A stretch of DNA of 64,000 bases from a virus: the IMG/VR virus record IMGVR_UViG_3300045902_000666, positions 1 to 64,000 of that record. One strand, 5' to 3'. The notes beneath the pieces were generated by a model. It was not told where the DNA came from. It saw only the letters and a program-made list of their open reading frames with translations, and ran no database searches. Shown piece by piece: positions 1 through 64,000 of this stretch; positions within the stretch are counted from its first letter, which is position 1, and the number at the start of each line of letters is the position of its first letter. Made by a program: the position numbers and the translations under genes.

Positions 1-174
1 GAGAAAGTCTTGGTGTTGAACTGTATTTCTTGTATAAAGTGCTCCTGTTATTTCAACGAAGAGATGGTGATATGAATCAAAATTTGATTTCCAATCTCCA
101 ATCAGTTTAAGTCCGCTAGGAATCTCTTCAATATTTGCACCAAGTGCCTTTAATTCTTCTATTTCTTTTTTCAT
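1..174 (-). CDS. hypothetical protein, runs off the window edge
   Basis: ATG at 174, open frame MKKEIEELKALGAN... to position 1. Confidence 0.5.
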   Translation of the reverse strand, partial: MKKEIEELKALGANIEEIPSGLKLIGDWKSNFDSYHHLFVEITGALYTRNTVQHQDFL

Positions 175-227
175 TTGTTTAATTTTAAAATTAGTGTAAA
201 TAAAGATATAATTACCAAATTTATTTG

Positions 228-323
228 TGGGCCCGTGGAGGCTCGAACTCCAAACCTACTGATTATGAGTCAGTTGCTCTAACCACTTGAGCTACAGGCT
301 CTAACCACTTGAGCTACAGGCCC
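228..323 (-). tRNA. tRNA with CAT anticodon (Ile2/Met) containing a 22-bp internal tandem duplication
   Basis: Cloverleaf with CTCATAA loop and GTTCGAG T-loop; 276-297 equals 298-319. Confidence 0.75.
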
Positions 324-376
324 TAACTTCAAAGAACTAATCCGATAACCAACTGAGCTACGGGCTCAAATAGAAG

Positions 377-601
377 CTATTGCTTCCACTTTGTTTTTCT
401 ATTATGTTTCCAAGAACGATACATTCTTTGCTTGTATCTTTGAATTGGCTTTCTTGAATTTTTAAAACCTCTTCTGTATCTCGGATAAAAATTTACACCC
501 TCTTCCCAATAAATTGGATAGAGTTCATTTAAATAGATGATATGATAATTTCTACCACATTCTGCTTTGTCCAGTTTTGCTCTGTTTCTGTTTTTAGACA
601 T
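377..601 (-). CDS. small basic protein
   Basis: 74 aa, R/K-rich, ends RSWKHNRKTKWKQ; preceded by uORF and hairpin. Confidence 0.7.
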   Translation of the reverse strand: MSKNRNRAKLDKAECGRNYHIIYLNELYPIYWEEGVNFYPRYRRGFKNSRKPIQRYKQRMYRSWKHNRKTKWKQ

Positions 602-624
602 TTGGTTTATCTTTAGGGATTAAC

Positions 625-663
625 CTAACGACAACCTGATGAATATTTAAATGCTCTGTTCAT
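625..663 (-). promoter_or_regulatory. leader uORF MNRAFKYSSGCR with hairpin over the initiation region of 377..601
   Basis: GGTTGTCGTTAGG pairs with CCTAAAGATAAACC just before the ATG. Confidence 0.6.
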
Positions 664-776
664 TTTCTAAAAATTATACGCAAATATACAAAAAAAGTTC
701 CTAAAACAAAAAAATTTGTCCAGATGGAGGGATTTGAAAAGCGTTTTTTTGTACTATTTATAGTAAAAATGAATTT

Positions 777-1451
777 ATGAAAGCCCTTTTTTCCAAACAA
801 GAGTTCAAACAAGCTAAAGTTAATGATAAACTACCATGTGAATGTTATAATTGCAAAAAAATATTTTATGAAAGTAAAAGGCATATCAACGAATTAAAAG
901 AAAATAAAAGCTATAGAGAAATAAAATACTGTAGTAATCAATGCAGAAGTATTCACAAAAAATTTGTTATTAGTGTTGTATGTAAAAATTGTAACAATGA
1001 ATTTTTTAAAAAGCAAAAAGAAATAAGAAAAACAAAAAACCATTTTTGTTCACGTTCTTGTGCTGCAATTTACAATAATACTCACAAAGCACATGGAACA
1101 CGCAGGTCAAAATTAGAAATATATCTTGAAGAACAACTTACTCTTCTTTATCCGGGTTTGCATATTGATTACAACAAAACTGAAGCAATCAACTCCGAAT
1201 TAGATATATACATTCCATCTTTAAATCTTGCTTTTGAACTTAATGGTATCTTTCATTATGAACCAATATACGGTCAAAAGAAATTAGACCAAACACAAAA
1301 CAACGACCAACGTAAATTCCAAGCATGTATTGAAAAAAATATTTCACTCTGTATTCTTGATGTTTCTGGATTAAATTATTTCAAACCAGACAAAGCAAGT
1401 AAATTTCTCAAAATCATCACAGAAATCATTAACTCAAAGAACTGTTGTTAA
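777..1451 (+). CDS. Zn-finger plus PD-(D/E)xK (Vsr/DUF559-like) homing-type endonuclease
   Basis: CxxC/FCSxxC repeats; ELDIY..LAFELNGIFHY; NDQRK. Confidence 0.8.
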   Translation: MKALFSKQEFKQAKVNDKLPCECYNCKKIFYESKRHINELKENKSYREIKYCSNQCRSIHKKFVISVVCKNCNNEFFKKQKEIRKTKNHFCSRSCAAIYNNTHKAHGTRRSKLEIYLEEQLTLLYPGLHIDYNKTEAINSELDIYIPSLNLAFELNGIFHYEPIYGQKKLDQTQNNDQRKFQACIEKNISLCILDVSGLNYFKPDKASKFLKIITEIINSKNCC

Positions 1452-1517
1452 TCTTTTGGTCACCTTAAGTTTGGTGTTCAGTTGCCACTACGTGAAAGTA
1501 GATTAACATCGGCAACC
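1446..1517 (-). ncRNA. HDV-like (theta-type) self-cleaving ribozyme at the tRNA 3' end
   Basis: P1 GGTTGCC/GGCAACT with G.U first pair, P2 TGTTAATCT/AGATTAACA, P3 ACT/AGT, L3 TTCACGT, P1.1 TC/GA, P4 CACC/GGTG, J4/2 ACCAAA. Confidence 0.8.
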
Positions 1518-1590
1518 TCCAGATGGAGGGATTTGAACCCCCGACCTTGATGATATAAGCATCCTGCTCCAACCATTGAGCTACATCTGG
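1518..1590 (-). tRNA. tRNA-Ile(TAT)
   Basis: CCAGATG/CATCTGG acceptor, GATG-CTTATAT-CATC anticodon arm, A73. Confidence 0.85.
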
Positions 1591-2001
1591 TTATAAATTT
1601 TTTTTTAAATATTCAATTGCATTTTTCATATTTTCAATATTATCATCAAAAAAACCTAAACCTCTATTGCATTTATCACACAATAAACCTCTAACTTTTT
1701 TTGTATCATGATTATGGTCTACACATGCTCTAATTTTTTTAAAACTTTTATTACAAATTCCACATTTATTATTCTGTACAGTAAAAAGTTTTAAATATTC
1801 AGATTCGTTTAATCCATATTTATGTTTTTTTTGATTTATTTTATTTAAATACTTTTCATCTTTTTTATTTTTCAGTCTAAATTCTTTATAACATTTATCA
1901 CTACAGAATTTTGCGCCACCAGCTCTAACTTTTATAGCTAATGCTTCAAAATTTTCAGAACAGTTTTTACAAATTTGTTGTACCTTTTTTCCTCGTCTCA
2001 T
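1591..2001 (-). CDS. endonuclease VII-like HNH endonuclease
   Basis: CGIC..VDHNH..VRGLLCDKCNRGLG motif. Confidence 0.85.
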   Translation of the reverse strand: MRRGKKVQQICKNCSENFEALAIKVRAGGAKFCSDKCYKEFRLKNKKDEKYLNKINQKKHKYGLNESEYLKLFTVQNNKCGICNKSFKKIRACVDHNHDTKKVRGLLCDKCNRGLGFFDDNIENMKNAIEYLKKNL

Positions 2002-2062
2002 GTTTTTTATTATAAATATAATAAAAAAACTTTAAATTATAAGAGTGAGGGGATACATGCCG

Positions 2063-2728
2063 TTATTTAAACTCTGAAATCAAAGAATAATCTTTATTTA
2101 ATTCTTCAATTAATGCTTTTTCACCTAATCTTTCTTTTAACTTTCTTAACCACTCGTTTGTTTTTACTTTTACAATCCACACATCTCTTTTACCATCCTG
2201 ACTTACTCCTTTACACATCACGCCTTCTTTTAAATTATATTTTCCTTCTTTCACATCATTAATAAATTCAGGAGTTAAAGGCCCTTCATAAATTATTTTT
2301 GGTATATGTAAGTTTCCAAAATCTTTTACAAACTGTTTAGGTTCTATGAAACTTCCATTTGTATAATCTCCCGGAGCAACATCAAAAAGAACCAAATCCA
2401 TTTTATCTCCTTCTTGATGTTTTCCAGAAAAAGAATTTTCCCCAACCCATTCAAAGAACGCTACAAAATTTTTTGTGTTTCTGTAATTTTTATTTTTTGA
2501 AAAAATCTCTTCTAAAGCTTCAGCATACTTTTCTTTAAACATTGGAATCACTTGTCCAAATTGTGAATTCTTTTCATCAAACATTGAAGTCCTGGAACCA
2601 AACTTATGCCAGCCTTTATTTTTTGACCATTCTATACGAATGTTCTGACCATCCAATTTATCAAAAGCAATAACCTTAGCATCCAGAATGCCTTTATTCC
2701 AATATTCGATATGCGGATATGCTTTCAT
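2063..2728 (-). CDS. ATP-dependent RNA ligase (nucleotidyltransferase domain)
   Basis: Motif I KLDGQN, FFEW, LFDV, EGVMCK, VKVK. Confidence 0.75.
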   Translation of the reverse strand: MKAYPHIEYWNKGILDAKVIAFDKLDGQNIRIEWSKNKGWHKFGSRTSMFDEKNSQFGQVIPMFKEKYAEALEEIFSKNKNYRNTKNFVAFFEWVGENSFSGKHQEGDKMDLVLFDVAPGDYTNGSFIEPKQFVKDFGNLHIPKIIYEGPLTPEFINDVKEGKYNLKEGVMCKGVSQDGKRDVWIVKVKTNEWLRKLKERLGEKALIEELNKDYSLISEFK

Positions 2729-2741
2729 AATTTTTCATTTG

Positions 2742-2823
2742 TCGTCATGGAGGGACTCGAACCCACGTTTTCAACTCACCAACTACAGGTATACATCTTA
2801 TCAGGATGCACTGGTACATGACG
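2742..2823 (-). tRNA. non-canonical tRNA-like RNA, GAT anticodon, no D arm, long variable region
   Basis: Acceptor CGTCATG/CATGACG, CTGATAA loop and T arm intact; only TACCAG where the D arm should be. Confidence 0.65.
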
Positions 2824-2910
2824 TTATATCCTATTAACTCTTCCTTGAGCCTTATTACTTATGGCAGGTTGACAGAACTTCGGATAACCACCTCGTGGTT
2901 GTTCAGTTAG

Positions 2911-2985
2911 TAGTCTCGAAAGGATTTGAACCTTCGACCCCAACATTATCAGTGTTGTGCTCTAACCAGGCTGAGCTACGAGACT
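2911..2985 (-). tRNA. tRNA-Ile(GAT)
   Basis: Canonical cloverleaf, CTGATAA loop. Confidence 0.9.
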
Positions 2986-3050
2986 ATGAAAGGGAGAAAT
3001 TTAATAAAGTATCTAGAATTTATTAAACTCTTTTTTGTATACCGCCCCTC

Positions 3051-3311
3051 TTACGGTTTTTCAATTTGTGAAAGAACTATATTTCTTAAACCTTCTACGC
3101 TCCAATCTTGTACTTTTGTTTGTGTGAAGATTCTATAAGTTTCATTTGGATTTACTGGGAAAGCAGTTATACACACACTTCCTAATCTGGTATAGTTAAT
3201 CCAAACTCTTCTAAATCTATCACTCAAAGAAGCTTCTAACTCTCTTTGAAGTTGTCTCCAATTTATTGAATCTAAGCTTACGTTCATTTTTTCAATTTTT
3301 GTTTTTTCCAA
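3051..3311 (-). CDS. hypothetical protein
   Basis: 86-aa ORF overlapping the upstream gene end. Confidence 0.55.
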   Translation of the reverse strand: MEKTKIEKMNVSLDSINWRQLQRELEASLSDRFRRVWINYTRLGSVCITAFPVNPNETYRIFTQTKVQDWSVEGLRNIVLSQIEKP

Positions 3312-3784
3312 TTACCGTTTTCATCTTTCTTAAAAAATTGAACTAATTCTTTTGGTACATCTATAAACTTTTCTGTGTATTCTGGGGAGTCATATAATCT
3401 GTTTGCCAGTGTACACAAAATATCTACAGGTGCATCAGAAAATTTATTTATATCGCTCATCTTTATTATACCAACTTCCGAATAATTTTCTCCCCAAACA
3501 AAATAAAAATCACATTGAGAATTTTTCTTTCGTATTGGTATATGAACTGTTGGGAAATGGTCTTTTATTTTTTTAAAATTCCCACGATATTCATTTTCCA
3601 CAGCTATTATATGATTTGTCTTATTATTTTTAAATCTCAAATCATATTTTTTATAGTGCTCTTCATTTATATCACCAATTAATTCATAACCCTTGGTTAA
3701 CATCAAAGCGATTGAAGCTTTTTTTGAATCCATATCGCATTCATCATAAAGCTTCGGAATAAATTTTCTCTTAACTTCTGCCAT
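3284..3784 (-). CDS. putative PD-(D/E)xK nuclease-fold protein
   Basis: YDL....IAVENE pattern. Confidence 0.5.
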   Translation of the reverse strand: MAEVKRKFIPKLYDECDMDSKKASIALMLTKGYELIGDINEEHYKKYDLRFKNNKTNHIIAVENEYRGNFKKIKDHFPTVHIPIRKKNSQCDFYFVWGENYSEVGIIKMSDINKFSDAPVDILCTLANRLYDSPEYTEKFIDVPKELVQFFKKDENGNWKKQKLKK

Positions 3785-3851
3785 AATTTTTTTTTACAAA
3801 AATAATGGTTTATTTAAGTTAAATCAAATCAATTTTTCAAAGAACAATTTG

Positions 3852-3925
3852 TGACCCCGGTGGGGCTCGAACCCACGACCCTCAGATTAAAAGTCTGATG
3901 CTACCACCAACTGAGCTACGGAGTC
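3852..3925 (-). tRNA. tRNA-Lys(TTT)
   Basis: Canonical, CTTTTAA loop. Confidence 0.9.
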
Positions 3926-3933
3926 AGTTTTTG

Positions 3934-4023
3934 TGCACCTAGAGGGATTCGAACCCACGATGGAAGGAAGACCTTCTTCAGATTAAAAGTCTGATGCTTT
4001 CGGCCAGCTAAGCGAATAGGTGC
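3934..4023 (-). tRNA. tRNA-Lys(TTT) with long variable arm
   Basis: CTTTTAA loop; GAAGG-TCTT-CCTTC extra arm. Confidence 0.8.
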
Positions 4024-4034
4024 TTTATATGTTG

Positions 4035-4109
4035 TGCATCCGATGGGAATCGAACCCATTTTTATTCTGATTAAAAGTCAGGAGCAAAACCAAATTTTGC
4101 TACGAATGC
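4035..4109 (-). tRNA. tRNA-Lys(TTT)
   Basis: CTTTTAA loop, GTTCGATTC T-loop. Confidence 0.8.
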
Positions 4110-4121
4110 ATATTTAATTTG

Positions 4122-4193
4122 TGCACCTGACTGGACTCGAACCAGCAACCTTTCGCTTAAGAGGCGATAGCTCCACCATTGAGCTACAAGTGC
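4122..4193 (-). tRNA. tRNA-Lys(CTT)
   Basis: CTCTTAA loop. Confidence 0.9.
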
Positions 4194-4458
4194 ATGACAT
4201 TATCATCAGGGCTTGTGTCTCAATAGTGAACAAACCCCTTATCGTTTCTTCTTACGTTTATATTTCATTTTCATTTTCATATTTTTTCTTTTTCTTTCTT
4301 ATTCTTTTTTTGTTATTGTATACTGCCGAACAGCTTCTACAACAAAATTCATTTCTTTTATCACCGCTGGTGATTTTTTTTTTACACTCTTTACAGTTTT
4401 TCATAATTTCAACCTTATTTTTAATAATAAAAAGGTTGAAATTTCATAAACCATTTAG

Positions 4459-4530
4459 AGCTCTCTCCCAGAATCGAACTGAGTTCTCAGGTTTACAAAA
4501 CCCGTGCATCACCACTTATGCTTAGAGAGC
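4459..4530 (-). tRNA. tRNA-Thr(TGT)
   Basis: TTTGTAA loop. Confidence 0.85.
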
Positions 4531-4544
4531 AATTTTATTATATG

Positions 4545-4629
4545 AGCCTAGTGAGGGATTCGAACCCCCGATGCGGTTACCCATCTTGATTACAAGTCAA
4601 GTGCAATCGACCAACTATGCGAACTAGGC
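4545..4629 (-). tRNA. tRNA-Thr(TGT) with long variable arm
   Basis: CTTGTAA loop; extended variable region. Confidence 0.8.
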
Positions 4630-4652
4630 ATTTATTTTAAAGAACTATTTTG

Positions 4653-4725
4653 AGCCGATAGTGAGAATTGAACTCACGACCTCTTCCTTACCAAGGAAGT
4701 GCAACTGCCACTGTGCTACATCGGC
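4653..4725 (-). tRNA. tRNA-Thr(GGT)
   Basis: TTGGTAA loop. Confidence 0.9.
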
Positions 4726-4730
4726 ATTTG

Positions 4731-4802
4731 AGCCTGGTACCAGAATCTAACTGGTTTCTCATCTTTACGAAAGATGTGCATCACCACTCATGCTTACTAG
4801 GC
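4731..4802 (-). tRNA. tRNA-Thr(CGT)
   Basis: TTCGTAA loop; T-loop variant TTAGATT. Confidence 0.75.
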
Positions 4803-4815
4803 ATCTTTGCCCTTG

Positions 4816-4887
4816 GGTGTTGGTGGGACTCGAACCCTATCATCTGCCTTCACAGGGCAGTGCTCTTCCCGATGAGCTACAAACACC
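4816..4887 (-). tRNA. tRNA-His(GTG)
   Basis: CTGTGAA loop, G-1:C73. Confidence 0.85.
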
Positions 4888-4997
4888 ATATTTGCCTGTT
4901 CCAGTTTCCAGTTATAGGACTTTGGCCAGAGTTTTCTGCTGAGGAGCCAATCTGAATCGACTGACCAGGATGTGTGAACATCCAAACTCATAGGCAT

Positions 4998-5648
4998 TTA
5001 AACCATTTTTCTTCCTTTATTCCATCCTTGCTTAGTAAACAATTCTAATTCTTCTTTTTTTATTTTTTTATTAATTCCATTTTTTGTAATCCAGCAAGTT
5101 CCAAATTGAGAATTTTCACTACCCATACCTGCTCCTTTTTTTGAGTTGCTTATTTTATTTTTAGTTTCGTCATTATGTTTTTTATCAGACCAATCATAAA
5201 AATATTTTTTCTCTCTTTTTCCATCATTGTATGCCTCAATTAATTTTTCTCTAATTTTACTTCCTTTTTTTTCAATCCATCCTGGCTCATTCTCTTTTAA
5301 AAATTTTTGCTTTCTATTAGACTTTTCAGCATTTAATTTTTGTTGTTCTGTAGAAAATCCGCCTGTACCTCCGACTTTAAGGTTCATACAATTTTCTTTT
5401 GCAACTTCATTTAAGTTTACAATTTCCTCTTCTCTTTTTTTAAGCTCTTCTCTTGAGTTTAAAAATTCCAAAATTTCTCTTTTATGGTTTTCAGCACCAT
5501 ACTTATTCAAAGAACGTCTTAATCTTTTACCTGAACCCATATACCCATCTTCTAGGTTATCGGTTGAGTGCATTCCAATATAATACTTACCACTCAGTAA
5601 GTTTGTCGTTTTGTAAATGAAGTGATACTTCTTTTCTTTTCTTGCCAT
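4998..5648 (-). CDS. GIY-YIG homing endonuclease (Seg-like)
   Basis: FIYKTTN..YYIGMH..YMGSG; NUMOD3-like tail. Confidence 0.85.
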   Translation of the reverse strand: MARKEKKYHFIYKTTNLLSGKYYIGMHSTDNLEDGYMGSGKRLRRSLNKYGAENHKREILEFLNSREELKKREEEIVNLNEVAKENCMNLKVGGTGGFSTEQQKLNAEKSNRKQKFLKENEPGWIEKKGSKIREKLIEAYNDGKREKKYFYDWSDKKHNDETKNKISNSKKGAGMGSENSQFGTCWITKNGINKKIKKEELELFTKQGWNKGRKMV

Positions 5649-5698
5649 AATATCTTTTTAAGATAAATATGTAAAAAAGTACAAAAACGACCCTCCAG

Positions 5699-5777
5699 GG
5701 TGTTATACCAGATTCGAACTGGCGTGTTCCTTGTTTCACAGACAAGTTCCGAAGCACCGACACGGATTCATAACACC
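5699..5777 (-). tRNA. tRNA-His(GTG), atypical D arm
   Basis: CTGTGAA loop, G-1:C73, GTTCGAATC. Confidence 0.75.
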
Positions 5778-5781
5778 ATAT

Positions 5782-5930
5782 TTGCAGGGATATTTGAAGA
5801 GAAATTTTTTTAGCGCTCTAACCAACTGAGCTACGGAGTCCATAATTTTTTTTATTGGGACCTCCGATGGGACTCGAACCCACGACCTCTCGTTTAACAG
5901 ACGATGAACTTCTTTATCTTGCCACTGCAA
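5782..5930 (-). ncRNA. Y-RNA (YrlA)-like RNA with permuted tRNA domain (Asn-like)
   Basis: Paired ends TTGCAG/CTGCAA; order is T arm, 3' acceptor, loop, 5' acceptor, D arm; motifs AGTGGCAAG and TATCCCTG. Confidence 0.65.
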
Positions 5931-6049
5931 TTTTTTTCAATATTTCAAACTCAAAGAACAATTTTTTTGCCCATCAGGTTGGATTCGAACCAACTTCTTC
6001 CTTCCGAAAAATATGTAGCTACAACATATTCTTCTAACGAAGAGGTTTG

Positions 6050-6139
6050 CGGGGGAGGTAGGACTCGAACCTACTTTATTTCAATATTTTCAGTCACTGC
6101 TTAACAGGCAGCCGCTAAAACCGCTTCAGCTACACCCCC
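6050..6139 (-). tRNA. tRNA-Asn(GTT) with long variable region
   Basis: CTGC-CTGTTAA-GCAG arm, ~22-nt variable region. Confidence 0.7.
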
Positions 6140-6142
6140 AAA

Positions 6143-6709
6143 TTATATTAGACCTCCATGTATTTCTCTATGACAATTTGCACAAACTAAAATACACTTA
6201 TCTAATTCTTTTTTTACCGCTTTCCAAGACCTACAATGTCCTTTTTGCGATAATGAAAAATCTTTTTTATTAGGGTCCAAATGATGAAATTCCATTGCGC
6301 CAACATATTTATTGTAACCGCATTTTTCACATTTTCCTCCCTTATATTCAATAGCAAGTTCTTTTATTTTTTTTCTCCTCTTTTGAACCGCCTGGACTGC
6401 TTTTGTCTTTCGGTCTGCCTCACTTAATTCTATCCTTTTTTTTCCTGCGTACTTTTTTACAGTAGAAAAGGATATGTTAAATTTAGAGGCCGTTTCTTCG
6501 AGAGAATGCTCTTTGTAATATATTGTAATTTCTTCTTTCATTTTGTCAGTTATATCAACTGTTTTTGATAAACCGATTTCTGTCAAATTGTTTTTTTGAC
6601 AATGATAAGAAATCACAGCAATACTACATTGCAATAAACTTGCTATCTCTTTATAAGATTTTCCTTTTAATCTTAATTTTACTATTTGATTTTTTAAACT
6701 CTCAGCCAT
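6143..6709 (-). CDS. HTH plus HNH homing endonuclease
   Basis: CEKCGY..MEFHH..CILVCANCHREIH. Confidence 0.85.
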   Translation of the reverse strand: MAESLKNQIVKLRLKGKSYKEIASLLQCSIAVISYHCQKNNLTEIGLSKTVDITDKMKEEITIYYKEHSLEETASKFNISFSTVKKYAGKKRIELSEADRKTKAVQAVQKRRKKIKELAIEYKGGKCEKCGYNKYVGAMEFHHLDPNKKDFSLSQKGHCRSWKAVKKELDKCILVCANCHREIHGGLI

Positions 6710-6776
6710 ATTATTAATGTTTTATGTTAATAAATATGTTGAAATTTCAAATAATCTAATTTCAAAGAACATTTAG

Positions 6777-6848
6777 CGGACCCACCTGGATTCGAACCAG
6801 GAAACACAGATTAACAGTCTGCAGTGATAACCGTTTCACCATAGGTCC
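6777..6848 (-). tRNA. tRNA-Asn(GTT)
   Basis: Canonical, CTGTTAA loop. Confidence 0.9.
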
Positions 6849-6856
6849 ATAAAAAT

Positions 6857-6923
6857 AGGGATAATCGAACAAGAGTGTTATTTTTGCTTAAAAGGCGAAG
6901 TAACCCTTTTTATCTTGCCACTG
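6857..6923 (-). ncRNA. minimal member of the AGTGGCAAG..GTTACTTCG..TATCCCT RNA family
   Basis: Same end motifs as 5782-5930 with no tRNA domain; GC-CTTTTAA-GC mini hairpin. Confidence 0.55.
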
Positions 6924-6938
6924 AAATTTTTTTCAACA

Positions 6939-7220
6939 TTAATTTTTATCAAAGAACTCTTTTATTAGCTCATCCAAATCTCTCTTAAGGTTTTGTCTCA
7001 TTCCTTTTTTTAGAGAACGATTTGCATTTCTCACTTCTTCTTTTTTACTTCTTTTTTTTACGGAGTGTTGAATTTCTGTTGAGTCATTCAGCATCCATTT
7101 CGCTTCTCCGTTTCTTGAATAAGGAGTCATTTTTTTATACTTCTTATCCTTTTTGATGATAGCCCCTTTTTCATTTTTTAAAGGCTTTTCATCTTTTTTC
7201 TTTTTATAACTTTTACTCAT
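6939..7220 (-). CDS. small basic protein, first gene after attenuator 1
   Basis: ATG at 7220 (MSKSYKKK), K/R-rich. Confidence 0.65.
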   Translation of the reverse strand: MSKSYKKKKDEKPLKNEKGAIIKKDKKYKKMTPYSRNGEAKWMLNDSTEIQHSVKKRSKKEEVRNANRSLKKGMRQNLKRDLDELIKEFFDKN

Positions 7221-7245
7221 AAATTTTAAACTAACAGGACCAATA

Positions 7246-7282
7246 GAAAACAAGAAGGCCCGACTATTTCTAATCGGGCCTT
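7246..7282 (-). terminator. attenuator terminator of tRNA operon 1
   Basis: AAGGCCCGA/TCGGGCCTT stem then CTTGTTTTCT. Confidence 0.75.
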
Positions 7283-7321
7283 GGTATATCTTATTGGCTT
7301 ATTTAGTCTATTCTATGAGCC

Positions 7322-7426
7322 TCATGATTTGTTACCTACATACCCGAATTCCACAACGTGTTTATTAATATTCGTATTGAATATCGTTGTGTTTTTATTA
7401 ATGGTATGTTTTTTAGTTACAAACAT
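7322..7426 (-). CDS. leader peptide 1, MFVTKKHTINKNTTIFNTNINKHVVEFGYVGNKS
   Basis: Lies between promoter and terminator; 19 of codons 4-23 are T/K/H/I/N. Confidence 0.8.
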   Translation of the reverse strand: MFVTKKHTINKNTTIFNTNINKHVVEFGYVGNKS

Positions 7427-7450
7427 GATTTCTCTTTTTTTCTTTTATTC

Positions 7451-7510
7451 TAAATAGTTAAAAATTTTCTTTTTCGTGAACAATTGTACGCAAAGATATG
7501 AAAAAGGTTC
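7451..7510 (-). promoter_or_regulatory. promoter block of tRNA operon 1
   Basis: GAAC-N16-CGTACAA, TATCTTTG and CTATTTA; 7451-7494 matches 30953-30996 at 43 of 44 nt. Confidence 0.75.
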
Positions 7511-7580
7511 TGTTAAATGCAAGAAAAAAGTGAATTTTTTTTTATTTTCTTTATAAATCGCTGAAAATTAGAGTTTTATT

Positions 7581-8151
7581 TTACCAATTCATCCAATAAA
7601 AATCTTCAGCCTCATCATCATCTAATATAAATCCGAAGTACTTTTCTCTTTTTACAGTAGTTTCAATTACTTTGTTTTTTCCCGGAAGATATACCCAAGT
7701 ATGTTGTCTCCAAGTTTTGTCATCTGGTGATAATGCCCATCCAGTAACAATTTTCACCTCATCCGTTCCATGTTCATCAGAGTAGTTCTTCCAAAAACAA
7801 GAAGAGTTGGTATGACACTTACTATCTCTCATTTTTACAACTTGAGATTTTTTCCCATCAAACACTTGGCCTCTCGTTAATATTTTCTCTATGTCTTCTT
7901 CAAATGTTTCTGCTACTTTTTCACCACCCAAAGATAATAATTTTTCTTTTAACTTATCAAAACCTTTTTGAGATTCTTCGTTTATTTCCGCTTTTTTAAC
8001 ATACCAGCCAGATTCTTTTCTCAATAAAACCATAGAGCCAGAGCGTGGCTTTTCTATATATATTTTCCAAATATCTTCTTGATTTTTATAATTTTTTATA
8101 AGTTTCTTTACTTCTTCAATATCAGATGTAGAAACTGTTGAAATATATTTA
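7581..8151 (-). pseudogene. 5'-truncated gene abutting the IS1595 left end
   Basis: ORF-track N-terminus comes from inside the IS; remainder has CHxN..GWAL..W.QHTW. Confidence 0.5.
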
Positions 8152-8275
8152 GGTAGATATATACCTATTAATACAAGATAAATCTTTATTGTATTGAAAA
8201 TAAGATATTTATAAGACATTTTAAGATAAAATAATTCATTTCAATTATTCTGTGATATTTATTTAGAAACAGAAT

Positions 8276-9205
8276 ATGATTCAGTTACAAAAGTTCAACA
8301 CATTACTCGAACTACTTACCTACTTCAAAAAAGAAGATACATGCAAAAAGTATCTGGAGAAGATTCGTTGGGAAGGTAAATTCACCTGTCCTTATCTTGA
8401 GTGTCAGCACAACAAGATATATAAATGTAAAGGTCGTTATAAGTGTGCAAACTGTGAACGTATATATAGTGTTCGTGTAGGTACAATTTTCGAGGACTCA
8501 AAGATTTCTTTACAAAAATGGTTTGCTGCAATCTATATTGTCACATCTCATAAGAAAGGAATGTCATCTACGCAATTAAGTAAAGACCTTGGTATAACAC
8601 AAAAGACAGCTTGGTTTATGTTACAACGTATAAGAACAGCATTTGGTTTGAATCAAGGTAAAGATAAGCTATCTGGAACATGTGAGGCAGATGAAACATA
8701 TATTGGTGGTAAAGAAAAGAATAAACATAAAAATAAAAGAATCTTCGGTACACAAGGTAGAAGTGTAAAGACTAAGATTCCAGTTGTGGGTATCTTAGAA
8801 CGTGGTGGTGAATTAAGAGCCAGTGTTGTTAAGAACACCACCAGAAAACACTTACAAGCATTTATCAATGAACATTTAGAAGAAGGAAGTAAGATAAACA
8901 CGGATGAATGGAAAGGATATAGAGGGTTGTCTAAAACCTTTGACCATAAGTTCGTGAAGCATAACACAGGTGAATACGTGCAAGGTGATGTGCATACGAA
9001 TACACTGGAAGGCTTCTGGTCATTACTGAAGAGAGGTTTGTCTGGAATCTATCATACTATTAGTAGAAAACATTTGCAGAAATATGTTGATGAGTTTGTA
9101 TTCAGATATAATACGAGGTTGGAGACAGGAGCGGAGAGGTTTAATAGATTTCTTAGAAATATCTCTACCCAGATAAAATATAGAGATTTGATTATAGATT
9201 TTTAG
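8276..9205 (+). CDS. IS1595-family (ISXO2-like) DDE transposase
   Basis: Zn ribbon, HTH, EADETYIGG, TDEW, HTNTLEGFW, YVDEFVFRYN. Confidence 0.95.
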   Translation: MIQLQKFNTLLELLTYFKKEDTCKKYLEKIRWEGKFTCPYLECQHNKIYKCKGRYKCANCERIYSVRVGTIFEDSKISLQKWFAAIYIVTSHKKGMSSTQLSKDLGITQKTAWFMLQRIRTAFGLNQGKDKLSGTCEADETYIGGKEKNKHKNKRIFGTQGRSVKTKIPVVGILERGGELRASVVKNTTRKHLQAFINEHLEEGSKINTDEWKGYRGLSKTFDHKFVKHNTGEYVQGDVHTNTLEGFWSLLKRGLSGIYHTISRKHLQKYVDEFVFRYNTRLETGAERFNRFLRNISTQIKYRDLIIDF

Positions 9206-9261
9206 AAAATATAGTTGCAACATTTAAGATAAATGAGTATTTTTGCTTAAAAAGGTCTTAA

Positions 9262-9504
9262 ATGGAAAAACTCATAAATAAATGGAAATTAAACAAAGGT
9301 CTTCTGGCGAAAAAAATGGATATGCCACTGGGAACCTTCTGCAATAAATTATCATCAAAACACACGACCCAGTTCAGTGATGCGGAGTTGGTGAAACTTA
9401 AAATGGTCTTAAAAGAATTACAGGATGATATTTTCAATGAAGTGGAGATTGACTTCAATGATGCTCTGAAGACAGTTGTTGATTCTAAAAATAGAAAAAA
9501 ATAG
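9262..9504 (+). CDS. small HTH-like protein
   Basis: LNKGLLAKKMDMPLGTFCNKL helix-turn-helix pattern. Confidence 0.6.
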   Translation: MEKLINKWKLNKGLLAKKMDMPLGTFCNKLSSKHTTQFSDAELVKLKMVLKELQDDIFNEVEIDFNDALKTVVDSKNRKK

Positions 9505-9516
9505 TTCTAAAATTAT

Positions 9517-12500
9517 ATGCGTGACCAAAGGACACTGGACTTCTTAAAAAAATTAAAAGATAATAATGTTTTAGATAATAATTATGATTATTCTAAAACT
9601 CTATATATTGATGCTACAACTAACATAACCATTTTTGATGAGAATGGTTTTGAGCATTCACAAAATCCAAGGGCACATCTTAAGGGATTTAAACTATCAA
9701 TATTATCTGCTGTTAATAAAACACAATATTTTATTGATAGGTTAAAACGAACAGGTAACTTCAATCCTAAGTACGATTACTCAAAATTAATTTACGTCAA
9801 TAGTGATACAAAGCTAATAATTATTGATGAAAATGGATTTGAACATGCTATGATACCTAATAGTGTAGTAAATGGAAATCAGTTAAACATTAGAAGTGTG
9901 GTTGATAAGGCTAATTTTTTTATTTTTAAATCTAAATTAATACATGGAGATAAGTATGATTATTCTAAGGTAAATTTTGTTGACACAACAACCAAAGTAA
10001 AAATTATATGTCCAGCACATGGTGAATTTGAACAAACACCAAATGGTCATATGTCTGGTCGTAATTGTAATAAGTGTGGCGATTTGATGATTGGTAAAAA
10101 ATTAAATCGAGGAAATGAGAAATTTATTAATGAAGCTAAAAAAATACATGGTGAAAAATATGATTATTCATTAGTCAAATACATTAATAACAATAAAAAA
10201 GTAATAATTATTGATGAAAATGGATTTAAACATAGCCAGCGACCTGCTGCTCACTTAGAAGGTAGAACTCTTTCAATACAATCTGCTATGAATAAAACAG
10301 AATACTTTGCTGCAAAGGCTAAGTTAGTTCATGGAGATAAATATGATTATTCATTGGTAAACTACATAAATAATAGTACGGAAATATCCATATTGTGTTC
10401 AAAACACAATGAATTTAAACAAACTCCAGCTGGTCACTTGACTGGTGCTGGCTGCCCAAAGTGTTCAGGACAAAATAAAAACACTTCCGATTTAATTAGT
10501 GAATTTTTGAAGATACACGGTAAAAAATACGATTATTCCTTAGTAGAATATATTAACAACAAAACAAAGGTCAAGATTATTTGTCCGACTCACGGTGAAT
10601 TTGAACAACTCCCAAGTAATCACAAAAAAGGTGTTAATTGTCCTAAGTGTACTGGCTCTTTTATGGATACCCAATATTTTATCGAGAAAGCTAATTTAGT
10701 TCATGATAATAAGTATAATTACTCACTGGTGGAATATTCTGGCAAAGAAGGTAAAGTAAAAATTATATGTCCAGAACATGGTATTTTTGAGCAAACAAGT
10801 GGTTCACATTTAAATGGTAGTGGTTGTCAAAAATGTGGAAAACAATTCATGGACACAGAATATTTTATTGAGAAAGCTAAATTAGTTCATGGAGATAAAT
10901 ATGATTATTCAGATGTTATATATGTCAGTGCGATTAAACCAGTTAAATTAAAATGTTTAGAAAATAATCATTTTTTTGAACAATCTCCAAACTCACATTT
11001 AAATGGTACTGGTTGTCCAAAATGTGTTGGGAGAAATAAGACTACCGAAGAATTTATTGAAGAGGCTAAACAGATACATGGGAATAAATATAACTATTCT
11101 TTAGTTGATTATTTGAACACTTCAGAAAACATTAGAATAATCTGTAATACACATGGTGAATTTTTACAAAAACCAGTCCATCATCTGAGAGGTCAGGGAT
11201 GTCCAGTTTGTGGAAATGGGTTTATAAAAAGCTTTAAAATTTCATTGATAAATTCACTTTCACAGAGTGATTTATTTTCTATGGACCCATTTGAAATTTA
11301 TACTATTATCGGTCAAGGTAAGCTTCCAATTGATTTTGGAGTACTTGCAAATTCGGATGCTGGTTCGGAAGAAAGATTAACAACACTTCAAGAATTAAAA
11401 GATAAATTTTCTACTGAAGATAATAATGAGAATGAGTGTATTGAGGAAGAAACTATAACATCTGAATGTGAAGAAATAAGTGTGGTAGATGATATTGATA
11501 CAGAGGTCACCAACACAAAAACACAAGAAGAAACAAAACCAGAACTGCCAAATGTGAATATTCTTGGCGACCTTCATTCATTAGATAATAGTATCTATGC
11601 TACAATGGATAAGGAGGCTCTTGAAAGTCTTATCCAGTACAAATTGCGTAAGCTATGGAATAATGTTTTGAATGATGATATTACGGTTGATGAGATTAAA
11701 TCTGACACTGGTGGCGAATACTTCACACAAATCAAGAATTTGTTTTTGGAAGAATATGAAGAAGTAATCGCATATAAACCTAAACCAGGTTACAAGTTTC
11801 AATACCAACCAAACTTAATGCAAAAGTTAACTGTTATCAGACTATTAAAAAACAAGTCATATGGTAACTGGTCTGGAACAGGTGCTGGTAAAACTCTTTC
11901 GTTTATTGTGGCCAGTCGAGAAATAGATTCAAAACTTACAGTTGTTATTGCATTAAATTCTACTATAGAGCAAACATGCAAAGCTATTAAAAGCGTATAT
12001 CCAAACAGCCAAGTTTTTACTGAATATACAAAAGGGTATGTCTTTGATAGAACCAAACATAATTATCTTGTTCTTAATTATGAGAAATTCCAACAAGAAT
12101 ATTCAGAAGAATTGTTCCAAGACTTAACGAATAACAATCAAATTGATTTTGTTGTTATTGATGAAGTACATAATGCAAAGCAAAGACAAGAAGATGATGA
12201 GTCTATCAGACGTGGGGTTTTAAATAGATTACTTGGTAGAATTCGAGCTAACAACAAGGATTTATATAGTCTTGTTATGTCTGCTACGCCTGTCGTTAAT
12301 AATCTATATGAAGCTAAGTCTTTATTGCAATTATTGACTGGCTTGGATTATAACGATATTGATACAAGAAGAACGCTGCCAAATGCATTAAAGGTGTTCC
12401 AACAACTTATTTTGAATGGCTTAAGATTTATTCCGAAGTATGATATAGAAATAAATGAGTTGACAGGCTCAAATATGAGCAATCTTAATATTGATGGCTC

Positions 12501-13782
12501 TCACTTGTTAGATGCGATACTTGATTTACCACAAGGCAACTATATAGCTATAGAAAAACTATTGCTTGAAGATAAGCTAAATGCAGTTAAACCATATCTC
12601 AAAAAGGGTGTCATCATTTACTCTTACTTAACGACAGGGTTCATTAAACCTATTGAGAAATTTGTTAAAAATGCTGGCTTTACTGTTGGAACATATACTG
12701 GTGAAGAAACATCATTTATCAGACAGGAAAATCTAAATAAATTCCTATCAGGTGATATTGATGTTTTAATTGGCTCCAGACCTATAGGAACAGGTGTAGA
12801 TGGATTACAATCAGTATGTGACAGGATGATACCAGTTACGTTGCCTTGGACCGACTCCGAATACACCCAATTAAAAGGTCGTATCTATCGTCAGGGTAGC
12901 TTGTTTGGAGCTGTTGAGATTGTTATCCCCCAGGTTCGTATTAATCTTGAAAATGATGAATTTTGGTCATGGGATATTCAACGTTTAAATGTAATTAAAA
13001 ACAAAAAGACGCTGGCAGATGCTGCTGTTGATGGTATTGTTCCATCAAGAGTATTACCACGTCCAGAAACAATGTTTAAAAAGTCTCAGGAATCACTTCA
13101 AAAGTGGAAGGATAGGGTTAACGCTGGTAATCTTGTAGAAGTAAAGAGAAACCCTCTTAATATTGATTTATATCCATCTATAAGCGATGAACAACAAAGA
13201 CAAGTCAGAATACAATCTGAGCTGTCAGAGTTCAATAGAAGAGGTAAGACGACACGTTCTGAGACCATGCATAAGGAATTCACAAAAAACCCTGAGAGCT
13301 GGTTTAGATACCATGCACTTAGAAAAGAACGCATGAGTGAGTGGGATGAGATACCTTATGAATATATCGCCACAAAAATAAAGAATAAGAACCGTAAGGT
13401 AGCTGATTTTGGATGTGGAGAAAATCTATTTAAAAACTGCATTCCAAATAATGAAGTAATATCCTTTGACCATGTAGCTATTGATAGCTCAGTGATAGCG
13501 TGTGACATGAAAGATGTGTCTAAGTGGTTAACTAATGAGAGTATAGATATAGCAGTTTTCAGTCTGGCTTTATGGGGGGTAAATTATAAGGATTATATTA
13601 AGGAAGCTTATAGAGTATTAAGCTATGATGGTAAAATCTATATAGCAGAACCAATAAAAGATTATCCAGATACTGAATCAGAGAAAGAGTTGATAAATCT
13701 TATAACTGAGGTTGGGTTTAAGATAGTTGGTGAAATCGAAAGAAGAGGTAGATTTATCTATATTACAGGAACAAAAGAATAA
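9517..13782 (+). CDS. Zn-ribbon repeat (DUF723/CapR-like) + SF2 helicase + class I SAM methyltransferase (RRP8-like) fusion
   Basis: About 9 HGxKYDYS repeats; GTGAGKT, DEVH, SATP, QLKGRIYR; C-terminal VADFGCGE. Confidence 0.85.
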   Translation: MRDQRTLDFLKKLKDNNVLDNNYDYSKTLYIDATTNITIFDENGFEHSQNPRAHLKGFKLSILSAVNKTQYFIDRLKRTGNFNPKYDYSKLIYVNSDTKLIIIDENGFEHAMIPNSVVNGNQLNIRSVVDKANFFIFKSKLIHGDKYDYSKVNFVDTTTKVKIICPAHGEFEQTPNGHMSGRNCNKCGDLMIGKKLNRGNEKFINEAKKIHGEKYDYSLVKYINNNKKVIIIDENGFKHSQRPAAHLEGRTLSIQSAMNKTEYFAAKAKLVHGDKYDYSLVNYINNSTEISILCSKHNEFKQTPAGHLTGAGCPKCSGQNKNTSDLISEFLKIHGKKYDYSLVEYINNKTKVKIICPTHGEFEQLPSNHKKGVNCPKCTGSFMDTQYFIEKANLVHDNKYNYSLVEYSGKEGKVKIICPEHGIFEQTSGSHLNGSGCQKCGKQFMDTEYFIEKAKLVHGDKYDYSDVIYVSAIKPVKLKCLENNHFFEQSPNSHLNGTGCPKCVGRNKTTEEFIEEAKQIHGNKYNYSLVDYLNTSENIRIICNTHGEFLQKPVHHLRGQGCPVCGNGFIKSFKISLINSLSQSDLFSMDPFEIYTIIGQGKLPIDFGVLANSDAGSEERLTTLQELKDKFSTEDNNENECIEEETITSECEEISVVDDIDTEVTNTKTQEETKPELPNVNILGDLHSLDNSIYATMDKEALESLIQYKLRKLWNNVLNDDITVDEIKSDTGGEYFTQIKNLFLEEYEEVIAYKPKPGYKFQYQPNLMQKLTVIRLLKNKSYGNWSGTGAGKTLSFIVASREIDSKLTVVIALNSTIEQTCKAIKSVYPNSQVFTEYTKGYVFDRTKHNYLVLNYEKFQQEYSEELFQDLTNNNQIDFVVIDEVHNAKQRQEDDESIRRGVLNRLLGRIRANNKDLYSLVMSATPVVNNLYEAKSLLQLLTGLDYNDIDTRRTLPNALKVFQQLILNGLRFIPKYDIEINELTGSNMSNLNIDGSHLLDAILDLPQGNYIAIEKLLLEDKLNAVKPYLKKGVIIYSYLTTGFIKPIEKFVKNAGFTVGTYTGEETSFIRQENLNKFLSGDIDVLIGSRPIGTGVDGLQSVCDRMIPVTLPWTDSEYTQLKGRIYRQGSLFGAVEIVIPQVRINLENDEFWSWDIQRLNVIKNKKTLADAAVDGIVPSRVLPRPETMFKKSQESLQKWKDRVNAGNLVEVKRNPLNIDLYPSISDEQQRQVRIQSELSEFNRRGKTTRSETMHKEFTKNPESWFRYHALRKERMSEWDEIPYEYIATKIKNKNRKVADFGCGENLFKNCIPNNEVISFDHVAIDSSVIACDMKDVSKWLTNESIDIAVFSLALWGVNYKDYIKEAYRVLSYDGKIYIAEPIKDYPDTESEKELINLITEVGFKIVGEIERRGRFIYITGTKE

Positions 13783-13811
13783 AATTTGTATCAATAAGTA
13801 TATAATTACCA

Positions 13812-14174
13812 TTATTTTTTATATTTTTGTTTAATGTTTATCATACTTGTGTTGGCTTCAAAATCATGTCTTTTTTTATAACCAAGAGTTTTATACATTA
13901 AATTTTGTAACCATATTTCCCAAAGATTTAAACTTTTAAATACAATTGGGTTTTTTGGCCTTCCGTTCACTACATAACGAACACTTCCATATTGCTTAGC
14001 AAGTGATTTATTGCTAAGAGGTGCTGTATATAGACCATCTCCAAGCATGGCACCTGCATTATTTTCTTGACCTATTTCCTTCATTCCACGATATGTAACG
14101 TTATTACGTTTCCATTTCTTGAAATCGTCCATAGACTCTTCTAAAACCTGTCTTATATAATGCCTTATTTTCAT
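13812..14174 (-). CDS. putative virion-internal protein, ADP-ribosyltransferase-like, possibly truncated
   Basis: N-terminus MKIRHYIRQVLEE; YRG..GDGLYT. Confidence 0.5.
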   Translation of the reverse strand: MKIRHYIRQVLEESMDDFKKWKRNNVTYRGMKEIGQENNAGAMLGDGLYTAPLSNKSLAKQYGSVRYVVNGRPKNPIVFKSLNLWEIWLQNLMYKTLGYKKRHDFEANTSMINIKQKYKK

Positions 14175-14349
14175 TATTCGTCTTTCAATTCTATATTATA
14201 TAAATCCTTAAGATATTTTATTAAATATTTTTTATCCATTGTTAGTTCTGGCAAATGAATTTCTTCACTTTCTTTTACTTTCTTTTTCTTTTTAGATTCA
14301 GAAATTCCAGACAAGTTTTGTAATCTATTTTTATATGATTCACTTAAAT

Positions 14350-15273
14350 TCATTTTTTAGGTCTATATTTATCTTCCAAAGTGCTAAGTTTATTATAAAG
14401 ATTTACTCTAGATTCTCCTTCCATTGGAGGTTGGCCATTTGCAATTAATTGGTCATCTAGATTTTTCATAAACTCTTCAGTAGAATTACCAGAAACAAAT
14501 ATTTCTTTGTCTGGGTTAAAAACTCCATTTTCTAAACCACCTATTCTAATTTTAAAACCAAACAAAGTTTTTTCATCTTTTTCTTCAGACTCATAAAAAG
14601 CCATTTTTCTAGACTTGTCATAATGAGTAGAAAATACCTCTTGAGTTAAACCATAATCAACCAATACAATTGTATCTTGTCCATTTCTTGTAACAATACC
14701 ATAAGAACTTAATCTCATCAAATCGCCAACAGGTAAATCATAATTACCTATAAAATTAAAAATACCATAAACAAAATCATCTTCCCACATCTTGTCTATG
14801 AGTTCTTTATCAACTTGCATTTTATAGCCACGATTTAATCTATTATTAACTTCTTGACCGTAGTTATTTACAGCTGCAGCATAATCTTCAAAGTTAAATC
14901 CAGTTATTCTTTTAAAATCTCCTTTTGAAACTTTTCTAGCCAGCTCCATTTCTACCCATAAGTTTTTTTCATCATGGTCAAATACTTTAGCCACAACATC
15001 ACTTATATCATAATAACCTGAATATTCTATTTCAATTTCATTTTGAGAAATACCTTTAGCATTTTTTGCCAGTTTAAGAACTTTCTCGTCATCAATTTTA
15101 TAAACAATTCTAGAAGAGCCACTTCCAATTCTTTGCAAGTGCTGTTCAGCATATTTAACTCTTTGATTAAAACTCCTCAATGATTTAAATGTTTCCATAT
15201 TAAAACTTTGGGGATAGTCTTCCTCTAAGGTTTCTTTTAAAATTGTTCTAATATATTTTCTTAAAAATTTCAT
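14350..15273 (-). CDS. protein kinase-like putative virion-internal protein
   Basis: IGSGSSRIVY, VLKLA, NEIE, VLVDYG; N-terminal YIRTILKE. Confidence 0.65.
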   Translation of the reverse strand: MKFLRKYIRTILKETLEEDYPQSFNMETFKSLRSFNQRVKYAEQHLQRIGSGSSRIVYKIDDEKVLKLAKNAKGISQNEIEIEYSGYYDISDVVAKVFDHDEKNLWVEMELARKVSKGDFKRITGFNFEDYAAAVNNYGQEVNNRLNRGYKMQVDKELIDKMWEDDFVYGIFNFIGNYDLPVGDLMRLSSYGIVTRNGQDTIVLVDYGLTQEVFSTHYDKSRKMAFYESEEKDEKTLFGFKIRIGGLENGVFNPDKEIFVSGNSTEEFMKNLDDQLIANGQPPMEGESRVNLYNKLSTLEDKYRPKK

Positions 15274-15276
15274 TTC

Positions 15277-15897
15277 TTAATTAAATTGTTTGGGTAAATC
15301 GAAAACTTCTATTTTATCTTTAGACTTTACTTGTTTAACATCAACTATCTTTTTCATATTATACAACACTAACATCTTTTCTCCAAAACCAAAAGCATTG
15401 TCTACCATTTCATAATCAATTCCATTGTCCACCAAAAAATTTCTTAAATCTTTTGTTTTAGTAGATTGAATAGCTTTATGATTTAAAATAATATTGTTAA
15501 ATATACTGGCTGGGACCTTACCATCCTCTATATATTTACTAAGATATTGTAAAATAACTTTTCTTTTAGCTCCCAACACATATGAATTAATAAAACTTGT
15601 AGCTTTTTCTAAATCAAGAAAAGCATCATCAATATCCAAACCTTTTTCAACTGTAATTAAATATAATTTTCTACTCCCTCTAGCATATCTCTTAACTACC
15701 TCGTAACTTGTAGTTAGATACAATCCAGCTCCAAATTCATAACGCCCATTTTTTTGAGCTATAGCATCAGTATATTCATCCAAATTACCACCATGCCAAA
15801 AACTCATAGTTTTGGGAATAGTTGAAGGTTGGATAACATCTTCTAAATGAAGCATCTCACTCAAAATATTTCTAACATATTTTCTAGTAGATTTCAT
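15277..15897 (-). CDS. ADP-ribosyltransferase-like putative virion-internal protein
   Basis: FWHGG..FGAGLYLT..A; N-terminal YVRNILSE. Confidence 0.55.
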   Translation of the reverse strand: MKSTRKYVRNILSEMLHLEDVIQPSTIPKTMSFWHGGNLDEYTDAIAQKNGRYEFGAGLYLTTSYEVVKRYARGSRKLYLITVEKGLDIDDAFLDLEKATSFINSYVLGAKRKVILQYLSKYIEDGKVPASIFNNIILNHKAIQSTKTKDLRNFLVDNGIDYEMVDNAFGFGEKMLVLYNMKKIVDVKQVKSKDKIEVFDLPKQFN

Positions 15898-15955
15898 ATA
15901 AAAATAAATAGGTCAGAAAAACAAAAAAGCCGACATATCTGCCGACCTTTTGTAC

Positions 15956-16201
15956 TTAAGATTTCTGACGGTTTTTAACCCATCTTCCATTCTCTAATCT
16001 GTAAAGCCCTTTTGGAACCCATCTTTCTTCAATTTGAAAGAAATTTTCCAAGTGAGTTACACTAATCTTCCAGGTTTCAGGGAAACGGCTTAATGCCGTT
16101 CTTTCCTGAGCCAACCTGATGGCTTCTTGTTCCGCTTCCTCTCTAGTTTTGTTACTGTTTGTCACAGTCTCAACCCAGAAAAAGGGGGCTTGATAACCCA
16201 C
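15956..16201 (-). CDS. hypothetical protein whose 5' end is interrupted by an IS remnant
   Basis: 81-aa ORF; frame continues across the reconstructed empty site. Confidence 0.45.
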   Translation of the reverse strand: MGYQAPFFWVETVTNSNKTREEAEQEAIRLAQERTALSRFPETWKISVTHLENFFQIEERWVPKGLYRLENGRWVKNRQKS

Positions 16202-16218
16202 CTTGTGAGTTAAATCTA

Positions 16219-16560
16219 CCGTTCAACAAAACTTAGACAAAGTTACCCATGACTAAATTTATGTTTTCTTGTTTCATAACACCACTACTTTTTAGGGAAC
16301 TTTCGTTCTTGTCATCCATAGTTGGGTGCTCCGCAAGCTTAAGTTCGAGCAAACGGTGCCCTACTTGTTCCAGATAATTCTGGACACAATTTCTTTTATT
16401 TAACCAGTCAATTTCAACTGGTACAATCTCATTTCTTCGTTTTCAATATTAATAGCAGCGTTTTCATCTCTATCAATAACAAGTCCGCTTAATTATTACT
16501 AATCAAATCGCCACTTACGTGCTATCTAGGAGAACATCTACGGGTATATATGTTTGGTTT
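16219..16560 (-). mobile_element. internally deleted TnpB (IS607-like) element keeping the tnpB 3' end and omega-RNA region
   Basis: Encodes GLVIDRDENAAINI; AACGG at both junctions. Confidence 0.65.
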
Positions 16561-16582
16561 CCGTTTCTAATTTACACTTGAA

Positions 16583-17269
16583 TTATTTTCTAAGTAATTC
16601 AAGTTTCCCTTTCATAAACTGTTTTAAACTTGCAGACTTTTCAGTTTCATGGTCTATAACTTTATCATCTTTTTCACGATAAGTTCTTTTTTTATCAGAC
16701 CTTTCACCACTTCCGATTTGATTACTTCTTTCTTCAGCAACATCCTCTTCATGTCCTGTTCTATAAAAACAGTTTACTCTTTTCTTTATTTCAATCAACG
16801 CTTCTTCTTTGTTCTTATGTTGATTTCTTCCATCTCTTACAACTTTTATTCCAGTTGGGAGGTGTACGATTACAACACATGAATCAGTAGTATTCTTATG
16901 TTGACCTCCGTTTCCTGTTCCTCTTGTGAATTCTATATGAAGTTCATTCATATTTACTTCAACATTTTGGTATAATTTAGAGTCTAATACTGCAACTGTA
17001 ATTGTTGAAGTGTGAACTCTTCCTCTTCTTTCAGTCGGAGGTACTCTTTGCCATCTATGGCCTCCAGATTCATTTTGAAAATATTTCTTGACTCCATCAC
17101 CTGTCAGTCAGATGGAAACAAGACCTTCCTTTCAGTGTTCGTTTGTTACAACGAAATTGTTGTTTCTGGCTGCTTTGATGTACATAGCAGCCATGTCTCT
17201 CACAAGGAGCTTAGAATCTTCACCGCCTTCTGCAGCTCTAAGTTCTAAAATAATTGTTTCTTTTTTCAT
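16583..17269 (-). CDS. class I peptide release factor (RF1-like, no domain 1) with two in-frame TGA codons
   Basis: ELRAAEGGEDS, ESGGHRWQRVPPTE..GRVHTS and GGQ in one frame; TGA at 17132-17134 and 17108-17110. Confidence 0.85.
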
Positions 17270-17321
17270 GGCTGTTTTTATTTTGTTATAAATATACAAT
17301 TTTTTGTCTACAAAAAAAAAA

Positions 17322-17588
17322 TTATTCATATTTTTTTGTTAATTCCCATTCTTCAATTTCTTCTCCGGGTAAATACCACCTATCTTTTTCATAATTCCAG
17401 TGGCGATTATCATAAATTTGAAAAGATATGAAAAACCCTAAAATTTCAACATATTTGTACAAACCTGCATGGTCCTCTTTACGTGTTAATTTTAATTTAA
17501 AATCAAACCAGTTCCATTCAGGAAATCTCCCAATCTCGAACTCCCAAGATTTATTTTTTGTTATCGTTCCGAAAGTATTCCAATACAT
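17322..17588 (-). CDS. hypothetical protein
   Basis: 88-aa ORF. Confidence 0.6.
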   Translation of the reverse strand: MYWNTFGTITKNKSWEFEIGRFPEWNWFDFKLKLTRKEDHAGLYKYVEILGFFISFQIYDNRHWNYEKDRWYLPGEEIEEWELTKKYE

Positions 17589-17680
17589 GTTTTTTAATTT
17601 TTTGTTCAGTATTTTCTTTAACAGATTCTAATGCTTTTTGTATGCTGTTGTGCAATTCATCAATTGTTATTTCTTCTTTT

Positions 17681-17732
17681 GTGAACTACCCACCCACGCC
17701 AAAGGCGATGGGATGGGTTTTACGGCACTTTT
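17681..17732 (-). mobile_element. miniature IS200/IS605 palindrome element
   Basis: Near-identical to the right end of the tnpB element at 56474-56514. Confidence 0.7.
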
Positions 17733-17757
17733 TATAAAATATCAAGTATATAAAACG

Positions 17758-17788
17758 GAAAAGCCCCACTGCTTTCGCAATGAGGCTT
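17758..17788 (-). terminator. intrinsic terminator after the large ncRNA
   Basis: AAGCCTCATTGC-GAAA-GCAGTGGGGCTTTT. Confidence 0.7.
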
Positions 17789-17789
17789 C

Positions 17790-18595
17790 AGTAATAAGTC
17801 TGAGATTACAACTCATTATAACGGTCTTTGCTAAGATTATCCCTTTTGTGGTTCCTTAGGCTATCCACAATCCTTTCGGATTGTATCCGTCAGTCACGAT
17901 TACTTACGGTAATCAATCTTGTCGTCAAGCTTACTCTACAGCTACTTAACCTACACCTGTACGGCCATACCGATGCATGCCTTTCACGATAATCGTCATC
18001 TCTCTTGCGGAAAGACAACTCCCTAATTCGTATTGCTACGTTAGGGTCTGAGTGACCTTTCAGCTCCAACGCCCATAAGTCTTGGGCGATAATTAATTAA
18101 ATGTAATTGCCTAACATTTTTTTAAAATGTAAGATGTAATGATAATTGCAAAGAGAGACGTGCTTATGGGTGTCAGCTCAATTCCGTTGCCAGAACCAAA
18201 TACTGATACGCCCCTCTGTGAACTTTAGCATGTTCACCCTCAACCCCGATTACTTTTTTACTTGTCTGCTCTTCCGAACCTACAGAGGTCTTTAATAACC
18301 GAAAAAAGGCAAGTGACACAAAGCATTCAGTTTGCTAAACCTCACACTTTATATCTCGGATTTTCTTGTTGACCCATTTCTAAGCCTCAATCACCAGCTA
18401 TCACTACTGATGATGAATCGGAAGCCGTTCTGACGTTCCTATCATACTATCCTAATGTCTAGATGTCCTATTTGGTTTGCACCAACAAGGCGAAAGTTTG
18501 CACCTCCCTTTTATTCCCTATTACTAGAGTTTATCTTCTCTTGCGAGCTTGTCTGAACTTTCGTTCAAACGTGACCCTAAACAGCCACAAATATC
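17790..18595 (-). ncRNA. large structured ncRNA, GOLLD-like
   Basis: ~800 nt, no credible ORF, GC-richer, many GNRA-capped hairpins, own promoter, boxA-like motif and terminator, next to a tRNA. Confidence 0.65.
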
Positions 18596-18693
18596 TTAAC
18601 TCAAAGAACTTTCTAAAATTATGTTGCAAACATAATAACTTGCAAAATAAAAGTCAAGTTTTTTTTAAAAAAAATTGAAAAAAAATTTTTTGC

Positions 18694-18767
18694 CCGCCCC
18701 AGTAGGCCTCGAACCCACGACCCTCGGACCTAGGAGACCGATGCTCTACCAACTGAGCTATGGGGGG
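18694..18767 (-). tRNA. tRNA-like gene with enlarged anticodon loop (Arg-CCT?)
   Basis: Normal D and T arms; loop CTCCTAGG. Confidence 0.6.
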
Positions 18768-18772
18768 AATTG

Positions 18773-19324
18773 TCCCAGAAACTTAGAATCGAACTCCCTT
18801 TGGCGCTAGTCCATAGCCGTAACGTTAAAAAACAGCAATAAACCATTTGGTTTAACCCAAAAAGCTTTCGACAATTTGTTTTGACACAAATCTTGCTGCC
18901 GCACCAAAGTCACCCCAAGCGGTGTGTTAGCAGCAACCTAAGACAACGACTTCGTATCTTTACCCCATTCATCATTTGACTTTGGTAGTGCTTCAAATTC
19001 TTCTTTAGTATATAATTTATACCCATCAGATTGCAATACCTTAAACCTTTCCCCAGCGTATCTCATAGCATTGTTATAAAATGCCATTGCTGCTTTAGGG
19101 TTTTTTTCTGTCGGTTTGCATATATCTGACAATGTATCAATGTTATCTAACAATGACCATAATTGTTCGGCAATTTCTCTCATAGATAGGCTGCTGCTAA
19201 CAGGGGTTTTGCGAATATTGCCTTGATTAAACTTTTGCGGTTCTTTTGACATTTGTATTTCAATTTAACTGTTGTGCAATGTTTTAACAGGGGCAACATC
19301 GCAAAGCCCCGAAACGTTCTGGGA
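18773..19324 (-). mobile_element. attC-like gene cassette remnant
   Basis: GTTAGCAGCA and TGCTGCTAAC bracket the ORF; long imperfect inverted repeat 19200-19316; outer TCCCAGAA inverted repeat. Confidence 0.55.
18938..19252 (-). CDS. cassette-borne hypothetical protein
   Basis: 104 aa; starts inside the attC-like repeat and stops at the inverse core. Confidence 0.6.
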   Translation of the reverse strand: MSKEPQKFNQGNIRKTPVSSSLSMREIAEQLWSLLDNIDTLSDICKPTEKNPKAAMAFYNNAMRYAGERFKVLQSDGYKLYTKEEFEALPKSNDEWGKDTKSLS

Positions 19325-19336
19325 AGTTTCTCCCAC

Positions 19337-19437
19337 TCCAGAGATATTTGGCCTGTGTAGGGTCTAGGTAGCGAATTCCCATTTTGCCTACCTTAGGGCC
19401 TTTATATCGAAGTAACAAAAAGTTCCTTGCTACTGGA
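19337..19437 (-). ncRNA. member of the Y-RNA-like family
   Basis: TCCAGTAGCAAG..GTTACTTCG..ATATCTCTGGA paired ends. Confidence 0.5.
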
Positions 19438-19632
19438 ATAAGAGAAGTATCTTAAATCGTAGTTACTTACAGGGGAGTTTCCATACAAACTCACTTTAGA
19501 TTTTCATCTACCTAAAAATTAGGGCCTACCAAAACCACCGTAGGCGACATCGTGCTTTCACTACTTTATTTCTTTCAAAGAACAAAAACTATACGGCAAA
19601 GATAAAAAAAAGTTCCAAAAAAACAAATTTTT

Positions 19633-20403
19633 TTATTCATCATCGTCATCATCCTGAATATCAGGGACTTTATTTTTTTCTAAGTCCTCTAATTTTTTTA
19701 CAGCATGAGAATAAACCTGAACTCTATCATTATCTTCAAAGCGAATATCCAATAAATTTTCACCTTCTCTTTTTATTACAAAAGCTTTCTGACCAAAATG
19801 TTTTTGCAATTCCGTCTTTTCCCGGTTACTCAATAAATTTTGGTCCAATTGAACCCAATCTCCTCTTTGAATAATTCTATTCTCAAATGCTCTTTGTTGT
19901 TGATAATGTCTTCTGTAATAATTCAAAAAATACTCCAACATTATATGTTTTCTTTCTGGAGTCAATTCTTTAAGAGGATGTTCACTTTTAATTTCTTCTC
20001 TACCCCATTTTGGACCTGATAACATTACTGTTGAACAAGTACTTTTTACAGGCCTCACATAATGCCAGCCATCTATATGGGTCATATCATAATACATCCC
20101 ATTTGAAACAAGTATTGTGCACATTTTTTCAGGTTCTTCAAGACCTTGGCCGAATCCAAGACCCATTTCATAAGTCCCTTCCAAAACATGCATTGCGCTT
20201 GGCCAGGGATGTGGGTGAAATAAAGCGTCTTCTGGCTTACATTCATGGATAAAGTGTAGAGAAATCCTGTAATTACCAAGTTGAGTCCAACATCTTTCTA
20301 CTAAAGGTGGGTGATAATCAACAAATAGTGTTTTCCAAATATCTGGTTTTGATAATAATTCAAGCATCAGCCTGTCTTCTATCTGCTTTAATTTTTCAAT
20401 CAT
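19633..20403 (-). CDS. cupin-like protein
   Basis: LHFIH..FHPHPW..Y.M..WHYV pattern. Confidence 0.55.
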   Translation of the reverse strand: MIEKLKQIEDRLMLELLSKPDIWKTLFVDYHPPLVERCWTQLGNYRISLHFIHECKPEDALFHPHPWPSAMHVLEGTYEMGLGFGQGLEEPEKMCTILVSNGMYYDMTHIDGWHYVRPVKSTCSTVMLSGPKWGREEIKSEHPLKELTPERKHIMLEYFLNYYRRHYQQQRAFENRIIQRGDWVQLDQNLLSNREKTELQKHFGQKAFVIKREGENLLDIRFEDNDRVQVYSHAVKKLEDLEKNKVPDIQDDDDDE

Positions 20404-20494
20404 TTTGCAAATTTACACTTAATTATACGGCAAATATAAGCAAAAAGTTCAGAACTTTAATAGGATTTTTACGTATAATAGATTATGAAAGTGT

Positions 20495-20791
20495 ATGCTA
20501 ATTAAGGCTTTTCACATATCACCAAAGAAGAACCGAGCTTCTATTTTAAACAAAGGTATTCTGCCTAATCAGAAAACCGATGGTAGAATACAATACGGTC
20601 CAAGAATTTTTATTTCAACCAATAAAAACGACTTGGCATTTGATTATGTGAATTACGAAAATGTAGATTGTTGGGAGTTTGAAGTAGATTCTAATCTTAT
20701 AAAAAAAGATGAATTCTCTGGGTCAACCGACCATTTCTATATTGAGAATAAAATCAATCCAGATAGTATAAAATTACTGGAAAGTTATTGA
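20495..20791 (+). CDS. small ADP-ribosyltransferase/Tpt1-like fold protein
   Basis: FHISP..SILNKGILP..IFIS; own divergent promoter at 20452-20479. Confidence 0.5.
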   Translation: MLIKAFHISPKKNRASILNKGILPNQKTDGRIQYGPRIFISTNKNDLAFDYVNYENVDCWEFEVDSNLIKKDEFSGSTDHFYIENKINPDSIKLLESY

Positions 20792-21297
20792 CGTACTTTT
20801 CTTTGCCTTAAAGCGTCCATACTCTTTATAATAGCGTCTACTCTTAATTTAGACGCATCTTGTGGTACATAGCTCTTAGCAAAATAGATGGTTTTAATGA
20901 TATTATCCCTTACAATAGCATAAACTATATTCCCATTACTTTGAGTTTTTTCATCAACAAAAACAAGAGTTTTACCTTGAGCATTTTTCTTGAGCTCCTC
21001 TGAATAGAAATTGACTGCGTGTTTATCAATCATATTATGAGCTATTTGGATTCCGAAAGACCTGTTTTTAGGGAAATTGTAATTTTCAACTAATTGGGCG
21101 TTTTCTAAAATTTGAGCTCTTACAGATGCAGGTAATTGATATGAACCAACTATTTCATATTGGCCTATTGAACCGGGTATTTCATATCCAACTTCTAAAA
21201 CAGAAGCATTAATAAATCTATCATACAACCTTTCTGTATAATGGTCATCTTTTACAGCTTCATTTAAGATATTTCTAATCATTCTCCTTAAGCCCAT
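20785..21297 (-). CDS. putative virion-internal protein
   Basis: N-terminus LRRMIRNILNEA. Confidence 0.65.
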   Translation of the reverse strand: MGLRRMIRNILNEAVKDDHYTERLYDRFINASVLEVGYEIPGSIGQYEIVGSYQLPASVRAQILENAQLVENYNFPKNRSFGIQIAHNMIDKHAVNFYSEELKKNAQGKTLVFVDEKTQSNGNIVYAIVRDNIIKTIYFAKSYVPQDASKLRVDAIIKSMDALRQRKVRQ

Positions 21298-21366
21298 TTT
21301 TTTTTATTTATAAATAGTTTATATTTTCATGTTTTTAAGCCTATTTATAATCAAAAATTATTTTAT

Positions 21367-23769
21367 ATGAGCCCAGAAGAAAAAGAACTCAGAAATCACA
21401 TCAGAAAAATGCTTGAGCAAAATAAAAAAGCACTTAAAGAAAATTTTGATGATGAGGATGAAGATAATTTAGGTATTTTTTCAGATTATGATGAAGATGA
21501 AGCTTTTGGTGGCGAGGCTATGAAAGCTGCTATGGCTGATATTAAATCTTCAGAAGGTGAATTTGAACCTCTTGGAAAGAGTAAATTTGAAAAGAATTTA
21601 GATATAGACCAACTTAAACAAGATTTGTCTATTGCTAAATTAAATTTGCCATCTGAAAAAGAAAAACTTAAGCCTATAAAAAAACAGTTAGATGTAAGAT
21701 ATAATCAAGAAAAGAGATTTGGCAAAGGTTCTATGAATGAAAGTCACAAAATTGATGTATCTGACCCTTTAATTGATAAATTAAAAGAAAATGGTTTTAA
21801 TCCAGAATTAATGCCTTGGGGTAGTGTTGAGATTGATATTGATACACCTCATGGTAAAGAAACTATTTCATATCATAAAATACAAGTTAAAACTCCTACA
21901 TACTTAATAAACAACAAGGGTGAAGAAAGTATGTACACAGCAAATTTATTATGGGATTCTCCATTTGAAGGTGGTGGTATAGAAAAAGAACCAAATGTAT
22001 TTTTTGGAACTTTGGAAGATGCTATTAAATTTGCTTTAGATAGAAAAAATGAAGCTCAAAAAGAAATGGATGCGCTTCCAAAATTATCTACTACATTTAA
22101 ACCAGAAGAACCAGAAGTTGGTCCAAAGATTGTTGGAAAAATTGATTTAACTGGAATGGATACAAAAAGATTTGAAGAAGGTGCTGAAGAAACAAATATA
22201 ATTCCAGAAAAAATATTAAACTACATGTATTTCTCATTTGGTTCTCATTTTGGTGACCCAGATGAAATTGAAATTAATGCTGGAGATAAATATGGTGTTG
22301 GTAAACAAATGATAAAAAATATTGGTACTCCTTCTTATAATTCAGAAGACAAAACAATGGATATTCCAATTGAGTTTACTTACAATGAAATGAATGATAG
22401 GTCTACTATTTATAAAGTTCCTTATTTCGTTTGGAAAAAAATAAAAGATGGGACTTGGAAAGGTAAGCCTCAAGGTAGGTTTACGCAAAGTATTGATTTA
22501 AATGAAGGTAATGTAAATCCAGATACAAAAATTAATAGACCGAAAGATGCTGAAGGACAACCAATAACTTTAAAAGCCAGAGTTGAACATTTGAAAAGTG
22601 GAATCGCAGGGAGAGTTGAGAGATTCGTAATTGGTGATGATGGAAAAATAAATGTAAAGGTTGATTGGATTGGGGATTCTCTTATGTCAATGAAACTTAA
22701 ATCAGTTGTTCCTACTACTGATATTGTAGTAAGAGATTCAACTAGAGTTGTTAGAGAAGAAGAGGGAGAGGCATATCCTGAACAAAGCAGATATATGTTC
22801 TTTGGAAATTTACAGCAAATAAAAAGACAAGCTGAAATCATGTTAAATATGAATGAAGATGAAATAAACAACATCTTAGAAAATGGACATGATTGGGCTC
22901 AGGACCATGTTGCTACTGCTAAAGAAAGTATGGACCAAGTTTTTGATTTTTTAATGAATGAATTAAAAGATGAAAAAAAGGAAGAGGAATTAGACGAAGA
23001 TTCATTAGCATTCAGACATAAAGCTGGCCAAAGAGAAAAAGCAAGAAAAGATATTCCGTTGGGAAAACATGCTCCACATTCTCAAGCTGCATTAAATGAA
23101 AATTTTGATTATAGTAAAGAGGAATTATCTCACCACTACAACCAAGAAGCTGAAAATAACCCTCAATGGTTCGTAGATGATAATGGAGAAATTCAAGTAG
23201 ATACTCCAGATTCAATTTCTAAAACTTATACTTACACAATTAATCTAGATGAAAGAGGAGAGTTTAATGCTGATGTAAGAAATGAAGAAGGAAATACTGT
23301 TTTTGAAATAGATGGTTACGATATTTTTGAAGATGGATTCATGAAACACAAACATGACCATGAAGGTTTAAAGAAACATCTTATAAATTTAGGTATAATA
23401 AATCCTGATGATAAATTAGAATGTACAGAAACAGGTGAAATAGCAGAGAAAGAAAACAAGGAACCAGAAATTGAAAGTGTTATTTTTGAAAAATTAAACA
23501 GTGAAAAAACAGATTATACTTATATGCACCCAAGTAGTTTTACAAGAAATCAGATAAACGAAACTCATAAAAAACTTTTAAATCTTGTAAAAGAAAACTA
23601 CATGAGCTTTGATGTTGATGGTGGTAAAAACTATTATTGGTTAACAGAAAAAGGTAAAAAATTAGATTTAGAAAACTTTAAAAAAATAATGAAAGAAGGT
23701 AAAAAATCTAATGAATATAAAGATGCTGGTTTTTTGAGAAGCAAGGACATTGAGGACAACTTTTCTTAA
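21367..23769 (+). CDS. acidic multi-segment putative virion-internal protein
   Basis: 800 aa; LRNHIRKMLE start and repeated hydrophobic-x-E junctions. Confidence 0.75.
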   Translation: MSPEEKELRNHIRKMLEQNKKALKENFDDEDEDNLGIFSDYDEDEAFGGEAMKAAMADIKSSEGEFEPLGKSKFEKNLDIDQLKQDLSIAKLNLPSEKEKLKPIKKQLDVRYNQEKRFGKGSMNESHKIDVSDPLIDKLKENGFNPELMPWGSVEIDIDTPHGKETISYHKIQVKTPTYLINNKGEESMYTANLLWDSPFEGGGIEKEPNVFFGTLEDAIKFALDRKNEAQKEMDALPKLSTTFKPEEPEVGPKIVGKIDLTGMDTKRFEEGAEETNIIPEKILNYMYFSFGSHFGDPDEIEINAGDKYGVGKQMIKNIGTPSYNSEDKTMDIPIEFTYNEMNDRSTIYKVPYFVWKKIKDGTWKGKPQGRFTQSIDLNEGNVNPDTKINRPKDAEGQPITLKARVEHLKSGIAGRVERFVIGDDGKINVKVDWIGDSLMSMKLKSVVPTTDIVVRDSTRVVREEEGEAYPEQSRYMFFGNLQQIKRQAEIMLNMNEDEINNILENGHDWAQDHVATAKESMDQVFDFLMNELKDEKKEEELDEDSLAFRHKAGQREKARKDIPLGKHAPHSQAALNENFDYSKEELSHHYNQEAENNPQWFVDDNGEIQVDTPDSISKTYTYTINLDERGEFNADVRNEEGNTVFEIDGYDIFEDGFMKHKHDHEGLKKHLINLGIINPDDKLECTETGEIAEKENKEPEIESVIFEKLNSEKTDYTYMHPSSFTRNQINETHKKLLNLVKENYMSFDVDGGKNYYWLTEKGKKLDLENFKKIMKEGKKSNEYKDAGFLRSKDIEDNFS

Positions 23770-23779
23770 ACCAAAAGAT

Positions 23780-23854
23780 ACGGTTTTAGGACCGTTATAG
23801 TTTCGGCTATATAGAAACCCTCTCAGTGTCGCTACCGGGAGGGTTTCACTTTTT
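23780..23854 (+). terminator. three-hairpin element ending in a terminator
   Basis: ACGGT/ACCGT, TATAG/CTATA, GAAACCCTC/GAGGGTTTC then T tract. Confidence 0.55.
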
Positions 23855-23885
23855 TATAATATTTATAAAATAAAAAACAAATAAA

Positions 23886-24035
23886 ATGGCAGCACAAAAA
23901 ACTAAATCAGCTCCTACTTCAGTTCATAGATTGAAACCACGCAAAAAAAGACCAGGTATTCATTCTAAGAAAAAATCATCAAGAAATAAAAATTCCAAAA
24001 ACTACAAAAAACCATATATAGCCCAAGGAAGATAA
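23886..24035 (+). CDS. 49-aa basic protein not in the ORF track
   Basis: MAAQKTKSAP...KKPYIAQGR, preceded by TATTTATA. Confidence 0.6.
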   Translation: MAAQKTKSAPTSVHRLKPRKKRPGIHSKKKSSRNKNSKNYKKPYIAQGR

Positions 24036-24201
24036 AAAAATAAATTATAAATCAGAACGAATCAAAAGGCTTGTGGGCCAACATTCACGCTAAAAGAGAA
24101 AGAGGTGAATCTCCAGCTAAACCGGGTGATAAAGAATATCCCAAAATCCAGATGCTTTTAATGACTATGAAGAAGATGAAGATGAGCTTGATGATGAAGA
24201 A

Positions 24202-24546
24202 ATGGATGAGGCTTGTAATTACTTAAAAAAATCCAACAAGTTCAATTCAAAAGATGGAAAGTTTGAAATGTATGAAGTAGATGAATCTAATTATGCGAAT
24301 TTAAATGAAGCAGAATACCAAGGAAGAAAAGTACGTCTTGGTAAAATTATGAGAGGGGATGTAAAGAAATTTAAAGTATTCGTAAAAAAACCTAACGGGA
24401 AAATTGTTAAGGTTAATTTCGGAGACCCTAATATGAGGATTAAGAAAAGTAATCCAAAAAGAAGAAAATCTTTCAGAGCAAGACATCGTTGTGATAATCC
24501 AGGACCAAGATGGAAAGCCAGATATTGGGCTTGTAGAACTTGGTAA
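24202..24546 (+). CDS. basic phage protein, likely the 3' part of a frameshifted gene
   Basis: LNEAEYQG..KVNFGD..RKSFRARHRC..ARYWACRTW. Confidence 0.65.
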   Translation: MDEACNYLKKSNKFNSKDGKFEMYEVDESNYANLNEAEYQGRKVRLGKIMRGDVKKFKVFVKKPNGKIVKVNFGDPNMRIKKSNPKRRKSFRARHRCDNPGPRWKARYWACRTW

Positions 24547-24582
24547 AAATATAAAGGCTCCATTTGGAGCCTTTTTTTATTG

Positions 24583-24666
24583 TAGCACTGGTCGGACTCG
24601 AACCGACAATACCGTGAGGAACCTGCTTATGAGGCAAGCACAATTACCACATCTGTTCACAGTGCT
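24583..24666 (-). tRNA. tRNA with CAT anticodon (Met) and long variable arm
   Basis: CTCATAA loop; AGCACTG/CAGTGCT acceptor. Confidence 0.75.
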
Positions 24667-24824
24667 ATGCAAGAACAGTTATTTATTCTTTCTGGTACTT
24701 ATTGAATGAATCAATAACCAAACTAAAAGAACAACTGGAATGGCTATACCTATTAAAACTTCTACATCCATAATTTATAAATCTACAAAAATTATTCCAC
24801 TATTAAAATTTACACTCCTTTTTG

Positions 24825-24897
24825 AGCGGAAGACGGGGCTCGAACCCGCCACCCTTAGCTTGGAAGGCTAATGCTCTACCAAATGAGCTACTTCCGC
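24825..24897 (-). tRNA. tRNA-Gly(TCC)
   Basis: Canonical, U73. Confidence 0.92.
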
Positions 24898-24925
24898 ATA
24901 AAGCAGAGATTTCTCTCTGCTATTT

Positions 24926-25270
24926 TTATTTTTTATCAGGGTATTTAGCATCCATTTCATCAATTACACTAAATGGAGACCCTCCGACACCTGAATAACG
25001 TATATCTTCAAATCCGTTTTCTTTTGTAATTAGAGAATCTCTTTCGTCAATAGCACCTCTATGCTTATCAAATCCTTTTTTATTCTCTATTTTACCTGTA
25101 GATGGATTATAACTTCCCCAATCTGCAGCCCTATCAGGACCTATTGGTTCAACGTAATACGTTTTCCCAGTTCTAATAGAATACACAATGAATCTACCTG
25201 TGTCATCACGACTTTCAAGAAACCTTTTCCTGAAGTCTCTAGTTTTTGTTACCCCTTTTTTCATAACCAT
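24926..25270 (-). CDS. hypothetical protein
   Basis: 114-aa ORF. Confidence 0.65.
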   Translation of the reverse strand: MVMKKGVTKTRDFRKRFLESRDDTGRFIVYSIRTGKTYYVEPIGPDRAADWGSYNPSTGKIENKKGFDKHRGAIDERDSLITKENGFEDIRYSGVGGSPFSVIDEMDAKYPDKK

Positions 25271-25294
25271 TTATTTATTTTGTTTTTCACCTCT

Positions 25295-25528
25295 TTAATA
25301 GCTGGGTGAATTTTGCTTTATTATTTTTAATATCTCTCTTCCATCTACAACTTCACATTTAGATTGTATTTCTTTCAATCTTTTTTTTGGTATATCATAA
25401 TGCTCTTTCCCTTTTTTATTATAGAACCAACATCTTTTTATACCTAAATCTTCTGCCATTTTATGTAAGTTCTCTATATTATAAGGAACACACACTAAAT
25501 GACGCTCATTGTCACAATAGTACTTCAT
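25295..25528 (-). CDS. DUF4031-like protein
   Basis: HL..LHKMAEDLGIKRCWF..HYDI. Confidence 0.65.
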   Translation of the reverse strand: MKYYCDNERHLVCVPYNIENLHKMAEDLGIKRCWFYNKKGKEHYDIPKKRLKEIQSKCEVVDGREILKIIKQNSPSY

Positions 25529-25533
25529 ATTTG

Positions 25534-25610
25534 AGTAAGTGATGGGGCTAGAACCCACGACCTTCTTAATGGCAATCAGATGCTCTAAGCCAAAACTGAG
25601 CTACACTTAC
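25534..25610 (-). tRNA. tRNA-Gly(GCC), somewhat degenerate
   Basis: TTGCCAT loop; T-loop TTCTAGC. Confidence 0.65.
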
Positions 25611-25663
25611 ATGAAGTGGATTGGGGTATTCATTCCCTTTTAGCCCACCCGCAGGGCATTTTG

Positions 25664-25738
25664 AGCAGAAGACGGGACTCAAACCCGCCTCTATTTCATC
25701 TTGGCAACGTTATGTACCACCAATTATGCGTTAACTGC
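25664..25738 (-). pseudogene. degenerate tRNA-Gly(GCC) overlapping the HNH stop codon
   Basis: T arm retained; acceptor and anticodon stems mismatched. Confidence 0.55.
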
Positions 25739-26230
25739 ATTTCTTTTTTCTCGTCTTTTTTGTCTACCATTCCCTTTATTAGCACCTCCCCATGTTTTAG
25801 TTAGAGAATGACAATTGGGGCATAAAAGTTTAAGATTTTTTATATCATTATTTTCTGAATTTCCATCTACATGTTCTATTTGAATTGGTATTTTTCCTGT
25901 AAATTTATTTACCTTATCCCATCCGCACTCCATGCATTTTTCCCCAAACTTAAAAATAAGATACCGTTTAAAAGTCTCTTCATGATAATTCAAGCATCCA
26001 GATTCTATTTTATAAAAAGTTTCCTTTTTTCTAAATTCACCTTGACATTTGTTACTACAATATTTACTGCTATTGCGTTTTAACTGTCCTCCACACTCAA
26101 TACATTCTCCATATTTTTTCTTTTCACGCTTAACATTATTGTATTTTGCTGCACAAGATGAATTACAAAATTTCTTTCCATATTGAATTTCTTCATTGCA
26201 ATTTTTACATTTTTTCGAATTATCAACCAT
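25724..26230 (-). CDS. HNH homing endonuclease
   Basis: IEHVDGN..N..NLKLLCPNCH. Confidence 0.9.
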   Translation of the reverse strand: MVDNSKKCKNCNEEIQYGKKFCNSSCAAKYNNVKREKKKYGECIECGGQLKRNSSKYCSNKCQGEFRKKETFYKIESGCLNYHEETFKRYLIFKFGEKCMECGWDKVNKFTGKIPIQIEHVDGNSENNDIKNLKLLCPNCHSLTKTWGGANKGNGRQKRREKRNAVNA

Positions 26231-26279
26231 TTTTTATTTTATAAATAGGTTGAAATTTCGAAATTCAAAGAACTAAATG

Positions 26280-26351
26280 AGCGGAGAAGGAGAATCGAAC
26301 TCCCGTTCAAACCTTGGCAAGGTCTTGTAATAGCCACTATACGACCTCCGC
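26280..26351 (-). tRNA. tRNA-Gly(GCC)
   Basis: Canonical, U73. Confidence 0.9.
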
Positions 26352-26356
26352 ATAAT

Positions 26357-26488
26357 AAAACAGGGTTAGGTGAGTAGTGTGTTTTTTGGTGATTTATCCG
26401 GGAGTTTAACCCAGACCTTTTTCTGGAAATGAAAATGCTCTTCACAGAGCTTATAAATCGAAGTAACACTATTTCTTGCCACTGTTTT
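26357..26488 (-). ncRNA. member of the Y-RNA-like family with degenerate T arm
   Basis: AAAACAGTGGCAAG..GTTACTTCG..AACCCTGTTTT. Confidence 0.55.
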
Positions 26489-26492
26489 TTTT

Positions 26493-26568
26493 AGCACTAG
26501 GTGAGATTCGAACTCACGGCAATTCCTGCTTGGAAGGCAGGCGCAATCGACCACTATGCGACTAATGC
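26493..26568 (-). tRNA. tRNA-Gly(TCC)
   Basis: CTTCCAA loop. Confidence 0.85.
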
Positions 26569-26574
26569 AAATAG

Positions 26575-26745
26575 AATGTAGGGATTTTTTTCGAAATGTA
26601 TTTTTTCTAAGCTGGGTTTAACCACTCCCCTACCTCCCCATTTGTAAATTTATAAATTGCGGGGAGGGCTGGATTCGAACCAACGTAGAGCCTAAGCTCG
26701 GCTGCTTTACATGCACGAAGTAACAATTCAAATTGCCACTACATT
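26575..26745 (-). ncRNA. Y-RNA-like RNA with permuted tRNA-Tyr-like domain
   Basis: Paired ends AATGTAG/CTACATT; GTA loop, variable arm, T arm, CCTCCCC-loop-GGGGAGG, then D arm. Confidence 0.65.
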
Positions 26746-26776
26746 ACTCAATACTTTCAAAGAACAACTTCTTCAG

Positions 26777-26870
26777 TGGAGACGAAGGGTATCAAACCCC
26801 TGGAGGACACAACCTTAGTTCCCTCACTGGTTTTCAAGACCAGCCACTTTAACCTAACTCGTGCATCTCC
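26777..26870 (-). tRNA. tRNA-Ser(TGA), degenerate T loop
   Basis: CTTGAAA loop, long variable arm. Confidence 0.65.
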
Positions 26871-26899
26871 AAATGCAGTTTATAGTTCTTCAACTTTTG

Positions 26900-26973
26900 T
26901 GGGAGTGGTCAGACTCAGGCGTAAGCCACTGGTTTTACAGACCAGCCCAACTCTCCAGCGTTGGCGCACTCCC
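26900..26973 (-). pseudogene. tRNA-Tyr(GTA) with deleted T arm
   Basis: 5' part nearly identical to 29655-29736; GTTCGA missing. Confidence 0.65.
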
Positions 26974-27063
26974 TTGATATGCGTTCACAACCAACTGCGC
27001 CACATACCGTTAAAGATTGTTTTTTATTTCATACTACGTTGGGACAATCACACCAACCTTGTC

Positions 27064-27142
27064 TGGAGAAGGGGATTCAAACCCCCAATGTCATAGACCA
27101 CAGATTTACAGTCTGCTAAGCAACTAATTGCTCAATACTCCC
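27064..27142 (-). tRNA. tRNA-Tyr(GTA), degenerate
   Basis: CTGTAAA loop; weak acceptor stem. Confidence 0.55.
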
Positions 27143-27196
27143 AATTTTACGAACTTTCTTTAGTTTTCAGTTTGCGGGTTCGTAATCCCATTTCTG

Positions 27197-27952
27197 CTAT
27201 TCATTATATTTTAATTTCCAGTTTTTAATTTTCTTTTTTAATTCATCAATTGTAATATCACTTCTTTTATATTTGCTCGAATTCTGCCTCTGCAGTATCA
27301 ATTTACAATTTGCTGGATGTGATATTAACTCTGGGTCTATATTGTTATCAAAACCATCTCTTATTGAATAAATATGGTCCCGACTTACTCCATCCAAATT
27401 ATTTCCCCTATTCACAGGTTTATACCAACCAAATTCCTCAATTAACTTAAAATTAAACTCATCTTCGTAATCTGATAAATTGAAAGAAAAAAGACAATCT
27501 CTTTTATATGCTTGAAATTCAGACATATTTTTTCTTTTAAATCCCCTTCTACAATCATCAGAACAAAATATTTTTCTACTCTTTTTTAAAAAATAAACAC
27601 CACAATTTTTACATTTTACATAAGTATCTTTTACAAGTTTTTCTCTTCTTTTTTTATTAGCCTCATTTTTAACCACATCAGACAATATTCTTGTTTTATT
27701 TGTGCTTTTAGCTTGACAGGAAGAATTACAAAACTTATTATTTCTTTTTTTATATGGTATTTCTTTACCACAATGTTTACAATAACGAGGGTTTTTCTGA
27801 TAATTATCTTTTTTAGATAATGCCTCCCCGTTTTTACTATAATCCCTGAGATATTTATTTACATAAATATTTCTACATGTCAAAGAACAATAGGTTCTGT
27901 TTTTTTCTACCAAAATATTACATTCAATATTTTTACATTTTTTATCACACAT
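27197..27952 (-). CDS. Zn-finger plus HNH-like homing endonuclease
   Basis: Three CxxC..FCxxxC units; SRDH..HPANC..N. Confidence 0.8.
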   Translation of the reverse strand: MCDKKCKNIECNILVEKNRTYCSLTCRNIYVNKYLRDYSKNGEALSKKDNYQKNPRYCKHCGKEIPYKKRNNKFCNSSCQAKSTNKTRILSDVVKNEANKKRREKLVKDTYVKCKNCGVYFLKKSRKIFCSDDCRRGFKRKNMSEFQAYKRDCLFSFNLSDYEDEFNFKLIEEFGWYKPVNRGNNLDGVSRDHIYSIRDGFDNNIDPELISHPANCKLILQRQNSSKYKRSDITIDELKKKIKNWKLKYNE

Positions 27953-28006
27953 ATTTTTATTTAAAAATATGTGGAAAATTTAAAAATCGAACTTAACGCA
28001 ATTTAG

Positions 28007-28082
28007 TGGAGGTGAGGAGATTCGAACTCCCATATGTCCCACGTTGCAAACGTGGCGCTTCAGCCAGTTGAGCCACACCCCC
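28007..28082 (-). tRNA. tRNA-Ala(TGC)
   Basis: TTTGCAA loop, G3:U70. Confidence 0.9.
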
Positions 28083-28229
28083 AAACAGAGGGAAGACTAA
28101 CCCTCTTTTTGTTTCCTGTGCACCAGAAACCTTAAGTCTTTTTGTGGAGAAATAGGGAGTTTAATCTTGGTCAGTCACTCCGTCAAGCTGTTACACAACA
28201 TTAACTGACTACTTAAATCCCCAATATAT

Positions 28230-28679
28230 TTAAACCCACATTCCACCAGAACCTAAAAACTCTGAATAATCATCGAGGTCATCTTTCTTGACCTCTTGGG
28301 TTTTATCTTTATTCAACATGTCAAAGTACTCTTGATTTCTTTTTCTCCTCTTCTTTTCAATTCTATTTCTAAAATCTCTCAAGAGAGGTTCTGGAATCTG
28401 GATGTTCATCGTTTGGAATTCATCTAATATTTCTTTTTCAGTAAATGTCCAGTCAACAATTCCTTCACTCCATTGGTCAACCCACAATCCCCAGCTTTTT
28501 TTACCAATCATAACACTGTTTAAAATATTAGAGTGTCTTGTTTTTGGTACTTCCCCATCTTTATATTGTCCGTTTTCTAACTTCCTAAAGCAAAATTTTC
28601 CTTCATCACCATTAACATCAAATTCTACTTTTGTCGGTGAGCCGCAGAATACTAATATTCCACATCTATTGCTCTTCAA
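28230..28679 (-). CDS. hypothetical protein, start uncertain
   Basis: 149-aa ORF with TTG start. Confidence 0.5.
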   Translation of the reverse strand: MKSNRCGILVFCGSPTKVEFDVNGDEGKFCFRKLENGQYKDGEVPKTRHSNILNSVMIGKKSWGLWVDQWSEGIVDWTFTEKEILDEFQTMNIQIPEPLLRDFRNRIEKKRRKRNQEYFDMLNKDKTQEVKKDDLDDYSEFLGSGGMWV

Positions 28680-29020
28680 AAAGAAATTGAATATTTTATT
28701 AAAATTATCAGAATACTTTTGAAGTTTTCTATCCTTCTTACTTCCGATTTCTTTTTTTCTTTCTTCAATCCTTTCGTTTCTTGTTAGATTCTGGCTCCCA
28801 AGCTTTTACCCCCTTGATTTTTCATGTTTTTAGTTTATTTTAAATTTAACAATTCTTTTTTAGAGTCTTGAATTTTTCTTTGATAATCTGAGACACTAAT
28901 CTCCTTCGTGTTAGAAGTTTTTTTAGTTAACTGTTCTCTTATTTCATTTTCTAAAAACTCAATTCTCTCTTGTAGTTTTTTTCTTTTTTTTTCAATTTTA
29001 CTCATTTCTTTTTTCTTTTG

Positions 29021-29094
29021 TCGGGGTGGCCAGACTCGAACTGACGATACTCTTGGTCCCGAACCAAGCGTATTGCCAACTTTCCCACACCCCA
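29021..29094 (-). tRNA. tRNA-Pro(CGG)
   Basis: TTCGGGA loop. Confidence 0.85.
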
Positions 29095-29103
29095 GTGGTT
29101 TTT

Positions 29104-29577
29104 TTATTTATTTTTATTCTTTCCAGAAAAATTATTAGTTTGAGAGTGACAGTTAGGACAAATAAATCTTAAATTTGGAATCCTATTATCATTAGGATTT
29201 CCATTTTTATGGTCTAATTGCAATTGTAACTTTTTACCATTCCAAATACCTTTATTACCACATTCTTCACACTTATAAACTAAAATTTTTTCATTAATTA
29301 ATCTAATTTTCAATCTGTGCCTGTTTGTATAAGTAGAATTTTCTACTAATATGTCTTTTAGTGGTATTTTAGTTGTTGCATTATTACTCCTTCTTTCTAA
29401 ATGAGAATAGTCAATTCCCTCTTTAATTATTCTATCTTTTACTTTTTTATGCATCGTACCACTATTAGTTCTAAAACCAAAATACATTAAAATATCTCTA
29501 ATACTATTTTTAGTTTTTACTATTTCTAGAAATTTCTCAATTTCTATCGTATCAATTATACTTTTTTTTCTTGCCAT
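29104..29577 (-). CDS. HNH homing endonuclease
   Basis: LQLDHKNG..DNR..NLRFICPNCH; probable start MARKK at 29577. Confidence 0.9.
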   Translation of the reverse strand: MARKKSIIDTIEIEKFLEIVKTKNSIRDILMYFGFRTNSGTMHKKVKDRIIKEGIDYSHLERRSNNATTKIPLKDILVENSTYTNRHRLKIRLINEKILVYKCEECGNKGIWNGKKLQLQLDHKNGNPNDNRIPNLRFICPNCHSQTNNFSGKNKNK

Positions 29578-29654
29578 AATTTTTTTATTATAAATATAAC
29601 AAAAATAAAAATGGCGGCAGAACACAAAACTATCGCTTTCAAAGAACTTTTTTG

Positions 29655-29736
29655 TGGGAGCCGAGGGATTCGAACCCTCTCAGCCTAAGCACTTGTTTTA
29701 CAGACAAGCTCAACTCTCCAACGTTGACGCACTCCC
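29655..29736 (-). tRNA. tRNA-Tyr(GTA)
   Basis: CTGTAAA loop, variable arm. Confidence 0.85.
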
Positions 29737-29743
29737 AATATTG

Positions 29744-29827
29744 TGAAGTAGGTAAGAATCGAACTTACAAGGCCCGATGGCAACAGTTTTACAGACTGTC
29801 TCGCTTCCACTTACGGTCTACTACTTC
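29744..29827 (-). tRNA. tRNA-Tyr(GTA)
   Basis: CTGTAAA loop, variable arm. Confidence 0.8.
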
Positions 29828-29832
29828 ATTTG

Positions 29833-29909
29833 CGGTCTATATCGGATTCGAACCGACCTGTTTGTACTGCGTGACAGGCAGACGGCCACCCCAAGCAGCC
29901 CCATAGACC
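29833..29909 (-). tRNA. tRNA-Asp(GTC)
   Basis: CTGTCAC loop, G73. Confidence 0.85.
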
Positions 29910-29970
29910 ATTTATTCAAAGAACTTTTTCTGGCGGTGATGAAGGGACTCGAACCCTCCCATTCCGCTTG

Positions 29971-30044
29971 CGGTGCATACGGGACTCGAACCCGTGAACT
30001 CTACCGTGACAGGGTAGCATGATAACCAGCTTCACCAATGCACC
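29971..30044 (-). tRNA. tRNA-Asp(GTC)
   Basis: Canonical, G73. Confidence 0.92.
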
Positions 30045-30069
30045 ATTTATTTTTTTACTTATATTTTTG

Positions 30070-30145
30070 TCTGGTAAACAGGATTTGAACCTGCGCCTTC
30101 CTGCTTCCAATGCAGGCTGGGAAACCCTGACTCCCACACTACCAG
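30070..30145 (-). tRNA. tRNA-Pro(TGG), atypical
   Basis: CCTGC-ATTGGAA-GCAGG arm. Confidence 0.65.
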
Positions 30146-30216
30146 ATATTGTTGCAGATTTTATAACAGTGGAACAAAAGCTCTCTGAGCTATCATAAAA
30201 CACTGCAACTTCATTG

Positions 30217-30292
30217 TCGGGAAGACGGGACTCGAACCCGCATCAAGCTCCTCATCCCAAATGAGGCGAGGCACCAATTCCTCCACTTCCCG
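30217..30292 (-). tRNA. tRNA-Pro(TGG)
   Basis: TTTGGGA loop, C1:G72, A73. Confidence 0.9.
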
Positions 30293-30314
30293 AAAACTGA
30301 CACTTCAAACTTTA

Positions 30315-30400
30315 CCCAGATGATGGGGCTCGAACCCACGACCCTCGGCCTACCTACGCAAATGCTTTTACCGATGCTCTCCCGACTGAGCTACACCCAG
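30315..30400 (-). ncRNA. tRNA-like RNA with a ~20-nt expanded anticodon loop
   Basis: Normal D and T arms; no 7-nt anticodon loop. Confidence 0.55.
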
Positions 30401-30600
30401 AGTTATCCATGTCTTACTCAAATAACTACTCCCTCTTTTTACTTAGTTGTTTTTACTTACAATCTATTTTACCAAACCTGTCCAGACCCTTCCTCTGGCT
30501 CTTGGTTTTTTTAGCCTTTGCGTGTGTTATTTGATAAACATCAAAAGCTTTCATTACAACCTTTCATTAGAGCGCTTTCGCTACTCTTTCAAAATCACTG

Positions 30601-30731
30601 CTGGGGGCCCAAGACTCGAACTTGGACTACGGCTTTATGATTGCGAAGTAACTCTTTTACATCGCCACTGTTTGCCAGGGATAATTTGCCTAGAGTATGT
30701 TTTACGTGTGCTACCCTTACACTAACCCCCA
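30601..30731 (-). ncRNA. Y-RNA-like RNA in the opposite permutation (ends at the tRNA acceptor stem)
   Basis: tRNA 5' half, TTATCCCTG-GCAAA-CAGTGGCGATG..GTTACTTCG, tRNA 3' half. Confidence 0.65.
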
Positions 30732-30743
30732 ATATCAAAGAAC

Positions 30744-30774
30744 AAAAAAACCCGCTTCTTTTGGAAGCGGGTTT
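30744..30774 (-). terminator. attenuator terminator of tRNA operon 2
   Basis: AACCCGCTTC-CAAAA-GAAGCGGGTTTTTTT. Confidence 0.85.
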
Positions 30775-30804
30775 AACCTTTTTATCTAACCTTAAAACTT
30801 GACG

Positions 30805-30933
30805 TTATAATTTGGTCATGAAAATAGTTAATGAACCCGCTCCCTTGCTATAATCAGGGGCATAACCCATCCCTGCATCCCCCATCGCTGGAGCTGCTAC
30901 AGTATAAACCGGGTATGTCATTACTTTTTTCAT
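30805..30933 (-). CDS. leader peptide 2, MKKVMTYPVYTVAAPAMGDAGMGYAPDYSKGAGSLTIFMTKL
   Basis: 21 of codons 13-34 are A/P/M/G/D/Y/S; contains GGGAGCGGGTT antiterminator. Confidence 0.85.
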   Translation of the reverse strand: MKKVMTYPVYTVAAPAMGDAGMGYAPDYSKGAGSLTIFMTKL

Positions 30934-30952
30934 TGAATTTACTTTTTTATTT

Positions 30953-31025
30953 TAAATAGTTACAAATTTTCTTTTTCGTGAACAATTGTACGCAAATGTA
31001 CTGCAAAAGTTCTATAAAAGTCAAG
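30953..31025 (-). promoter_or_regulatory. promoter block of tRNA operon 2
   Basis: TTGAC..GAAC-N16-CGTACAA, TACATTTG, CTATTTA. Confidence 0.75.
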
Positions 31026-31066
31026 TTTTTTTTTATTTTTTTTTTAAAAAGCTGATTTTCAGCTCA

Positions 31067-31255
31067 TTATTTTTTTACAGCAGTTGTATCGCAACAAGCT
31101 TTTGTAGTATCACATGCTGTACTATCTGCTTTTACACAAACAGAATCAATCATACATACTGTACTATCCACTGTAGTAGTTTGCTCTTCTACAGATGAAC
31201 CTGTACAAGAAACTAAGGAAATAAGAATGGCCGAAGCTAAGATAATTTTTTTCAT
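31067..31255 (-). CDS. small lipoprotein
   Basis: Signal peptide with LVSC lipobox. Confidence 0.7.
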   Translation of the reverse strand: MKKIILASAILISLVSCTGSSVEEQTTTVDSTVCMIDSVCVKADSTACDTTKACCDTTAVKK

Positions 31256-31316
31256 TGTTTTTGGTTTTTATTCTGTTACCAATATATATAGTTGCTCATT
31301 GTATAGAAATTTATTC

Positions 31317-32585
31317 CTATGCAACAAGTTTATAAGCGTTTTGACTTTTGACTTCTGGTTTCCCTGAAATCGGAATCGTAAATCTTACTGGGCGAACTAC
31401 AACGCCCTCTATTCCATCGGCAAAAGCGTTTGGAATTACTTTTCTGATAATGTTGCCACTACCATTGCAGTCAGCATTGATTAGAATTTTTTTATTGCTT
31501 CGGAATAAACCTCTTTTTATTCTTCTGCCAGCATATTTTTCCTTATGCCTTATTTCTTCATTATCAAGGAAACTGCATTTGCTGGTATGGTTTTCTTCCT
31601 TTGCAATAACTTTCATTCCAATCAAATCACCTTTGTATTGCAGCATTTCAATAAATCTGGCAAATGGAATAGAAACAAAATTCTGATTGCTCTGCGCTCC
31701 CATATTTACCTCTTGCTTCCAATTTTTGTTCTTTCCAATGATAAGAGTTCCTATTCCATAATCTGAAAGACGATTGATAATGAACCTGCTTGCCTTGTGC
31801 AAATAGTCATCTATCTTCATATTGCGCTTAAAAGTCAGTCGTTCAATCTGATTGCTTGTTCTTCTGTTCTCATCTTCTTTCATCAGTTCACTCATCAGTT
31901 CTGCCTTTCGTTTATTGAAATACTGGTTGATACTCTTTAATGGTCTGCCGTTAATCAAAAGTGGTGTCCACTTATTATGATTTGATGTTACAGCCCCAAG
32001 ATTATCAACTCCTATATCAATTCCTGCCACTAAATTCTTGTTCAACTTTCTGTTTTTCCTTCTTTGTTCATAGACAACTTCTATTTTGTATTTTTTATTT
32101 TTAAGAGGAATAATTCTTGCTTGATTGATTTTATTGTGCAGAATTTTTATTTTAATATCAGTTCCAGAAAGATGTAAAATAAATTCTTCAAGTTCTGGCT
32201 TTGAAATTGCCTGAATAGTATAGATAAGAATGTTTCTCCCTGCTGTTTTGTGTTTGTATCTGGGTAGTTTAGGACGACCTTTGAATTTATCAGGATTTGC
32301 TTTCCATTCTTTTATTGACTTAAAAAATGATTTCCAATTCCTGTCAAGTTGCATCAAAACCTGCTGGCTTACCTTTCTTGGCAATGCTTCATAATCTACA
32401 TCTTTTGAGTTCTGCAGTTGTTTTTGTAAATCATTATAACGAATCCATTTTTTGTTTTTAATAAATTCTTGACGAATAATATAATTGGCTCTGTTGTAGA
32501 GATTCTTTGAAAGAAAACAAATCTTATCAATTTCTTTATAGAAATCAGAGTTATTGCTGATAATATGTTTTTCAACTAATTTCAT
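31317..32585 (-). CDS. tnpB: TnpB RNA-guided nuclease (IS607-like, tnpA lost)
   Basis: GIDIG, EENHTSKCS, INADCNG. Confidence 0.9.
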   Translation of the reverse strand: MKLVEKHIISNNSDFYKEIDKICFLSKNLYNRANYIIRQEFIKNKKWIRYNDLQKQLQNSKDVDYEALPRKVSQQVLMQLDRNWKSFFKSIKEWKANPDKFKGRPKLPRYKHKTAGRNILIYTIQAISKPELEEFILHLSGTDIKIKILHNKINQARIIPLKNKKYKIEVVYEQRRKNRKLNKNLVAGIDIGVDNLGAVTSNHNKWTPLLINGRPLKSINQYFNKRKAELMSELMKEDENRRTSNQIERLTFKRNMKIDDYLHKASRFIINRLSDYGIGTLIIGKNKNWKQEVNMGAQSNQNFVSIPFARFIEMLQYKGDLIGMKVIAKEENHTSKCSFLDNEEIRHKEKYAGRRIKRGLFRSNKKILINADCNGSGNIIRKVIPNAFADGIEGVVVRPVRFTIPISGKPEVKSQNAYKLVA

Positions 32586-32698
32586 TTTTTGCTTTCTAAT
32601 TGTTCTGTAATATTTTTCTATTTACAACTATCAATATCTATTAAATAGTTCAAATATTAAGATACCTAAATTTCAGAAATGTAACCCAAGTTTAAAAA

Positions 32699-33256
32699 TT
32701 ATTTTTTAAAGTTAGGCTCCCTAAAATTAACTGATTTTAATATCTTATTGGTCTCTTTATTTTTTATGATAAAGTATTCTCCAACTTTTTCATAATAAGT
32801 ATCAATCTTTTCTCCCATTTTAGCTGGGTGATTCCCTTCTGAATAAAGACGCACAGTTTCTTGGGCTTCTTCTTCTGTTTTGCAATATTTAGAAAAATTA
32901 GAATCCATTACTTCTTTGAAATCTTCATCAAACTTATCTCTTAATCCAGCGAAATGAATCAGATTACCCATAACCACTCTTAAGTCTGCACAAGCATCTC
33001 TTAATTCATCAACACTACCACTCTCTTTTTTTGGAGATGTTAATAGTTTGTCCATGTGTTTATCAATTGTTCTTCTTACGTTATTAAAGAACTCATAAGT
33101 TTGTTCATAAGTTCCTGCTTCAGCTGCTTCTAATAATTCTTCCAACACCAAAGAAAGAGCTAATTGAAATTTTTTATTCTCTGGAAAAACAGGAACATTA
33201 TCATGCTTATTTCCTGATAAATCCAACCATTCTGAAATTAATTTTTGTTCGTTCAT
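32699..33256 (-). CDS. MazG-like NTP pyrophosphohydrolase
   Basis: LEELLE..DACAD..EVMDSNFSK..KILKS. Confidence 0.8.
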   Translation of the reverse strand: MNEQKLISEWLDLSGNKHDNVPVFPENKKFQLALSLVLEELLEAAEAGTYEQTYEFFNNVRRTIDKHMDKLLTSPKKESGSVDELRDACADLRVVMGNLIHFAGLRDKFDEDFKEVMDSNFSKYCKTEEEAQETVRLYSEGNHPAKMGEKIDTYYEKVGEYFIIKNKETNKILKSVNFREPNFKK

Positions 33257-33276
33257 ATTTTTTTGTTGTTATTTAT

Positions 33277-33660
33277 TTACCACCACAAGGCAAGGAACCA
33301 CTTTCTAAATAAATCCATTCCCTCCTCAAATTCTTTATATTCTCCTTCTGTTAACATAAAAGCCCCATTTTCTTTTGTAAGAAGCTCAAAAGCTTTTATC
33401 ATTTTATCAAGTATTTCATCCCACTCTTCTTCTTTTAAACCCCCCGGATGGGCTATTGTAACTTCTTTAAACCTTTTTAATCTTGGCAAAATGAAACGTC
33501 CAATAGTGTCTCTTAAACTCCATGTTTCAGAGTCATCAAAACCATTTTGTTTTCTTTGTTCAATAAATTCCTCTTCTCTTTTATCATCTTTGCTGGTAAG
33601 AGAAAAACAAATATTAGGGATACCCAAATATTTAATATCTATTTTTTCTTCATTCTTCAT
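33277..33660 (-). CDS. hypothetical phage protein
   Basis: ORF ending LFRKWFLALWW. Confidence 0.65.
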   Translation of the reverse strand: MKNEEKIDIKYLGIPNICFSLTSKDDKREEEFIEQRKQNGFDDSETWSLRDTIGRFILPRLKRFKEVTIAHPGGLKEEEWDEILDKMIKAFELLTKENGAFMLTEGEYKEFEEGMDLFRKWFLALWW

Positions 33661-33961
33661 ATCTGTAATCACAATTTACATCACAAACTTTACATTGGTC
33701 ATTTAAACACATGTCATCTTCCACGCCAGTTAACGCACATCTGGAAACATAATGGTCTGGATATTCCATATCTATTTCATCAGGTTCTTTTTTATCTTTT
33801 GCTTGTATTGTTTCATAAAAAGGACAACTTTCTATTTCCAATGAACCATCACCATTACTTTTTATAATATTATAACAATAAGGACCTTTAGGAACTTTAG
33901 CTAGTTTATTTAAAAACTCTTTTCTTTCTTCAGTATTTTTTACAAGCAGCTTTTTTTTCAT
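33650..33961 (-). CDS. Cys-rich hypothetical protein
   Basis: PKGPYCY..CPF..DQCKVC. Confidence 0.65.
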   Translation of the reverse strand: MKKKLLVKNTEERKEFLNKLAKVPKGPYCYNIIKSNGDGSLEIESCPFYETIQAKDKKEPDEIDMEYPDHYVSRCALTGVEDDMCLNDQCKVCDVNCDYRYEE

Positions 33962-33964
33962 GCG

Positions 33965-35341
33965 TTAAAAATCATCATTGTCTTTTAAAACAAAAACATC
34001 AGATGGTTTATATTCTCTGACTTTTTCATTCTCGTCATTGAAACCAATCTTAACCCTTCCTCCAATCATACTTTCTTCTTCTGCAAGGTCATAAACATCT
34101 TTAAGGTCTTTTTGCATATTTTCTTTTACAGTCTTAATCAAGTCAACTGTAATATCTTCTCCTTTACTTACCGCAAAAGAAATAGAAGCATTTGCCAATT
34201 CTTTTATTTGTGCGCCAGTCATGCCTTTATCATCATTAAGAACTTTCTCAAAAAATTCTCTTGCCAAGTCTTCATTCTTTTTCTTTGAAAATTCTTTTTT
34301 AAACAACAAACCTTCAAAATAAATTTTAGCACACTCAACAACATATTCATCTTTTAATGCACCAAACTTAATAACTTTATCAACACGTCCCGGTCTTTTT
34401 AAAATCCTTGGTTCTATTTTTTGAGGGAAATTGGTGGTCATAATAATATATGCACCTTCTTTGTTTACAGGCTGGTCTACACCATCAAGAAAATTTAACA
34501 AGCCTGAATCTACTCTTCCTAATGTGGACTCTGCATCTTCTAAAATTACAATTGTACTTATTTTATGCTTAGCACATTTTACTAAATGGTGAGCACAAGC
34601 AACAATATCTGTAGCAAATACAACACATTTGTCTTTAGCATGTTTTTTAGCTACCCTATAACAAATAGATGATTTACCAGTTCCAGGTTCTCCAACCAAC
34701 ATCACCTTTCTAACTCCCGGCATATTAAATCTAGTAAAGTGACTTATGTTGTTATAGAAAAAATTCATATCATTTGTCAACGTTTCTATTGACTGATGAA
34801 CTACTGGAGTCTCGTTTAATTTTTCTGGCTTTGAATAATGCAATCTTGGTCCCATAGGTGTTTGGACCATTGAAATTCTATGAATACCAATTTTTGGTTT
34901 TGAATTTACTTTGGTCTGCTCTTTATAGTATTGAAGAAAGTTTTTCCAAACTTCTTTTTCGGCTGCAAACATTCCTTCTACCGCTTGATTTTTTCCAAAT
35001 CCAGAAAGCCATTTTGCATAGTACATATAAGAACCATCTGAAAATTTTACTTTAAACAACCCAGATGTGTCTTTTACTTTAACCATCTTTTTCTTTGGGT
35101 CAAATGATATACCAAAAGATATACTGGTGATAATATCGCTATTGATAGGCTCAATATCTACAGCACGAAATTTTTTGTTAGATTTTATTCTTTTGCTTTT
35201 AGCAATTAAATCTTTAAAAGTTTGTAGTTCATAATCTTGAGTATAGTTAACATATACAAACCCAGATTTATCTTCACCACCTTTATCATCAAGATATTTT
35301 TTTCTTAGTAATTTGGAAATTGTTTCAAATTTTGCAGACAT
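33965..35341 (-). CDS. AAA+ ATPase
   Basis: GEPGTGKS, ILEDAE, TTN, RPGRVD. Confidence 0.92.
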   Translation of the reverse strand: MSAKFETISKLLRKKYLDDKGGEDKSGFVYVNYTQDYELQTFKDLIAKSKRIKSNKKFRAVDIEPINSDIITSISFGISFDPKKKMVKVKDTSGLFKVKFSDGSYMYYAKWLSGFGKNQAVEGMFAAEKEVWKNFLQYYKEQTKVNSKPKIGIHRISMVQTPMGPRLHYSKPEKLNETPVVHQSIETLTNDMNFFYNNISHFTRFNMPGVRKVMLVGEPGTGKSSICYRVAKKHAKDKCVVFATDIVACAHHLVKCAKHKISTIVILEDAESTLGRVDSGLLNFLDGVDQPVNKEGAYIIMTTNFPQKIEPRILKRPGRVDKVIKFGALKDEYVVECAKIYFEGLLFKKEFSKKKNEDLAREFFEKVLNDDKGMTGAQIKELANASISFAVSKGEDITVDLIKTVKENMQKDLKDVYDLAEEESMIGGRVKIGFNDENEKVREYKPSDVFVLKDNDDF

Positions 35342-35434
35342 GATTTTTTTGTTTTTTTAGATAAACAAATATACATAAAAAAACAAAAGCCTGCAATTTT
35401 TTTGCAGGCTTTCATGTAATTATTTTAGTAAATT

Positions 35435-35916
35435 TTAGAATGCAAATGTTAAACCCATACTAACGTAGTTTGTTCAAGCCCAGTTACTATATTGAACGAA
35501 GTATCCCAATTTATTTGGCATATATGAGAATCCAGCTCCATATTCTAAAAAGTTATTAAATCCAGATTCAAAATAAGCTCCTACACCAAATAAAGCATAT
35601 AACCACTACATTTACCAATCGGCTTTGAAATAGAAGTTTTCAATTCATAAAATCCTCTTGTTGTTGAAGAAGCGAAAATATTCTCAACTCCAAAAACAGC
35701 ACCAAGACTTACGTTATCGCCCATTACACCAAATTCAACAGATGGATAGGATGCTTTATTGAAGTTGTCAATATTAGAGTCGCTTGGGTCTACATGCCCA
35801 ACCGACAAACCTACAGAGGCATAAGGTTTTAATTTTGTTTTTGTAGAATCAGTTTGTGAAAAAGCTGTTGTTGTAATCAACATAGTAACAGCAAGTAATG
35901 TAACAATTTTTTTCAT
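35435..35916 (-). pseudogene. disrupted outer-membrane beta-barrel-like protein
   Basis: Signal peptide; frameshift near 35600; in-frame TGA near 35474; C-terminus GLTFAF. Confidence 0.65.
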
Positions 35917-36051
35917 TTTGTTTTTTTGTTTTTAAATTAAAAAAGCACCAATTATTAAACCTACAATAAAAGATATTATAGCGGCAGGATAGGTGAAACG
36001 TCCCATCATTCTTACTCCATAGAAAAAGGCAAAAATTTGTTTAAACATAAA

Positions 36052-36924
36052 TTATAAATTAATAAATAAACCTCTCAATTCATCGCACAAAGCATGAAAT
36101 GTAGAGTCTGATTCAATATTAGGTCTCCAAGCAAGTCCACGCTCTATTAAATCATATTCTTTTTTAATTTTTGCCCCCGGAATAATTTCCCCATTTTCAT
36201 TTCTGTCACGACCCATTACCCAAAGAGTATCAGCAATTGCTGTTGTAGAAATAATATCATGAGACACAATAATGATTGTGTTTAATTCATGCATATTTGC
36301 AACTTCAATAATAAGATTTGACACTTTCTTAATCATCAATGGGTCCAAGCCAGAAAATGGCTCATCCATTAAAAGGAAATTATTTGAACAAAGTATCTGC
36401 TGAGCAATTGCAGTTCTTTGTTTTTGTCCACCAGATAACTGAGCAGGATAATAGTTTTTCCTTTTATCTAAATCGAATCTTTTAAGAATATCCTCTATTC
36501 TGTCATGCCTTTCAGATTTGTTTTTATACTTCATCTTAGCAGCAATATCCAAGTTTCCGAAAACAGTTCTATGTTCAAATAGTGGATAGTTTTGTTGAAC
36601 AACACCAATATTACCAAGTTTAACTGGCTCAAGTTTTTCTCCAATAGATACTTTACCAACAGCTAATTTTTCTTGTTTAATAGCGTATTCATGCCCTGGA
36701 TTACTTTCCATATCAATAGATATAATCCCAGATAAAATTTCAAAAAACTTTGTTTTACCAATACCAGATGGACCAAGAAAACCAATAATTTGTCCTTGTG
36801 TCATTCCGGGACGAACAATATTTTTTACTTCTACGTTGATGTCTTTTAAAATTTGACTCTCACCGTAATTTAACGAAACATTTTCTACTTTTAAAATTGT
36901 TTCTTTTTTCTCGTATGAATACAT
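36052..36924 (-). CDS. ABC transporter ATP-binding protein (NitT/TauT-like)
   Basis: GPSGIGKT, LSGGQ, LLMDEPF, SHD. Confidence 0.95.
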   Translation of the reverse strand: MYSYEKKETILKVENVSLNYGESQILKDINVEVKNIVRPGMTQGQIIGFLGPSGIGKTKFFEILSGIISIDMESNPGHEYAIKQEKLAVGKVSIGEKLEPVKLGNIGVVQQNYPLFEHRTVFGNLDIAAKMKYKNKSERHDRIEDILKRFDLDKRKNYYPAQLSGGQKQRTAIAQQILCSNNFLLMDEPFSGLDPLMIKKVSNLIIEVANMHELNTIIIVSHDIISTTAIADTLWVMGRDRNENGEIIPGAKIKKEYDLIERGLAWRPNIESDSTFHALCDELRGLFINL

Positions 36925-36927
36925 ATC

Positions 36928-37716
36928 TTAAGCTTTTTTAGTTGTTAAATCTGCATACGGGAACAGAAAGTTTCTGATAACTCCGAATAGATAGTCAATT
37001 ATTATTCCAGTGAAAAACAAAGACATCAAAATAGCAAATACAGCATCCAGTTGAAGGTGTTTATTTTCGTTCAGCATCATAGCACCTACACCGCCATCAG
37101 ACCTTACAAGACCCTCAGCAAATGTAAGCATAGTCCATGCAATAGCAAAATTTTGCCTTACTGCATCAAGCATCTGATGAGCTTTACCAAGAATAACTCT
37201 TTCCCAAACAACTTTCCATTCGTTACCAAAAATTGTTCTAGCATGATTGTATTCATTATTTGTTACACTCTGAACAACTCCAACCATTGAATCTACAATA
37301 AAAACACTCATACCAAATACAAGTAATTTTATTTTAAGGTCATATCCAGAAGTGGACATCAATGTAAAAATGAAAGATAGACCAACCATTGGTAAAAATC
37401 TTAATCTCCTAGAAACAAAACCAAGGGGCTTAAAAAATGGAATAACTGTTGAATATGCAATTGTAGCAGAAACTAGAACAGAAATAAAAATAGCATGCAA
37501 ACATAGTTTTGTACTTGCATACAAATCCTGAATTAATCCACCAGTAGCAGCCAATTCTTTCCAAGCTTTAAGTATACCAAGAGGTTGAGGAATTAAAGCA
37601 GAAGTTGTTGTGCACCATAAAAACAAAACTAGAATAACCTGAGCGATTATCATAATAAGCATGTTTTTTTTGCTTATTGTTTTGTTCGGTGAGAATAAAT
37701 CTAAAATCTTTTTCAT
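36928..37716 (-). CDS. ABC transporter permease
   Basis: Multiple TM helices, EAA-like loop, AE..GGVG. Confidence 0.85.
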   Translation of the reverse strand: MKKILDLFSPNKTISKKNMLIMIIAQVILVLFLWCTTTSALIPQPLGILKAWKELAATGGLIQDLYASTKLCLHAIFISVLVSATIAYSTVIPFFKPLGFVSRRLRFLPMVGLSFIFTLMSTSGYDLKIKLLVFGMSVFIVDSMVGVVQSVTNNEYNHARTIFGNEWKVVWERVILGKAHQMLDAVRQNFAIAWTMLTFAEGLVRSDGGVGAMMLNENKHLQLDAVFAILMSLFFTGIIIDYLFGVIRNFLFPYADLTTKKA

Positions 37717-37778
37717 TTTTTACAATTTATATTTCAAAAAAAGGCGTGATTTCCATAGGGTTGTTGCGCCTTTATTTA

Positions 37779-38621
37779 TTATTTAATATATTTAGAAAGC
37801 TCAACTTTTTTCTTATCATATTCTTCCTGAGAAATTAACCCAAGGTCAAGCTTATCTTTGTACTGCTTTAATTCATCAAGAGCTTCTTCTGAAGTCATTT
37901 GTGTAGATATAACTTTATCAAAAAACGAAAACCACAAAGCATTAATAGTGCCTTCTAAAGAAGTTTTAGCTGTATTATATGAAGGTATATACTCACCATT
38001 TTTCTTAAAAAAAGAAGTAGAGGTGATATTAGATTTTGCTCCATTATAATAATGAGCATCATCTACAAATTCAAAAGTTACAAGACTATCTTTAATTTTT
38101 ACATAAATGTGATATGACATATCATAAACAAAAGTCGTACCTAAAGATTTAAAATACCATGCATTACTTGCATATCCAGAAATTGTTACACTCTCGCCTG
38201 GAATACTTCCAGTCAATACCTTGTCTGAATTTTTATAAGTAGAATTAACCCAGTTAATAATTTTTTGATATGTTACATTGTCACTGTGAGGCGATTTAAA
38301 TTTAGCAACCGAAATTCCATATGAAGTCACCTTAATACTATCCCTCCCAAAAAGAACCAATTTTTCAGAAAATTGTTTTCCAATAACATAATTACTAACA
38401 TCAGAAAACGCAATGAATTTACTTGGCACTTTTGTATTTGCCTCACCATTTCTTGTCAGACTTTTGGTATATGTAATTTTCTTCGCAGTTGAATCCACCT
38501 TAATGATAGCACATGGGATTGCGCCTGATTTTGAAAAGATTGTGTCTTTATAATTTTGCCCAAAAGACACCAGAACAATGCACATAAAAAGTGCTGTAAA
38601 AATAAATTTAATTGCTTTCAT
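37779..38621 (-). CDS. exported protein with C-terminal SHOCT domain
   Basis: Signal peptide; LDLGLISQEEYDKKK. Confidence 0.75.
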   Translation of the reverse strand: MKAIKFIFTALFMCIVLVSFGQNYKDTIFSKSGAIPCAIIKVDSTAKKITYTKSLTRNGEANTKVPSKFIAFSDVSNYVIGKQFSEKLVLFGRDSIKVTSYGISVAKFKSPHSDNVTYQKIINWVNSTYKNSDKVLTGSIPGESVTISGYASNAWYFKSLGTTFVYDMSYHIYVKIKDSLVTFEFVDDAHYYNGAKSNITSTSFFKKNGEYIPSYNTAKTSLEGTINALWFSFFDKVISTQMTSEEALDELKQYKDKLDLGLISQEEYDKKKVELSKYIK

Positions 38622-38720
38622 TTTTTGTTCTTTTAGATTTTATTCAATCATTATACGCAAAAATAACAAAAAAGTTTCTTATTTACCCATTACGATTTCA
38701 GTTTTTTTGTACTATTTATA

Positions 38721-39464
38721 ATGAAAAACATTATGAGCACTCAAGAAGAAAAAGACAGAAAGAATGAATACATGAGGATGTACAGAGCTAAAAATAAAGA
38801 AAAAATCTCAGCTTATAACAAAAATTACATGACAAAGTATAGAACAGGAGAATCTCGTGAAAAATACTTAAAAAGCAAAAGAAAATCTTACGATAGTAAT
38901 AAGTCAAAAATAAGAAAAGAACAAAAAGAATACTATTCAAAGAACAAAGAAAAAATAAATCAATCCAACAAAGCTAATTATAATAAAAACAAAGAGAGGC
39001 GTAATCTACAAAGCAAAGTCTGGAGAGAAAATAATCCCGAAAGAAATAAGGAGTTAAAAAAAATATGGTATGAAAAAAACAAGCACAAAAGAGCTGGACA
39101 GACAAAATTAAGAAAAGAAAAAGACCCTCTCTTTAAATTAAAAACTGCTATATCCAACAGAATTAGAAATGGAATTAAAAGTACAGGTTTCTGCAAAAAT
39201 TTTAAAACCAAAGAAATTTTAGGATGTACATATGAGGAGTTTAAAGCATATCTTGAGTCGGGATTTGAGCCCTGGATGACTTGGCAAAATTACGGCTTAT
39301 ACAATGGCGAATTAAATTATGGCTGGGACTTGGACCATATTATTCCACTGTGGACAGCAAAAACAGAAGAAGAAGTTATTAGTTTAAATCATTATACAAA
39401 CTTTCAACCTTTATGTAGCAGGGTAAATAGAAACATAAAAAGAAATAAAAAGAGCGAGAATTAA
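38721..39464 (+). CDS. HNH-like homing endonuclease inserted antisense in the operon
   Basis: Basic helical repeats; WDLDHIIP..HYTNFQPL..N. Confidence 0.8.
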   Translation: MKNIMSTQEEKDRKNEYMRMYRAKNKEKISAYNKNYMTKYRTGESREKYLKSKRKSYDSNKSKIRKEQKEYYSKNKEKINQSNKANYNKNKERRNLQSKVWRENNPERNKELKKIWYEKNKHKRAGQTKLRKEKDPLFKLKTAISNRIRNGIKSTGFCKNFKTKEILGCTYEEFKAYLESGFEPWMTWQNYGLYNGELNYGWDLDHIIPLWTAKTEEEVISLNHYTNFQPLCSRVNRNIKRNKKSEN

Positions 39465-39496
39465 TTCTCGCTCTTTTCTTGTTATAACGCTTATAA

Positions 39497-41305
39497 TCAG
39501 CGACCCATCACAATTTCTACACGTCTGTTTTTAGCACGTCCAGAGTTACTACCATTGTCAGCAATTGGTTCACGTTGACCTTTACCTTCAACTTTAGCAA
39601 AACGTGAGTTAGGGAAGCTTGCATGAGATTTATTTTGCAACCACTGTTTAACTGCATCAGCTCTTTGTTGAGAAAGAACATCATTTCCATCAACAGTTCC
39701 TGTATTATCAGTGTGACCAAAAATTTCAACTTTCAATCCACTAGCAATTACAAGTTGGTCGTATAAATTTTCTAAAGTTCTTTCACCTGCAGGAGTAATA
39801 GTAGATTTACCACTTTCAAACTCAATAGACCAAGCACGTTTAGCAACAGTCTCAGACATATTATTACCTTCAGTGTAAGTTACTTTATCAGCAGAAGTGA
39901 TATTTGTAGCCTTACTCTTAGCAGAGATGATATAGCTTAAGTCAAGTACATCTTCAATTTTAGGATATGTTGCAACATATTCAGGATAAAGAGAGCTAAC
40001 TACATCACCAAACACTTTGTAAACTGAAGCATAAGTATTTGATTTGTTTTCGCCAAGACCAAATAATTCTAAGTTATCTGCAAGGTTGTGAGCACGAGAA
40101 CCACCAAGTTCTACAAGATTACCATCCTTATCAGTTTGTTTGATACCACGATAGTAACGTACCCAATATGAACCATCTTTTTCATTATAAATTTTCGCAG
40201 AAATTTCACCAGCTTTATTCAAGGCAGCATCAAAAGATTTTACTTGGTCACCACCTTCAGAAGCAGCTACGATAAAATTTACAACATGATTTCTGTTATC
40301 TTGCAACCACTTTTTAATACCAATTACAATATTTGGCATTTGTGAGCGATATTCAGCAGTAGATACGATAGAAACAAGTCCACCTTTATTTTCTGCAATC
40401 ATAACGTCACCCGGAGTCCATGTAGTAGAACAGTTAACAGTAACTTTTTTCTTCTCACCTGTTTTTATAGTTTTACCAGTATTAGGGTCAACTTTTACAA
40501 CAGCACGTTCTTCGCTATATCCAGAGATATATTTTTGAGCAGCATCAATGAAGTCATTTGCAGCTACGAAGTTCATTGCTTCAGGGTCATAAGTAGTTTC
40601 GTCTGTATTTACACGGATACCGTTATCAGAGCACCATTTTACAACAATATTCCAATCACCATCACGAAGTACAGCAGCACAAACTAAACCTTTAGCATTT
40701 TGCGGATTTTCTTTTACGATAGGAGGTGCCATGAATTTATCTTCACCTTGAGATTTACCGCATGAATAAACGATTTGAGCAGTGTATTCATCACCTAATT
40801 TAGCAAGCTCTGCATTTACACCAGAAAGCCAAGAAGGTCCACCGTCACCCATGATTGCGATTAAATTTGTTCCTACGGCAGTAGTTGGATTACTTTTATA
40901 ATCATTGGCAAACTTAATTAAGTTTTGAGCCATTTGATTACAGTCATCCTGACGTTTAATGGTAAGATTAACATTGTGTTTCTCCATTAAACTTCCTTTG
41001 GTAGTTTGAGGGCCACCATTGGCAAAATTAAGCCCCATTTGAGAGTTCCAAGCCATGATTTCCATAGTCATGCGTGGAGAATTTACTGAAGCCACTTCAT
41101 CAGTAGGAAGTGCTACAGCTTCAATATTTTGTCCCGAAGTTGTTTTTGGGGCATCTGGGAGAACGATTTGTTGAACGTTTACAGATTGTTTTACTTCCTT
41201 AGTAAATAAGTACTCAGAATCAACAAGCAACCATTTTACAAAGAATACCAAGCCCACCAACAATAATCCTAATGTGAGCTTACCAGCGAGTGTTAACTTT
41301 TTCAT
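39497..41305 (-). CDS. substrate-binding protein fused to an OmpA-like peptidoglycan-binding domain
   Basis: N-terminal TM; GHTDNTG..LSQQRA..NRRVEI. Confidence 0.85.
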   Translation of the reverse strand: MKKLTLAGKLTLGLLLVGLVFFVKWLLVDSEYLFTKEVKQSVNVQQIVLPDAPKTTSGQNIEAVALPTDEVASVNSPRMTMEIMAWNSQMGLNFANGGPQTTKGSLMEKHNVNLTIKRQDDCNQMAQNLIKFANDYKSNPTTAVGTNLIAIMGDGGPSWLSGVNAELAKLGDEYTAQIVYSCGKSQGEDKFMAPPIVKENPQNAKGLVCAAVLRDGDWNIVVKWCSDNGIRVNTDETTYDPEAMNFVAANDFIDAAQKYISGYSEERAVVKVDPNTGKTIKTGEKKKVTVNCSTTWTPGDVMIAENKGGLVSIVSTAEYRSQMPNIVIGIKKWLQDNRNHVVNFIVAASEGGDQVKSFDAALNKAGEISAKIYNEKDGSYWVRYYRGIKQTDKDGNLVELGGSRAHNLADNLELFGLGENKSNTYASVYKVFGDVVSSLYPEYVATYPKIEDVLDLSYIISAKSKATNITSADKVTYTEGNNMSETVAKRAWSIEFESGKSTITPAGERTLENLYDQLVIASGLKVEIFGHTDNTGTVDGNDVLSQQRADAVKQWLQNKSHASFPNSRFAKVEGKGQREPIADNGSNSGRAKNRRVEIVMGR

Positions 41306-41374
41306 GTTTTTTAAATTTAGATTTTAATTGTTTAACGTTTAATTATACGATTTTTTTTGTTTTAGGTTTCAGAT

Positions 41375-42406
41375 TTATTCAAGAAAATTTCCAAACTTTC
41401 CTGAATCTGAATTTGATTCATTTCTCTTTACAGGTTGAGCCTGTTTATTATCAAACTGAATTGTATTCACGTTTGAATTAGGTAACCCTTTCATTTGATT
41501 TGAACCAAATATCGTTTCAATTCCTTTTTTCTCAAATTCTTCAAGCATTTTGAATCCTTGCTCTTCATAAATTGCATTATCAAGGTCAACGTTTCTGATA
41601 AATTCTTGAGAAGCATCAAGCATTCTTTCGATTTCACCAACTTTCATACTTGTATCATCAATCACAAACTCCATAGCTTGGTCAAAAAGAACTCTTTTAT
41701 CATCATTACCTTTAATGATATTGGTAACAGATTTCATGATAGAATGACTCTTTAAAATGTATTCACGCTCTTCTTTGCGAATTCTAACTTCAGACTTCAA
41801 GTTTTTAATCATAACATTAGAAACTTGTTCCATCTTTTGAAGAATTTTAAAAAGAACTTCCATTTTAACCAAAAGATTTTCCATTTTTTTCTTAAATGTA
41901 TCCAGACGAGCAGCTTCTTGGTTGTAGAAGTTTACATCAAGCTCAGAATAATTATTAGGGTCAGATTTTGCCTTTGAAGCTTTAGCTAGGTTTTGTCTGA
42001 TTTCCTCACTCTTAGAATCAATGTTGGTTTTCAACTTTTTAATTTGAGCCATCAAATCATCTAAATTGGTGTTGATAGTTTTTTGCTTTTCTTCAAGGTC
42101 CTCAACATAGCTTAACAAGATATTAATAGGATTCATCTGAACGAAGATTCCAGTTAAAAATCTCATTAAATTTTTATAAGAATACCACACCAAAGTTCTG
42201 AATCTTTTGTCCATGAGTAATGTAAAAATTACAAAAAGACCAACACCCATACCAACAGCGTAATAGGTATTTTTTAATAATTCAAGAATAGTAGGTAGAG
42301 ATTTGTATAATGCATATCCACCAAACCCAATAAGGGCAGCGAGTAAAATAACCCCTGGTTTACCTTCGGGTCTTTGCCAGAAATTTTTAGGCGACTTTGT
42401 TTCCAT
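41375..42406 (-). CDS. membrane-anchored coiled-coil (PspA-like) protein
   Basis: Two TM helices then a long coiled coil. Confidence 0.65.
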   Translation of the reverse strand: METKSPKNFWQRPEGKPGVILLAALIGFGGYALYKSLPTILELLKNTYYAVGMGVGLFVIFTLLMDKRFRTLVWYSYKNLMRFLTGIFVQMNPINILLSYVEDLEEKQKTINTNLDDLMAQIKKLKTNIDSKSEEIRQNLAKASKAKSDPNNYSELDVNFYNQEAARLDTFKKKMENLLVKMEVLFKILQKMEQVSNVMIKNLKSEVRIRKEEREYILKSHSIMKSVTNIIKGNDDKRVLFDQAMEFVIDDTSMKVGEIERMLDASQEFIRNVDLDNAIYEEQGFKMLEEFEKKGIETIFGSNQMKGLPNSNVNTIQFDNKQAQPVKRNESNSDSGKFGNFLE

Positions 42407-42435
42407 TTTTCTATTTGTATTTATTTAACTGATTT

Positions 42436-43155
42436 TTACTGAATGAATGCATTAATATTCATTTTGTCATCATTGATTTGCTTTTTAACAGCTTCTGCTG
42501 TTGTAACAAAGCTATTGATGGCATTATCAATTTTAATTGCATTGTTTTGCGCTTCGTTTTGAAGAGTAGAAACCTCTGTACGAAGTTTTGCGATTTCTTC
42601 ATTCAATTTATTGATAAGTTGAATTTTTTCGTTAATAGAAGCTTCTTTTTGTTTTGAATCCTCCATTAAAGCATCAACTTTTTGGCCTCTTGAAGCAGCA
42701 CTTTCTTCTTTAAATTCCTGAACTTCTTTATCTACAATTCCGATGTAAAAATCAGCAGCTTGTAGTAAAGAATCTTTTGTAATTTTACTGCCTGATGCAG
42801 CCTTTAAAGCAATGAAAGCAGAAACATATTTAGACTGCTCAGTCATTCCAGTTTGACCATTCATATCGTTTTTAGCTTCTTGAAATTCCCAGTAATCAAT
42901 TCCGGGCATATTGTTTTCAGCTAAAGTTTTACGTAAATGCTCATACATACCTTGGTTGAAAACCCCTTGTAAAGGAATGGTTTGATTCACAAGCCCATTT
43001 GAAACTGGCATGCTATTTACTTGTGTGTTTGGAGTTGGGGTTGATGTATTGGAAGTGTTTGAATCATTTGATTCAACAGTTGTTTCAGTCTCATCTTGAT
43101 TAATGAAGATAGATAAGAATCCGCCTTTCTTTTTTGATTTTTCGCTATTTGACAT
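42436..43155 (-). CDS. coiled-coil protein
   Basis: PGIDYWEF then heptad repeats. Confidence 0.7.
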   Translation of the reverse strand: MSNSEKSKKKGGFLSIFINQDETETTVESNDSNTSNTSTPTPNTQVNSMPVSNGLVNQTIPLQGVFNQGMYEHLRKTLAENNMPGIDYWEFQEAKNDMNGQTGMTEQSKYVSAFIALKAASGSKITKDSLLQAADFYIGIVDKEVQEFKEESAASRGQKVDALMEDSKQKEASINEKIQLINKLNEEIAKLRTEVSTLQNEAQNNAIKIDNAINSFVTTAEAVKKQINDDKMNINAFIQ

Positions 43156-43249
43156 TTTTATTTGTTTTTGAATTAAACGAAGATTATACGTGCAAAATTA
43201 AATAAAGTTCCAAGAATATACAAAATTCTTGAAACTTTATTTTTAAAAT

Positions 43250-43714
43250 TTATCCAGGAAACTTTTCTAAGTTGCTCAAAACAAGCTTACAAGAGTCGTT
43301 TTCAACGATTACTGGAATTCTAATAGTGCGGTCTGGACTAAACTTATCAGTTTGGTAATTTAATACAATAGTATCTCCAGAAACCGTCTTACTATGAAGT
43401 TTGGTTAATTTATAGCCAAAATTCATTTTATTTTTATAGAATTCCAACACTTCACTTTTTCCAAACTTAGAAACAGTAGAAGAGGATGTCCACTTAACCA
43501 TTTCATCAAACTTACCTTGTTTATAAAGCAAATTGATAAAAGTACCAAAATCACTTCCAACAAATACAGATGGGTCATTATAAGAGATTTTAGACTCTAC
43601 AAATTCAGAAACCTCTGTTTTGATATTAGTTTCAACAGAAGCTACTTTTGTTTCTTTTGTTCCACAAGCCACAATTCCAATGGCTAGTACAATGTAAATG
43701 AATAACTTGTTCAT
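43250..43714 (-). CDS. lipoprotein
   Basis: IVAC lipobox. Confidence 0.7.
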   Translation of the reverse strand: MNKLFIYIVLAIGIVACGTKETKVASVETNIKTEVSEFVESKISYNDPSVFVGSDFGTFINLLYKQGKFDEMVKWTSSSTVSKFGKSEVLEFYKNKMNFGYKLTKLHSKTVSGDTIVLNYQTDKFSPDRTIRIPVIVENDSCKLVLSNLEKFPG

Positions 43715-43779
43715 GTTTTTTGTGTTTTATACTTATTATACGCAAATCGTTTTTAAAAGTTCCAATTATTTATAATAAA

Positions 43780-44481
43780 ATGAAAAAGAATTTAAATAAG
43801 CTGGAAATTAAGAAGTTATTCAGGGAATTGGACTATCTACTCTCAGACAAAGAGTATAAAGATGAGTTTAAGGTGGAGTTTAACCCTGAATTCAACCATG
43901 CTTTATATGAATTCATCAAAAACAATCCAAATTTAATGGCTCTGGCTGGTATTGTGGACCAAGCTAAAAAAACACAAGAAGAAGCTTTAAACAGCACCAT
44001 AGAACCAGTTAATCCAGAAAACAATCAGCCAACTGATTTAAATGATTTAATTATTGATTTTGAGAATCAATCCATAGTTTCTATACCAAAAACAAAAGAA
44101 ACTTTTCATAAAGTTGAAAAGGATACTAAGGTTAAAAAACTATATAGATTAATTTCAAAAAAAACTCACCCGGATAAAGTACCTGTAAAATACCTGAATG
44201 ATTTTTACATACAAGCAAAAGATGCATATGAAAAAAATGATATTTCAAAGCTGATGTATATCTGTAATGAGTTAAAAATAGATTTTGATTTAGAACAAGA
44301 TGATGTATTTAAAATAAAAGAAAAAATAAAGCTCCTAAAAGAAGAAACTCTTTTATTTGAAAAAACATTCATCTGGATTTGGTATCATTCCGATGAAAAA
44401 AAGAAGGATGAAATACTACAAGCTTTCATCCTTCAACAACCTGATATTGCAAAAAAAATATTTAATTCAAGAAATGGTTAA
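43780..44481 (+). CDS. J-domain-containing protein
   Basis: KKLYRLISKKTHPDK. Confidence 0.75.
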   Translation: MKKNLNKLEIKKLFRELDYLLSDKEYKDEFKVEFNPEFNHALYEFIKNNPNLMALAGIVDQAKKTQEEALNSTIEPVNPENNQPTDLNDLIIDFENQSIVSIPKTKETFHKVEKDTKVKKLYRLISKKTHPDKVPVKYLNDFYIQAKDAYEKNDISKLMYICNELKIDFDLEQDDVFKIKEKIKLLKEETLLFEKTFIWIWYHSDEKKKDEILQAFILQQPDIAKKIFNSRNG

Positions 44482-45466
44482 TTGCTTCAGTGTGTTCCGC
44501 CTCTGGTCCCCATGCATCAACAATTAAAAAACCGCCTTTAACTTTAACAGCTGCTATTGGGTCATCGTCTTCAAAAAACAATCTTGTTGGGAGAGGTCTT
44601 GGTCTTTCGATAATTTCCATTTCATCTGTTACTGTTTTATCTTCTAAATCAAACATATGCTTAGCCGCACAAATAACAAATTGAGGTTGTCCTTTTGCAG
44701 TGTCTAGACGTTGGTGTTTTAGAATACCAGACTGAATAATTGATTTCACATCAACTCTCTTGATAAAATAAGGAATTGAAATAACTCTATATCCAAGCTC
44801 AGGCATATTATACACACTCAATTTTAAATGAATATTACCTTCATTCCCATAAACAACATCACCGCCTCTACACATAAATTCTACAATTGCTGACTGTATA
44901 AAAATTTTATAAGCTTCATTGTTATTTTCTGCTAATCTTTGAAAACAAAAATTAATTACATTTAGTAAATGGTCAGACTCTATGGTTTTAAGAGTTGTTT
45001 CTCTACCTGTTTGAGTAACCCATCTTGTACTTCTTAAGGTTTCTAATTCATCTCTATTTACAGAATTTTCTAATGTCTCCAAAAATGATTTATCAGCTAT
45101 TTTGAAATTTAAAATAGAATCTTGAACCTTCTTTGGAATAGAATCAATATAATAAGATGGATGTCCCCAAATCAAACCATATTTTTGACATAGAGCTATC
45201 CACTCATCTGATGGTACAAATTTATAATTAGGAGCTATTACTCTATAGCTCTCTATTAACTTAACTTTTTCCTCTTGTTTTTTTATTTCTTCCGGGGAAC
45301 TTTGTCTAGCTTCTTTAAAATTATGGAATCCCAATTCTTTTAGTGCTTCAACTTTATCTTTATCAATTGAGTTAGTTTTTTCTAATTCAATTTTAACTTT
45401 TGAATCTACACTCTTAAAATCACTATGAATTTTTTCGATTGTAATTTTTTCCTGGTTATTACTCAT
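44462..45466 (-). CDS. hypothetical phage protein
   Basis: 334-aa ORF. Confidence 0.7.
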   Translation of the reverse strand: MSNNQEKITIEKIHSDFKSVDSKVKIELEKTNSIDKDKVEALKELGFHNFKEARQSSPEEIKKQEEKVKLIESYRVIAPNYKFVPSDEWIALCQKYGLIWGHPSYYIDSIPKKVQDSILNFKIADKSFLETLENSVNRDELETLRSTRWVTQTGRETTLKTIESDHLLNVINFCFQRLAENNNEAYKIFIQSAIVEFMCRGGDVVYGNEGNIHLKLSVYNMPELGYRVISIPYFIKRVDVKSIIQSGILKHQRLDTAKGQPQFVICAAKHMFDLEDKTVTDEMEIIERPRPLPTRLFFEDDDPIAAVKVKGGFLIVDAWGPEAEHTEAINHFLN

Positions 45467-45477
45467 GACTTTTTATT

Positions 45478-46125
45478 TTAAGATTTAACAATAGCATTCT
45501 TAGACCAAAACTCCACACTGGTTTTATATTTTTCTCTGTCAATAGAAACTCCAGAACCACCTTCAGCAGTACCAAGTGCATTACGCATCATTGTAATAGG
45601 CTGCATAGGTTCCTCGTCAGGATGAGTTTGCCCAAGAATAGCAACAACACCCCATGAATCTTCCTCAGACAATTCAAAAGGTGTTTCTGTTTTTTGGTCA
45701 GCGTGTTCTTTTAAAAGCTGTTCTCTTGAATAAACAACAACAATTAAATAATCTGCAACTGGAGCTGATACTGGAAGTTCAAACCATCTTGTCATTACAG
45801 GTAATTCTTTCTCAGTTCTAGCAGAATATCCAGAGCGAAGATATTGATAGTTTTCTATTTTAATAGGAAGTGAACCAACTTTTGCATTGGTGAAATTTTT
45901 AATGGCTATTAATTTACAAAAAGGTGCATAGCCATCAATTATTTTTACAACATCAGTTGTGATTGGAATCACGTTTGTTCCAGCTTTAATACGTTCATAA
46001 GCCTGCATTTCCAAATTAAGTTTAGCCTCAAACTCTTCTGAGGTTTTATCTGTAATTTTTGTTCCACCAAACTTAGGGTCAAAGTGGCGTTTTCCAAAAT
46101 CTGTAATTTTTATTTTTCCAAACAT
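45478..46125 (-). CDS. DUF3228-family protein
   Basis: GYAPFCK, YSART.KELPV, YSREQ, PMQPITMMRNALG. Confidence 0.8.
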   Translation of the reverse strand: MFGKIKITDFGKRHFDPKFGGTKITDKTSEEFEAKLNLEMQAYERIKAGTNVIPITTDVVKIIDGYAPFCKLIAIKNFTNAKVGSLPIKIENYQYLRSGYSARTEKELPVMTRWFELPVSAPVADYLIVVVYSREQLLKEHADQKTETPFELSEEDSWGVVAILGQTHPDEEPMQPITMMRNALGTAEGGSGVSIDREKYKTSVEFWSKNAIVKS

Positions 46126-46191
46126 AAAAAAAGTATCTGTTGAAATTGTTTTACAACCACAAAGATACTTAATTTTTATAATTCGTGCAAA

Positions 46192-46515
46192 TTATTTTAC
46201 AACATAAACATACTCACCTGTCTCCAACTGAGTTAAGTGTTGTGGTGCCTTAAAGAAATTAGGACCACAATATGTTGTATTTGAGGATACAAACAACTCA
46301 AATTTACCTTTATCGTGAGTTTGTACCCAGCAGGCCCAACCGCCTCTTACCTTCCTTGCATCTTCTAATGCAATCAATTCATAATTTTCTCCATACCTCT
46401 CGCACTCATAAAACACATCTCCTTTTTTTACGCTTTTTAATTCTAAATAATAGTCTTCCCAACTGTCGCCATAGTTAAATAAATCTGGCTTCAGAAATTT
46501 AATTTTCTGTTTCAT
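46192..46515 (-). CDS. hypothetical protein
   Basis: 107-aa ORF. Confidence 0.6.
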   Translation of the reverse strand: MKQKIKFLKPDLFNYGDSWEDYYLELKSVKKGDVFYECERYGENYELIALEDARKVRGGWACWVQTHDKGKFELFVSSNTTYCGPNFFKAPQHLTQLETGEYVYVVK

Positions 46516-46663
46516 AATAATACAAAAACTTAATGTTTTACCTGTAAAGAACGCTTTTAAAATAAATATGAAACAAATTAAAAAATACCAATAAAAAGCA
46601 ATAAAAAAAGGCTCAAAAGAGCCTTTAAAATTTTAAATTTTCGTTGGTTTTTGAAAAAGTTTT

Positions 46664-47242
46664 CTACCCAAAGAAAATCTCTTCTAAATATAACCACACA
46701 GGTTCATATTCTCCTTGAATATATAGCTTTTCTTTAAAGTGAGCATGTTCTTTTTGATATTTTTCAAACATATCACTTCCAGTCATTTTAGAATATTGAA
46801 CATTGGCAATTCTATCACACAACTTAACAAAAGTTGCAAATTTAGTATTACGAATATCATCATAAACAAAGTTTGGCATTCTTTCATCACGATTTCTTCC
46901 TCTACCATAATTTGTAACTGCACGTACAATTTCAGCAACCAAAGTGTTGGTTCTTTTTTTGATGCTATTATAATTTTGCCTTGCATCTTCAATTGTATCA
47001 TGCAACCAAGAAGCAGCAATTACATCAAATACATGTTCAACTGGGATTAAGTAAATAAAATCTCTAGCAGCCTTATTAACCATCCTTAAATGAAATTCAT
47101 AAGGAAGATATTCATCGTAAAAATGATTGGTATCATGATGAGCTTTAATAGCAAATACCTCTATGTCTTTTAATTCTTGGGAATTAAGAATTGCTAATGC
47201 TTCTTTTGTTATTGCAACTCCTGCTTTATTTATTGTTTCCAT
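46664..47242 (-). CDS. HD-domain (p)ppGpp hydrolase-like protein
   Basis: AH..PYEFH..WLHDTIED..VKLCDRIAN. Confidence 0.85.
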   Translation of the reverse strand: METINKAGVAITKEALAILNSQELKDIEVFAIKAHHDTNHFYDEYLPYEFHLRMVNKAARDFIYLIPVEHVFDVIAASWLHDTIEDARQNYNSIKKRTNTLVAEIVRAVTNYGRGRNRDERMPNFVYDDIRNTKFATFVKLCDRIANVQYSKMTGSDMFEKYQKEHAHFKEKLYIQGEYEPVWLYLEEIFFG

Positions 47243-47252
47243 AATTTTTATT

Positions 47253-48050
47253 TTAATGTTGTCTGTAAATGCTTCTTTTAGGGTCCCAGCCTTTTGGCAT
47301 ATATTCTGGTTGTGCGTGTTCTATAAAATGCATCCTCCACATCTCTACAAATTCTTGTAAATCTACTATTTGAGCCATTACAATTTTTGCATGGGCAGAT
47401 TCAGCATCTTCTCTTTTTATTTTAAAAGCAGCCACTTCTCTTAATTGTTCTTCTGTATAATTATCTGTACCAAAATAATCCTTTAATGTCTGTTTAAACT
47501 CTACTTGCTTTTCAGTAGGCAGTTTATCAAAATAGTTGAGTGTTATATGTGCACAACTTTTAAGTTTTTTAATAACATTTTACTCTTCAGTCATCTTGTC
47601 ATGAAATGGAGCATTGTATTTCTTAGACAATTCATGCTTTAATTTATCAGCATGCCTTTCATATTCTAAATGATGTTCTAAGCATAATGGTGCTATATCA
47701 AAACTACTCGATTGTTTTACTTCAATCGGCATACACTCTCTATACATATAAGGAATAATGTGATGTCTAGTTAATATAGATAGCTCTTCATCCCCACAAC
47801 AAACACACATATTGTGTTTTTCCGAAAGATAATACTCATCACCATGCCAACCTTCCTTTTTAGGCTCAAATGTCAATTGAATAACCAGAGGGCTATCTTG
47901 TATGATAATTGCCAAGTTTCTCTTAAGATACCAATTAGCCTTTTTTTCTAAACAAAGAAACATCTTATTCCCTCTTGGGGATAACACTGTACAGTTCCCA
48001 TAAATTTTATTCACTCTAGGTTGAAAGTTTTCAAATCTATCCTTTTTCAT
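47253..48050 (-). pseudogene. EXD2 C-terminal-like HNH protein with one in-frame TAA
   Basis: 47580..48050 and 47253..47435 join in one frame across TAA 47580-47582. Confidence 0.65.
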
Positions 48051-48130
48051 GCTTCTTTTATTTTATATTATACGAAATTACGCAAAAAAAGTTCTAAAAA
48101 CAAAAAAACTGGCAAATGCCAGTTTTCTTA

Positions 48131-49879
48131 TCAGTTTATAGGACCGAACAACCATCCTGTATCATCAAATATATCATTCAAAGATTTTAAATCCCTGAAA
48201 TCCTGCATCAACTGGTCGTGGTCAACAATTTTTGTCTCACCCATAGGCAAGTTATTTCCATTCTCAAACTTCTCTCTTAACCTTTCAGAAGCATTTTCAT
48301 AAGAAACATAACATTGTGCTTCATCATCCCAAATTTGACTTCCATTAAAGTTTTCATTTTTCAAAACAATTCTAATACATTTAGATTTTGAGTTGGTTAA
48401 ATCATATTGTTCTTTAACTCTATAATTCATGCCAAAAACTTTATTAAACTCTTCTAAAACATTTTCCACTTCAAACCAAAAAGGACTCTTTTTATTAGAA
48501 GCAAGCATTGATTTTTCAAAATTATAATAGTTTTCACTTGGCTCGAAGTCTATTTCTAGAATTCTATCTTTCACCCTTGTTTCTTTAGGTTTTAATTTAC
48601 CAGCTATATAATACCTAGCCCAATCATCTAAGTTCTTATCATAAGCTACCTCATGAACTTTTGTATAATCACCCTTGATTAAAGTTTTTAATTCACTTTC
48701 ATACTTCCTTTGACGCAATGTTTTTTTTGGAAACCTCATAGCATCAGCTTCTTCTTTTGAAACTGGTCTAAAATTTACAACATCATCTCTATACCCCATT
48801 GGTAAATCATACTCAATAGCAGGAATGCCAGAATGAGTAGCGCTATATCTAGAATCACTCGGCATACCTTCCCCTTTGGCCACATATCCATTTTTTATAA
48901 TATCATTTACTTTTTTATCAACTTCACCATAAGTATTTCTTATTGATTTGATACTTTTAACAGGGATACCTGTTATTTTAGAAGCATATTCCCAGTCACT
49001 TTCTTTTAAAGTATCTTCTCTTGAATTTATAAAATCATACAAAAACTGTTTTTGCTCATCATTTAAAGACCATTTTAAGTGGTCAAATATTTTTGGTGTT
49101 GGTCTGAATATCCCACCACTACCAACAACCATATGCCTACCTTCACTAATACCACCTCCAGAATCACCACCTCCAATGTCTCCACCAGAAACAGCAGCAT
49201 CCATATAATACAAATTAAAAGATGGTCTTCTTAAAATGTATGGATTATTTTTTTTCTTTTTCTTTTTTCTTTCATCTAAATTTTCCGCACCACCTATTAA
49301 ATATTCTATGTCATCTTTCTTACTTATTGTTAAAACATTATATCCAGCCTTTTTTAACATATCATCCCTTAAATCTTTATATTCTGAATAACTCATCAAA
49401 TAAATATCTTTAGGCACTTCACAATTTCCGCTTTTACAAGCCTCTCCAACATATCTAATTAAGTCTGAATAAATATATTTAAAAGCTTCTTCTGTTGTAA
49501 TTTCTTTTGCAAATTGTGGTATACTATCTTGAAGCTCTCTATTCCAATCTTGTTTTATTTCATAAGGGTGGCCATCATCATCTAGCCAAAAATATTTTCT
49601 GGTTATACCATGTCTAAATAAGGAAAGATTTATTTTATCAAAAAATCTAACAGTTTCATAATATATAAAGCCATCTGCAGCTTCCATATATTTTTCGCCA
49701 AATATTTCTTTTAAAAACTTATAAAGAGGATTCCAGTCAATAGAATCTTCAGAAAAACCTTTGTCCAAAATAGAATGCAAAGTTTTCCTTCTCTCAGTAG
49801 GTTTCATTGAATCATCTGAAATCAATTTCCCTTCTAAGACTAAACTTAAAACCTCTCTTATTGTTTTTTTTAAGCTCAT
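48131..49879 (-). CDS. multi-segment putative virion-internal protein
   Basis: Probable start MSLKKTIREVL..LEG. Confidence 0.7.
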   Translation of the reverse strand: MSLKKTIREVLSLVLEGKLISDDSMKPTERRKTLHSILDKGFSEDSIDWNPLYKFLKEIFGEKYMEAADGFIYYETVRFFDKINLSLFRHGITRKYFWLDDDGHPYEIKQDWNRELQDSIPQFAKEITTEEAFKYIYSDLIRYVGEACKSGNCEVPKDIYLMSYSEYKDLRDDMLKKAGYNVLTISKKDDIEYLIGGAENLDERKKKKKKNNPYILRRPSFNLYYMDAAVSGGDIGGGDSGGGISEGRHMVVGSGGIFRPTPKIFDHLKWSLNDEQKQFLYDFINSREDTLKESDWEYASKITGIPVKSIKSIRNTYGEVDKKVNDIIKNGYVAKGEGMPSDSRYSATHSGIPAIEYDLPMGYRDDVVNFRPVSKEEADAMRFPKKTLRQRKYESELKTLIKGDYTKVHEVAYDKNLDDWARYYIAGKLKPKETRVKDRILEIDFEPSENYYNFEKSMLASNKKSPFWFEVENVLEEFNKVFGMNYRVKEQYDLTNSKSKCIRIVLKNENFNGSQIWDDEAQCYVSYENASERLREKFENGNNLPMGETKIVDHDQLMQDFRDLKSLNDIFDDTGWLFGPIN

Positions 49880-49880
49880 T

Positions 49881-50276
49881 TTAATCTCCAGAACCGTATT
49901 GGTCAATCCACTTTTGCTTGCCAGTATTATAGTTATTTTTCCAGTCTATAAATTCTGGATTTATAACTTTCACTTTATCAAACCAAGCACCTCCAGGATT
50001 TAAAGAAAATACTGGGGTTGTACCAAATTTTTTTTCAAATTGATTTACATAGTTTATAACATCATCTTGTCCAAAAACAGTTGACATAGCATCACCTTCA
50101 TCTACAGAAGGAATCATTACTTCACCCCATCCTTTAACACCCCTATTCTTCCAATCAACATTCGCTCTTACATCTGGGAGTTTATTAAATGGGTAGTGAT
50201 TAAGGATTTCTAAACCCTCAATTCCGCCAGCATTTTGCTGCTCCAACATCTCTCTGATAATTTTTCTAATTTTCAT
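49881..50276 (-). CDS. putative virion-internal protein
   Basis: MKIRKIIREMLE. Confidence 0.65.
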   Translation of the reverse strand: MKIRKIIREMLEQQNAGGIEGLEILNHYPFNKLPDVRANVDWKNRGVKGWGEVMIPSVDEGDAMSTVFGQDDVINYVNQFEKKFGTTPVFSLNPGGAWFDKVKVINPEFIDWKNNYNTGKQKWIDQYGSGD

Positions 50277-50342
50277 AGCAAAAACTTTACAATAAATAGG
50301 TCCAAAAACACAAAACCCTAGCTATTTAGCTAGGATTTTATA

Positions 50343-51050
50343 CTACCAGTACATCCATCTTGCAGAATGACGATGGTTATATCTGTATTCATAATCATCA
50401 TAATCACCTACTTTAGAAAGGTTTCTTTTCAAAGCTTTCTTGTTGTAATTTCTGTCAGAACGAGTAAAATCCTTTCTATAATCTTTAGGAGGATTTCTTC
50501 TTCCATCATACCAGCCACCAACTGGCCAGAACTTTTTCTGACACAAATAACCCTTTCTTTCAGACTCCTCTTTAGCCAACACAGAATCAAATTCTTGATA
50601 GTGTGTAATCCAGCGAGGTTTGATTTTTTCTACGAAGTAGTAGCTAGGAAATGTACATTCATATATTTTTCTGAATGGACTCCAACGTCTACTCCAAGGG
50701 CTAATTGCTGAAAAATACTTTTTAACAGCAGGATGCAATTTTTCATAAGTTTCCTCAGAAATATCTCCAAATCCCGGATAAAGATATTCGTATTTTCCTT
50801 TGCTTAATTTTGTTCTGAAGGATTTATCTTTACAAAAAACCCTGTGTCCAACAAGTTTTAAGCATTCATAAAATACCCAAGCATCATCACGATTTTTGAT
50901 GTCTTCTCTAAGGTCATGAAATTTGTAATAGCCGTCTTTGTACGGTTTTTCAAGTTCAACCCAATTTTTATTGCGTTGAATTTTCCAGATTTGATAAATT
51001 TCTTTTTCAAGTCTGAGTTTCTCTTTGTAGAGAGGATGTTTTGAATTCAT
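50343..51050 (-). CDS. basic aromatic-rich protein under uORF control
   Basis: 235 aa; uORF 51071-51115 and hairpin before the ATG. Confidence 0.7.
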   Translation of the reverse strand: MNSKHPLYKEKLRLEKEIYQIWKIQRNKNWVELEKPYKDGYYKFHDLREDIKNRDDAWVFYECLKLVGHRVFCKDKSFRTKLSKGKYEYLYPGFGDISEETYEKLHPAVKKYFSAISPWSRRWSPFRKIYECTFPSYYFVEKIKPRWITHYQEFDSVLAKEESERKGYLCQKKFWPVGGWYDGRRNPPKDYRKDFTRSDRNYNKKALKRNLSKVGDYDDYEYRYNHRHSARWMYW

Positions 51051-51070
51051 TGGCGTTTAAGTTTATTTAC

Positions 51071-51115
51071 TTAAATCGCCAAAACTCCTCCACAGCTATT
51101 TTTACGAATGTTCAT
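51071..51115 (-). promoter_or_regulatory. leader uORF MNIRKNSCGGVLAI
   Basis: TTGGCGATTTAAGT/ACTTAAACGCCAA hairpin ends at the downstream ATG. Confidence 0.65.
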
Positions 51116-51190
51116 AAATCAGTTATTTTTTATAAATATACAAATTTTGTCAATTATACGCAAAACAATAATAAAGGTTCCTTTTTTTTG

Positions 51191-51264
51191 TGATTCCGAT
51201 AGGACTTGAACCTACAACCCTCTCCTTAGGACGGAGTAGCTCTATCCAGTTGAGCTACGGAACC
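51191..51264 (-). tRNA. tRNA-Arg(CCT)
   Basis: GTCCTAA loop. Confidence 0.85.
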
Positions 51265-51265
51265 A

Positions 51266-51550
51266 TTAATTTTGAGAATCCTGAATATCTTTCCAGATTT
51301 GTTTATCTATAACATGTTTTGGTGTTCTCTCATATTTCAGATATGAACACATTGGACAAGAACAAGGAGTGGAAGTCCATTTTAAAAATGTCCACATTTC
51401 CCCTTTTCTAATCTTGTCTCTAATCTCAGCGGAAGTCATTCTCTCCCATCCAAAATATTGATGCTGATTAGCAGGAACCCAAATTTTAAGACGCTTCTCA
51501 AATTTACATTTTTCTTTCCAGCGTCTTTCAGCTCTTTTTAAATTTTTCAT
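51266..51550 (-). CDS. small basic protein with CSCxxC motif
   Basis: RAERR..STPCSCPMC. Confidence 0.7.
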   Translation of the reverse strand: MKNLKRAERRWKEKCKFEKRLKIWVPANQHQYFGWERMTSAEIRDKIRKGEMWTFLKWTSTPCSCPMCSYLKYERTPKHVIDKQIWKDIQDSQN

Positions 51551-51653
51551 TTTACCTCAGATTTTGTCAGAGGTAGAGTGAATTGAGGACTTTCCTTATC
51601 ACCCTACCTCATCGTTTGAGGTAACGAGCTTTATATGTTTTGTGAGTATTCAT
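51551..51653 (-). promoter_or_regulatory. uORF MNTHKTYKARYLKR with four-segment translational attenuator
   Basis: Alternating TACCTC/GAGGTA segments give mutually exclusive hairpins. Confidence 0.7.
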
Positions 51654-51678
51654 AATTTTCTATAAATATACGACTTTT

Positions 51679-52884
51679 TTAAACATTATCCACTTCAAAA
51701 AGACCAATTTTTTTCATACCAACATACAAATCAGACATTAACTTGAAAAACATTACTTTGTTTTCTTCATTGCCAGATATATGATGTGTTGTATACAAAG
51801 AATTAATCTCTTTACATAATTCAACCAAAGCTTGAAATAAAACACTTGGGTTTAGAGCTGCTTTAGCTTTAATATAAGCGTACTTAATCTCTGGCTTGAT
51901 AAAATCATCAGCCGAATGGTTTAAATCAACTCCAGCACTTTTTAAACGAGCCATAGTATAACTTAAATATAATCCGGGAGAATTTTTATGATTCTTCATC
52001 AAACTCATATCAAAAGTCTTATCTGACTTTGGCGAGCCTCCCAAAATATATCCTGCAAAAATGTTATAGGCTAATTTTTCATCACCATTAAACTCTTCTT
52101 TTAATTCTTCCATAAAATCTGAAAGATAAACAACATTACGAAGACGTGTAGACATTTTACCATTTGCAGATGGAATCATTTTATTTGACTTCAATTTAAC
52201 AAGCCCCAATCCTACATGTGTTATATGAGGATAAACTTTATTTAAAAGTTTAAAATGATTCTCTTGTTCATATCCAGTCAAATAAAGAGTATCATCATTT
52301 AAAAGAGATGCCAATGCTAAATCCTGATAAAAATAAGAAGTAGAACCATCTTTTTTTATTACAACAATTTTTTCTTCTCCAGCCTCAACTATTTTTGTTC
52401 CTTCATATTCTCCTTCTCCATCTTTCAATTCACCTCCATATTTCATTTCGGAAGCAAAGAAAATTTTATCTACTTTATAGTCAAAATTTTTACAGTGTTC
52501 TTTGAATTTTTCCAAAGCTTCTTCTTTAGAAACATCACCAGTTAATGTATCTCCAAGCATAGAAACATATTCTTCAGCGACTCCAAGTTTCTGAAATGCT
52601 TTAGCTAAAATTAAATTTGAAAAGTGGCCAATATGTAAATGTTTATTAAGATTTGGGCTGAACCCATCCATGTATTTGAACTTTTTTTCCCCTATAAACA
52701 TTTTACCAAAATCTGTTTTTTCAGTAGGGAAAAAATTGGTGTATCCTTTTTCTTTTTGAATTATAAAATTGCAAGACTCTGCTAGGTTTAAAACTTCTTG
52801 TGTTGGTTCGCCAAATACACAAAACCCAAATCCTTTATTAAGATTAGAAGGTATTACTTTAAATAAACTCGAATCTGTTGACAT
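51679..52884 (-). CDS. argS: compact arginyl-tRNA synthetase-like protein
   Basis: SPNLNKHLHIGH, KKDGS..Y..QDLA, EQENHF, KMSTR, YLSYTMARLKS; true start MSTDSS after the tRNA-like gene. Confidence 0.8.
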   Translation of the reverse strand: MSTDSSLFKVIPSNLNKGFGFCVFGEPTQEVLNLAESCNFIIQKEKGYTNFFPTEKTDFGKMFIGEKKFKYMDGFSPNLNKHLHIGHFSNLILAKAFQKLGVAEEYVSMLGDTLTGDVSKEEALEKFKEHCKNFDYKVDKIFFASEMKYGGELKDGEGEYEGTKIVEAGEEKIVVIKKDGSTSYFYQDLALASLLNDDTLYLTGYEQENHFKLLNKVYPHITHVGLGLVKLKSNKMIPSANGKMSTRLRNVVYLSDFMEELKEEFNGDEKLAYNIFAGYILGGSPKSDKTFDMSLMKNHKNSPGLYLSYTMARLKSAGVDLNHSADDFIKPEIKYAYIKAKAALNPSVLFQALVELCKEINSLYTTHHISGNEENKVMFFKLMSDLYVGMKKIGLFEVDNV

Positions 52885-52899
52885 TGTTTTTGTTTTTTG

Positions 52900-52990
52900 T
52901 ACAGGAGGAGGGATTCGAACCCCCATTGGCATTGCTGCTTCAACTCCAGTTACGGATAAAAGTTTAGAAAACTTCCTCGGTTACACCTGC
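52900..52990 (-). tRNA. non-canonical tRNA-like RNA, TCT anticodon, no D arm, long variable region
   Basis: Same architecture as 2742-2823. Confidence 0.65.
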
Positions 52991-52998
52991 ATATTTTG

Positions 52999-53071
52999 TG
53001 ACCCGAACAGGAATCGAACCTGTGACCGACTGCTTAGAAGGCAGTTGCTCTATCCCCTGAGCTACCGAGCC
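52999..53071 (-). tRNA. tRNA-Arg(TCT)
   Basis: CTTCTAA loop. Confidence 0.92.
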
Positions 53072-53077
53072 ATATTT

Positions 53078-53263
53078 TTATTCATCTTCTAAATCTACAA
53101 TCACATAAAATTTGACTATAGATTTTTCTTTGAGAATTTTTAGTTTAGGATTTTCATATCCTTTTTCTAAAGCTCTCTTTCTATACTTTTCATAAACCGT
53201 ATCAAAATCTTTTTCAATTTCTTTACGTTTTATTTTTCCAATATAAAACATTCTCTGTTCCAT
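53078..53263 (-). CDS. small hypothetical protein
   Basis: Start MEQRMF immediately after tRNA-Ser. Confidence 0.5.
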   Translation of the reverse strand: MEQRMFYIGKIKRKEIEKDFDTVYEKYRKRALEKGYENPKLKILKEKSIVKFYVIVDLEDE

Positions 53264-53265
53264 CT

Positions 53266-53354
53266 CAGAGAGTGAGAGATTCGAACTCTCGCATCGTTTT
53301 ACCGACCTACTTCCTTTCCAGGGAAGCCCCTTACAACCACTTGGGTAACTCTCT
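53266..53354 (-). tRNA. tRNA-Ser(GGA)
   Basis: CTGGAAA loop, long arm, G73. Confidence 0.9.
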
Positions 53355-53365
53355 ATAAATTTATC

Positions 53366-53430
53366 GGCTGAAGAGTGGATTCGAACCACTAAATAGCTAG
53401 TACGTACTTAACTATCCTTCCAACTTCAGC
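53366..53430 (-). pseudogene. degenerate tRNA-like sequence
   Basis: Acceptor and T arm present; no normal D or anticodon arm. Confidence 0.45.
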
Positions 53431-53436
53431 ATCTTG

Positions 53437-53526
53437 CGGAGAGATAGGGATTCGAACCCTAGGTACAGGTTTACCCCGTACAACAGCTTAGCAGGCTGCC
53501 CCGATAGACCACTCTGGCATCTCTCC
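53437..53526 (-). tRNA. tRNA-Ser(GCT)
   Basis: CTGCTAA loop, long arm. Confidence 0.92.
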
Positions 53527-53537
53527 AAATTATTTCG

Positions 53538-53608
53538 CACAGGTGGAGAGATTCGAACTCCCGTCAACGGTTTTGGAGACCGCTATTCTACCACTGAACT
53601 ACACCTGT
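53538..53608 (-). tRNA. tRNA-Trp(CCA)
   Basis: CTCCAAA loop, G73. Confidence 0.92.
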
Positions 53609-53616
53609 ATATTTTG

Positions 53617-53706
53617 CACGTTGGGAAGGATTCGAACCCTCGAAGAGTTAATTACACTCTTTACAGTTTTGGAGACTGCTGCCTTCAACCACTCGGCCAC
53701 CAACGT
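53617..53706 (-). tRNA. tRNA with CCA anticodon and long variable arm
   Basis: CTCCAAA loop; AAGAGT..ACTCTT extra arm. Confidence 0.8.
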
Positions 53707-53712
53707 ATTTTG

Positions 53713-53797
53713 TGGAAGGTGTGAGATTCGAACTCACGGACCCCGAAGGGCCTCTAGTTTTCAAGACTAGTGCAATAGACCGCTCTACCAACCTTCC
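53713..53797 (-). tRNA. tRNA-Ser(TGA)
   Basis: CTTGAAA loop, long arm. Confidence 0.9.
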
Positions 53798-53800
53798 AAT

Positions 53801-54229
53801 TTATTTTTTCAATCTTTCAATTTCTTCTTTTATATCTTCTGTTTTAGTTCTCTTTCTTAGATGATAATATTTGTTCTTATCTATTTTTTCAAAGGGAATA
53901 AACCCATCAAAATGTTTATCAATCTGGTCTGCAAAATGTTCAATCCTTTCAAGGAATGGCTCAAATTGATAGTTAATCGTTAAGAACACTCCAAGTTTTT
54001 CATCCCACTGTGCAAGGCCATGATTGCGAAATCTTACACCCAAATAATATGCTCCATCAACAAGTTCTTCTTTTGGTATAGCTTCCTCAAGAAGTTTTTT
54101 TTCATGAAGCTTTTCTTCTTCATATTCTTCTTTCAAACGCTCTCTATTCTTTTGTGCATTTTCCTTTATTTCGTCTGCTTTTTTCTTACCAAACTTTTCT
54201 ACTAACTTATTATAATGTTCTTCTTTCAT
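53801..54229 (-). CDS. hypothetical protein, first gene after attenuator 3
   Basis: 142-aa ORF. Confidence 0.65.
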   Translation of the reverse strand: MKEEHYNKLVEKFGKKKADEIKENAQKNRERLKEEYEEEKLHEKKLLEEAIPKEELVDGAYYLGVRFRNHGLAQWDEKLGVFLTINYQFEPFLERIEHFADQIDKHFDGFIPFEKIDKNKYYHLRKRTKTEDIKEEIERLKK

Positions 54230-54255
54230 TTTTTTCTTTTTAAATTATTACAAAT

Positions 54256-54288
54256 AAAAAACCCCAGCTCTTTTGCAGAACCAGGGTT
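54256..54288 (-). terminator. attenuator terminator of tRNA operon 3
   Basis: AACCCTGGTTCT/AGAGCTGGGGTT stem then T tract. Confidence 0.75.
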
Positions 54289-54321
54289 ATACTGTTTTAA
54301 CTTAAATATCTTTTAGAAAAG

Positions 54322-54411
54322 TTACGACAATATAGATGCTGGTCCGCTAGTTCTTTTTGAACTCGAACTTGAACTTCTCCAAGACCATCTATATGTTGTT
54401 GTTACTTTCAT
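54322..54411 (-). CDS. leader peptide 3, MKVTTTYRWSWRSSSSSSKRTSGPASILS
   Basis: 12 of codons 8-20 are R/W/S. Confidence 0.85.
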   Translation of the reverse strand: MKVTTTYRWSWRSSSSSSKRTSGPASILS

Positions 54412-54418
54412 GTTTTTA

Positions 54419-54489
54419 TAAATATCAAAAATTTTCTTTTTTCTTGAGATTGTACGCAAAGATAATAAAAAAGTTCTACAAAAGTCAAG
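54419..54489 (-). promoter_or_regulatory. promoter block of tRNA operon 3
   Basis: TTGAC..GAAC-N16-CGTACAA, TATCTTTG, TATTTATA; homologous to blocks 1 and 2. Confidence 0.75.
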
Positions 54490-54496
54490 TTTTTTT

Positions 54497-54763
54497 TTAT
54501 TTTTTTTGCAACTTGTTGATTCCGAACCATTCATCCCTTGTTATTTTTATTACAAAAGAAGTGTTAATCTGGAAAAAATTCTTTATCTGGGAACAAATTT
54601 CATATTTTTCTAAATTAGAATAATATTCTAAAGCCTCTTCTATTATGAACGTAGGTATTAGTTCTTCATCTATTTTTTTCATTGTGTTATTGGCCAAAGA
54701 AGCTATACCATGATACATCATTATATCAATCTTACACGCTTTATGTTCTCCTTTAAGCTTCAT
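54497..54763 (-). CDS. hypothetical protein
   Basis: 88-aa ORF. Confidence 0.55.
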   Translation of the reverse strand: MKLKGEHKACKIDIMMYHGIASLANNTMKKIDEELIPTFIIEEALEYYSNLEKYEICSQIKNFFQINTSFVIKITRDEWFGINKLQKK

Positions 54764-54769
54764 ACATAA

Positions 54770-55057
54770 CTAACAATAAACAGTGGGCGCACCTGGTCTT
54801 CCAGATTTTCCTTGTCTAATAGAACCGTTTAATATATCATTTAACGAAGTGTTTTCTTCGGTAAATGTATTGCAAATAGGTTTACCTGCTGTGCTATCAG
54901 TTAGCAATTCATAAGAGACACTTCTATTTGGAGTTACTTTATTAAAAACTAACTGTAAGTGGTCTTTAATAATTTCCACTTGTTTAGGAGTTAGTTTTTT
55001 ATCTCCAGATAATTCAAAAAACCCTTGTAACCAATAACAAAAATCTGTTGCTTCCAT
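54770..55057 (-). CDS. hypothetical phage protein
   Basis: FCYWLQGFFEL..IKDHLQLVF. Confidence 0.7.
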   Translation of the reverse strand: MEATDFCYWLQGFFELSGDKKLTPKQVEIIKDHLQLVFNKVTPNRSVSYELLTDSTAGKPICNTFTEENTSLNDILNGSIRQGKSGRPGAPTVYC

Positions 55058-55096
55058 AACTTATTTTTTATAAATACATCTATAATTTTAGAAAAT

Positions 55097-55432
55097 TTAC
55101 CTTTGTGAAATATATTTCCAATCATCCCTATCTAAGTTTTTTTCTAGATATTTAAGCGGCTCTTCTGCTAGTAACATCTGCTTTGCATGCCACTCCCATA
55201 AAATGCACTCATCTCCTAAATGAGGATGAGTTGAATTGTATTGCAACCATTTTTTACTTAAACCCCATATGGCTTTCATGAAATCTTTATCAAAGATAAT
55301 TGCATAATAATTTGTGCCATCTAAATAAAAACCCTCATGTGCACAAGGACCATTAAACACCTCTTTTGTATAACCATTTTTTCTAGCTTTTTCTAAAGCT
55401 TTTTCTAATATCTCAGAATTTCTCATACCCAA
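55097..55432 (-). CDS. hypothetical protein
   Basis: 111-aa ORF. Confidence 0.6.
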   Translation of the reverse strand: MGMRNSEILEKALEKARKNGYTKEVFNGPCAHEGFYLDGTNYYAIIFDKDFMKAIWGLSKKWLQYNSTHPHLGDECILWEWHAKQMLLAEEPLKYLEKNLDRDDWKYISQR

Positions 55433-55498
55433 TTAATTATACACAAATGTACTAAAACTTTATAAAAAAATAAAGCCCAGACTAACTGGGCTCTATCG

Positions 55499-56113
55499 TT
55501 ATTTTAACTTCCACTCTAAATACTTATCCGAATCTGTGGGTTCAAATTTACCACTTAACAATATTGGCCCTGTTGTAGCCCAATTAGCTCCTTGGTTTTT
55601 ACCATTTTCATCTAAAATATCCCAATCATAAAACTTCCATTTACCTTCTTTTTTCTGAAGAAACTTCCAACCATTTTTATATTTCTCACAAACTTCATCT
55701 AAATACTTTTGGTCGCTTGCTTTTTTATATGAAATATAATCATCTAGTTCTTCTTTCAAGTCTTTAAAAAAACTATCTATTCTTTCTTGTCTATGTGCCG
55801 GGATAGCATAACCTCCAAATCTAAATTCAAATTTTGATTTTAATTTCTCAAATAAACCGTCTTCTGGCTCTTGATAACTATTCCACTCTAAATCATCCCA
55901 AATATAATCATTTGGCTCTTTGGTCCATATATCCACTTTTGTTCCTTCTGTAGAAGTTATATATTTCCCATCCTCATCAATATAAGAATAAGGACCGTCC
56001 CAATAACCCTCTTTTAATTCTGCAAAAATTGGTACTCCTCCACTCATTCTTACGTAAGCTTCTCCAGAAGGGTCGGCATCTTGCAGCATTTTAATAAAAT
56101 CTTTAGTTTTCAT
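55499..56113 (-). CDS. hypothetical protein
   Basis: 204-aa ORF. Confidence 0.65.
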   Translation of the reverse strand: MKTKDFIKMLQDADPSGEAYVRMSGGVPIFAELKEGYWDGPYSYIDEDGKYITSTEGTKVDIWTKEPNDYIWDDLEWNSYQEPEDGLFEKLKSKFEFRFGGYAIPAHRQERIDSFFKDLKEELDDYISYKKASDQKYLDEVCEKYKNGWKFLQKKEGKWKFYDWDILDENGKNQGANWATTGPILLSGKFEPTDSDKYLEWKLK

Positions 56114-56473
56114 ATACTCCTCCTTCTTCTTTAAAGGATTTTTTTAGCTGCTTATACTTATCTTTTGTTTCTAACATTAATTTAAGTTGAGCTTTAAATT
56201 CCTTTCTTGATTTTTCAACTTCTTGCTGTTCAACAGAAGGAAGGACTTGAACTTTCTTTTCATCTTTTAAAAATCTTTTGTATACAAAAGCTAATAACAC
56301 ATTCATCTTTCTTCTGCTATTTGCTTTCATGAAAAAATAGATTTTATTTGCAAGCTTCTTTTTTGAAGAACGTGTTGCATTTTCTAAATCTATATTTTCA
56401 ATAGAAGATAAATCACCTTCTAGTACAAGATTTTTTTCTGAAATTCTTTTTTTAATTTCAATTACAGCATTCT

Positions 56474-57786
56474 GTGAACTACCCACCCACGCCAGAGGCG
56501 ATGGGTTGGGCTTCAAGGGTCAACGCTCCTACCAACGTAGGCAACTTACCTTGATTTTTCCTATCCGTTCCAGATAAGATATTTTTTAATGCAAATGATT
56601 TAATGTTTATGGCAGCATTTACATCTCTTGAAACTAAACCCCCACACTTAGGGCAAGTCCATTCCCTATCGGATAGGGTTAGGTCCTTGTTTATATACCC
56701 GCAATTTGCGTGTAGCTTAGATGATGGTTCAAATCTACCAATTTTCAGAATGTTTTTTCCGTACCATTCTGCCTTGTATTCCAACATTGTTACGAAGGTT
56801 GACCAACTCGCATCACTTATTGATTGCGCAAGTTTGTGGTTCTTTACCATATTGGAAACCGCTAAATCTTCAATCGCTAAACTATCGTGGTTCTTGATTA
56901 GTTCACTTGAAGTTTTATGTAGAAAGTCTTTTCTTTGATTAGCTACTTTTTCGTGGATTACGGCTAATTTTTGCTTTGTTCTTTTACCTTTATGTTTTGA
57001 GTATTTGCGTTGTACATACTTTAATTTAGATTGTGCTTTACAAAGGTGTTTTGGATTTTCAAACTCTTTTCCGTCAGATGCGACAAGATATGTTTTAATT
57101 CCTAAATCAATTCCAATTGTTGTATTTTCTCTAACCCTTGCTTTTGGTTTTGCATCTTCTCCTGTATCACATAGTATTGAAACAAAATATTTTCCTGTCG
57201 GTGTTCTGCTTATTGTCGCTTGCCTAATCGCACCTTTAATTGGTCTGTGTACAACAATATCAATTCCTTTCCTGAACTTTGGGATAACCAACTTGCCGTT
57301 TTTTAATGAAACATTTTGTGGAATATTGAAACTACCACCGCTTGATTTCTTTTTAAATTTTGGAAACTTGTTTTGCCCTTTAAAAAATGCAGTGTATGAT
57401 TTGTCTAAGTTAGTTATTGATTGTTGCAAAGATTGACTGTTAATTTCTTTAAGCCATTCGCATTCTGTTTTAAGGTCTTTTAACTGGCTGTGCAAAGCAA
57501 AACAACTTAAATTAATCTTGTAACCTGCCCAAGCCATTTGCTTAACTTCTAAAGCGAGATTATACACAAAACGACTTGCTCCGATATGCTTATTAAGCAA
57601 GACGGTTTGTTCTTTTGTAGGGGTTAATCTATATTTAAAAGCTTTTAACATCAATTATAAATATGTGCAAATATATAAAAGTTTAAAGAAACCGCAAAAT
57701 TTATTTAAAACGATTATTAACTTTGTATTAGGTCGCTTTCATCCCACCCACAGCAAAGCTGATGAGTGGGCTTTCGCTCCCTCTAT
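56474..57786 (-). mobile_element. IS200/IS605-family (IS1341-like, tnpB-only) element
   Basis: Subterminal hairpins at both ends; inserted after TTAC; right end TCAC. Confidence 0.85.
56479..57654 (-). CDS. tnpB: TnpB RNA-guided nuclease
   Basis: KAFKYRL HTH, GIDLG, IEDL, Zn finger, RDVNAAIN. Confidence 0.95.
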   Translation of the reverse strand: MMLKAFKYRLTPTKEQTVLLNKHIGASRFVYNLALEVKQMAWAGYKINLSCFALHSQLKDLKTECEWLKEINSQSLQQSITNLDKSYTAFFKGQNKFPKFKKKSSGGSFNIPQNVSLKNGKLVIPKFRKGIDIVVHRPIKGAIRQATISRTPTGKYFVSILCDTGEDAKPKARVRENTTIGIDLGIKTYLVASDGKEFENPKHLCKAQSKLKYVQRKYSKHKGKRTKQKLAVIHEKVANQRKDFLHKTSSELIKNHDSLAIEDLAVSNMVKNHKLAQSISDASWSTFVTMLEYKAEWYGKNILKIGRFEPSSKLHANCGYINKDLTLSDREWTCPKCGGLVSRDVNAAINIKSFALKNILSGTDRKNQGKLPTLVGALTLEAQPIASGVGG

Positions 57787-58020
57787 GTAAATTTGTTTTG
57801 ATGGCTTGATTACTATAATCTAAGCCTGTTTTTTTTGAAGTTTCCATGTTTAATTTTTTTTATGATTAATATTTTATATGCTTTTTTCCATATAAACACC
57901 ATTTATATGGATTTTTTAATATAAGGTCTAGACCTTATAATAACCTTTAAGGTTATAGCCTGATAATAAAACAGGGCTTCTAATTTTTATCTATTTATTT
58001 TTCATAACATTTATTTTTTG

Positions 58021-58091
58021 TGCGAGTAATGGGATTCGAACCCATGAACAAGCTTTTAGAGAGCTTCACTTTACCACTAAATTATACTCGC
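58021..58091 (-). tRNA. amber suppressor tRNA (CTA anticodon)
   Basis: AAGCT-CTCTAAA-AGCTT arm; perfect acceptor and T stems. Confidence 0.85.
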
Positions 58092-58096
58092 ATTTG

Positions 58097-58170
58097 AGCA
58101 GGAGGATGGATTCGAACCACCGTACTTTGGGATTGCGGCCCAACGCTTGAACACGCTCAGCTACTCCTGC
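58097..58170 (-). tRNA. tRNA-Cys(GCA), C at position 33
   Basis: TTGGG-CCGCAAT-CCCAA arm, U73. Confidence 0.75.
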
Positions 58171-58228
58171 ATGGTGGGAGTTGAAGATTCTCACTTCAAG
58201 GTCCTACTTCAGACCACTCCCTAATTTT

Positions 58229-58489
58229 TTATTCTATCAAAGCAATTATCATTTTATCTTGTTCAACAATTTTCAATTTACCTCTAAACATTAAAGAACC
58301 TTTTGTATGCTCATTGCCCGGAGTTTCTTTTGTAGAAAAGCCAACAGTAGAATCTAAATGATTAACATAAAAACTTTGACCTTTATGTTTCACAACCCAA
58401 GGAGCTATTGTAGTATCTTCATTATGTTTCTTGTTATAATGAAATACTATCCTTTGGACAATATTATCTTGAAAGATAACCTTATTCAT
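58229..58489 (-). CDS. hypothetical protein
   Basis: 86-aa ORF overlapping the upstream stop. Confidence 0.6.
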   Translation of the reverse strand: MNKVIFQDNIVQRIVFHYNKKHNEDTTIAPWVVKHKGQSFYVNHLDSTVGFSTKETPGNEHTKGSLMFRGKLKIVEQDKMIIALIE

Positions 58490-58874
58490 TGGTCACCTCC
58501 TTTTCTTTTTTATGAAACTTAGTGTATTCTTTTAAAGCCAATGGTAAATTAGAAACAAGTTTATATGTTTCCTCGTGTGGCTCTAAAATTATAGATGTGA
58601 TTTGATTATCTATATCAGGCTCTGTAAATGCAGAATGCTTAATACCTTTTTCAGAAGCTTTTAATAAAAGTTCCTTTAAAGCATTTTCATCTTTAACAGA
58701 TAATAAAATAAGATAATTTGAATTGTGATACCACTGATAAAAAGCCTCAGGATGCTCATAAGAAAATTGCGGTATCGAGTGTGCAGATTGCACTGCCTGA
58801 TAACCAGGCGTAATATCCCTTCTGGTTACGATAACCAATTTAGGATTTTTGTTATTTGTAGTAATCTACTTCAT
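58482..58874 (-). CDS. Pth2-like peptidyl-tRNA hydrolase with in-frame TAG at codon 3
   Basis: IVTRRD..G..AVQSAH..F.EPD...T; ATG AAG TAG ATT.. in frame. Confidence 0.7.
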
Positions 58875-59116
58875 GACTTTTTTTTTCTTTTAAATATATG
58901 AAAAATTTATTTTTTCAAAAAATTGTATGAACAAAGATAATAAAAAGTTTTTGATAAAGTCAAGTGATTTCAAAAAATTTTTTCATAAAACAACTTTGTC
59001 CACAAAAAACTAGACCTAAAAATGTGATAATCAATATGTTACAACCACTTGTTAAAAAATAAAAAATTATTGCAATCCATGTCGTATTACAATAAATTTT
59101 CCTCACATTTATAATT

Positions 59117-59458
59117 ATGGAAATGTTACTTATACTTTTGTTTTTTTGTTTTTCTACAGCCAGCATGTGCGTATTTTTACACAATTGTATGGAGCCTGAA
59201 ATGGTATTTCGTAGATATTATTTATGGCTAACTTATCATTGGATAAGAAGTTGGCGAAAGAAGGACAGATGGAAAAGGCCTTTTTTAAAAATAATTGGAA
59301 TGTGTGTATTTTGTAATTCTGTTTATATAGGACTATTTTGTTTTACTTTATTCAATATCATATTTTTAAATTTTTCAATAACCAACTTTATATTATTATG
59401 CCCTCTATTCATAGGAACACAACATATTTTAATCAAATTACTGCTTAGGTTAAAATAG
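59117..59458 (+). CDS. small membrane protein with CxxC
   Basis: TM helices; RRYYLWLTYHWI; GMCVFC. Confidence 0.65.
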   Translation: MEMLLILLFFCFSTASMCVFLHNCMEPEMVFRRYYLWLTYHWIRSWRKKDRWKRPFLKIIGMCVFCNSVYIGLFCFTLFNIIFLNFSITNFILLCPLFIGTQHILIKLLLRLK

Positions 59459-59623
59459 CATGGAACTGATTTTAAAAGCGGTCTAAGCAACATTCTTTAA
59501 AATTAAAAGGAAGAAAACTTATTGAATCTCAAAAGAAAAAAATAAGCGAAAATTCTCCTTTTAAAGGAATTAAAAGAAGTGAAGAATATAAAAGAAAAAT
59601 GTCAGAGACCTGCAAAAAAAGAT

Positions 59624-59806
59624 TCAAAAAAGACTAAGAAGCCATCTTTTCCAACGGTCTTTCTTTCTCCAATTTTTTATCCAATGATAAGTTAACCAAA
59701 GATAATATCTTCTTAGAATCATATTTGGTTTCATGCACTCTTGAATAAATAGTCCAAATCCTACTATCGCTAGGGAGAAGAGTAATAAATTTATTTGTAT
59801 TTCCAT
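59624..59806 (-). pseudogene. truncated inverted paralogue of 59117..59458
   Basis: Shares RRYYLWLTYHWIxxWRKKDRWKR. Confidence 0.6.
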
Positions 59807-60486
59807 ATAAATCCACCTGCCGTATTTCTATATCCTCTACATACCATATTTATTTTATTATTAGAAATACCAATACTTCTTTGAACCTCTTGAGCAGATG
59901 GCCATTCCTTTATAATTTTTCCATCTTTATCACATTGTAAAACTGCTATACCTCTTTTGTTAATTAGTGCTTTTCCTATTTTGTTTTTATGTTCTTCTGT
60001 AATTTTACTTCCATTCTTAACTCCAGGTTTTGATTTAAAAAACTCGGAATCTATTGTAAATTTCTTGCCTTTTACAAAAGGTATCCCTCCTGTTTTAAAT
60101 CCATGAGTATTACCTTTTAATTTAGCTGAAATTTTTAATTTTGATTCAATAGACAACTCATTATAATCTCCGCCATTAGTAGAATTAACTAATTTAAACC
60201 CCCAAGATTTATATAGAGATATATAATACGGTTCCCAGAATTTATAATCATCAACTTCATCTAAAAACTCTATTTTTGGTATGTGGTTTTTATCTAATAA
60301 TTTTTTAATCCAACAATCTTTGTGAGTTTGTTTGAATTTAGATTTTTGTATATGTTCTTTAAGCCTCTTATTTAAAGACCTAGATGTAATACCAATGTAT
60401 TTTATTTCATTAGTTTCAGGGTCTATTAAACAATAAACCTTAAACTTAAGCCGCTTTTCCATAGACAAAAATTTTTTTAGTATCAT
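59791..60486 (-). CDS. GIY-YIG homing endonuclease with NUMOD1-like tail
   Basis: VYCLIDP..YIGIT..RL.EH; TAGGFIWKY. Confidence 0.85.
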   Translation of the reverse strand: MILKKFLSMEKRLKFKVYCLIDPETNEIKYIGITSRSLNKRLKEHIQKSKFKQTHKDCWIKKLLDKNHIPKIEFLDEVDDYKFWEPYYISLYKSWGFKLVNSTNGGDYNELSIESKLKISAKLKGNTHGFKTGGIPFVKGKKFTIDSEFFKSKPGVKNGSKITEEHKNKIGKALINKRGIAVLQCDKDGKIIKEWPSAQEVQRSIGISNNKINMVCRGYRNTAGGFIWKYK

Positions 60487-60625
60487 AAGTAAATGACACT
60501 ATTTTTTTTCTTTTTCCTTTAAGTGGTTTTATTTCTTTATCACTTGGCAAAAGTGTTATCTCGCAACCACGCTTTGTTCTGCAACTATTAGAAATTCCAT
60601 TCATAATTTTTTTATCTATAAATAA

Positions 60626-60913
60626 TCATAAAATTTCTATAACCTTACCGAATACATTTTTTGTCCACCCGTTTATGTGTCCTTTATTATTTCCAATTAA
60701 ACATCCTTTATTGGCATCTTTTGCTTTTACTAAATGTGTGTAAAGATTTCCACGAACTTTACAATATACAATATCACCTACTTCAACCTTGTCCCATGTT
60801 ATAGGAACCAACCTAACAGGTTGTTTTGATTTAATCAATGGCAACATAGAGTTACCGGGTTCTTTACTTATGATTGTTTCTCCATTCATTAATTTTTCTA
60901 CTTTCCAATTCAT
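60626..60913 (-). CDS. S24/S26 peptidase-like protein
   Basis: GNSMLP..GDIV..H.V. Confidence 0.65.
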   Translation of the reverse strand: MNWKVEKLMNGETIISKEPGNSMLPLIKSKQPVRLVPITWDKVEVGDIVYCKVRGNLYTHLVKAKDANKGCLIGNNKGHINGWTKNVFGKVIEIL

Positions 60914-60993
60914 ATTTTTACTTTTAAATTATACAAAATAAAAAAGGGAGCACTGTTAACCAGGCTCCCTTTAATAATAAATAGCAGAAAAAA

Positions 60994-61287
60994 TTATCTA
61001 GCAACTTCTTTATTGTATTGCTTTAATAAAGCATTGAAATTGCTGTACTGTTCTCTGCTGATGTTTTTGTTCTTGAAGTTCTCAGAAACTCTTGCTTTTA
61101 CATCAGAAAGATAATTTCTTCCTTTGTTGTGAGTTCTTGAAGCTTCAGAAAGAGAAAGTTTTTTTCTGATAGCAGTTTGAAGAATCTTAATTCCATTCTC
61201 AATACTAGTTTGAGAAGGATTTTTCTGAGTTCTTGTTCTAGAACTTGCAGCTTTTTTTGAAGCTGGCTTTCTACTTACAGTTGCCAT
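60994..61287 (-). CDS. basic, probably DNA-binding protein
   Basis: K/R/S-rich N-terminus and HTH-like segment. Confidence 0.55.
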   Translation of the reverse strand: MATVSRKPASKKAASSRTRTQKNPSQTSIENGIKILQTAIRKKLSLSEASRTHNKGRNYLSDVKARVSENFKNKNISREQYSNFNALLKQYNKEVAR

Positions 61288-61417
61288 TGTTCTTGTTTTT
61301 TTGTTATACATTTGTTTATAAAGAATTTAGGATACAAATCTAATCAAAAAACACAATTCGTGCAAATTTTTTTAAAAAAATTTTCAATCAATTGAAAATC
61401 AACTATTTAAATACTGC

Positions 61418-61954
61418 TCAATCAATTATACCTCTTTCGTATTTGAAAAATTTAATAACATCATCCCACGTATGAAATGGGTCAATCCCGAATTGGATAT
61501 GTTTCCCAATAAATTTACCAGCACCATACTTAGTTCTGTCATCAATAAGATAATGGCCCATAGCCAAATCTTTTCTGAATGTCAAATCCATTTTCTTGTG
61601 AGCAAATTCACCAAAATGTTTTTCAATCCATATTCTTTTCTCTGTAAATGAATCAGGATTTCCCCATGATGGTGCAGAAAGAAAACGAACATCATAAAAT
61701 CTTCCAAGTTCCATTACAGCTTCTTTTGCTCCCGGAATCAATTCTAGTTCTGCATAAAATTTTGGTTGTCTGTAATGTTTATTGTCTTTGAACTCCTGTG
61801 GAGTTATACCCATTCTTTCTGCCCATATTGTAGCTGTTTTATCAAAATCTGCTACAACTCCATCCATATCAACAAACACTATTTCTTGGCCATTTGCATC
61901 AGTAAGTGCTCTTAAAAAAACACTTTTTATGTCTACATTAAGTTCTTTTAACAT
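61418..61954 (-). CDS. 5'(3')-deoxyribonucleotidase (HAD, NT5C-like)
   Basis: DMDGV, LSAP, EK..W, LIDD. Confidence 0.85.
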   Translation of the reverse strand: MLKELNVDIKSVFLRALTDANGQEIVFVDMDGVVADFDKTATIWAERMGITPQEFKDNKHYRQPKFYAELELIPGAKEAVMELGRFYDVRFLSAPSWGNPDSFTEKRIWIEKHFGEFAHKKMDLTFRKDLAMGHYLIDDRTKYGAGKFIGKHIQFGIDPFHTWDDVIKFFKYERGIID

Positions 61955-62946
61955 ACGAATTTCATTAAATAATTTTTAACCACTTCCCAGTTTGGCCACT
62001 TGTCGGTTTTAAACTTGAGAAATTTCCCTTCAAAATCTGCTTGACCATTATGGTCCCAGTTATCAACCAAAAAATCTCCTTTTACTAAAGATTTATCTGG
62101 GCACAAAATCAATCTTTCCAAATATTCCTCTCCAAGATATTTTTCAACCCACTCAGCTTTTTCAGAATATGAATGTATATTCTTTATAGACGGTCTTGTT
62201 AAAATATATATGTCATAATATACCTCAAGCTCTTTAAGCGCTTCTAAAGCCCCAGGAATAGGTTTTAAGCGGGAAAAGAAACCAAATTTAGATTGAGGGT
62301 ATGCAACATCTGGGAATTTAGCCTTATAAACTTGCCAAAGACCACTATAATCACAAATTGTATCATCCATATCTACATACAATTTCTTTCTTATGGCCAC
62401 TCCAAATCTTTTATAAATCTCTTCTACAGTAAGATTTTTATCTCCTTCTAAATCTCTTATCCTATATCCCTTTGGGTAATACGCAATGGTTTCTAGTTTC
62501 AATTTAAGTCCAGCTTTTATACCAGCTTCATCAAATCCTGTTTGACCACCAGAACGAACAACCTCAAGTTTTAATCTTAAGTTTGTATGGCTTGCAATTG
62601 CTTTGACAAGTGAATATGTAAATTCATCACATTGATTTTGTGTCATTGCGCCCTGCATAGTGTAAATACCATTACCTGCAATATTTAAAACAAAAGTTTT
62701 CTTTGAAGTTTCGTTTTCAAAATACTTGTTAATAGCAGAAACAATCTTACTTGCTTTTTCAGAAATATCACCAGAAGGTGTTACTGGTAAATAAAGTTTA
62801 TTATGTTGTAAAGCCAAACTCTTGGTTAGTTTTTCTCCGGGAGAATCAAACTTAATAGCAATTGCCATTGTTACATCTGATTCCTTTATGTTTACTTCTG
62901 TCCTATGTTTATAATCTGAACTGTCGTCTTCTCTTAAAATTAACAT
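61948..62946 (-). CDS. SLOG (YpsA/MoCo-carrier-like) domain fused to an NT5C-like nucleotidase
   Basis: RT..N..SD, LNIAGN, SGGQTGFD; then DMDDT, LT.P, EK..W. Confidence 0.75.
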   Translation of the reverse strand: MLILREDDSSDYKHRTEVNIKESDVTMAIAIKFDSPGEKLTKSLALQHNKLYLPVTPSGDISEKASKIVSAINKYFENETSKKTFVLNIAGNGIYTMQGAMTQNQCDEFTYSLVKAIASHTNLRLKLEVVRSGGQTGFDEAGIKAGLKLKLETIAYYPKGYRIRDLEGDKNLTVEEIYKRFGVAIRKKLYVDMDDTICDYSGLWQVYKAKFPDVAYPQSKFGFFSRLKPIPGALEALKELEVYYDIYILTRPSIKNIHSYSEKAEWVEKYLGEEYLERLILCPDKSLVKGDFLVDNWDHNGQADFEGKFLKFKTDKWPNWEVVKNYLMKFVC

Positions 62947-63170
62947 CTTATTCTGTTTTAAAATAATATTTCCTTCGATTCCCTTAGCTTATAAAACTCA
63001 CTTTTCCACAATCTTATACCATTTTTAGATGATTTTAATTTCTCAAATAACTCATCTGAAATAACAACCTCTTTCAAGTCGTTATCTGGTCTTTCATATT
63101 CATCAGGAACTTCATCAGGCATAGAATCCCAATATTCCTGAACATAATCTTTATAATCTTGCTTGCTTAA

Positions 63171-64000
63171 GTCAATTACCCACAGCTAAAGCAGGTGGGC
63201 TTGTAACTGACTTCTCAAATGAAAAGTCGCTACCATAGGCAGATTGACCTCTACCCAATAAACGAATGTTTAAAGCACCATTAAAATCAGCATTAGAAGA
63301 ATGAACGCAAGCCCTACATACAAATTCACTTTGACTTTTCCTATTGGCCTTTTCAATATGCCCGCATTGACTACATCTCTGCGAAGTATATTGAGGATTA
63401 ACAAGCAAAACTGGAACGCCAGCAATCTGCGCCTTGTAGGTTATGAAACTTCTCAACTGATTAAAAGCCCAAGAACTTTGTTTGGCTCTTTGATTATGCC
63501 TAACCTTTGTCCTCGTTCTTATGCCACTCAAATTCTCAATGGCAATAGCCCGATTCGTGTCTTTGGCAACCTTAACAAGTTCTTTGCTTATTTTATGGTT
63601 AGTATCTTTTTTAAATTTCGCTTCTTTACCAGAAATTTTTTTAAGTCGTCTTTTAGCAGATTTCGTTCCAACTGCCTGCAATTTGGCTCTGAGGTTAGAA
63701 TACCATTGTCGTATTTCTTCTGTTTGTTTTCCAGAATAACTTTTACCATCAGAAGTAGTTGCTATTTGTACAATACCAAAATCCACACCCAATACATCTT
63801 CAAAATCATTAACATTTTCATCAGGAATTTCACAAGTAGCAAGCAAATAAAATGTACCTTTAATGTATGCAAGGTCGCTTTCTCCTTGCTGATATTTCAA
63901 AAGTTTTTCCTGTCTTTGCCCAATCAGATAGGGAATGATTTGCCTGCCGTTTACAGTCCAAATACTTACTTCTTTTCTAATAGTTTTATATCTCAAAATA
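63171..64000 (-). mobile_element. tnpB: IS200/IS605 element with tnpB, 5' part beyond the window
   Basis: GVDFG, IENL, TSQRCSQC, NADFNG; right-end hairpin CCCAC..GTGGG ending TTGAC; interrupts an ORF. Confidence 0.9.

Follow-up and report, generated by a model that had tools for sequence, protein, structure and literature searches.

The locus lies on the minus strand of IMG/VR record IMGVR_UViG_3300045902_000666, a viral sequence of 101.7 kb with 32% G+C, at least 40 tRNA genes and a GOLLD RNA, and all positions refer to its first 64,000 nt, the stretch analysed here (the window). The ArgRS-like protein of this phage is related to hundreds of others, encoded on contigs as long as 678 kb, and the record is therefore a piece of a huge phage or a relative of one. 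Along the minus strand we found, in this order, a Bacteroidota-type promoter, a UTR free of AUG, a short leader ORF, a 30-nt spacer, an intrinsic terminator and, 16 nt beyond the terminator, the first gene of a tRNA array (Table 1).

Table 1. Features of the focal locus, its orthologues and its sister modules (window positions; orthologues in the coordinates of their own contigs)
Feature	Position	Strand	Basis or remark
Promoter, Bacteroidota-type	31024..30993	-	consensus match; block repeated in the genome
-33-like element, TTGACT	31024..31019	-	sequence
-7 box TACATTTG (TAnnTTTG), Bacteroidota-type	31000..30993	-	sequence
5' UTR, 55 nt, A-rich, without AUG	30934..30988	-	no ATG in sequence
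Conserved UTR motif AAAAGAAAATTTGTAACTATTTA	30975..30953	-	common to other tRNA-array leaders
Leader ORF, 42 codons and TAA	30933..30805	-	reads MKKVMTYPVYTVAAPAMGDAGMGYAPDYSKGAGSLTIFMTKL; its AUG is the first of the transcript
Segment 1 (putative protector), 5' part of ORF including AUG	30907..30933	-	pairs with segment 2 in the predicted ribosome-free fold
Sensor codons 13-29, AAPAMGDAGMGYAPDYS	30847..30897	-	17/17 have amino-acid-matched tRNAs in the array
Segment 2 (putative antiterminator 5' strand)	30815..30844	-	predicted duplex with terminator 5' arm
Segment 2 core GGGAGCGGGTT, codons 30-34	30844..30834	-	helix continues to 30815
Intrinsic terminator, 11-bp perfect stem (segments 3 and 4), CAAAA loop	30748..30774	-	hairpin -16.6 kcal/mol
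Terminator 5' arm AAACCCGCTTC	30774..30764	-	sequence
Terminator 3' arm GAAGCGGGTTT	30758..30748	-	sequence
U-tract TTTTGTTCT	30739..30747	-	seven consecutive T, counting the final Ts of the stem
tRNA array, ~6 kb	24582..30731	-	tRNA calls (ARAGORN, Rfam); HNH endonuclease ORFs interspersed
tRNA-Glu(UUC)	26387-26459	-	ARAGORN; Rfam 44.8 bits; leader without Glu codon
Array-closing terminator	24553..24574	-	ends the transcription unit of the array
Sister module (putative attenuator), T/K/H/I/N leader	7246-7523	-	promoter-block copy 7436-7523
Sister module (putative attenuator), R/W/S leader	54256-54489	-	promoter-block copy 54402-54489
Orthologue L045 (IMG/VR 3300047678_000272), leader MKQVITYSINMPAMPKGAAGMGYAPADYSGVASMLTLFGS	7305-7427		frame kept
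Orthologue L056 (Ga0307378_10089349), leader	450-569		frame kept

Transcription from the promoter would start near 30988. The promoter belongs to an 88-nt block (family D7) present in four copies in the window, each preceding a tRNA cluster; it matches the copy at 7462-7493 exactly over 32 nt, and the consensus TAnnTTTGCGTAyAA occurs seven times in the genome. No match to the promoter consensus of this phage was found between the terminator and the end of the array. Searches of IMG/VR with exact promoter patterns returned chance or uninformative matches only (L001, L002), and blastn of the focal module against the phage collection gave no match. In contigs from other studies that cover the module at ~95-97% identity, the best-supported substitutions, among those listed, fell outside 30672-31064, which we do not count towards constraint on the module. 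Immediately upstream of the promoter, 31067-31255 (minus strand) holds a 62-aa ORF with a lipoprotein-type signal (LISLVSC) and a Cys-/Thr-rich tail, followed by a small hairpin. Further on, a 422-aa TnpB/transposase-like ORF (31317..32585, phrog_506) forms an insertion spanning 31288-32661 of the window; in contigs of ~95-97% identity from estuary, sludge and hot-spring runs, 31287 is joined straight to 32662, with 1374 nt skipped. Within the UTR, the 23-nt motif (general form AAAAGAAAAnTTnTAACTATTTA) also lies 12-19 nt ahead of the leader ATG in L056, L061, L063, L064, L084 and L089, which are otherwise unrelated metagenome contigs carrying leaders of tRNA arrays, while the 35 metagenome matches to the motif were mostly chance (human-gut and other contigs). 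The motif may be a ribosome-loading or pause element.

The leader ORF has a strongly biased composition. Its codons 13-34 read AAPAMGDAGMGYAPDYSKGAGS, and 21 of these 22 belong to the set {A,P,M,G,D,Y,S}, a count in which codons 31-33 (GGA GCG GGT) are scored as matches though pairing fixes them. Those seven amino acids make up 32.6% of the phage proteome (binomial P(>=21/22) = 9e-10), and the focal leader is the sole window to reach 21/22 among the ~203,000 windows that the whole 101.7-kb genome yields in six frames. The initial annotation had assigned these codons to exactly the seven tRNA identities of the array behind them; the 21 of 22 stand, but "exactly" does not, since the array also encodes tRNA-Glu(UUC), for which the leader has no codon. 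The codon usage described there can be read directly from the sequence, with all four Ala codons (GCA, GCT, GCG and GCC), three Pro codons (CCG, CCA and CCT) and three Gly codons (GGG, GGT and GGA), and the GC-rich sensor codons do stand out, at 59% G+C vs 32% in the window. The leader also carries Thr, Val, Lys, Leu, Ile and Phe codons, and its Ser codon 29 (AGC) has no reader in the array, whose single Ser tRNA is UGA.

The array opens with a tRNA-like RNA followed by an Ala or Thr tRNA, continues with Pro(UGG) x2, Asp x2, Tyr x2, Pro(CGG), Ala(UGC) and a weak Tyr, and ends with Ser(UGA), Gly(UCC), Glu(UUC), Gly(GCC) x2, Gly(UCC) and Met(CAU). Both genes nearest the terminator, at 30731..30600 and 30401..30314, are atypical and tRNA-like, and their identity is uncertain; for the former, the ARAGORN call of a tRNA-Ala(CGC) with a 54-nt intron was not accepted as an identity. 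This RNA (30600-30731, minus strand) has acceptor, D and T arms, with a 54-nt insert containing TGGCAA, ATCCC and TACTTCG in place of the normal anticodon arm, and a homologous tRNA-like gene also follows the terminator in L045 and L056. A Ro60/TROVE protein is encoded elsewhere in the genome, outside the window, and the RNA may accordingly be Y-RNA-like or a tRNA chimera. HNH and GIY-YIG homing-endonuclease-like ORFs lie among array tRNA genes (24926-29625 and 4998-6709, both minus strand), and several array tRNAs are unusually long (85-95 nt) or were found only under intron-tolerant settings.

Between the sensor codons and the array, the RNA can adopt mutually exclusive structures. The decamer GGAGCGGGTT, proposed in the initial annotation as a near copy of the terminator 3' strand able to sequester the 5' strand, is located at 30843..30834 and pairs with the terminator 5' arm; the duplex of segment 2 with that arm reaches -16.5 kcal/mol (z -4.2 vs shuffles), and among the arms of 27 modules described below the focal leader's own ranks 1 of 27. 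In the predicted ribosome-free RNA (MFE -56.5 kcal/mol), codons 1-9 are paired with codons 30-39 and the terminator is intact, with a terminator probability of 0.94. Once segment 1 is blocked, the predicted energies are -29.9 for the antiterminator fold vs -24.7 kcal/mol for the best terminator-containing fold. When a ribosome footprint was placed along the ORF, the modelled terminator probability was at most 0.1 with the ribosome at codons 10-12 and 21-25, 0.36-0.57 at codons 13-15, 19-20 and 26, 0.74-0.90 at codons 16-18, where poor antitermination is predicted, and at least 0.87 from codon 27 onward. These footprint and folding figures describe thermodynamic equilibrium, and the actual decision is kinetic. 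In the same equilibrium model, the sister module with its leader at 54411 is dominated by the terminator whatever the ribosome position, and this, together with the poor antitermination at codons 16-18 of the focal leader, means that kinetics must be invoked.

Two orthologues of the focal leader were found, in L045 and L056. Their arrays, homologous to the focal one, contain Pro, Asp, Tyr, Ala, Gly and Met tRNAs, with a first gene that ARAGORN likewise calls Ala(CGC) with an intron, and their predicted folds show the same three states as the focal leader, the protector layout included. In the three-way alignment, indels inside the ORF measure 3, 3 and 6 nt, while those outside it measure 1, 4, 4, 1, 2, 1 and 1 nt. 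Segment 2, the terminator 5' arm and the 3' arm change together from AGCGGGT, ACCCGCT and AGCGGGT to AGCGAGT, ACTCGCT and AGCGAGT, so that a G:C to A:U substitution is accompanied by compensating changes in both of the competing helices, a single event in a set of three sequences. The leader peptide is partly conserved in the two orthologues (AGMGYAP and DYS), and a search with a degenerate AGMGYAP pattern returned only three unrelated GC-rich matches (L051, L052 and L054).

The genome itself contains two sister modules behind copies of the promoter block. The leader at 7425 reads MFVTKKHTINKNTTIFNTNINKHVVEFGYVGNKS, with the control run TKKHTINKNTTIFNTNINKH followed by a terminator, and stands ahead of tRNAs for Asn x2, His x2, Thr x3-4, Lys x4, Ile x2 and Met. 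The leader at 54411 reads MKVTTTYRWSWRSSSSSSKRTSGPASILS, with the control run RWSWRSSSSSSKRTS and again a terminator, and is followed by tRNAs for Ser, Trp x2, Ser x2 and Arg, the ArgRS-like gene (51679..52932) and a further Arg tRNA. Both sister sensor windows are unique or nearly so in the genome. A 142-aa ORF behind the third leader had no relative in IMG/VR.

We assembled relatives from 42 IMG/VR loci obtained by alignment of the ArgRS-like protein, pieces of two records and metagenome contigs sharing the UTR motif, and applied fixed criteria to them: a T-tailed terminator hairpin at least as stable as -12 kcal/mol, a longest ATG ORF of 12-60 codons whose end lies 10-45 nt ahead of the hairpin, and a tRNA within 1.2 kb. 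This pipeline yielded 27 distinct modules from this genome and from related and distant huge phages, and the rule that leader composition follows the tRNAs downstream was seen in all of them. Examples are QTQKQQPKGGKPYG ahead of Gln, Lys, Pro, Gly, Tyr and Thr tRNAs, NLNNTMTTVVNITL ahead of Leu, Asn, Thr, Val, Ile and Met tRNAs, NHIHKHQIWH ahead of Trp, His and His tRNAs, and ITRIIRIRRR ahead of two Ile and three Arg tRNAs. Single-amino-acid versions also occur inside or before arrays of relatives (L046 3936-4016, L047 3899-3970, L035 18910-18966), with seven Gln codons ahead of four tRNA-Gln genes, five Lys codons ahead of five tRNA-Lys genes and six Gln codons ahead of five tRNA-Gln genes. 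Leader residues matched the module's own array at a mean of 0.438, compared with 0.235 ± 0.021 after permutation (z 9.6; 0/50,000), and one module per leader family gave z 8.5 (n = 19). The claim that leader composition tracks downstream tRNA identity thus extends from the focal locus to its two sisters and 24 further modules (permutation z 8.5-9.6). Pairing is also module-specific, the duplex of a leader with its own terminator arm averaging -11.98 vs -8.49 ± 0.41 for crossed combinations (z -8.4; 0/50,000), with weak antiterminator duplexes (above -10 kcal/mol) in 7 of the 27 modules. Among clusters of at least three tRNAs with enough upstream sequence (n = 23), the strict pipeline placed a module directly upstream in 14 and after a lone first tRNA in a further 3, and found none in 6.

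The matched codons are also constrained in position. At a distance of 5-12 codons ahead of segment 2 they make up 74-85% of codons; within or after it their share is 17-26%, the background level (across modules, 0.61 upstream vs 0.22 in or after segment 2; Fisher P = 2e-21). Such a spacing would follow from a need for the stalled ribosome to keep its footprint just short of segment 2. Across modules the stop codon lies 17-36 nt before the terminator, mostly 20-25 nt, and a terminating ribosome would therefore sit between segments 2 and 3. Composition, position and frame bear together on the possibility that a phage factor, either a lambda Q/N-like protein or a put-like RNA, acts on the initial transcribed region to overcome a promoter-proximal stop, the ORF being incidental. 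The 88-nt block at the four tRNA-cluster promoters includes transcribed sequence, and the 23-nt UTR motif is conserved across phages, so either could be a factor-loading site; we nevertheless consider such a factor very unlikely to be the explanation, because it accounts neither for leaders that follow the tRNA set in 27 modules, nor for the fixed distance between the matched codons and the copy of the terminator 3' arm within the ORF, nor for indels that keep the frame. Highly improbable, too, is that the ORF is the gene of a small functional peptide and has a terminator of its own, the array being reached by leaky read-through or from an unrecognised promoter. The partial conservation of the peptide in the two orthologues speaks for this; against it, only 16 nt separate the terminator from the first gene of an array that lacks a consensus promoter, the non-homologous leaders of other modules obey the same composition rule, and the C-terminal third of the leaders is free in composition and constrained in pairing.

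At the level of codons, 296 of 306 matched codons are wobble-readable by an anticodon of the module's own array. The codon boxes of six-fold amino acids gave 39 of 45 readable in a small sample, and CGN Arg codons are confined to modules with an ACG or UCG tRNA-Arg (again a small sample), which makes the codon-box test suggestive. This agreement between codons and array anticodons would also be expected if the anticodons read the codon row directly and stabilised the antiterminator in the manner of a T-box, independently of translation. We regard that as extremely improbable, given that the codons occupy a single frame running from the first AUG to a stop, that indels keep this frame, that the spacing between sensor codons and segment 2 suits a ribosome footprint, and that no T-box or other riboswitch match was obtained, with no Rfam match to the T-box fold at the gathering threshold or at E <= 1.

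Together, these data make it very probable that the focal element is a ribosome-mediated leader-peptide attenuator that is multivalent and senses decoding by the very tRNAs under its control. The basis for this reading is sequence anatomy, energetics, covariation and comparative statistics. The anatomy put forward in the initial annotation, comprising promoter, AUG-initiated leader, protector, antiterminator and terminator, appears complete in the sequence and in the folding models, where it performs better than controls. Translation of the ORF and stalling of the ribosome are inferred, as are the way in which the switch acts and the decisive role of tRNA supply as opposed to that of amino acids. 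In the proposed mechanism, the promoter near 31000 would fire and the leader AUG at 30933 would be translated at once. When Ala, Pro, Gly, Asp, Tyr, Ser and Met tRNAs are plentiful, the ribosome would pass segment 2 and reach the TAA, and while it is parked there, between segment 2 and the terminator, the 11-bp hairpin would form and transcription would stop 16 nt short of the first gene. Should any of the sampled tRNAs, host- or phage-supplied, be scarce, the ribosome would stall within codons ~10-26 and keep segment 1 from segment 2, leaving GGGAGCGGGTT free to pair with the emerging terminator 5' arm; with the antiterminator formed, no terminator would arise and polymerase would enter the array encoding those same tRNAs. 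An RNA that is not translated would terminate by default through pairing of segments 1 and 2. As the tRNA products of the array would relieve the stall, the loop would operate as a negative-feedback gauge of tRNA supply, and the genome would hold at least three such gauges, each for another amino-acid group. The depletion that sets off a gauge could plausibly stem from a mismatch between the host tRNA pool and phage codon usage, from host shut-off or from tRNA-cleaving defences.

A stalled ribosome cannot tell a missing tRNA from an uncharged one, and the his and thr leaders have an identical anatomy, both of which would suit a classical sensor of amino-acid starvation through which the phage merely couples tRNA synthesis to nutrient state. 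However, extra tRNA cannot relieve starvation, which would leave the match between leader codons and the tRNAs of the operon without purpose, and the leaders sample several isoacceptor codons (four for Ala here, TCN and AGY for Ser in a sister module); on these grounds a pure starvation sensor seems extremely unlikely. None of the rival explanations accounts for leader-array covariation, the positional rule and frame conservation together.

Returning to attenuation by the leader peptide, its nearest mechanistic counterparts are the multivalent enterobacterial attenuators, of which the ilvGMEDA leader is specific for Ile/Leu/Val and the thr leader for Thr/Ile. The focal element resembles them in its short multi-amino-acid leader ORF, its exclusive 1:2, 2:3 and 3:4 helices, the intrinsic terminator before the first structural gene and the read-through that would follow a stall at control codons. 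It differs in having tRNAs rather than biosynthetic enzymes as targets, in covering seven amino acids and in being phage-borne and of Bacteroidota type; its stop codon, moreover, lies between segments 2 and 3, whereas that of enterobacterial leaders lies before segment 2, so that its layout departs slightly from that of trp. Rfam leader families (Thr_leader RF00506, Phe_leader and others) gave no score at the gathering threshold, the best match being Thr_leader at 23.2 bits vs a cut-off of 55 (E 0.57), confined to the terminator part. The single-amino-acid form known from hisL, pheL, trpL and leuL is also present in the phage relatives (Q7, K5), where the output is the tRNA itself. In E. coli, the pheM leader attenuator controls pheST, the genes for phenylalanyl-tRNA synthetase. 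In that case leader-peptide attenuation likewise acts on a gene of the translation apparatus, and the unit behind the sister leader at 54411 includes the ArgRS-like gene; pheM differs in being monovalent and in governing a synthetase, not tRNA genes. T-boxes share with the proposed switch the sensing of tRNA state by codon-anticodon recognition and a choice between terminator and antiterminator, but they bind uncharged tRNA without a ribosome and have a conserved fold. To our knowledge, the leader-peptide attenuators described so far all control amino-acid biosynthesis or synthetase genes, unlike the focal unit, which is a tRNA array, and a search of the full-text literature for leader-peptide control of tRNA genes found no account of it. 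The closest published case is the trn operon (L-array) of Anabaena, which is induced under translational stress (PMC8421152) and controlled by promoter repeats and the TrcR repressor (PMC10272220). This accessory tRNA array stays silent until translation is impaired, as the focal array would; leader, attenuator and terminator are mentioned in neither PMC8421152 nor PMC10272220.

On a broader view, the division of the tRNA repertoire into operons with codon-matched attenuators could constitute a distributed, codon-by-codon gauge of decoding that tops up scarce tRNAs and is widespread in several huge-phage lineages, a reading that we put forward tentatively and hold to be somewhat less than evenly probable. 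Part of it is that such gauges would provide an automatic counter-measure to tRNA depletion by host defences (anticodon nucleases and others) or by shut-off. The regulation of phage tRNA genes, and the reason why huge phages carry dozens of tRNAs, are largely open questions. If the attenuator reading is true, these would be the first tRNA genes described under ribosome-mediated attenuation, with tRNA supply, not amino-acid supply, as the sensed quantity; it would account for operons in which phage tRNAs are grouped by amino acid, and would tie phage tRNAs to codon usage and to host tRNA-targeting defences in a directly testable way. The leaders could in addition aid annotation by predicting the identity of odd tRNA-like genes behind them, and could serve as compact, programmable sensors of decoding capacity.

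Other features were noted elsewhere in the window. At 58020-58964 (minus strand), the remaining one of the four promoter-block copies drives ATG AAG TAG followed by an in-frame PTH2-like (peptidyl-tRNA hydrolase) ORF; this unit was found to have no terminator-type attenuator, and downstream of the ORF lie a tRNA-Cys and a tRNA with a CUA anticodon (amber suppressor). A 1421-aa ORF at 9517-13782 (plus strand) contains six tandem repeats of ~186 nt that match HNH-endonuclease-associated PHROGs and is fused to a helicase-like region. The GOLLD RNA (17797-18216, minus strand; Rfam 187.9 bits) adjoins a tRNA-like gene at 18692-18768 on the same strand, for which ARAGORN reports a four-base anticodon (CCUA).

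What the first reader, a model, noticed from the sequence alone, without database searches (positions are those of the whole stretch)
54256..54411. Attenuator 3: R/W/S leader ahead of Ser, Trp and Arg tRNAs and ArgRS
Seen: RWSWRSSSSSSKR uses TCT, AGT, TCA, TCG, TGG and AGA. Downstream are Ser(TGA, GCT, GGA), Trp x2, Arg(TCT) x2, argS and Arg(CCT). AGAACTAG and GGACCAG late in the leader are complementary to CTGGTTC(T) in the terminator 5' strand.
Basis: partly seen in the sequence, partly recalled or inferred. Interest (0 to 1): 0.9.

Follow-up and report, generated by a model that had tools for sequence, protein, structure and literature searches.

The report
Leader-peptide attenuator gating phage tRNA genes
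A giant phage places its serine, tryptophan and arginine tRNA genes (and an arginyl-tRNA synthetase-like gene) behind a tiny test gene written in Ser, Trp and Arg codons and joined to a switchable transcription stop, so it probably makes these tRNAs only when ribosomes read those codons slowly; this is trp-operon-style control, which I did not find published for tRNA genes.

Summary
On the minus strand, a 29-codon ORF (54411-54322, MKVTTTYRWSWRSSSSSSKRTSGPASILS) lies between a Bacteroidota-type promoter and a 12-bp intrinsic terminator (54288-54260).

Downstream lie a 142-aa ORF, tRNAs Ser(UGA), Trp x2, Ser(GCU), Ser(GGA) and Arg(UCU), a second UCU tRNA-like gene, an ArgRS-like gene and Arg(CCU). 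Codons 8-18 are all Arg, Trp or Ser. All 15 such codons in the ORF can be read by anticodons of the array.

Two sister units in the window share the promoter block. Their leaders match their own arrays: T/K/H/I/N and A/P/D/Y/G/M/S.

A search that ignored amino-acid composition found 36 units in five huge-phage genomes and some fragments, and 7 more in metagenome contigs.
- Leaders match their own arrays in 0 of 100,000 shuffled pairings.
- In each of five genomes the true pairing is the single best permutation.
- Each leader's 3' part is complementary to its own terminator's 5' strand (0 of 100,000 permutations).

Best reading: a ribosome-mediated attenuator that senses decoding capacity and gates the tRNA genes. 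Nothing has been shown experimentally.

I found no published account. This scan has found the same design before on other phage DNA.

The parts
54449..54490 (-). Promoter block shared with the two sister units: TTGACTTTT...TATCTTTGCGTACAAT. It contains a TAnnTTTG element of the Bacteroidota -7 type at 54464-54457.
   Evidence: TTTGCGTAYAAT occurs 7 times in the window against 0.39 expected and 9 times in the genome. It is the only TAnnTTTG in an intergenic position between 54560 and 51100. Promoter function is inferred.
54412..54448 (-). A-rich 5' untranslated region without a Shine-Dalgarno sequence (CTCAAGAAAAAAGAAAATTTTTGATATTTATAAAAAC). It is homologous to the 5' UTRs of the units at 7426 and 30933.
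   Evidence: Sequence comparison.
54322..54411 (-). Leader ORF of 29 codons plus TAA: MKVTTTYRWSWRSSSSSSKRTSGPASILS.
   Evidence: It is the ORF whose stop lies 33 nt before the terminator; across the family this distance is 19-34 nt.
54358..54390 (-). Sensor run, codons 8-18: AGA TGG TCT TGG AGA AGT TCA AGT TCG AGT TCA. It overlaps region 1 (UAUAGAUGG 54394-54386 and GUUCGAGUUC 54368-54359).
   Evidence: All codons are readable by array anticodons. The 1:2 domain folds at -17.8 kcal/mol.
54331..54353 (-). Region 2: GAACUAGCGGACCAGCAUCUAUAU. It pairs either with region 1 or, through GCGGACCAG at 54347-54339, with the terminator's 5' strand to form the antiterminator.
   Evidence: Duplex 2:3 is -13.3 kcal/mol and the 2:3 domain -22.9 kcal/mol. 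In folds with ribosome masks, the antiterminator is present with the ribosome at codons 1-18 and lost at codons 19-27.
54250..54288 (-). Intrinsic terminator: a 12-bp stem (54288-54277 with 54271-54260), loop GCAAA, and a U tract.
   Evidence: In related strains, U to C at 54266 turns a G.U pair into G-C.
53801..54229 (-). 142-aa ORF of unknown function between the terminator and the first tRNA.
   Evidence: No Pfam match. Matches phrog_18490, of unknown function, at E = 2.5e-6.
52900..53797 (-). tRNA array: Ser(UGA), Trp(CCA) x2, Ser(GCU), Ser(GGA), Arg(UCU), and a 91-nt tRNA-like sequence with a UCU anticodon loop.
51679..52932 (-). Compact ArgRS-like class I synthetase gene. The true start is probably the Met at 52884, because the first 16 codons overlap the tRNA-like gene.
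   Evidence: Pfam PF00750 and PF05746, both weak. 641 homologues at E <= 1e-10, many on contigs of 400-680 kb. HIGH and KMS motifs are invariant.
51190..51264 (-). tRNA-Arg(CCU), the last gene before the next promoter copy at 51164-51153. The leader has no AGG codon to probe it.

Best explanation
This is a ribosome-mediated (leader-peptide) transcription attenuator that controls a phage operon of tRNA genes and an ArgRS-like gene.

Proposed mechanism:
1. Transcription starts at the promoter near 54460, and the 29-codon leader is translated as it is made.
2. If Arg(AGA), Trp(UGG) and Ser (UCU, UCA, UCG, AGU) codons are decoded quickly, the ribosome moves on over region 2 (54353-54331), or region 1 re-pairs with region 2. 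The terminator at 54288-54260 then forms, and transcription ends before ORF142 and the tRNAs.
3. If any of these codons is decoded slowly, the ribosome stalls in codons 8-18. This could happen when the charged tRNA is scarce through depletion or cleavage of host tRNA, through phage codon demand, or through amino-acid shortage.
4. The stalled ribosome covers region 1 and leaves region 2 free. GCGGACCAG pairs with CUGGUUCUGC of the terminator's 5' strand before the 3' strand is made.
5. RNA polymerase then reads through into tRNA-Ser x3, Trp x2, Arg and the ArgRS-like gene. The new tRNAs relieve the stall, which gives negative feedback.

Basis of each part:
- Shown from sequence: the ORF, the codon match, the terminator, the alternative helices, the paralogous and orthologous units, and the covariation.
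- Inferred: translation of the leader, the kinetic switch, the polarity of the switch, and the signal sensed.
For: 1. Anatomy is complete: promoter, A-rich UTR, 29-codon ORF, terminator, then the array.
2. Eleven consecutive sensor codons are R, W or S. All 15 R/W/S codons in the ORF are readable by array anticodons, and each of Ser-UGA, Ser-GCU, Ser-GGA, Trp-CCA and Arg-UCU is probed at least twice.
3. Two sister units in the same genome share the promoter and UTR but have different leaders, each matching its own array. MFVTKKHTINKNTTIFNTNINKH precedes Asn, His, Thr, Lys, Ile and Met tRNAs. ...YPVYTVAAPAMGDAGMGYAPDYSKGAGS precedes Ala, Pro, Asp, Tyr, Ser, Gly and Met tRNAs.
4. A search that ignored composition found 36 units.
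 - Own-array residues make up 0.44 of leader residues against 0.19 expected.
 - 0 of 100,000 global permutations reach the observed value.
 - The true pairing is the unique best of 5040, 720, 5040, 6 and 5040 within-genome permutations.
 - Fisher test of amino acid in the leader against tRNA in the array: p = 4e-39.
 - The result was replicated on 7 units from metagenome contigs (39 of 100,000 permutations).
5. Antiterminator evidence.
 - 25 of 35 leaders are complementary to their own terminator's 5' strand at p <= 0.05. The complementary segment mostly lies in the 3' third of the ORF, and in a few units it overlaps or lies just past the stop codon.
 - Own terminators pair at -12.2 kcal/mol against -8.0 for swapped terminators, with 0 of 100,000 permutations as good.
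6. For this unit the 1:2 domain folds at -17.8, the 2:3 domain at -22.9 and the terminator at -17.0 kcal/mol. With the terminator's 3' strand not yet transcribed, the antiterminator is the minimum-energy fold while the ribosome sits on codons 1-18, and is lost at codons 19-27.
7. The only further TAnnTTTG on this strand between the terminator and the array's last tRNA lies at 51506, inside ORF 51266-51550, downstream of the main tRNA block and the ArgRS-like gene. In relatives the first tRNA starts 6-30 nt after the terminator.
8. Contigs of related strains show many differences in the flanking ORFs. None is listed inside 54267-54442, and a stem-strengthening change occurs at 54266 (the list was truncated, so this is only suggestive).
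Against: - There is no experimental or transcript evidence.
- With the whole terminator present, equilibrium folding keeps the terminator at probability 0.85 or higher wherever the ribosome is placed in this unit. The switch works only if it is kinetic.
- For this unit alone the antiterminator complementarity is borderline (z = -1.8, p = 0.05).
- With the 3' strand absent, the 2:3 helix also forms in ribosome-free RNA. The default-off state therefore depends on co-transcriptional order or on ribosome cover of region 2.
- A ribosome at the stop codon does not cover region 2 in my footprint model.
- Arg(CCU) is not probed by any AGG codon.
- Residues T, K, Y and G in the leader have no tRNA in this array.
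- A 142-aa ORF lies between the terminator and the tRNAs, unlike in most relatives.
- The host and its transcription-translation coupling are unknown.
Confidence: 0.82

Rival explanations
1. The switch is the same attenuator, but its real purpose is counter-defence. It detects loss of host tRNAs caused by anticodon nucleases or by phage-induced host shut-off, and answers by supplying replacement phage tRNAs. It would not serve general balancing of codon supply or sensing of amino-acid starvation.
For: - The output is tRNAs rather than biosynthetic enzymes, so tRNA shortage is the only signal that the output can correct (inference).
- Sensors resolve single isoacceptor classes. Five of six Ser codons are used here, and six-fold codons match array anticodons in 81% of cases against 69% expected (p = 0.005).
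- Relatives have nested attenuators for single amino acids such as Gln or Ser/Arg.
Against: - Nothing in the sequence distinguishes the cause of slow decoding.
- No defence or anti-defence gene was identified in the unit.
- Amino-acid starvation would trigger the switch just as well.
Confidence: 0.3
2. The short ORF is an ordinary micro-protein gene, or is untranslated sequence, with its own terminator. The array would be transcribed by constitutive read-through or from another promoter, and the amino-acid match would be coincidence or a by-product of composition.
For: - The leader is short and has no homologue with a known function.
- No RNA or protein data exist.
- The terminator is strong at equilibrium.
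Against: - The match is specific to each array within the same genome, so genome composition cannot explain it (the unique best permutation in five genomes).
- It recurs in 43 units across relatives whose ArgRS is only 40-66% identical.
- The 3' part of the ORF covaries with the terminator.
- The distance from stop codon to terminator is fixed at 19-34 nt.
Confidence: 0.04
3. The leader RNA senses uncharged tRNA directly, in the manner of a T-box, or binds a protein, and translation plays no part.
For: T-box riboswitches are the known way in which tRNA status controls terminators upstream of synthetase genes. This rests on established knowledge, not on a test made here.
Against: - No Rfam family, T-box included, matches the leader at E <= 1 or at gathering scores.
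- The signal is an in-frame run of codons for up to seven or more amino acids, always inside an ATG-to-stop ORF. A single specifier loop cannot encode that.
Confidence: 0.03
4. The polarity is reversed, or the switch acts on something other than termination. Stalling would reduce downstream expression, or the hairpin would mainly act as an RNA-processing or stability element for the tRNA precursor.
For: Polarity is inferred from the model only. The hairpin sits close to the first tRNA in relatives, at 6-30 nt, where an RNase P or RNase E site could lie.
Against: - The hairpins carry U tracts typical of intrinsic terminators.
- The complementary segment lies downstream of the sensor codons and pairs with the 5' strand. 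This is the geometry of classical stall-induced antitermination.
Confidence: 0.06

Closest known systems
Multivalent leader-peptide attenuators of enterobacterial amino-acid operons (thr leader: Thr and Ile; ilvGMEDA leader: Ile, Leu and Val; also trpL, hisL, leuL, pheL)
   Same: Both have a short translated ORF rich in the relevant codons, region 1 overlapping those codons, mutually exclusive 1:2, 2:3 and 3:4 helices, and an intrinsic terminator before the regulated genes. Several amino acids are sensed by one leader. Helix energies are in a similar range (the comparison with trpL comes from memory of textbook values).
   Different: The regulated genes are tRNA genes, not biosynthetic enzymes. 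The element is phage-encoded. One genome carries several paralogous units that divide the amino acids among them. The leaders use many synonymous codons that match the isoacceptors downstream. There is no sequence or Rfam relationship.
pheM leader attenuator of the E. coli pheST operon (phenylalanyl-tRNA synthetase)
   Same: Leader-peptide attenuation acts on a translation-apparatus gene, with the cognate codons in the leader. Here AGA codons precede an ArgRS-like gene. Two relatives have a mini-leader with an RNR motif and a terminator directly before ArgRS.
   Different: The pheM system controls only a synthetase and senses one amino acid. Here the tRNAs themselves are the main cargo. The pheM comparison rests on established knowledge and was not tested here.
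T-box riboswitches
   Same: Both couple tRNA charging status to a terminator/antiterminator choice upstream of genes of the aminoacylation system.
   Different: T-boxes bind uncharged tRNA directly and need no translation. This element has no T-box match, and an ORF encodes its specificity.
Anabaena sp. PCC 7120 trn operon (long tRNA array), induced under translational stress through the repressor TrcR
   Same: An accessory tRNA array is kept silent and switched on when translation is impaired (PMC8421152, PMC10272220).
   Different: Control there is at the promoter, through direct repeats bound by a ribbon-helix-helix repressor. PMC8421152 contains no occurrence of 'leader peptide', 'attenuat' or 'terminator'. 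That control does not distinguish between amino acids.

Membership tests
Leader-peptide (ribosome-mediated) transcription attenuators | A short ORF with a start codon lies between the promoter and the regulated genes. | tested here: met
   29-codon ORF at 54411-54322, 38 nt downstream of the shared promoter block.
Leader-peptide (ribosome-mediated) transcription attenuators | The leader holds a cluster of codons cognate to the regulated function. | tested here: met
   Codons 8-18 are all R, W or S, and 15 of 15 R/W/S codons are readable by array anticodons. Permutation tests support the match.
Leader-peptide (ribosome-mediated) transcription attenuators | An intrinsic terminator lies between the leader and the regulated genes. 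| tested here: met
   12-bp stem plus U tract at 54288-54250, folding at -17 kcal/mol.
Leader-peptide (ribosome-mediated) transcription attenuators | An antiterminator helix excludes the terminator, and an anti-antiterminator (1:2) overlaps the sensor codons. | tested here: met
   Predicted energies: 2:3 helix -13.3 kcal/mol, 1:2 domain -17.8 kcal/mol. The helices depend on ribosome position. Family-wide covariation supports them. For this unit alone p = 0.05.
Leader-peptide (ribosome-mediated) transcription attenuators | The leader is translated, and read-through rises when the cognate charged tRNA is limiting. | not testable with these tools
   No RNA run is listed for this DNA, and no culture or host is known.
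Leader-peptide (ribosome-mediated) transcription attenuators | At equilibrium, a stalled ribosome shifts the fold from terminator to antiterminator. | tested here: inconclusive
   With the full terminator present, its probability stays at 0.85 or higher in units C and B. It drops only in unit A. A kinetic model is needed.
T-box riboswitch | Match to the T-box covariance model (specifier loop, T-box sequence). | tested here: not met
   No Rfam match in 50000-60000 at E <= 1 apart from tRNAs and chance hits. None at gathering score across the window.
Curated Rfam leader families (His, Trp, Thr, Leu and Phe leaders and similar) | Match to a curated leader covariance model. | tested here: not met
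   Searches give no such match at any of the three units.

The most novel reading that the evidence does not exclude
Huge phages carry a modular tRNA-pool homeostat that resolves individual codons. Each tRNA array, sometimes with nested sub-arrays, is gated by its own leader that lists the amino acids, and partly the isoacceptors, encoded behind it. The phage could thus detect which host tRNA classes are failing, for example after attack by anticodon nucleases or after host shut-off, and replace only those. This would be the first case of leader-peptide attenuation controlling tRNA genes, and a sensing arm of phage counter-defence.
Probability: 0.35. Interest if true: 0.9.

Novelty: new variant of a known kind. 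Interest (0 to 1): 0.82.

Why it matters
- Phage tRNA genes are usually discussed as constitutive helpers for codon usage or as decoys against tRNA-cleaving defences. How they are regulated is essentially unknown.
- Here a classical mechanism is pointed at the tRNAs themselves. This gives a simple feedback loop that measures decoding speed codon class by codon class and supplies the matching tRNAs and a synthetase.
- The design recurs in dozens of units in huge phages from many habitats, so it is a general feature of that group, not a curiosity of one contig.
- It makes directly testable predictions using reporters, defined-tRNA in vitro systems and Term-seq.
- It offers a way to read from sequence which tRNAs a phage expects to run short of.
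- It provides compact, orthogonal, amino-acid-specific sensors that could be used in Bacteroidota.

Tried and rejected
- An exact-pattern scan of viral contigs for the shared promoter/UTR block found nothing.
- ORF142 has no relative in viral contigs by the 8-mer method.
- The closest ArgRS relative (66% identity, L003/L006) starts inside the array, so its leader is off the contig, and its record lacks the promoter motif.
The nearest homologues (P0001-P0010, 70-97% identity) therefore could not be examined in context.
- No RNA holder is listed for this stretch.
- Only contigs could be laid on the stretch, and they cannot show RNA ends.
- Equilibrium folding with ribosome masks did not show a switch for units C and B. 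I therefore do not claim a thermodynamic switch.
- A dedicated Arg leader directly before ArgRS was sought in 33 loci and found in only two (L034, L035).
- One unit picked by the composition-blind pipeline was clearly false (L006, a 62-aa ORF). For L041 the pipeline chose a 44-aa ORF instead of MKTTLSLSLSLSLSLSGW. Both were left in the statistics.
- L030's candidate MRIAMLRSRDT... has no terminator, and I rejected it.
- PHROGs and Pfam gave no function for the neighbouring small ORFs.
- Structure prediction and complex prediction were not used because they do not bear on the question.

Full report
**Where the window comes from**

The window is the first 64 kb of a 101,743-nt IMG/VR virus record that CheckV rates 37% complete. 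It is 32% G+C and carries 38 ARAGORN tRNA genes, all on the minus strand. Homologues of its ArgRS-like protein sit on contigs of 400-680 kb, so this is a fragment of a huge phage. Its promoters carry TAnnTTTG, the -7 element typical of Bacteroidota. The host assignment is my inference from established knowledge, not a test.

**The observation**

- On the minus strand an ORF runs from ATG 54411 to TAA 54324-54322 and encodes MKVTTTYRWSWRSSSSSSKRTSGPASILS.
- Codons 8-18 are AGA TGG TCT TGG AGA AGT TCA AGT TCG AGT TCA.
- Thirty-three nucleotides after the stop lies a 12-bp hairpin with a U tract (54288-54250). The terminator scan finds it, and it folds at -17 kcal/mol.
- Downstream, in order:
 - a 142-aa ORF;
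 - tRNA-Ser(UGA), Trp, Trp, Ser(GCU), Ser(GGA) and Arg(UCU);
 - a 91-nt tRNA-like sequence with a UCU loop, which just passes the Rfam cut-off and which ARAGORN does not call;
 - an ArgRS-like gene with intact HIGH and KMS motifs;
 - a 94-aa ORF and tRNA-Arg(CCU).
- Only 2 of 127,936 eleven-residue windows in the six frames consist solely of R, W or S.

**Sister units in the same genome**

The block TTTGCGTACAAT and its A-rich 5' UTR recur at 7494 and 30996. Each copy is followed by a short ORF and a strong terminator.
- MFVTKKHTINKNTTIFNTNINKHVVEFGYVGNKS precedes Asn x2, His x2, Thr x3, Lys x4, Ile x2 and Met.
- MKKVMTYPVYTVAAPAMGDAGMGYAPDYSKGAGSLTIFMTKL precedes Ala, Pro x2, Asp x2, Tyr x2, Pro, Ala, Ser, Gly x3 and Met.

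The sensed amino acids of the three leaders barely overlap (only Ser and Met recur), and each set matches its own array. In a 32% G+C genome the second leader uses GCG, CCG and GGG, codons read by the Ala(UGC), Pro(CGG) and Gly(UCC) tRNAs behind it.

**Relatives**

Using an alignment of ArgRS homologues, I fetched 33 loci from IMG/VR, two GenBank huge phages and 80 metagenome loci. I also took every tRNA-rich region of two complete genomes (482 and 508 kb) and two others.

I then ran a search that ignored amino-acid content. It required a hairpin with a U tract within 1.5 kb upstream of a same-strand tRNA, and took the longest ATG ORF whose stop lies 15-45 nt before that hairpin. It returned 36 units.

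| Leader | tRNAs downstream |
|---|---|
| MKTTLSLSLSLSLSLSGW | L S S S L L S L |
| MRFNNNNQQQYQQNNYSG | N N N Q Y Q Q |
| ...IPQFQFVVPFSG | P F P F V V |
| ...HIHKHQIWH | W H H |
| ...ITRIIRIRRRS | I R R R |
| ...QVQPTQQPDQDPDKG | P D Q D P Q... |
| nested ...YQQQQQQ | Q x5 |

Statistics:
- Leader residues belonging to the own array: 0.44, against 0.19 expected from long-ORF composition.
- No global permutation out of 100,000 reaches the observed value.
- Within each of five genomes the true pairing is the single best permutation (1 of 5040, 720, 5040, 6 and 5040).
- Amino acid present in the leader against tRNA present in the array: Fisher p = 4e-39.
- Seven further units from metagenome contigs replicate the result (39 of 100,000).

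For this finding in particular, the Trp codon moves with the Trp tRNA. W sits in the Ser/Arg leader here, in the H/K/F/S leaders of two genomes, and in the His leader of a fourth. In each case that is the array holding tRNA-Trp.

**RNA switch**

For this unit:
- The 1:2 domain (54395-54329) folds at -17.8 kcal/mol. Its region 1 is UAUAGAUGG and GUUCGAGUUC, inside the sensor codons.
- The 2:3 domain folds at -22.9 kcal/mol. Its helix is GCGGACCAG:CUGG-UUCUGC at -13.3 kcal/mol.
- The terminator folds at -17.0 kcal/mol.
- With the terminator's 3' strand not yet made, the antiterminator is the minimum-energy fold while a 30-nt ribosome mask sits on codons 1-18. It is lost on codons 19-27.
- With the full terminator present, equilibrium always favours termination. 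The switch has to be kinetic, as in the classical model.

Across the family:
- 25 of 35 leaders are complementary to their own terminator's 5' strand at p <= 0.05 against dinucleotide shuffles. The complementary segment mostly lies in the last third of the ORF; in a few units it overlaps or lies just past the stop codon.
- Leaders pair better with their own terminator than with swapped ones (-12.2 against -8.0 kcal/mol; 0 of 100,000 permutations).
- This unit alone is borderline (p = 0.05).
- The only further TAnnTTTG on this strand between terminator and array end is at 51506, inside ORF 51266-51550, downstream of the main tRNA block.

**Other evidence**

- No RNA runs are listed.
- Contigs of related strains laid on 53600-54700 show many differences in the flanking ORFs.
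- None is listed in 54267-54442.
- A U-to-C change at 54266 turns a G.U pair of the terminator into G-C.
- The list was truncated, so I treat this only as a hint.

**Interpretation**

The unit works like a multivalent leader-peptide attenuator, but its cargo is the set of tRNAs that read its sensor codons, together with an ArgRS-like gene. The logical output is homeostasis of decoding capacity: slow decoding leads to read-through, more tRNA and relief of the stall. Sequence alone cannot tell whether the natural trigger is codon demand, host tRNA loss through defence nucleases or host shut-off, or amino-acid shortage.

**Comparison with what is known**

- The mechanism class is textbook: trp, his, thr, ilv, and pheST for a synthetase.
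- T-box membership is excluded, because no Rfam match was found and specificity is carried by an ORF.
- Six full-text searches found no account of leader-peptide control of tRNA genes.
- The nearest published analogue is the Anabaena trn array, which is induced by translational stress but through the promoter-bound repressor TrcR (PMC8421152, PMC10272220).
- This scan has noted the same design on other phage genomes, with the same reading. The present unit is therefore a further member of an apparently unpublished class.

**Verdict**

I rate it a new variant of a known kind. My confidence in the attenuator reading is about 0.8, and the interest is high.

Noticed in passing
window 17797-18216 (-): GOLLD RNA, matching Rfam RF02032 at 187.9 bits against a gathering score of 150. 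It lies near an odd tRNA that ARAGORN reads with a 4-nt anticodon 'ccta' (18692-18768).
   Followed up: no
window 6896-6922, 26459-26483, 26716-26740, 30644-30669 (-); also near 5900-5960 and G000 69223: A repeated motif AGTGGC(A/G)...GTTACTTCG occurs next to or between tRNAs (4 exact pattern hits against 0 expected). One copy lies between the terminator of unit A and its first tRNA.
   Followed up: partly
window 58020-58091 and 58096-58170 (-): A suppressor-type tRNA with anticodon CUA lies next to tRNA-Cys. This pair has no leader-terminator unit upstream.
   Followed up: no
window 56479-57654 (-): TnpB/IS605 OrfB-type gene (Pfam OrfB_IS605, Cas12f1-like TNB domain, HTH_OrfB_IS605). It lies between the genes upstream of this unit and the Cys/suppressor tRNAs.
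   Followed up: no
window 52884-52990 (-): The table-11 ORF of the ArgRS-like gene starts inside a 91-nt tRNA-like sequence with a UCU anticodon loop. Homologues align only from residue 13-25, so the real start is probably the Met at 52884.
   Followed up: partly
window, several tRNAs (e.g. 53616-53706 Trp, 3933-4023 Lys, 6049-6139 Asn, 30314-30401 Ala): Several tRNAs that are not class II are 85-95 nt long, which suggests insertions or introns. Rfam also finds a tRNA at 25534-25610 that ARAGORN missed.
   Followed up: no
L048, L049, L053, L054, L055, L056, L103: In relatives, a second leader-terminator unit sits inside an array and gates only its distal part. Examples are a Gln-only leader before Gln x4-5 and a Ser/Arg leader before S R S S R S. 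This gives tandem, hierarchical control.
   Followed up: partly
L034 and L035, directly upstream of ArgRS: Mini-leaders MIQVRNRNNTEQI and MKLMVNNRNRETDSV, each with its own terminator, lie directly before the ArgRS-like gene. This resembles the pheST arrangement and was seen in 2 of 33 loci.
   Followed up: partly
window 673-684, 38650-38661, 43735-43746, 51153-51164 (-); G000 69223, 75647: Further copies of the promoter block (GGAAC-TTTT...TTTGCGTATAAT) lie before ordinary genes or a Y-RNA-like element, without leaders. This looks like the phage's own promoter class.
   Followed up: no

What the first reader, a model, noticed from the sequence alone, without database searches (positions are those of the whole stretch)
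58021..58874. Amber-interrupted Pth2-like gene upstream of an amber suppressor tRNA
Seen: after a promoter the first ATG (58874) reads ATG AAG TAG and then continues in frame into the hydrolase; the same strand then gives tRNA-Cys and a CTA-anticodon tRNA. Other genes end in TAG normally, so there is no genome-wide recoding here. Established: two-codon minigenes cause peptidyl-tRNA drop-off and drain Pth (lambda bar). Inference: a UAG read-through or drop-off sensor, mirroring the UGA-gated release factor.
Basis: partly seen in the sequence, partly recalled or inferred. Interest (0 to 1): 0.8.

Follow-up and report, generated by a model that had tools for sequence, protein, structure and literature searches.

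The report
Amber-gated phage Pth2 gene with suppressor tRNA
A large phage puts the stop codon UAG at codon 3 of a small tRNA-cleaning (Pth2-type) enzyme gene and carries its own UAG-reading tRNA 394 bases downstream; dozens of distant phages keep the same layout, so the enzyme is probably made only while that tRNA overrides the stop.

Summary
On the minus strand, ATG (58874) AAG TAG (58868-58866) runs in frame into a PTH2-family gene. A partner ORF, tRNA-Cys and a tRNA with anticodon CUA follow on the same strand.

The refutation test fails, because the early TAG is conserved:
- 49 distinct homologues carry ATG, 0-6 sense codons, then TAG. They share 45-75% identity and include the cultured Tenacibaculum phage pT24.
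- In 40 of these, no ATG, GTG or TTG lies between the TAG and the invariant domain start.
- On the family tree the TAG was lost once.
- In that no-TAG clade a sense codon occupies the same place, behind the same ATG.
- A tRNA(CUA) lies within 2.6 kb on the same strand in 38 of 49.

The contig, and a complete 405-kb relative, otherwise use the standard code, so this is a position-specific gate and not general recoding.

Best reading (confidence 0.6): Pth2-like synthesis is coupled to suppressor activity. The drop-off-sensor idea is untested.

A second early-TAG mini-ORF lies just after the tRNA.

I found no paper describing this design. The scan has flagged the same design before on other DNA. 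Nothing here is experimental.

The parts
58934..58963 (-). Promoter-like site, TTGACT-18-TATCTT, about 60 nt upstream of the ATG
   Evidence: 9 of 12 consensus matches. This is weak evidence: 18 such sites occur in the region against 7.7 in shuffles.
58872..58874 (-). ATG start codon of the gated Pth2-like gene
   Evidence: An in-frame ATG lies 1-7 codons before the TAG in every one of 46 distinct TAG-bearing IMG/VR loci. In lineages that use a Shine-Dalgarno site, GGAG sits 4-8 nt before this ATG.
58866..58868 (-). In-frame TAG at codon 3 (the gate)
   Evidence: It is conserved in 49 distinct homologues. It was lost once on the tree. It is kept in roughly 95%-identical strains from other metagenomes (X10 record 2). 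The next base is A, as in 34 of 46 gates, and is never T.
58482..58874 (-). Pth2-like gene, 130 codons including the TAG
   Evidence: Pfam PF01981. A PDB profile search hits archaeal Pth2 1rzw at E 1e-7. The AlphaFold2 model has pLDDT 86, with residues 1-11 disordered and strand 1 at residues 12-18. Foldseek matches Pth2 and Bit1 structures at TM 0.65-0.77.
58836..58838 (-). TTG, the only canonical start after the TAG (rival start); it encodes the conserved Leu of the K-L motif
   Evidence: The homologous codon is CTA in the closest relative L001 and TTA, CTT or CTG in most others.
58229..58489 (-). 86-codon partner ORF with a strong Shine-Dalgarno site, overlapping the end of the Pth2 gene by 8 nt
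   Evidence: A homologue lies directly downstream of Pth2 in 7 other loci. It is fused to Pth2 in the 195-aa proteins P0012 and P0017. It has no Pfam match.
58096..58170 (-). tRNA-Cys (GCA)
58020..58091 (-). Amber suppressor-type tRNA: anticodon CUA in the loop CUCUAAA
   Evidence: (Rfam tRNA, 65.7 bits; sequence). The same loop occurs in 38 of 54 related tRNA(CUA) genes.
57928..58005 (-). Second early-TAG mini-ORF, MKNK-TAG-IKIRSPV..., with TAG at 57993-57991, starting 15 nt after the tRNA(CUA)
   Evidence: L001 has MKNM-TAG-IKIRSPG-stop at the same place. Within IKIRSP the two differ by 4 synonymous and 0 non-synonymous changes (chance about 0.002). The motif class is enriched on the Pth2 strand: 7 hits against 1 on the other strand and 0.23 in shuffles.
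57845..57990 (-). Structured RNA stretch of three or four hairpins, overlapping and following the mini-ORF and lying before the next gene
   Evidence: MFE -31.3 kcal/mol, z -3.7. The L001 counterpart gives z -5.9. Its function was not established, and no U-tract terminator is present.

Best explanation
Translation of the Pth2-like gene starts at ATG 58874 and meets UAG at codon 3. Without a UAG-reading tRNA, the ribosome ends after Met-Lys and no enzyme is made. When the phage's own tRNA(CUA) is present and charged, it inserts an amino acid of unknown identity. That tRNA is encoded 394 nt downstream on the same strand, probably in the same transcript. Translation then continues through a disordered 11-residue tail into the Pth2 fold. 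Output of the enzyme is therefore tied to how well UAG is being read through, that is, to the balance of suppressor against release factor 1. Shown here: the anatomy, its deep conservation, the lack of alternative starts in most homologues, the pairing with the tRNA, and the standard code elsewhere. Inferred: that read-through actually happens. Also inferred: that the purpose is to supply a peptidyl-tRNA-recycling activity in proportion to stop-codon suppression, which should raise read-through into 3' ends, ribosome stalling and drop-off. A second early-UAG mini-ORF just behind the tRNA suggests that the same tRNA gates more than one reading frame in this module.
For: (1) 49 distinct homologues (45-75% identity), from IMG/VR, the 735-kb phage LR756501 and the cultured Tenacibaculum phage pT24, carry ATG, 0-6 sense codons, then TAG just before the domain.
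(2) In 40 of 49, the first ATG, GTG or TTG after the TAG lies beyond the invariant T-R motif. In the complete phage G003 it lies 45 codons in.
(3) On a tree of 63 distinct proteins, the TAG state needs only two changes: one loss and one TAG to TAA.
(4) In the no-TAG clade, a sense codon sits exactly where the TAG sits, behind the same ATG. Compare ATG GCG TAG ATT AAA GAA GGC GAT AAG with ATG GCC ACC ATC AAG ATG GGC GAC AAG. The codons after the TAG show protein-level conservation with many synonymous changes.
(5) All other Gln codons in these genes are CAA or CAG, so the TAG is position-specific.
(6) A tRNA(CUA) lies within 2.6 kb on the same strand in 38 of 49 TAG loci, against 4 of 16 no-TAG loci.
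(7) Where a Shine-Dalgarno site exists, it is placed for the ATG before the TAG.
(8) The base after gate TAGs is A 34, G 11, C 1, T 0. After gene-ending TAGs it is T 15, A 10, G 5, C 2 (p 1e-7).
(9) The contig and the complete relative G003 show no general TAG recoding.
(10) Strains about 95% identical, from other habitats, keep the TAG.
Against: Nothing here is experimental. Expression, charging and amino-acid identity of the tRNA are all unknown, and its isotype could not be inferred. In this window a TTG at 58838 could give a nearly complete protein that lacks only one residue of strand 1. The ATG at 58874 has no clear Shine-Dalgarno site, although the partner ORF has a strong one. In mycobacteriophages Bxz1 and Myrna, the TAG is directly followed by a GTG with good Shine-Dalgarno spacing, so the gene may there simply start after the TAG. 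Genes of this phage end in TAG, so a strong suppressor should have a cost. The bias in the base after the TAG is confounded by a conserved Ile or Val codon at that place. The Lys that follows the conserved Gly in cellular Pth2 is Tyr in this family, so the substrate may not be ordinary peptidyl-tRNA.
Confidence: 0.6

Rival explanations
1. Start-stop or mini-ORF reading. ATG-AAG-TAG is a two-codon upstream ORF that ends normally at UAG. The enzyme is translated separately, in this phage from TTG 58838 and elsewhere from a near-cognate codon (ATT, ATA, GTT) by re-initiation. The mini-ORF would tune ribosome loading, or cause dipeptidyl-tRNA drop-off as lambda bar minigenes do.
For: A TTG is present in the window. 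In Bxz1 and Myrna a GTG with good Shine-Dalgarno spacing follows the TAG directly, and in L073 an ATG does. The codon after the TAG is ATH or GTW in about 80% of loci.
Against: 40 of 49 genes have no canonical start before the invariant motif. The codon after the TAG is also ACA, ACT, ACG, AGC, AAA or CTT, which are not starts. Ile or Val at that place is equally conserved in no-TAG homologues, where it is internal. This reading does not explain why the stop is always TAG (48 TAG against 1 TAA) or why a tRNA(CUA) is linked to the gene.
Confidence: 0.17
2. General recoding. The phage uses genetic code 15 (TAG read as Gln) in part of its genome, and this TAG is just an ordinary Gln codon with no special role.
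For: The phage encodes a tRNA(CUA). The contig is only about 37% of the genome, so late genes are unseen. LR756501 has a second TAG inside its Pth2 gene. Database gene calls translate the TAG as Q.
Against: Coding coverage gains nothing specific from TAG read-through in the contig or in the complete 405-kb relative G003: 0.912 standard, 0.929 with TAG read through, 0.928 with TGA read through. Real genes end in TAG. All other Gln codons in the gene family are CAA or CAG, while this one position is TAG in 49 lineages. In no-TAG homologues the residue at this place is Thr, Ser, Pro, Ala, Gln or Lys, so it is not a conserved Gln.
Confidence: 0.08
3. Drop-off sensor. The early UAG makes ribosomes release Met-Lys-tRNA, and the gene senses or responds to the load of peptidyl-tRNA rather than to the suppressor alone.
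For: From established knowledge, not tested here: very short ORFs terminate poorly and shed peptidyl-tRNA, which Pth must recycle (lambda bar minigenes). The gate always sits within the first 2-8 codons, and Lys is the most common codon before the TAG (16 of 46).
Against: No feature found here distinguishes this from a plain read-through gate. The codon before the TAG varies widely, with 17 different codons seen.
Confidence: 0.1
4. A broken gene, or an assembly or sequencing error.
For: A stop at codon 3 would normally be read this way. Annotators of pT24 moved the start 135 nt downstream.
Against: The TAG is conserved in 49 lineages, with purifying selection on the downstream codons. The same TAG appears in independent assemblies from other habitats.
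Confidence: 0.01

Closest known systems
Stop-codon recoding in phages with phage-encoded suppressor tRNAs (TAG read as Gln, 'code 15'; crAss-like and Lak phages; e.g. PMC9523058, PMC10879173)
   Same: A phage-encoded tRNA(CUA), in-frame TAG in a phage gene, and the idea that suppressor availability switches on translation of particular genes.
   Different: Here the genome otherwise uses the standard code and ends genes in TAG. The in-frame TAG is a single codon at a fixed place (codons 2-8) of one gene family, physically linked to the tRNA, and has been kept through deep divergence.
prfB (RF2) autoregulation through an early in-frame UGA (from my own knowledge)
   Same: A translation-factor-type gene carries an early in-frame stop codon, so its output depends on how that stop is decoded.
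   Different: No frameshift site is present, and the frame simply continues. Decoding would be by a dedicated tRNA. The product is a Pth2-like hydrolase, not the factor that reads the stop.
Lambda bar and other two-codon minigenes that cause peptidyl-tRNA drop-off and depend on Pth (from my own knowledge)
   Same: An ATG-NNN-stop arrangement in a phage, and a functional link to peptidyl-tRNA hydrolase.
   Different: bar minigenes stand alone and are toxic when Pth is limiting. Here the mini-frame continues in frame into the hydrolase gene, the stop is always UAG, and it is paired with a UAG-reading tRNA.
PTH2 genes of jumbo phages (Iyer et al. 2021, PMC7824862)
   Same: The same protein family in large phages, proposed to help ribosome rescue and tRNA recycling.
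   Different: That survey mentions neither the early TAG nor the link to suppressor tRNAs ('suppressor' occurs 0 times).
RAPP/RGPP-type translation-arrest leader peptides
   Same: In relatives L059, L077, L061, L037 and L044, the second mini-ORF has R-(A/G)-P-P shortly after its early TAG.
   Different: The window's copy reads R-S-P-V and L001's reads R-S-P-G, so the defining motif is not met here. Arrest was not tested.

Membership tests
PTH2 peptidyl-tRNA hydrolase family (Pfam PF01981) | Sequence match above the curated Pfam cut-off | tested here: met
   29.3 bits against a cut-off of 23; residues 12-101 match profile positions 2-101 of 115; the family profile hits archaeal Pth2 1rzw/3erj at E 1e-7.
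PTH2 peptidyl-tRNA hydrolase family (Pfam PF01981) | Pth2 (Bit1) alpha/beta fold | tested here: met
   model pLDDT 86. Foldseek probability is 1.0 and TM 0.65-0.77 to 1wn2, 2zv3, 3erj, 1q7s and 1xty.
PTH2 peptidyl-tRNA hydrolase family (Pfam PF01981) | Active-site residues of cellular Pth2 | tested here: inconclusive
   alignment: the Lys after the conserved Gly (G-K..A-Q..H-A) is Tyr in the phage family (P-G-Y-Q-A-V-Q-S-A-H). Invariant E85, D87 and T93 lie near the Asp region. That this Lys is catalytic is my recollection and was not checked.
PTH2 peptidyl-tRNA hydrolase family (Pfam PF01981) | Hydrolysis of peptidyl-tRNA | not testable with these tools
   Needs an enzyme assay or complementation of pth(ts).
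Amber suppressor tRNA | Cloverleaf tRNA with anticodon CUA in a 7-nt loop with U33 and A37 | tested here: met
   72 nt, loop CUCUAAA, Rfam tRNA 65.7 bits.
Amber suppressor tRNA | Expressed, aminoacylated and active at UAG | not testable with these tools
   No RNA run holds the stretch. Isotype could not be inferred. No PylS or GlnRS is present in the contig.
Code-15 (TAG reassigned) phage | Many genes with in-frame TAG, and TAG not used as a terminator | tested here: not met
   for the contig (about 37% of the genome). for the complete relative G003.
prfB-type autoregulatory stop | Early in-frame stop plus a frameshift site, with the product reading that stop | tested here: not met
   the frame continues without a shift, and the product is not a release factor.
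bar-type minigene | Stand-alone two-codon ORF whose expression sequesters tRNA | tested here: inconclusive
   ATG-AAG-TAG is present but continues in frame into a conserved protein. Drop-off cannot be tested here.
RAPP/RGPP arrest peptide (for the second mini-ORF) | R-A/G-P-P motif | tested here: not met
   the window has RSPV and L001 has RSPG. Relatives L059, L077, L061, L037 and L044 have RAPP or RGPP.

The most novel reading that the evidence does not exclude
The module may be a phage-run controller of stop-codon decoding. A dedicated tRNA(CUA) would act as the key. It would open at least two locks: codon 3 of a Pth2-like enzyme, and an early UAG in a leader peptide of the R-x-P-x type. 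The enzyme would act specifically on products of suppression, for example peptidyl-tRNA shed after read-through, or the suppressor tRNA itself. Together with the phage's RF1-like gene, which is itself interrupted by UGA, the phage would sense and set the balance between termination and read-through in the infected cell, without changing its genetic code.
Probability: 0.2. Interest if true: 0.9.

Novelty: new variant of a known kind. Interest (0 to 1): 0.72.

Why it matters
Suppressor tRNAs in phages are usually explained as tools for whole-genome stop-codon reassignment. Here, phages that use the standard code keep an amber suppressor next to one gene whose third codon is UAG, and this pairing has survived very deep divergence. 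That points to a natural, self-contained tRNA-and-codon switch acting on a translation quality-control enzyme.

If real, it gives a function to orphan suppressor tRNAs in large phages. It also links read-through to peptidyl-tRNA recycling, and offers a compact natural part for orthogonal gene control.

There is a practical consequence as well. Gene callers truncate or miss these genes: pT24 gp293 is annotated 135 nt too short.

The hypothesis can be tested directly in a cultured phage.

Tried and rejected
Their 'Q' at the TAG position is probably a gene caller's translation of TAG. L001 and the laid contigs show TAG there.
- The search for related loci with the single protein found nothing. 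The alignment query worked.
- The sequencing-run search listed no RNA holder, so there is no evidence on expression. In one search, 17 differences were not shown. Retention of the TAG is certain only for the X10 contig, whose 3 differences are all listed.
- Inferring the isotype of the suppressor from its nearest tRNAs gave no consistent answer.
- I looked for a wider regulon of early-TAG genes in G000 and G003. It was not enriched over TAA and TGA controls.
- The candidate read-through genes at 49884-51056 and 54500-55060 have no Pfam span and no homologue across the TAG. They are most likely pairs of separate genes.
- Rfam found no ribozyme or intron near the tRNA or in the TnpB insertion.
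- No intrinsic terminator follows the second mini-ORF, so I do not claim an attenuator there.
- Literature searches linking Pth, suppressor tRNA and phage recoding found no description of this design. The Borges et al. recoding paper was not in the searchable library.
- The genome-contig scan gave only 8 loci, all on MAG contigs that look like phage DNA.

Full report
**What is in the window.** The window is the first 64 kb of a 101,743-bp phage contig with 32% G+C and 38 tRNA genes. CheckV estimates the contig at about 37% of the phage genome. The DNA comes from hot-spring and microbial-mat metagenomes.

On the minus strand the sequence reads ATG (58874) AAG TAG (58868-58866) ATT ACT ACA AAT AAC AAA AAT CCT AAA TTG (58838). 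It then continues in frame to TAA at 58482.

Read through the TAG, the 130-residue product matches Pfam PTH2 above the curated cut-off, from residue 12 onward. A family profile finds archaeal Pth2 structures. An AlphaFold2 model has pLDDT 86, a disordered tail at residues 1-11 and strand 1 at residues 12-18. It superposes on Pth2 and Bit1 structures at TM 0.65-0.77.

Several features follow on the same strand:
- an 86-codon ORF with a strong Shine-Dalgarno site (58489-58229);
- tRNA-Cys (58170-58096);
- a tRNA with anticodon CUA in the loop CUCUAAA (58091-58020), which Rfam scores at 65.7 bits.

A weak promoter-like site lies about 60 nt upstream of the ATG. No terminator-like site lies between the gene and the tRNAs.

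I searched IMG/VR with an alignment of 21 homologues and obtained 80 loci. I anchored each locus on the conserved Leu of the K-L-x-x-V-T-R-R-D motif.

- 46 distinct IMG/VR loci carry an in-frame ATG, 0-6 sense codons, a TAG, and then 2-10 sense codons leading into the domain. Every one of them has the ATG.
- With three GenBank phages added, 49 distinct genes carry the TAG.
- In 40 of these, the first ATG, GTG or TTG after the TAG lies beyond the invariant T-R motif, often 40-120 codons into a gene of about 110 codons.
- One locus, L065, has TAA at the same place.
- On a maximum-likelihood tree of 63 distinct proteins, the TAG state needs only two changes: one loss, in a clade of 16 with SH-aLRT 94, and the one TAG-to-TAA change.

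A single substitution would turn TAG into a sense codon, and these proteins are only 45-75% identical. Such retention therefore means selection for the stop codon itself.

Contigs about 95% identical to the window, from estuary and other aquatic metagenomes, also keep the TAG. For run X10 this is certain, because the contig covering 58727-58877 has three differences and all three lie elsewhere.

**Is the frame translated through the TAG?** Five observations say yes.
- *Same start, sense codon in place of TAG.* In the clade that lost the TAG, a sense codon (Thr, Ser, Pro, Ala, Gln or Lys) sits exactly where the TAG sits in its sister clade, behind the same ATG. Compare ATG GCG TAG ATT AAA GAA GGC GAT AAG CTA with ATG GCC ACC ATC AAG ATG GGC GAC AAG CTC.
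- *Coding constraint right after the TAG.* The codons just after the TAG encode a conserved peptide, (I/V)-K-E-G-D-K-L in that group and N-P-K-L between the window and L001. They differ mainly by synonymous changes. In the window, the only substitution seen between the TAG and the TTG in related strains is AAT to AAC, which is synonymous.
- *Ribosome-binding site.* In lineages with Shine-Dalgarno sites, GGAG lies 4-8 nt before the ATG that precedes the TAG.
- *Position-specific.* Every other Gln codon in these genes is CAA or CAG.
- *Context after the TAG.* The base after the gate TAG is A 34, G 11, C 1, T 0. After gene-ending TAGs in this contig and in G003 it is T 15, A 10, G 5, C 2 (p about 1e-7). 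From established E. coli work, which I recall rather than tested, a purine after UAG favours suppression and U favours termination. The comparison is confounded by a conserved Ile or Val codon at that place.

The TTG at 58838 is not a conserved start. The homologous Leu codon is CTA in the closest relative L001 and TTA, CTT or CTG in most others.

**The link with the suppressor tRNA.** ARAGORN finds a tRNA(CUA) on the same strand, between 2.6 kb upstream and 2.1 kb downstream, in 38 of 49 distinct TAG-bearing loci. It finds one in 4 of 16 loci without the TAG. Fisher's test gives p = 2.5e-4, but the no-TAG loci form one clade, so this amounts to a single evolutionary contrast.

In most no-TAG loci, the neighbouring tRNAs have irregular anticodon loops containing U-UCA-A. 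They may be opal suppressors. The Pth2-like gene thus seems to travel with stop-reading tRNAs in general.

The tRNA(CUA) genes are very diverse, with 51 different sequences. I could not infer which amino acid they carry. 38 of 54 share the loop CUCUAAA.

**This is not general recoding.**
- In the contig, coding coverage barely changes when TAG is read through.
- Of 123 ORFs, 19 end in TAG. They include TnpB, whose Pfam domains are complete, and back-up stops lie 1-12 codons later.
- Two candidate read-through genes have no support.
- Because the contig is a fragment, I also fetched 400 kb of G003, a complete 405-kb phage with terminal repeats that carries the same gate. Coverage there is 0.912 under the standard code, 0.929 with TAG read through and 0.928 with TGA read through as a control. 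No block of TAG-containing genes appears.
- A scan of G000 and G003 for other genes with ATG, a few codons, then TAG found no excess over TAA or TGA controls.

**Cultured phages.**
- *Tenacibaculum phage pT24* has ATG AAA TAG ATA ACC and so on, leading into the domain, with an annotated tRNA-Sup 2.5 kb upstream. Its CDS gp293 is annotated from an internal ATG 135 nt too late.
- *The 735-kb phage LR756501* has AAGGAG, 8 nt, then ATG TCG TAG ATT. It also has a second TAG inside the gene and two tRNA(CUA) genes.
- *Mycobacteriophages Bxz1 and Myrna* have ATG TAG GTG and GTG TAG GTG respectively, with a tRNA(CUA) 130-340 nt downstream. There the Shine-Dalgarno spacing fits the GTG after the TAG, so that case is ambiguous.

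**A second gate.** Fifteen bases after the tRNA(CUA), the window has ATG AAA AAT AAA TAG ATA AAA ATT AGA AGC CCT GTT and so on (58005-57928). L001 has ATG AAA AAT ATG TAG ATC AAA ATA AGA AGT CCA GGA TAA at the same place.

Within I-K-I-R-S-P, four changes are synonymous and none is non-synonymous (chance about 0.002). Relatives have M-x-TAG-x-R-(A/G)-P-P mini-frames. There are seven on the Pth2 strand, against one on the other strand and 0.23 in shuffles.

I looked for this after reading earlier scan notes. The window's motif is RSPV, not RAPP, so I do not file it as an arrest peptide. The RNA behind it is strongly structured (z -3.7 in the window, -5.9 in L001), but no terminator is evident.

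**Interpretation.** The best-supported mechanism is a suppression gate: the Pth2-like protein is made only when the phage tRNA(CUA) decodes codon 3. Why a phage would want this is inference. One reading is that stop-codon suppression should increase read-through to mRNA ends, ribosome stalling and peptidyl-tRNA release. An enzyme that recycles such tRNAs would then be supplied in proportion to suppressor activity. Placing the gate at codons 2-8 keeps failed attempts cheap.

Two cautions apply. The Lys after the conserved Gly of cellular Pth2 is Tyr in this family, so the substrate may differ. The phage also encodes an RF1-like factor interrupted by two TGA codons, which would oppose amber suppression. 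The circuit may therefore be richer than a simple gate.

The drop-off-sensor version, the mini-ORF with re-initiation version and plain recoding are weighed as rival explanations.

**Novelty.** PTH2 in jumbo phages is published (PMC7824862). Phage recoding through suppressor tRNAs is also published (for example PMC9523058 and PMC10879173). I found no paper that describes the early TAG in the Pth2 gene or its linkage to the tRNA.

The scan itself has reported the same design several times on other DNA. I reached the conservation result, before reading those notes. A later check recorded there cautions that nothing is experimental, and that caution applies equally here.

Noticed in passing
window 58229-58489 (-): The 86-codon ORF after the Pth2 gene has no Pfam match. 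It lies directly downstream of Pth2 in 7 other loci and is fused to Pth2 in the 195-aa database proteins P0012 and P0017, which implies a functional partnership.
   Followed up: partly
window 56100-57850 (-): A TnpB/OrfB_IS605 gene (56479-57654) appears to be inserted inside a gene that is intact in L001. The N-terminal piece METSKKTGLDYSNQAIKTNL... is at about 57846. The remainder, ...NAVIEIKKRISEKNLVLEGD..., is in ORF 56103-56516. Rfam found no group I intron, so an IStron is not supported.
   Followed up: partly
window 18692-18768 (-): A G+C-rich (65%) tRNA-like gene in a 32% G+C phage. It has an 8-nt anticodon loop, CUCCUAGG (ARAGORN anticodon 'ccta'), and a C-C mismatch in the acceptor stem. 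It could be a second UAG-reading tRNA or a four-base (UAGG) reader.
   Followed up: no
window 16586-17338 (-): A short RF1-like release-factor gene (PCRF and RF-1 domains, PPT and GGQ motifs) with two in-frame TGA codons. The first aligns with the conserved Trp of release factors. An RF1-type factor would oppose amber suppression.
   Followed up: partly
L002, L004, L009, L010, L012, L031, L040, L058, L068, L078 (about 0.3-2 kb from Pth2): In the high-G+C clade that lacks the early TAG, the tRNAs next to Pth2 have irregular 6- or 8-nt anticodon loops containing U-UCA-A. They may be opal suppressors, so Pth2 may accompany stop-reading tRNAs in general.
   Followed up: partly
L065 (IMG/VR contig of 675,678 bp): This locus has the same gate architecture but with TAA instead of TAG (MKET-TAA-IYNRL...). 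No tRNA lies within the 5-kb flank.
   Followed up: no
L101 (Tenacibaculum phage pT24, NC_049383, 194083-195036): The Pth2 domain is fused to a C-terminal extension of about 190 residues. The annotated CDS gp293 starts at an internal ATG and so lacks the conserved N-terminal motif.
   Followed up: partly
window 59791-60486 (-): A GIY-YIG/NUMOD homing-endonuclease gene lies just upstream of the Pth2 module.
   Followed up: no
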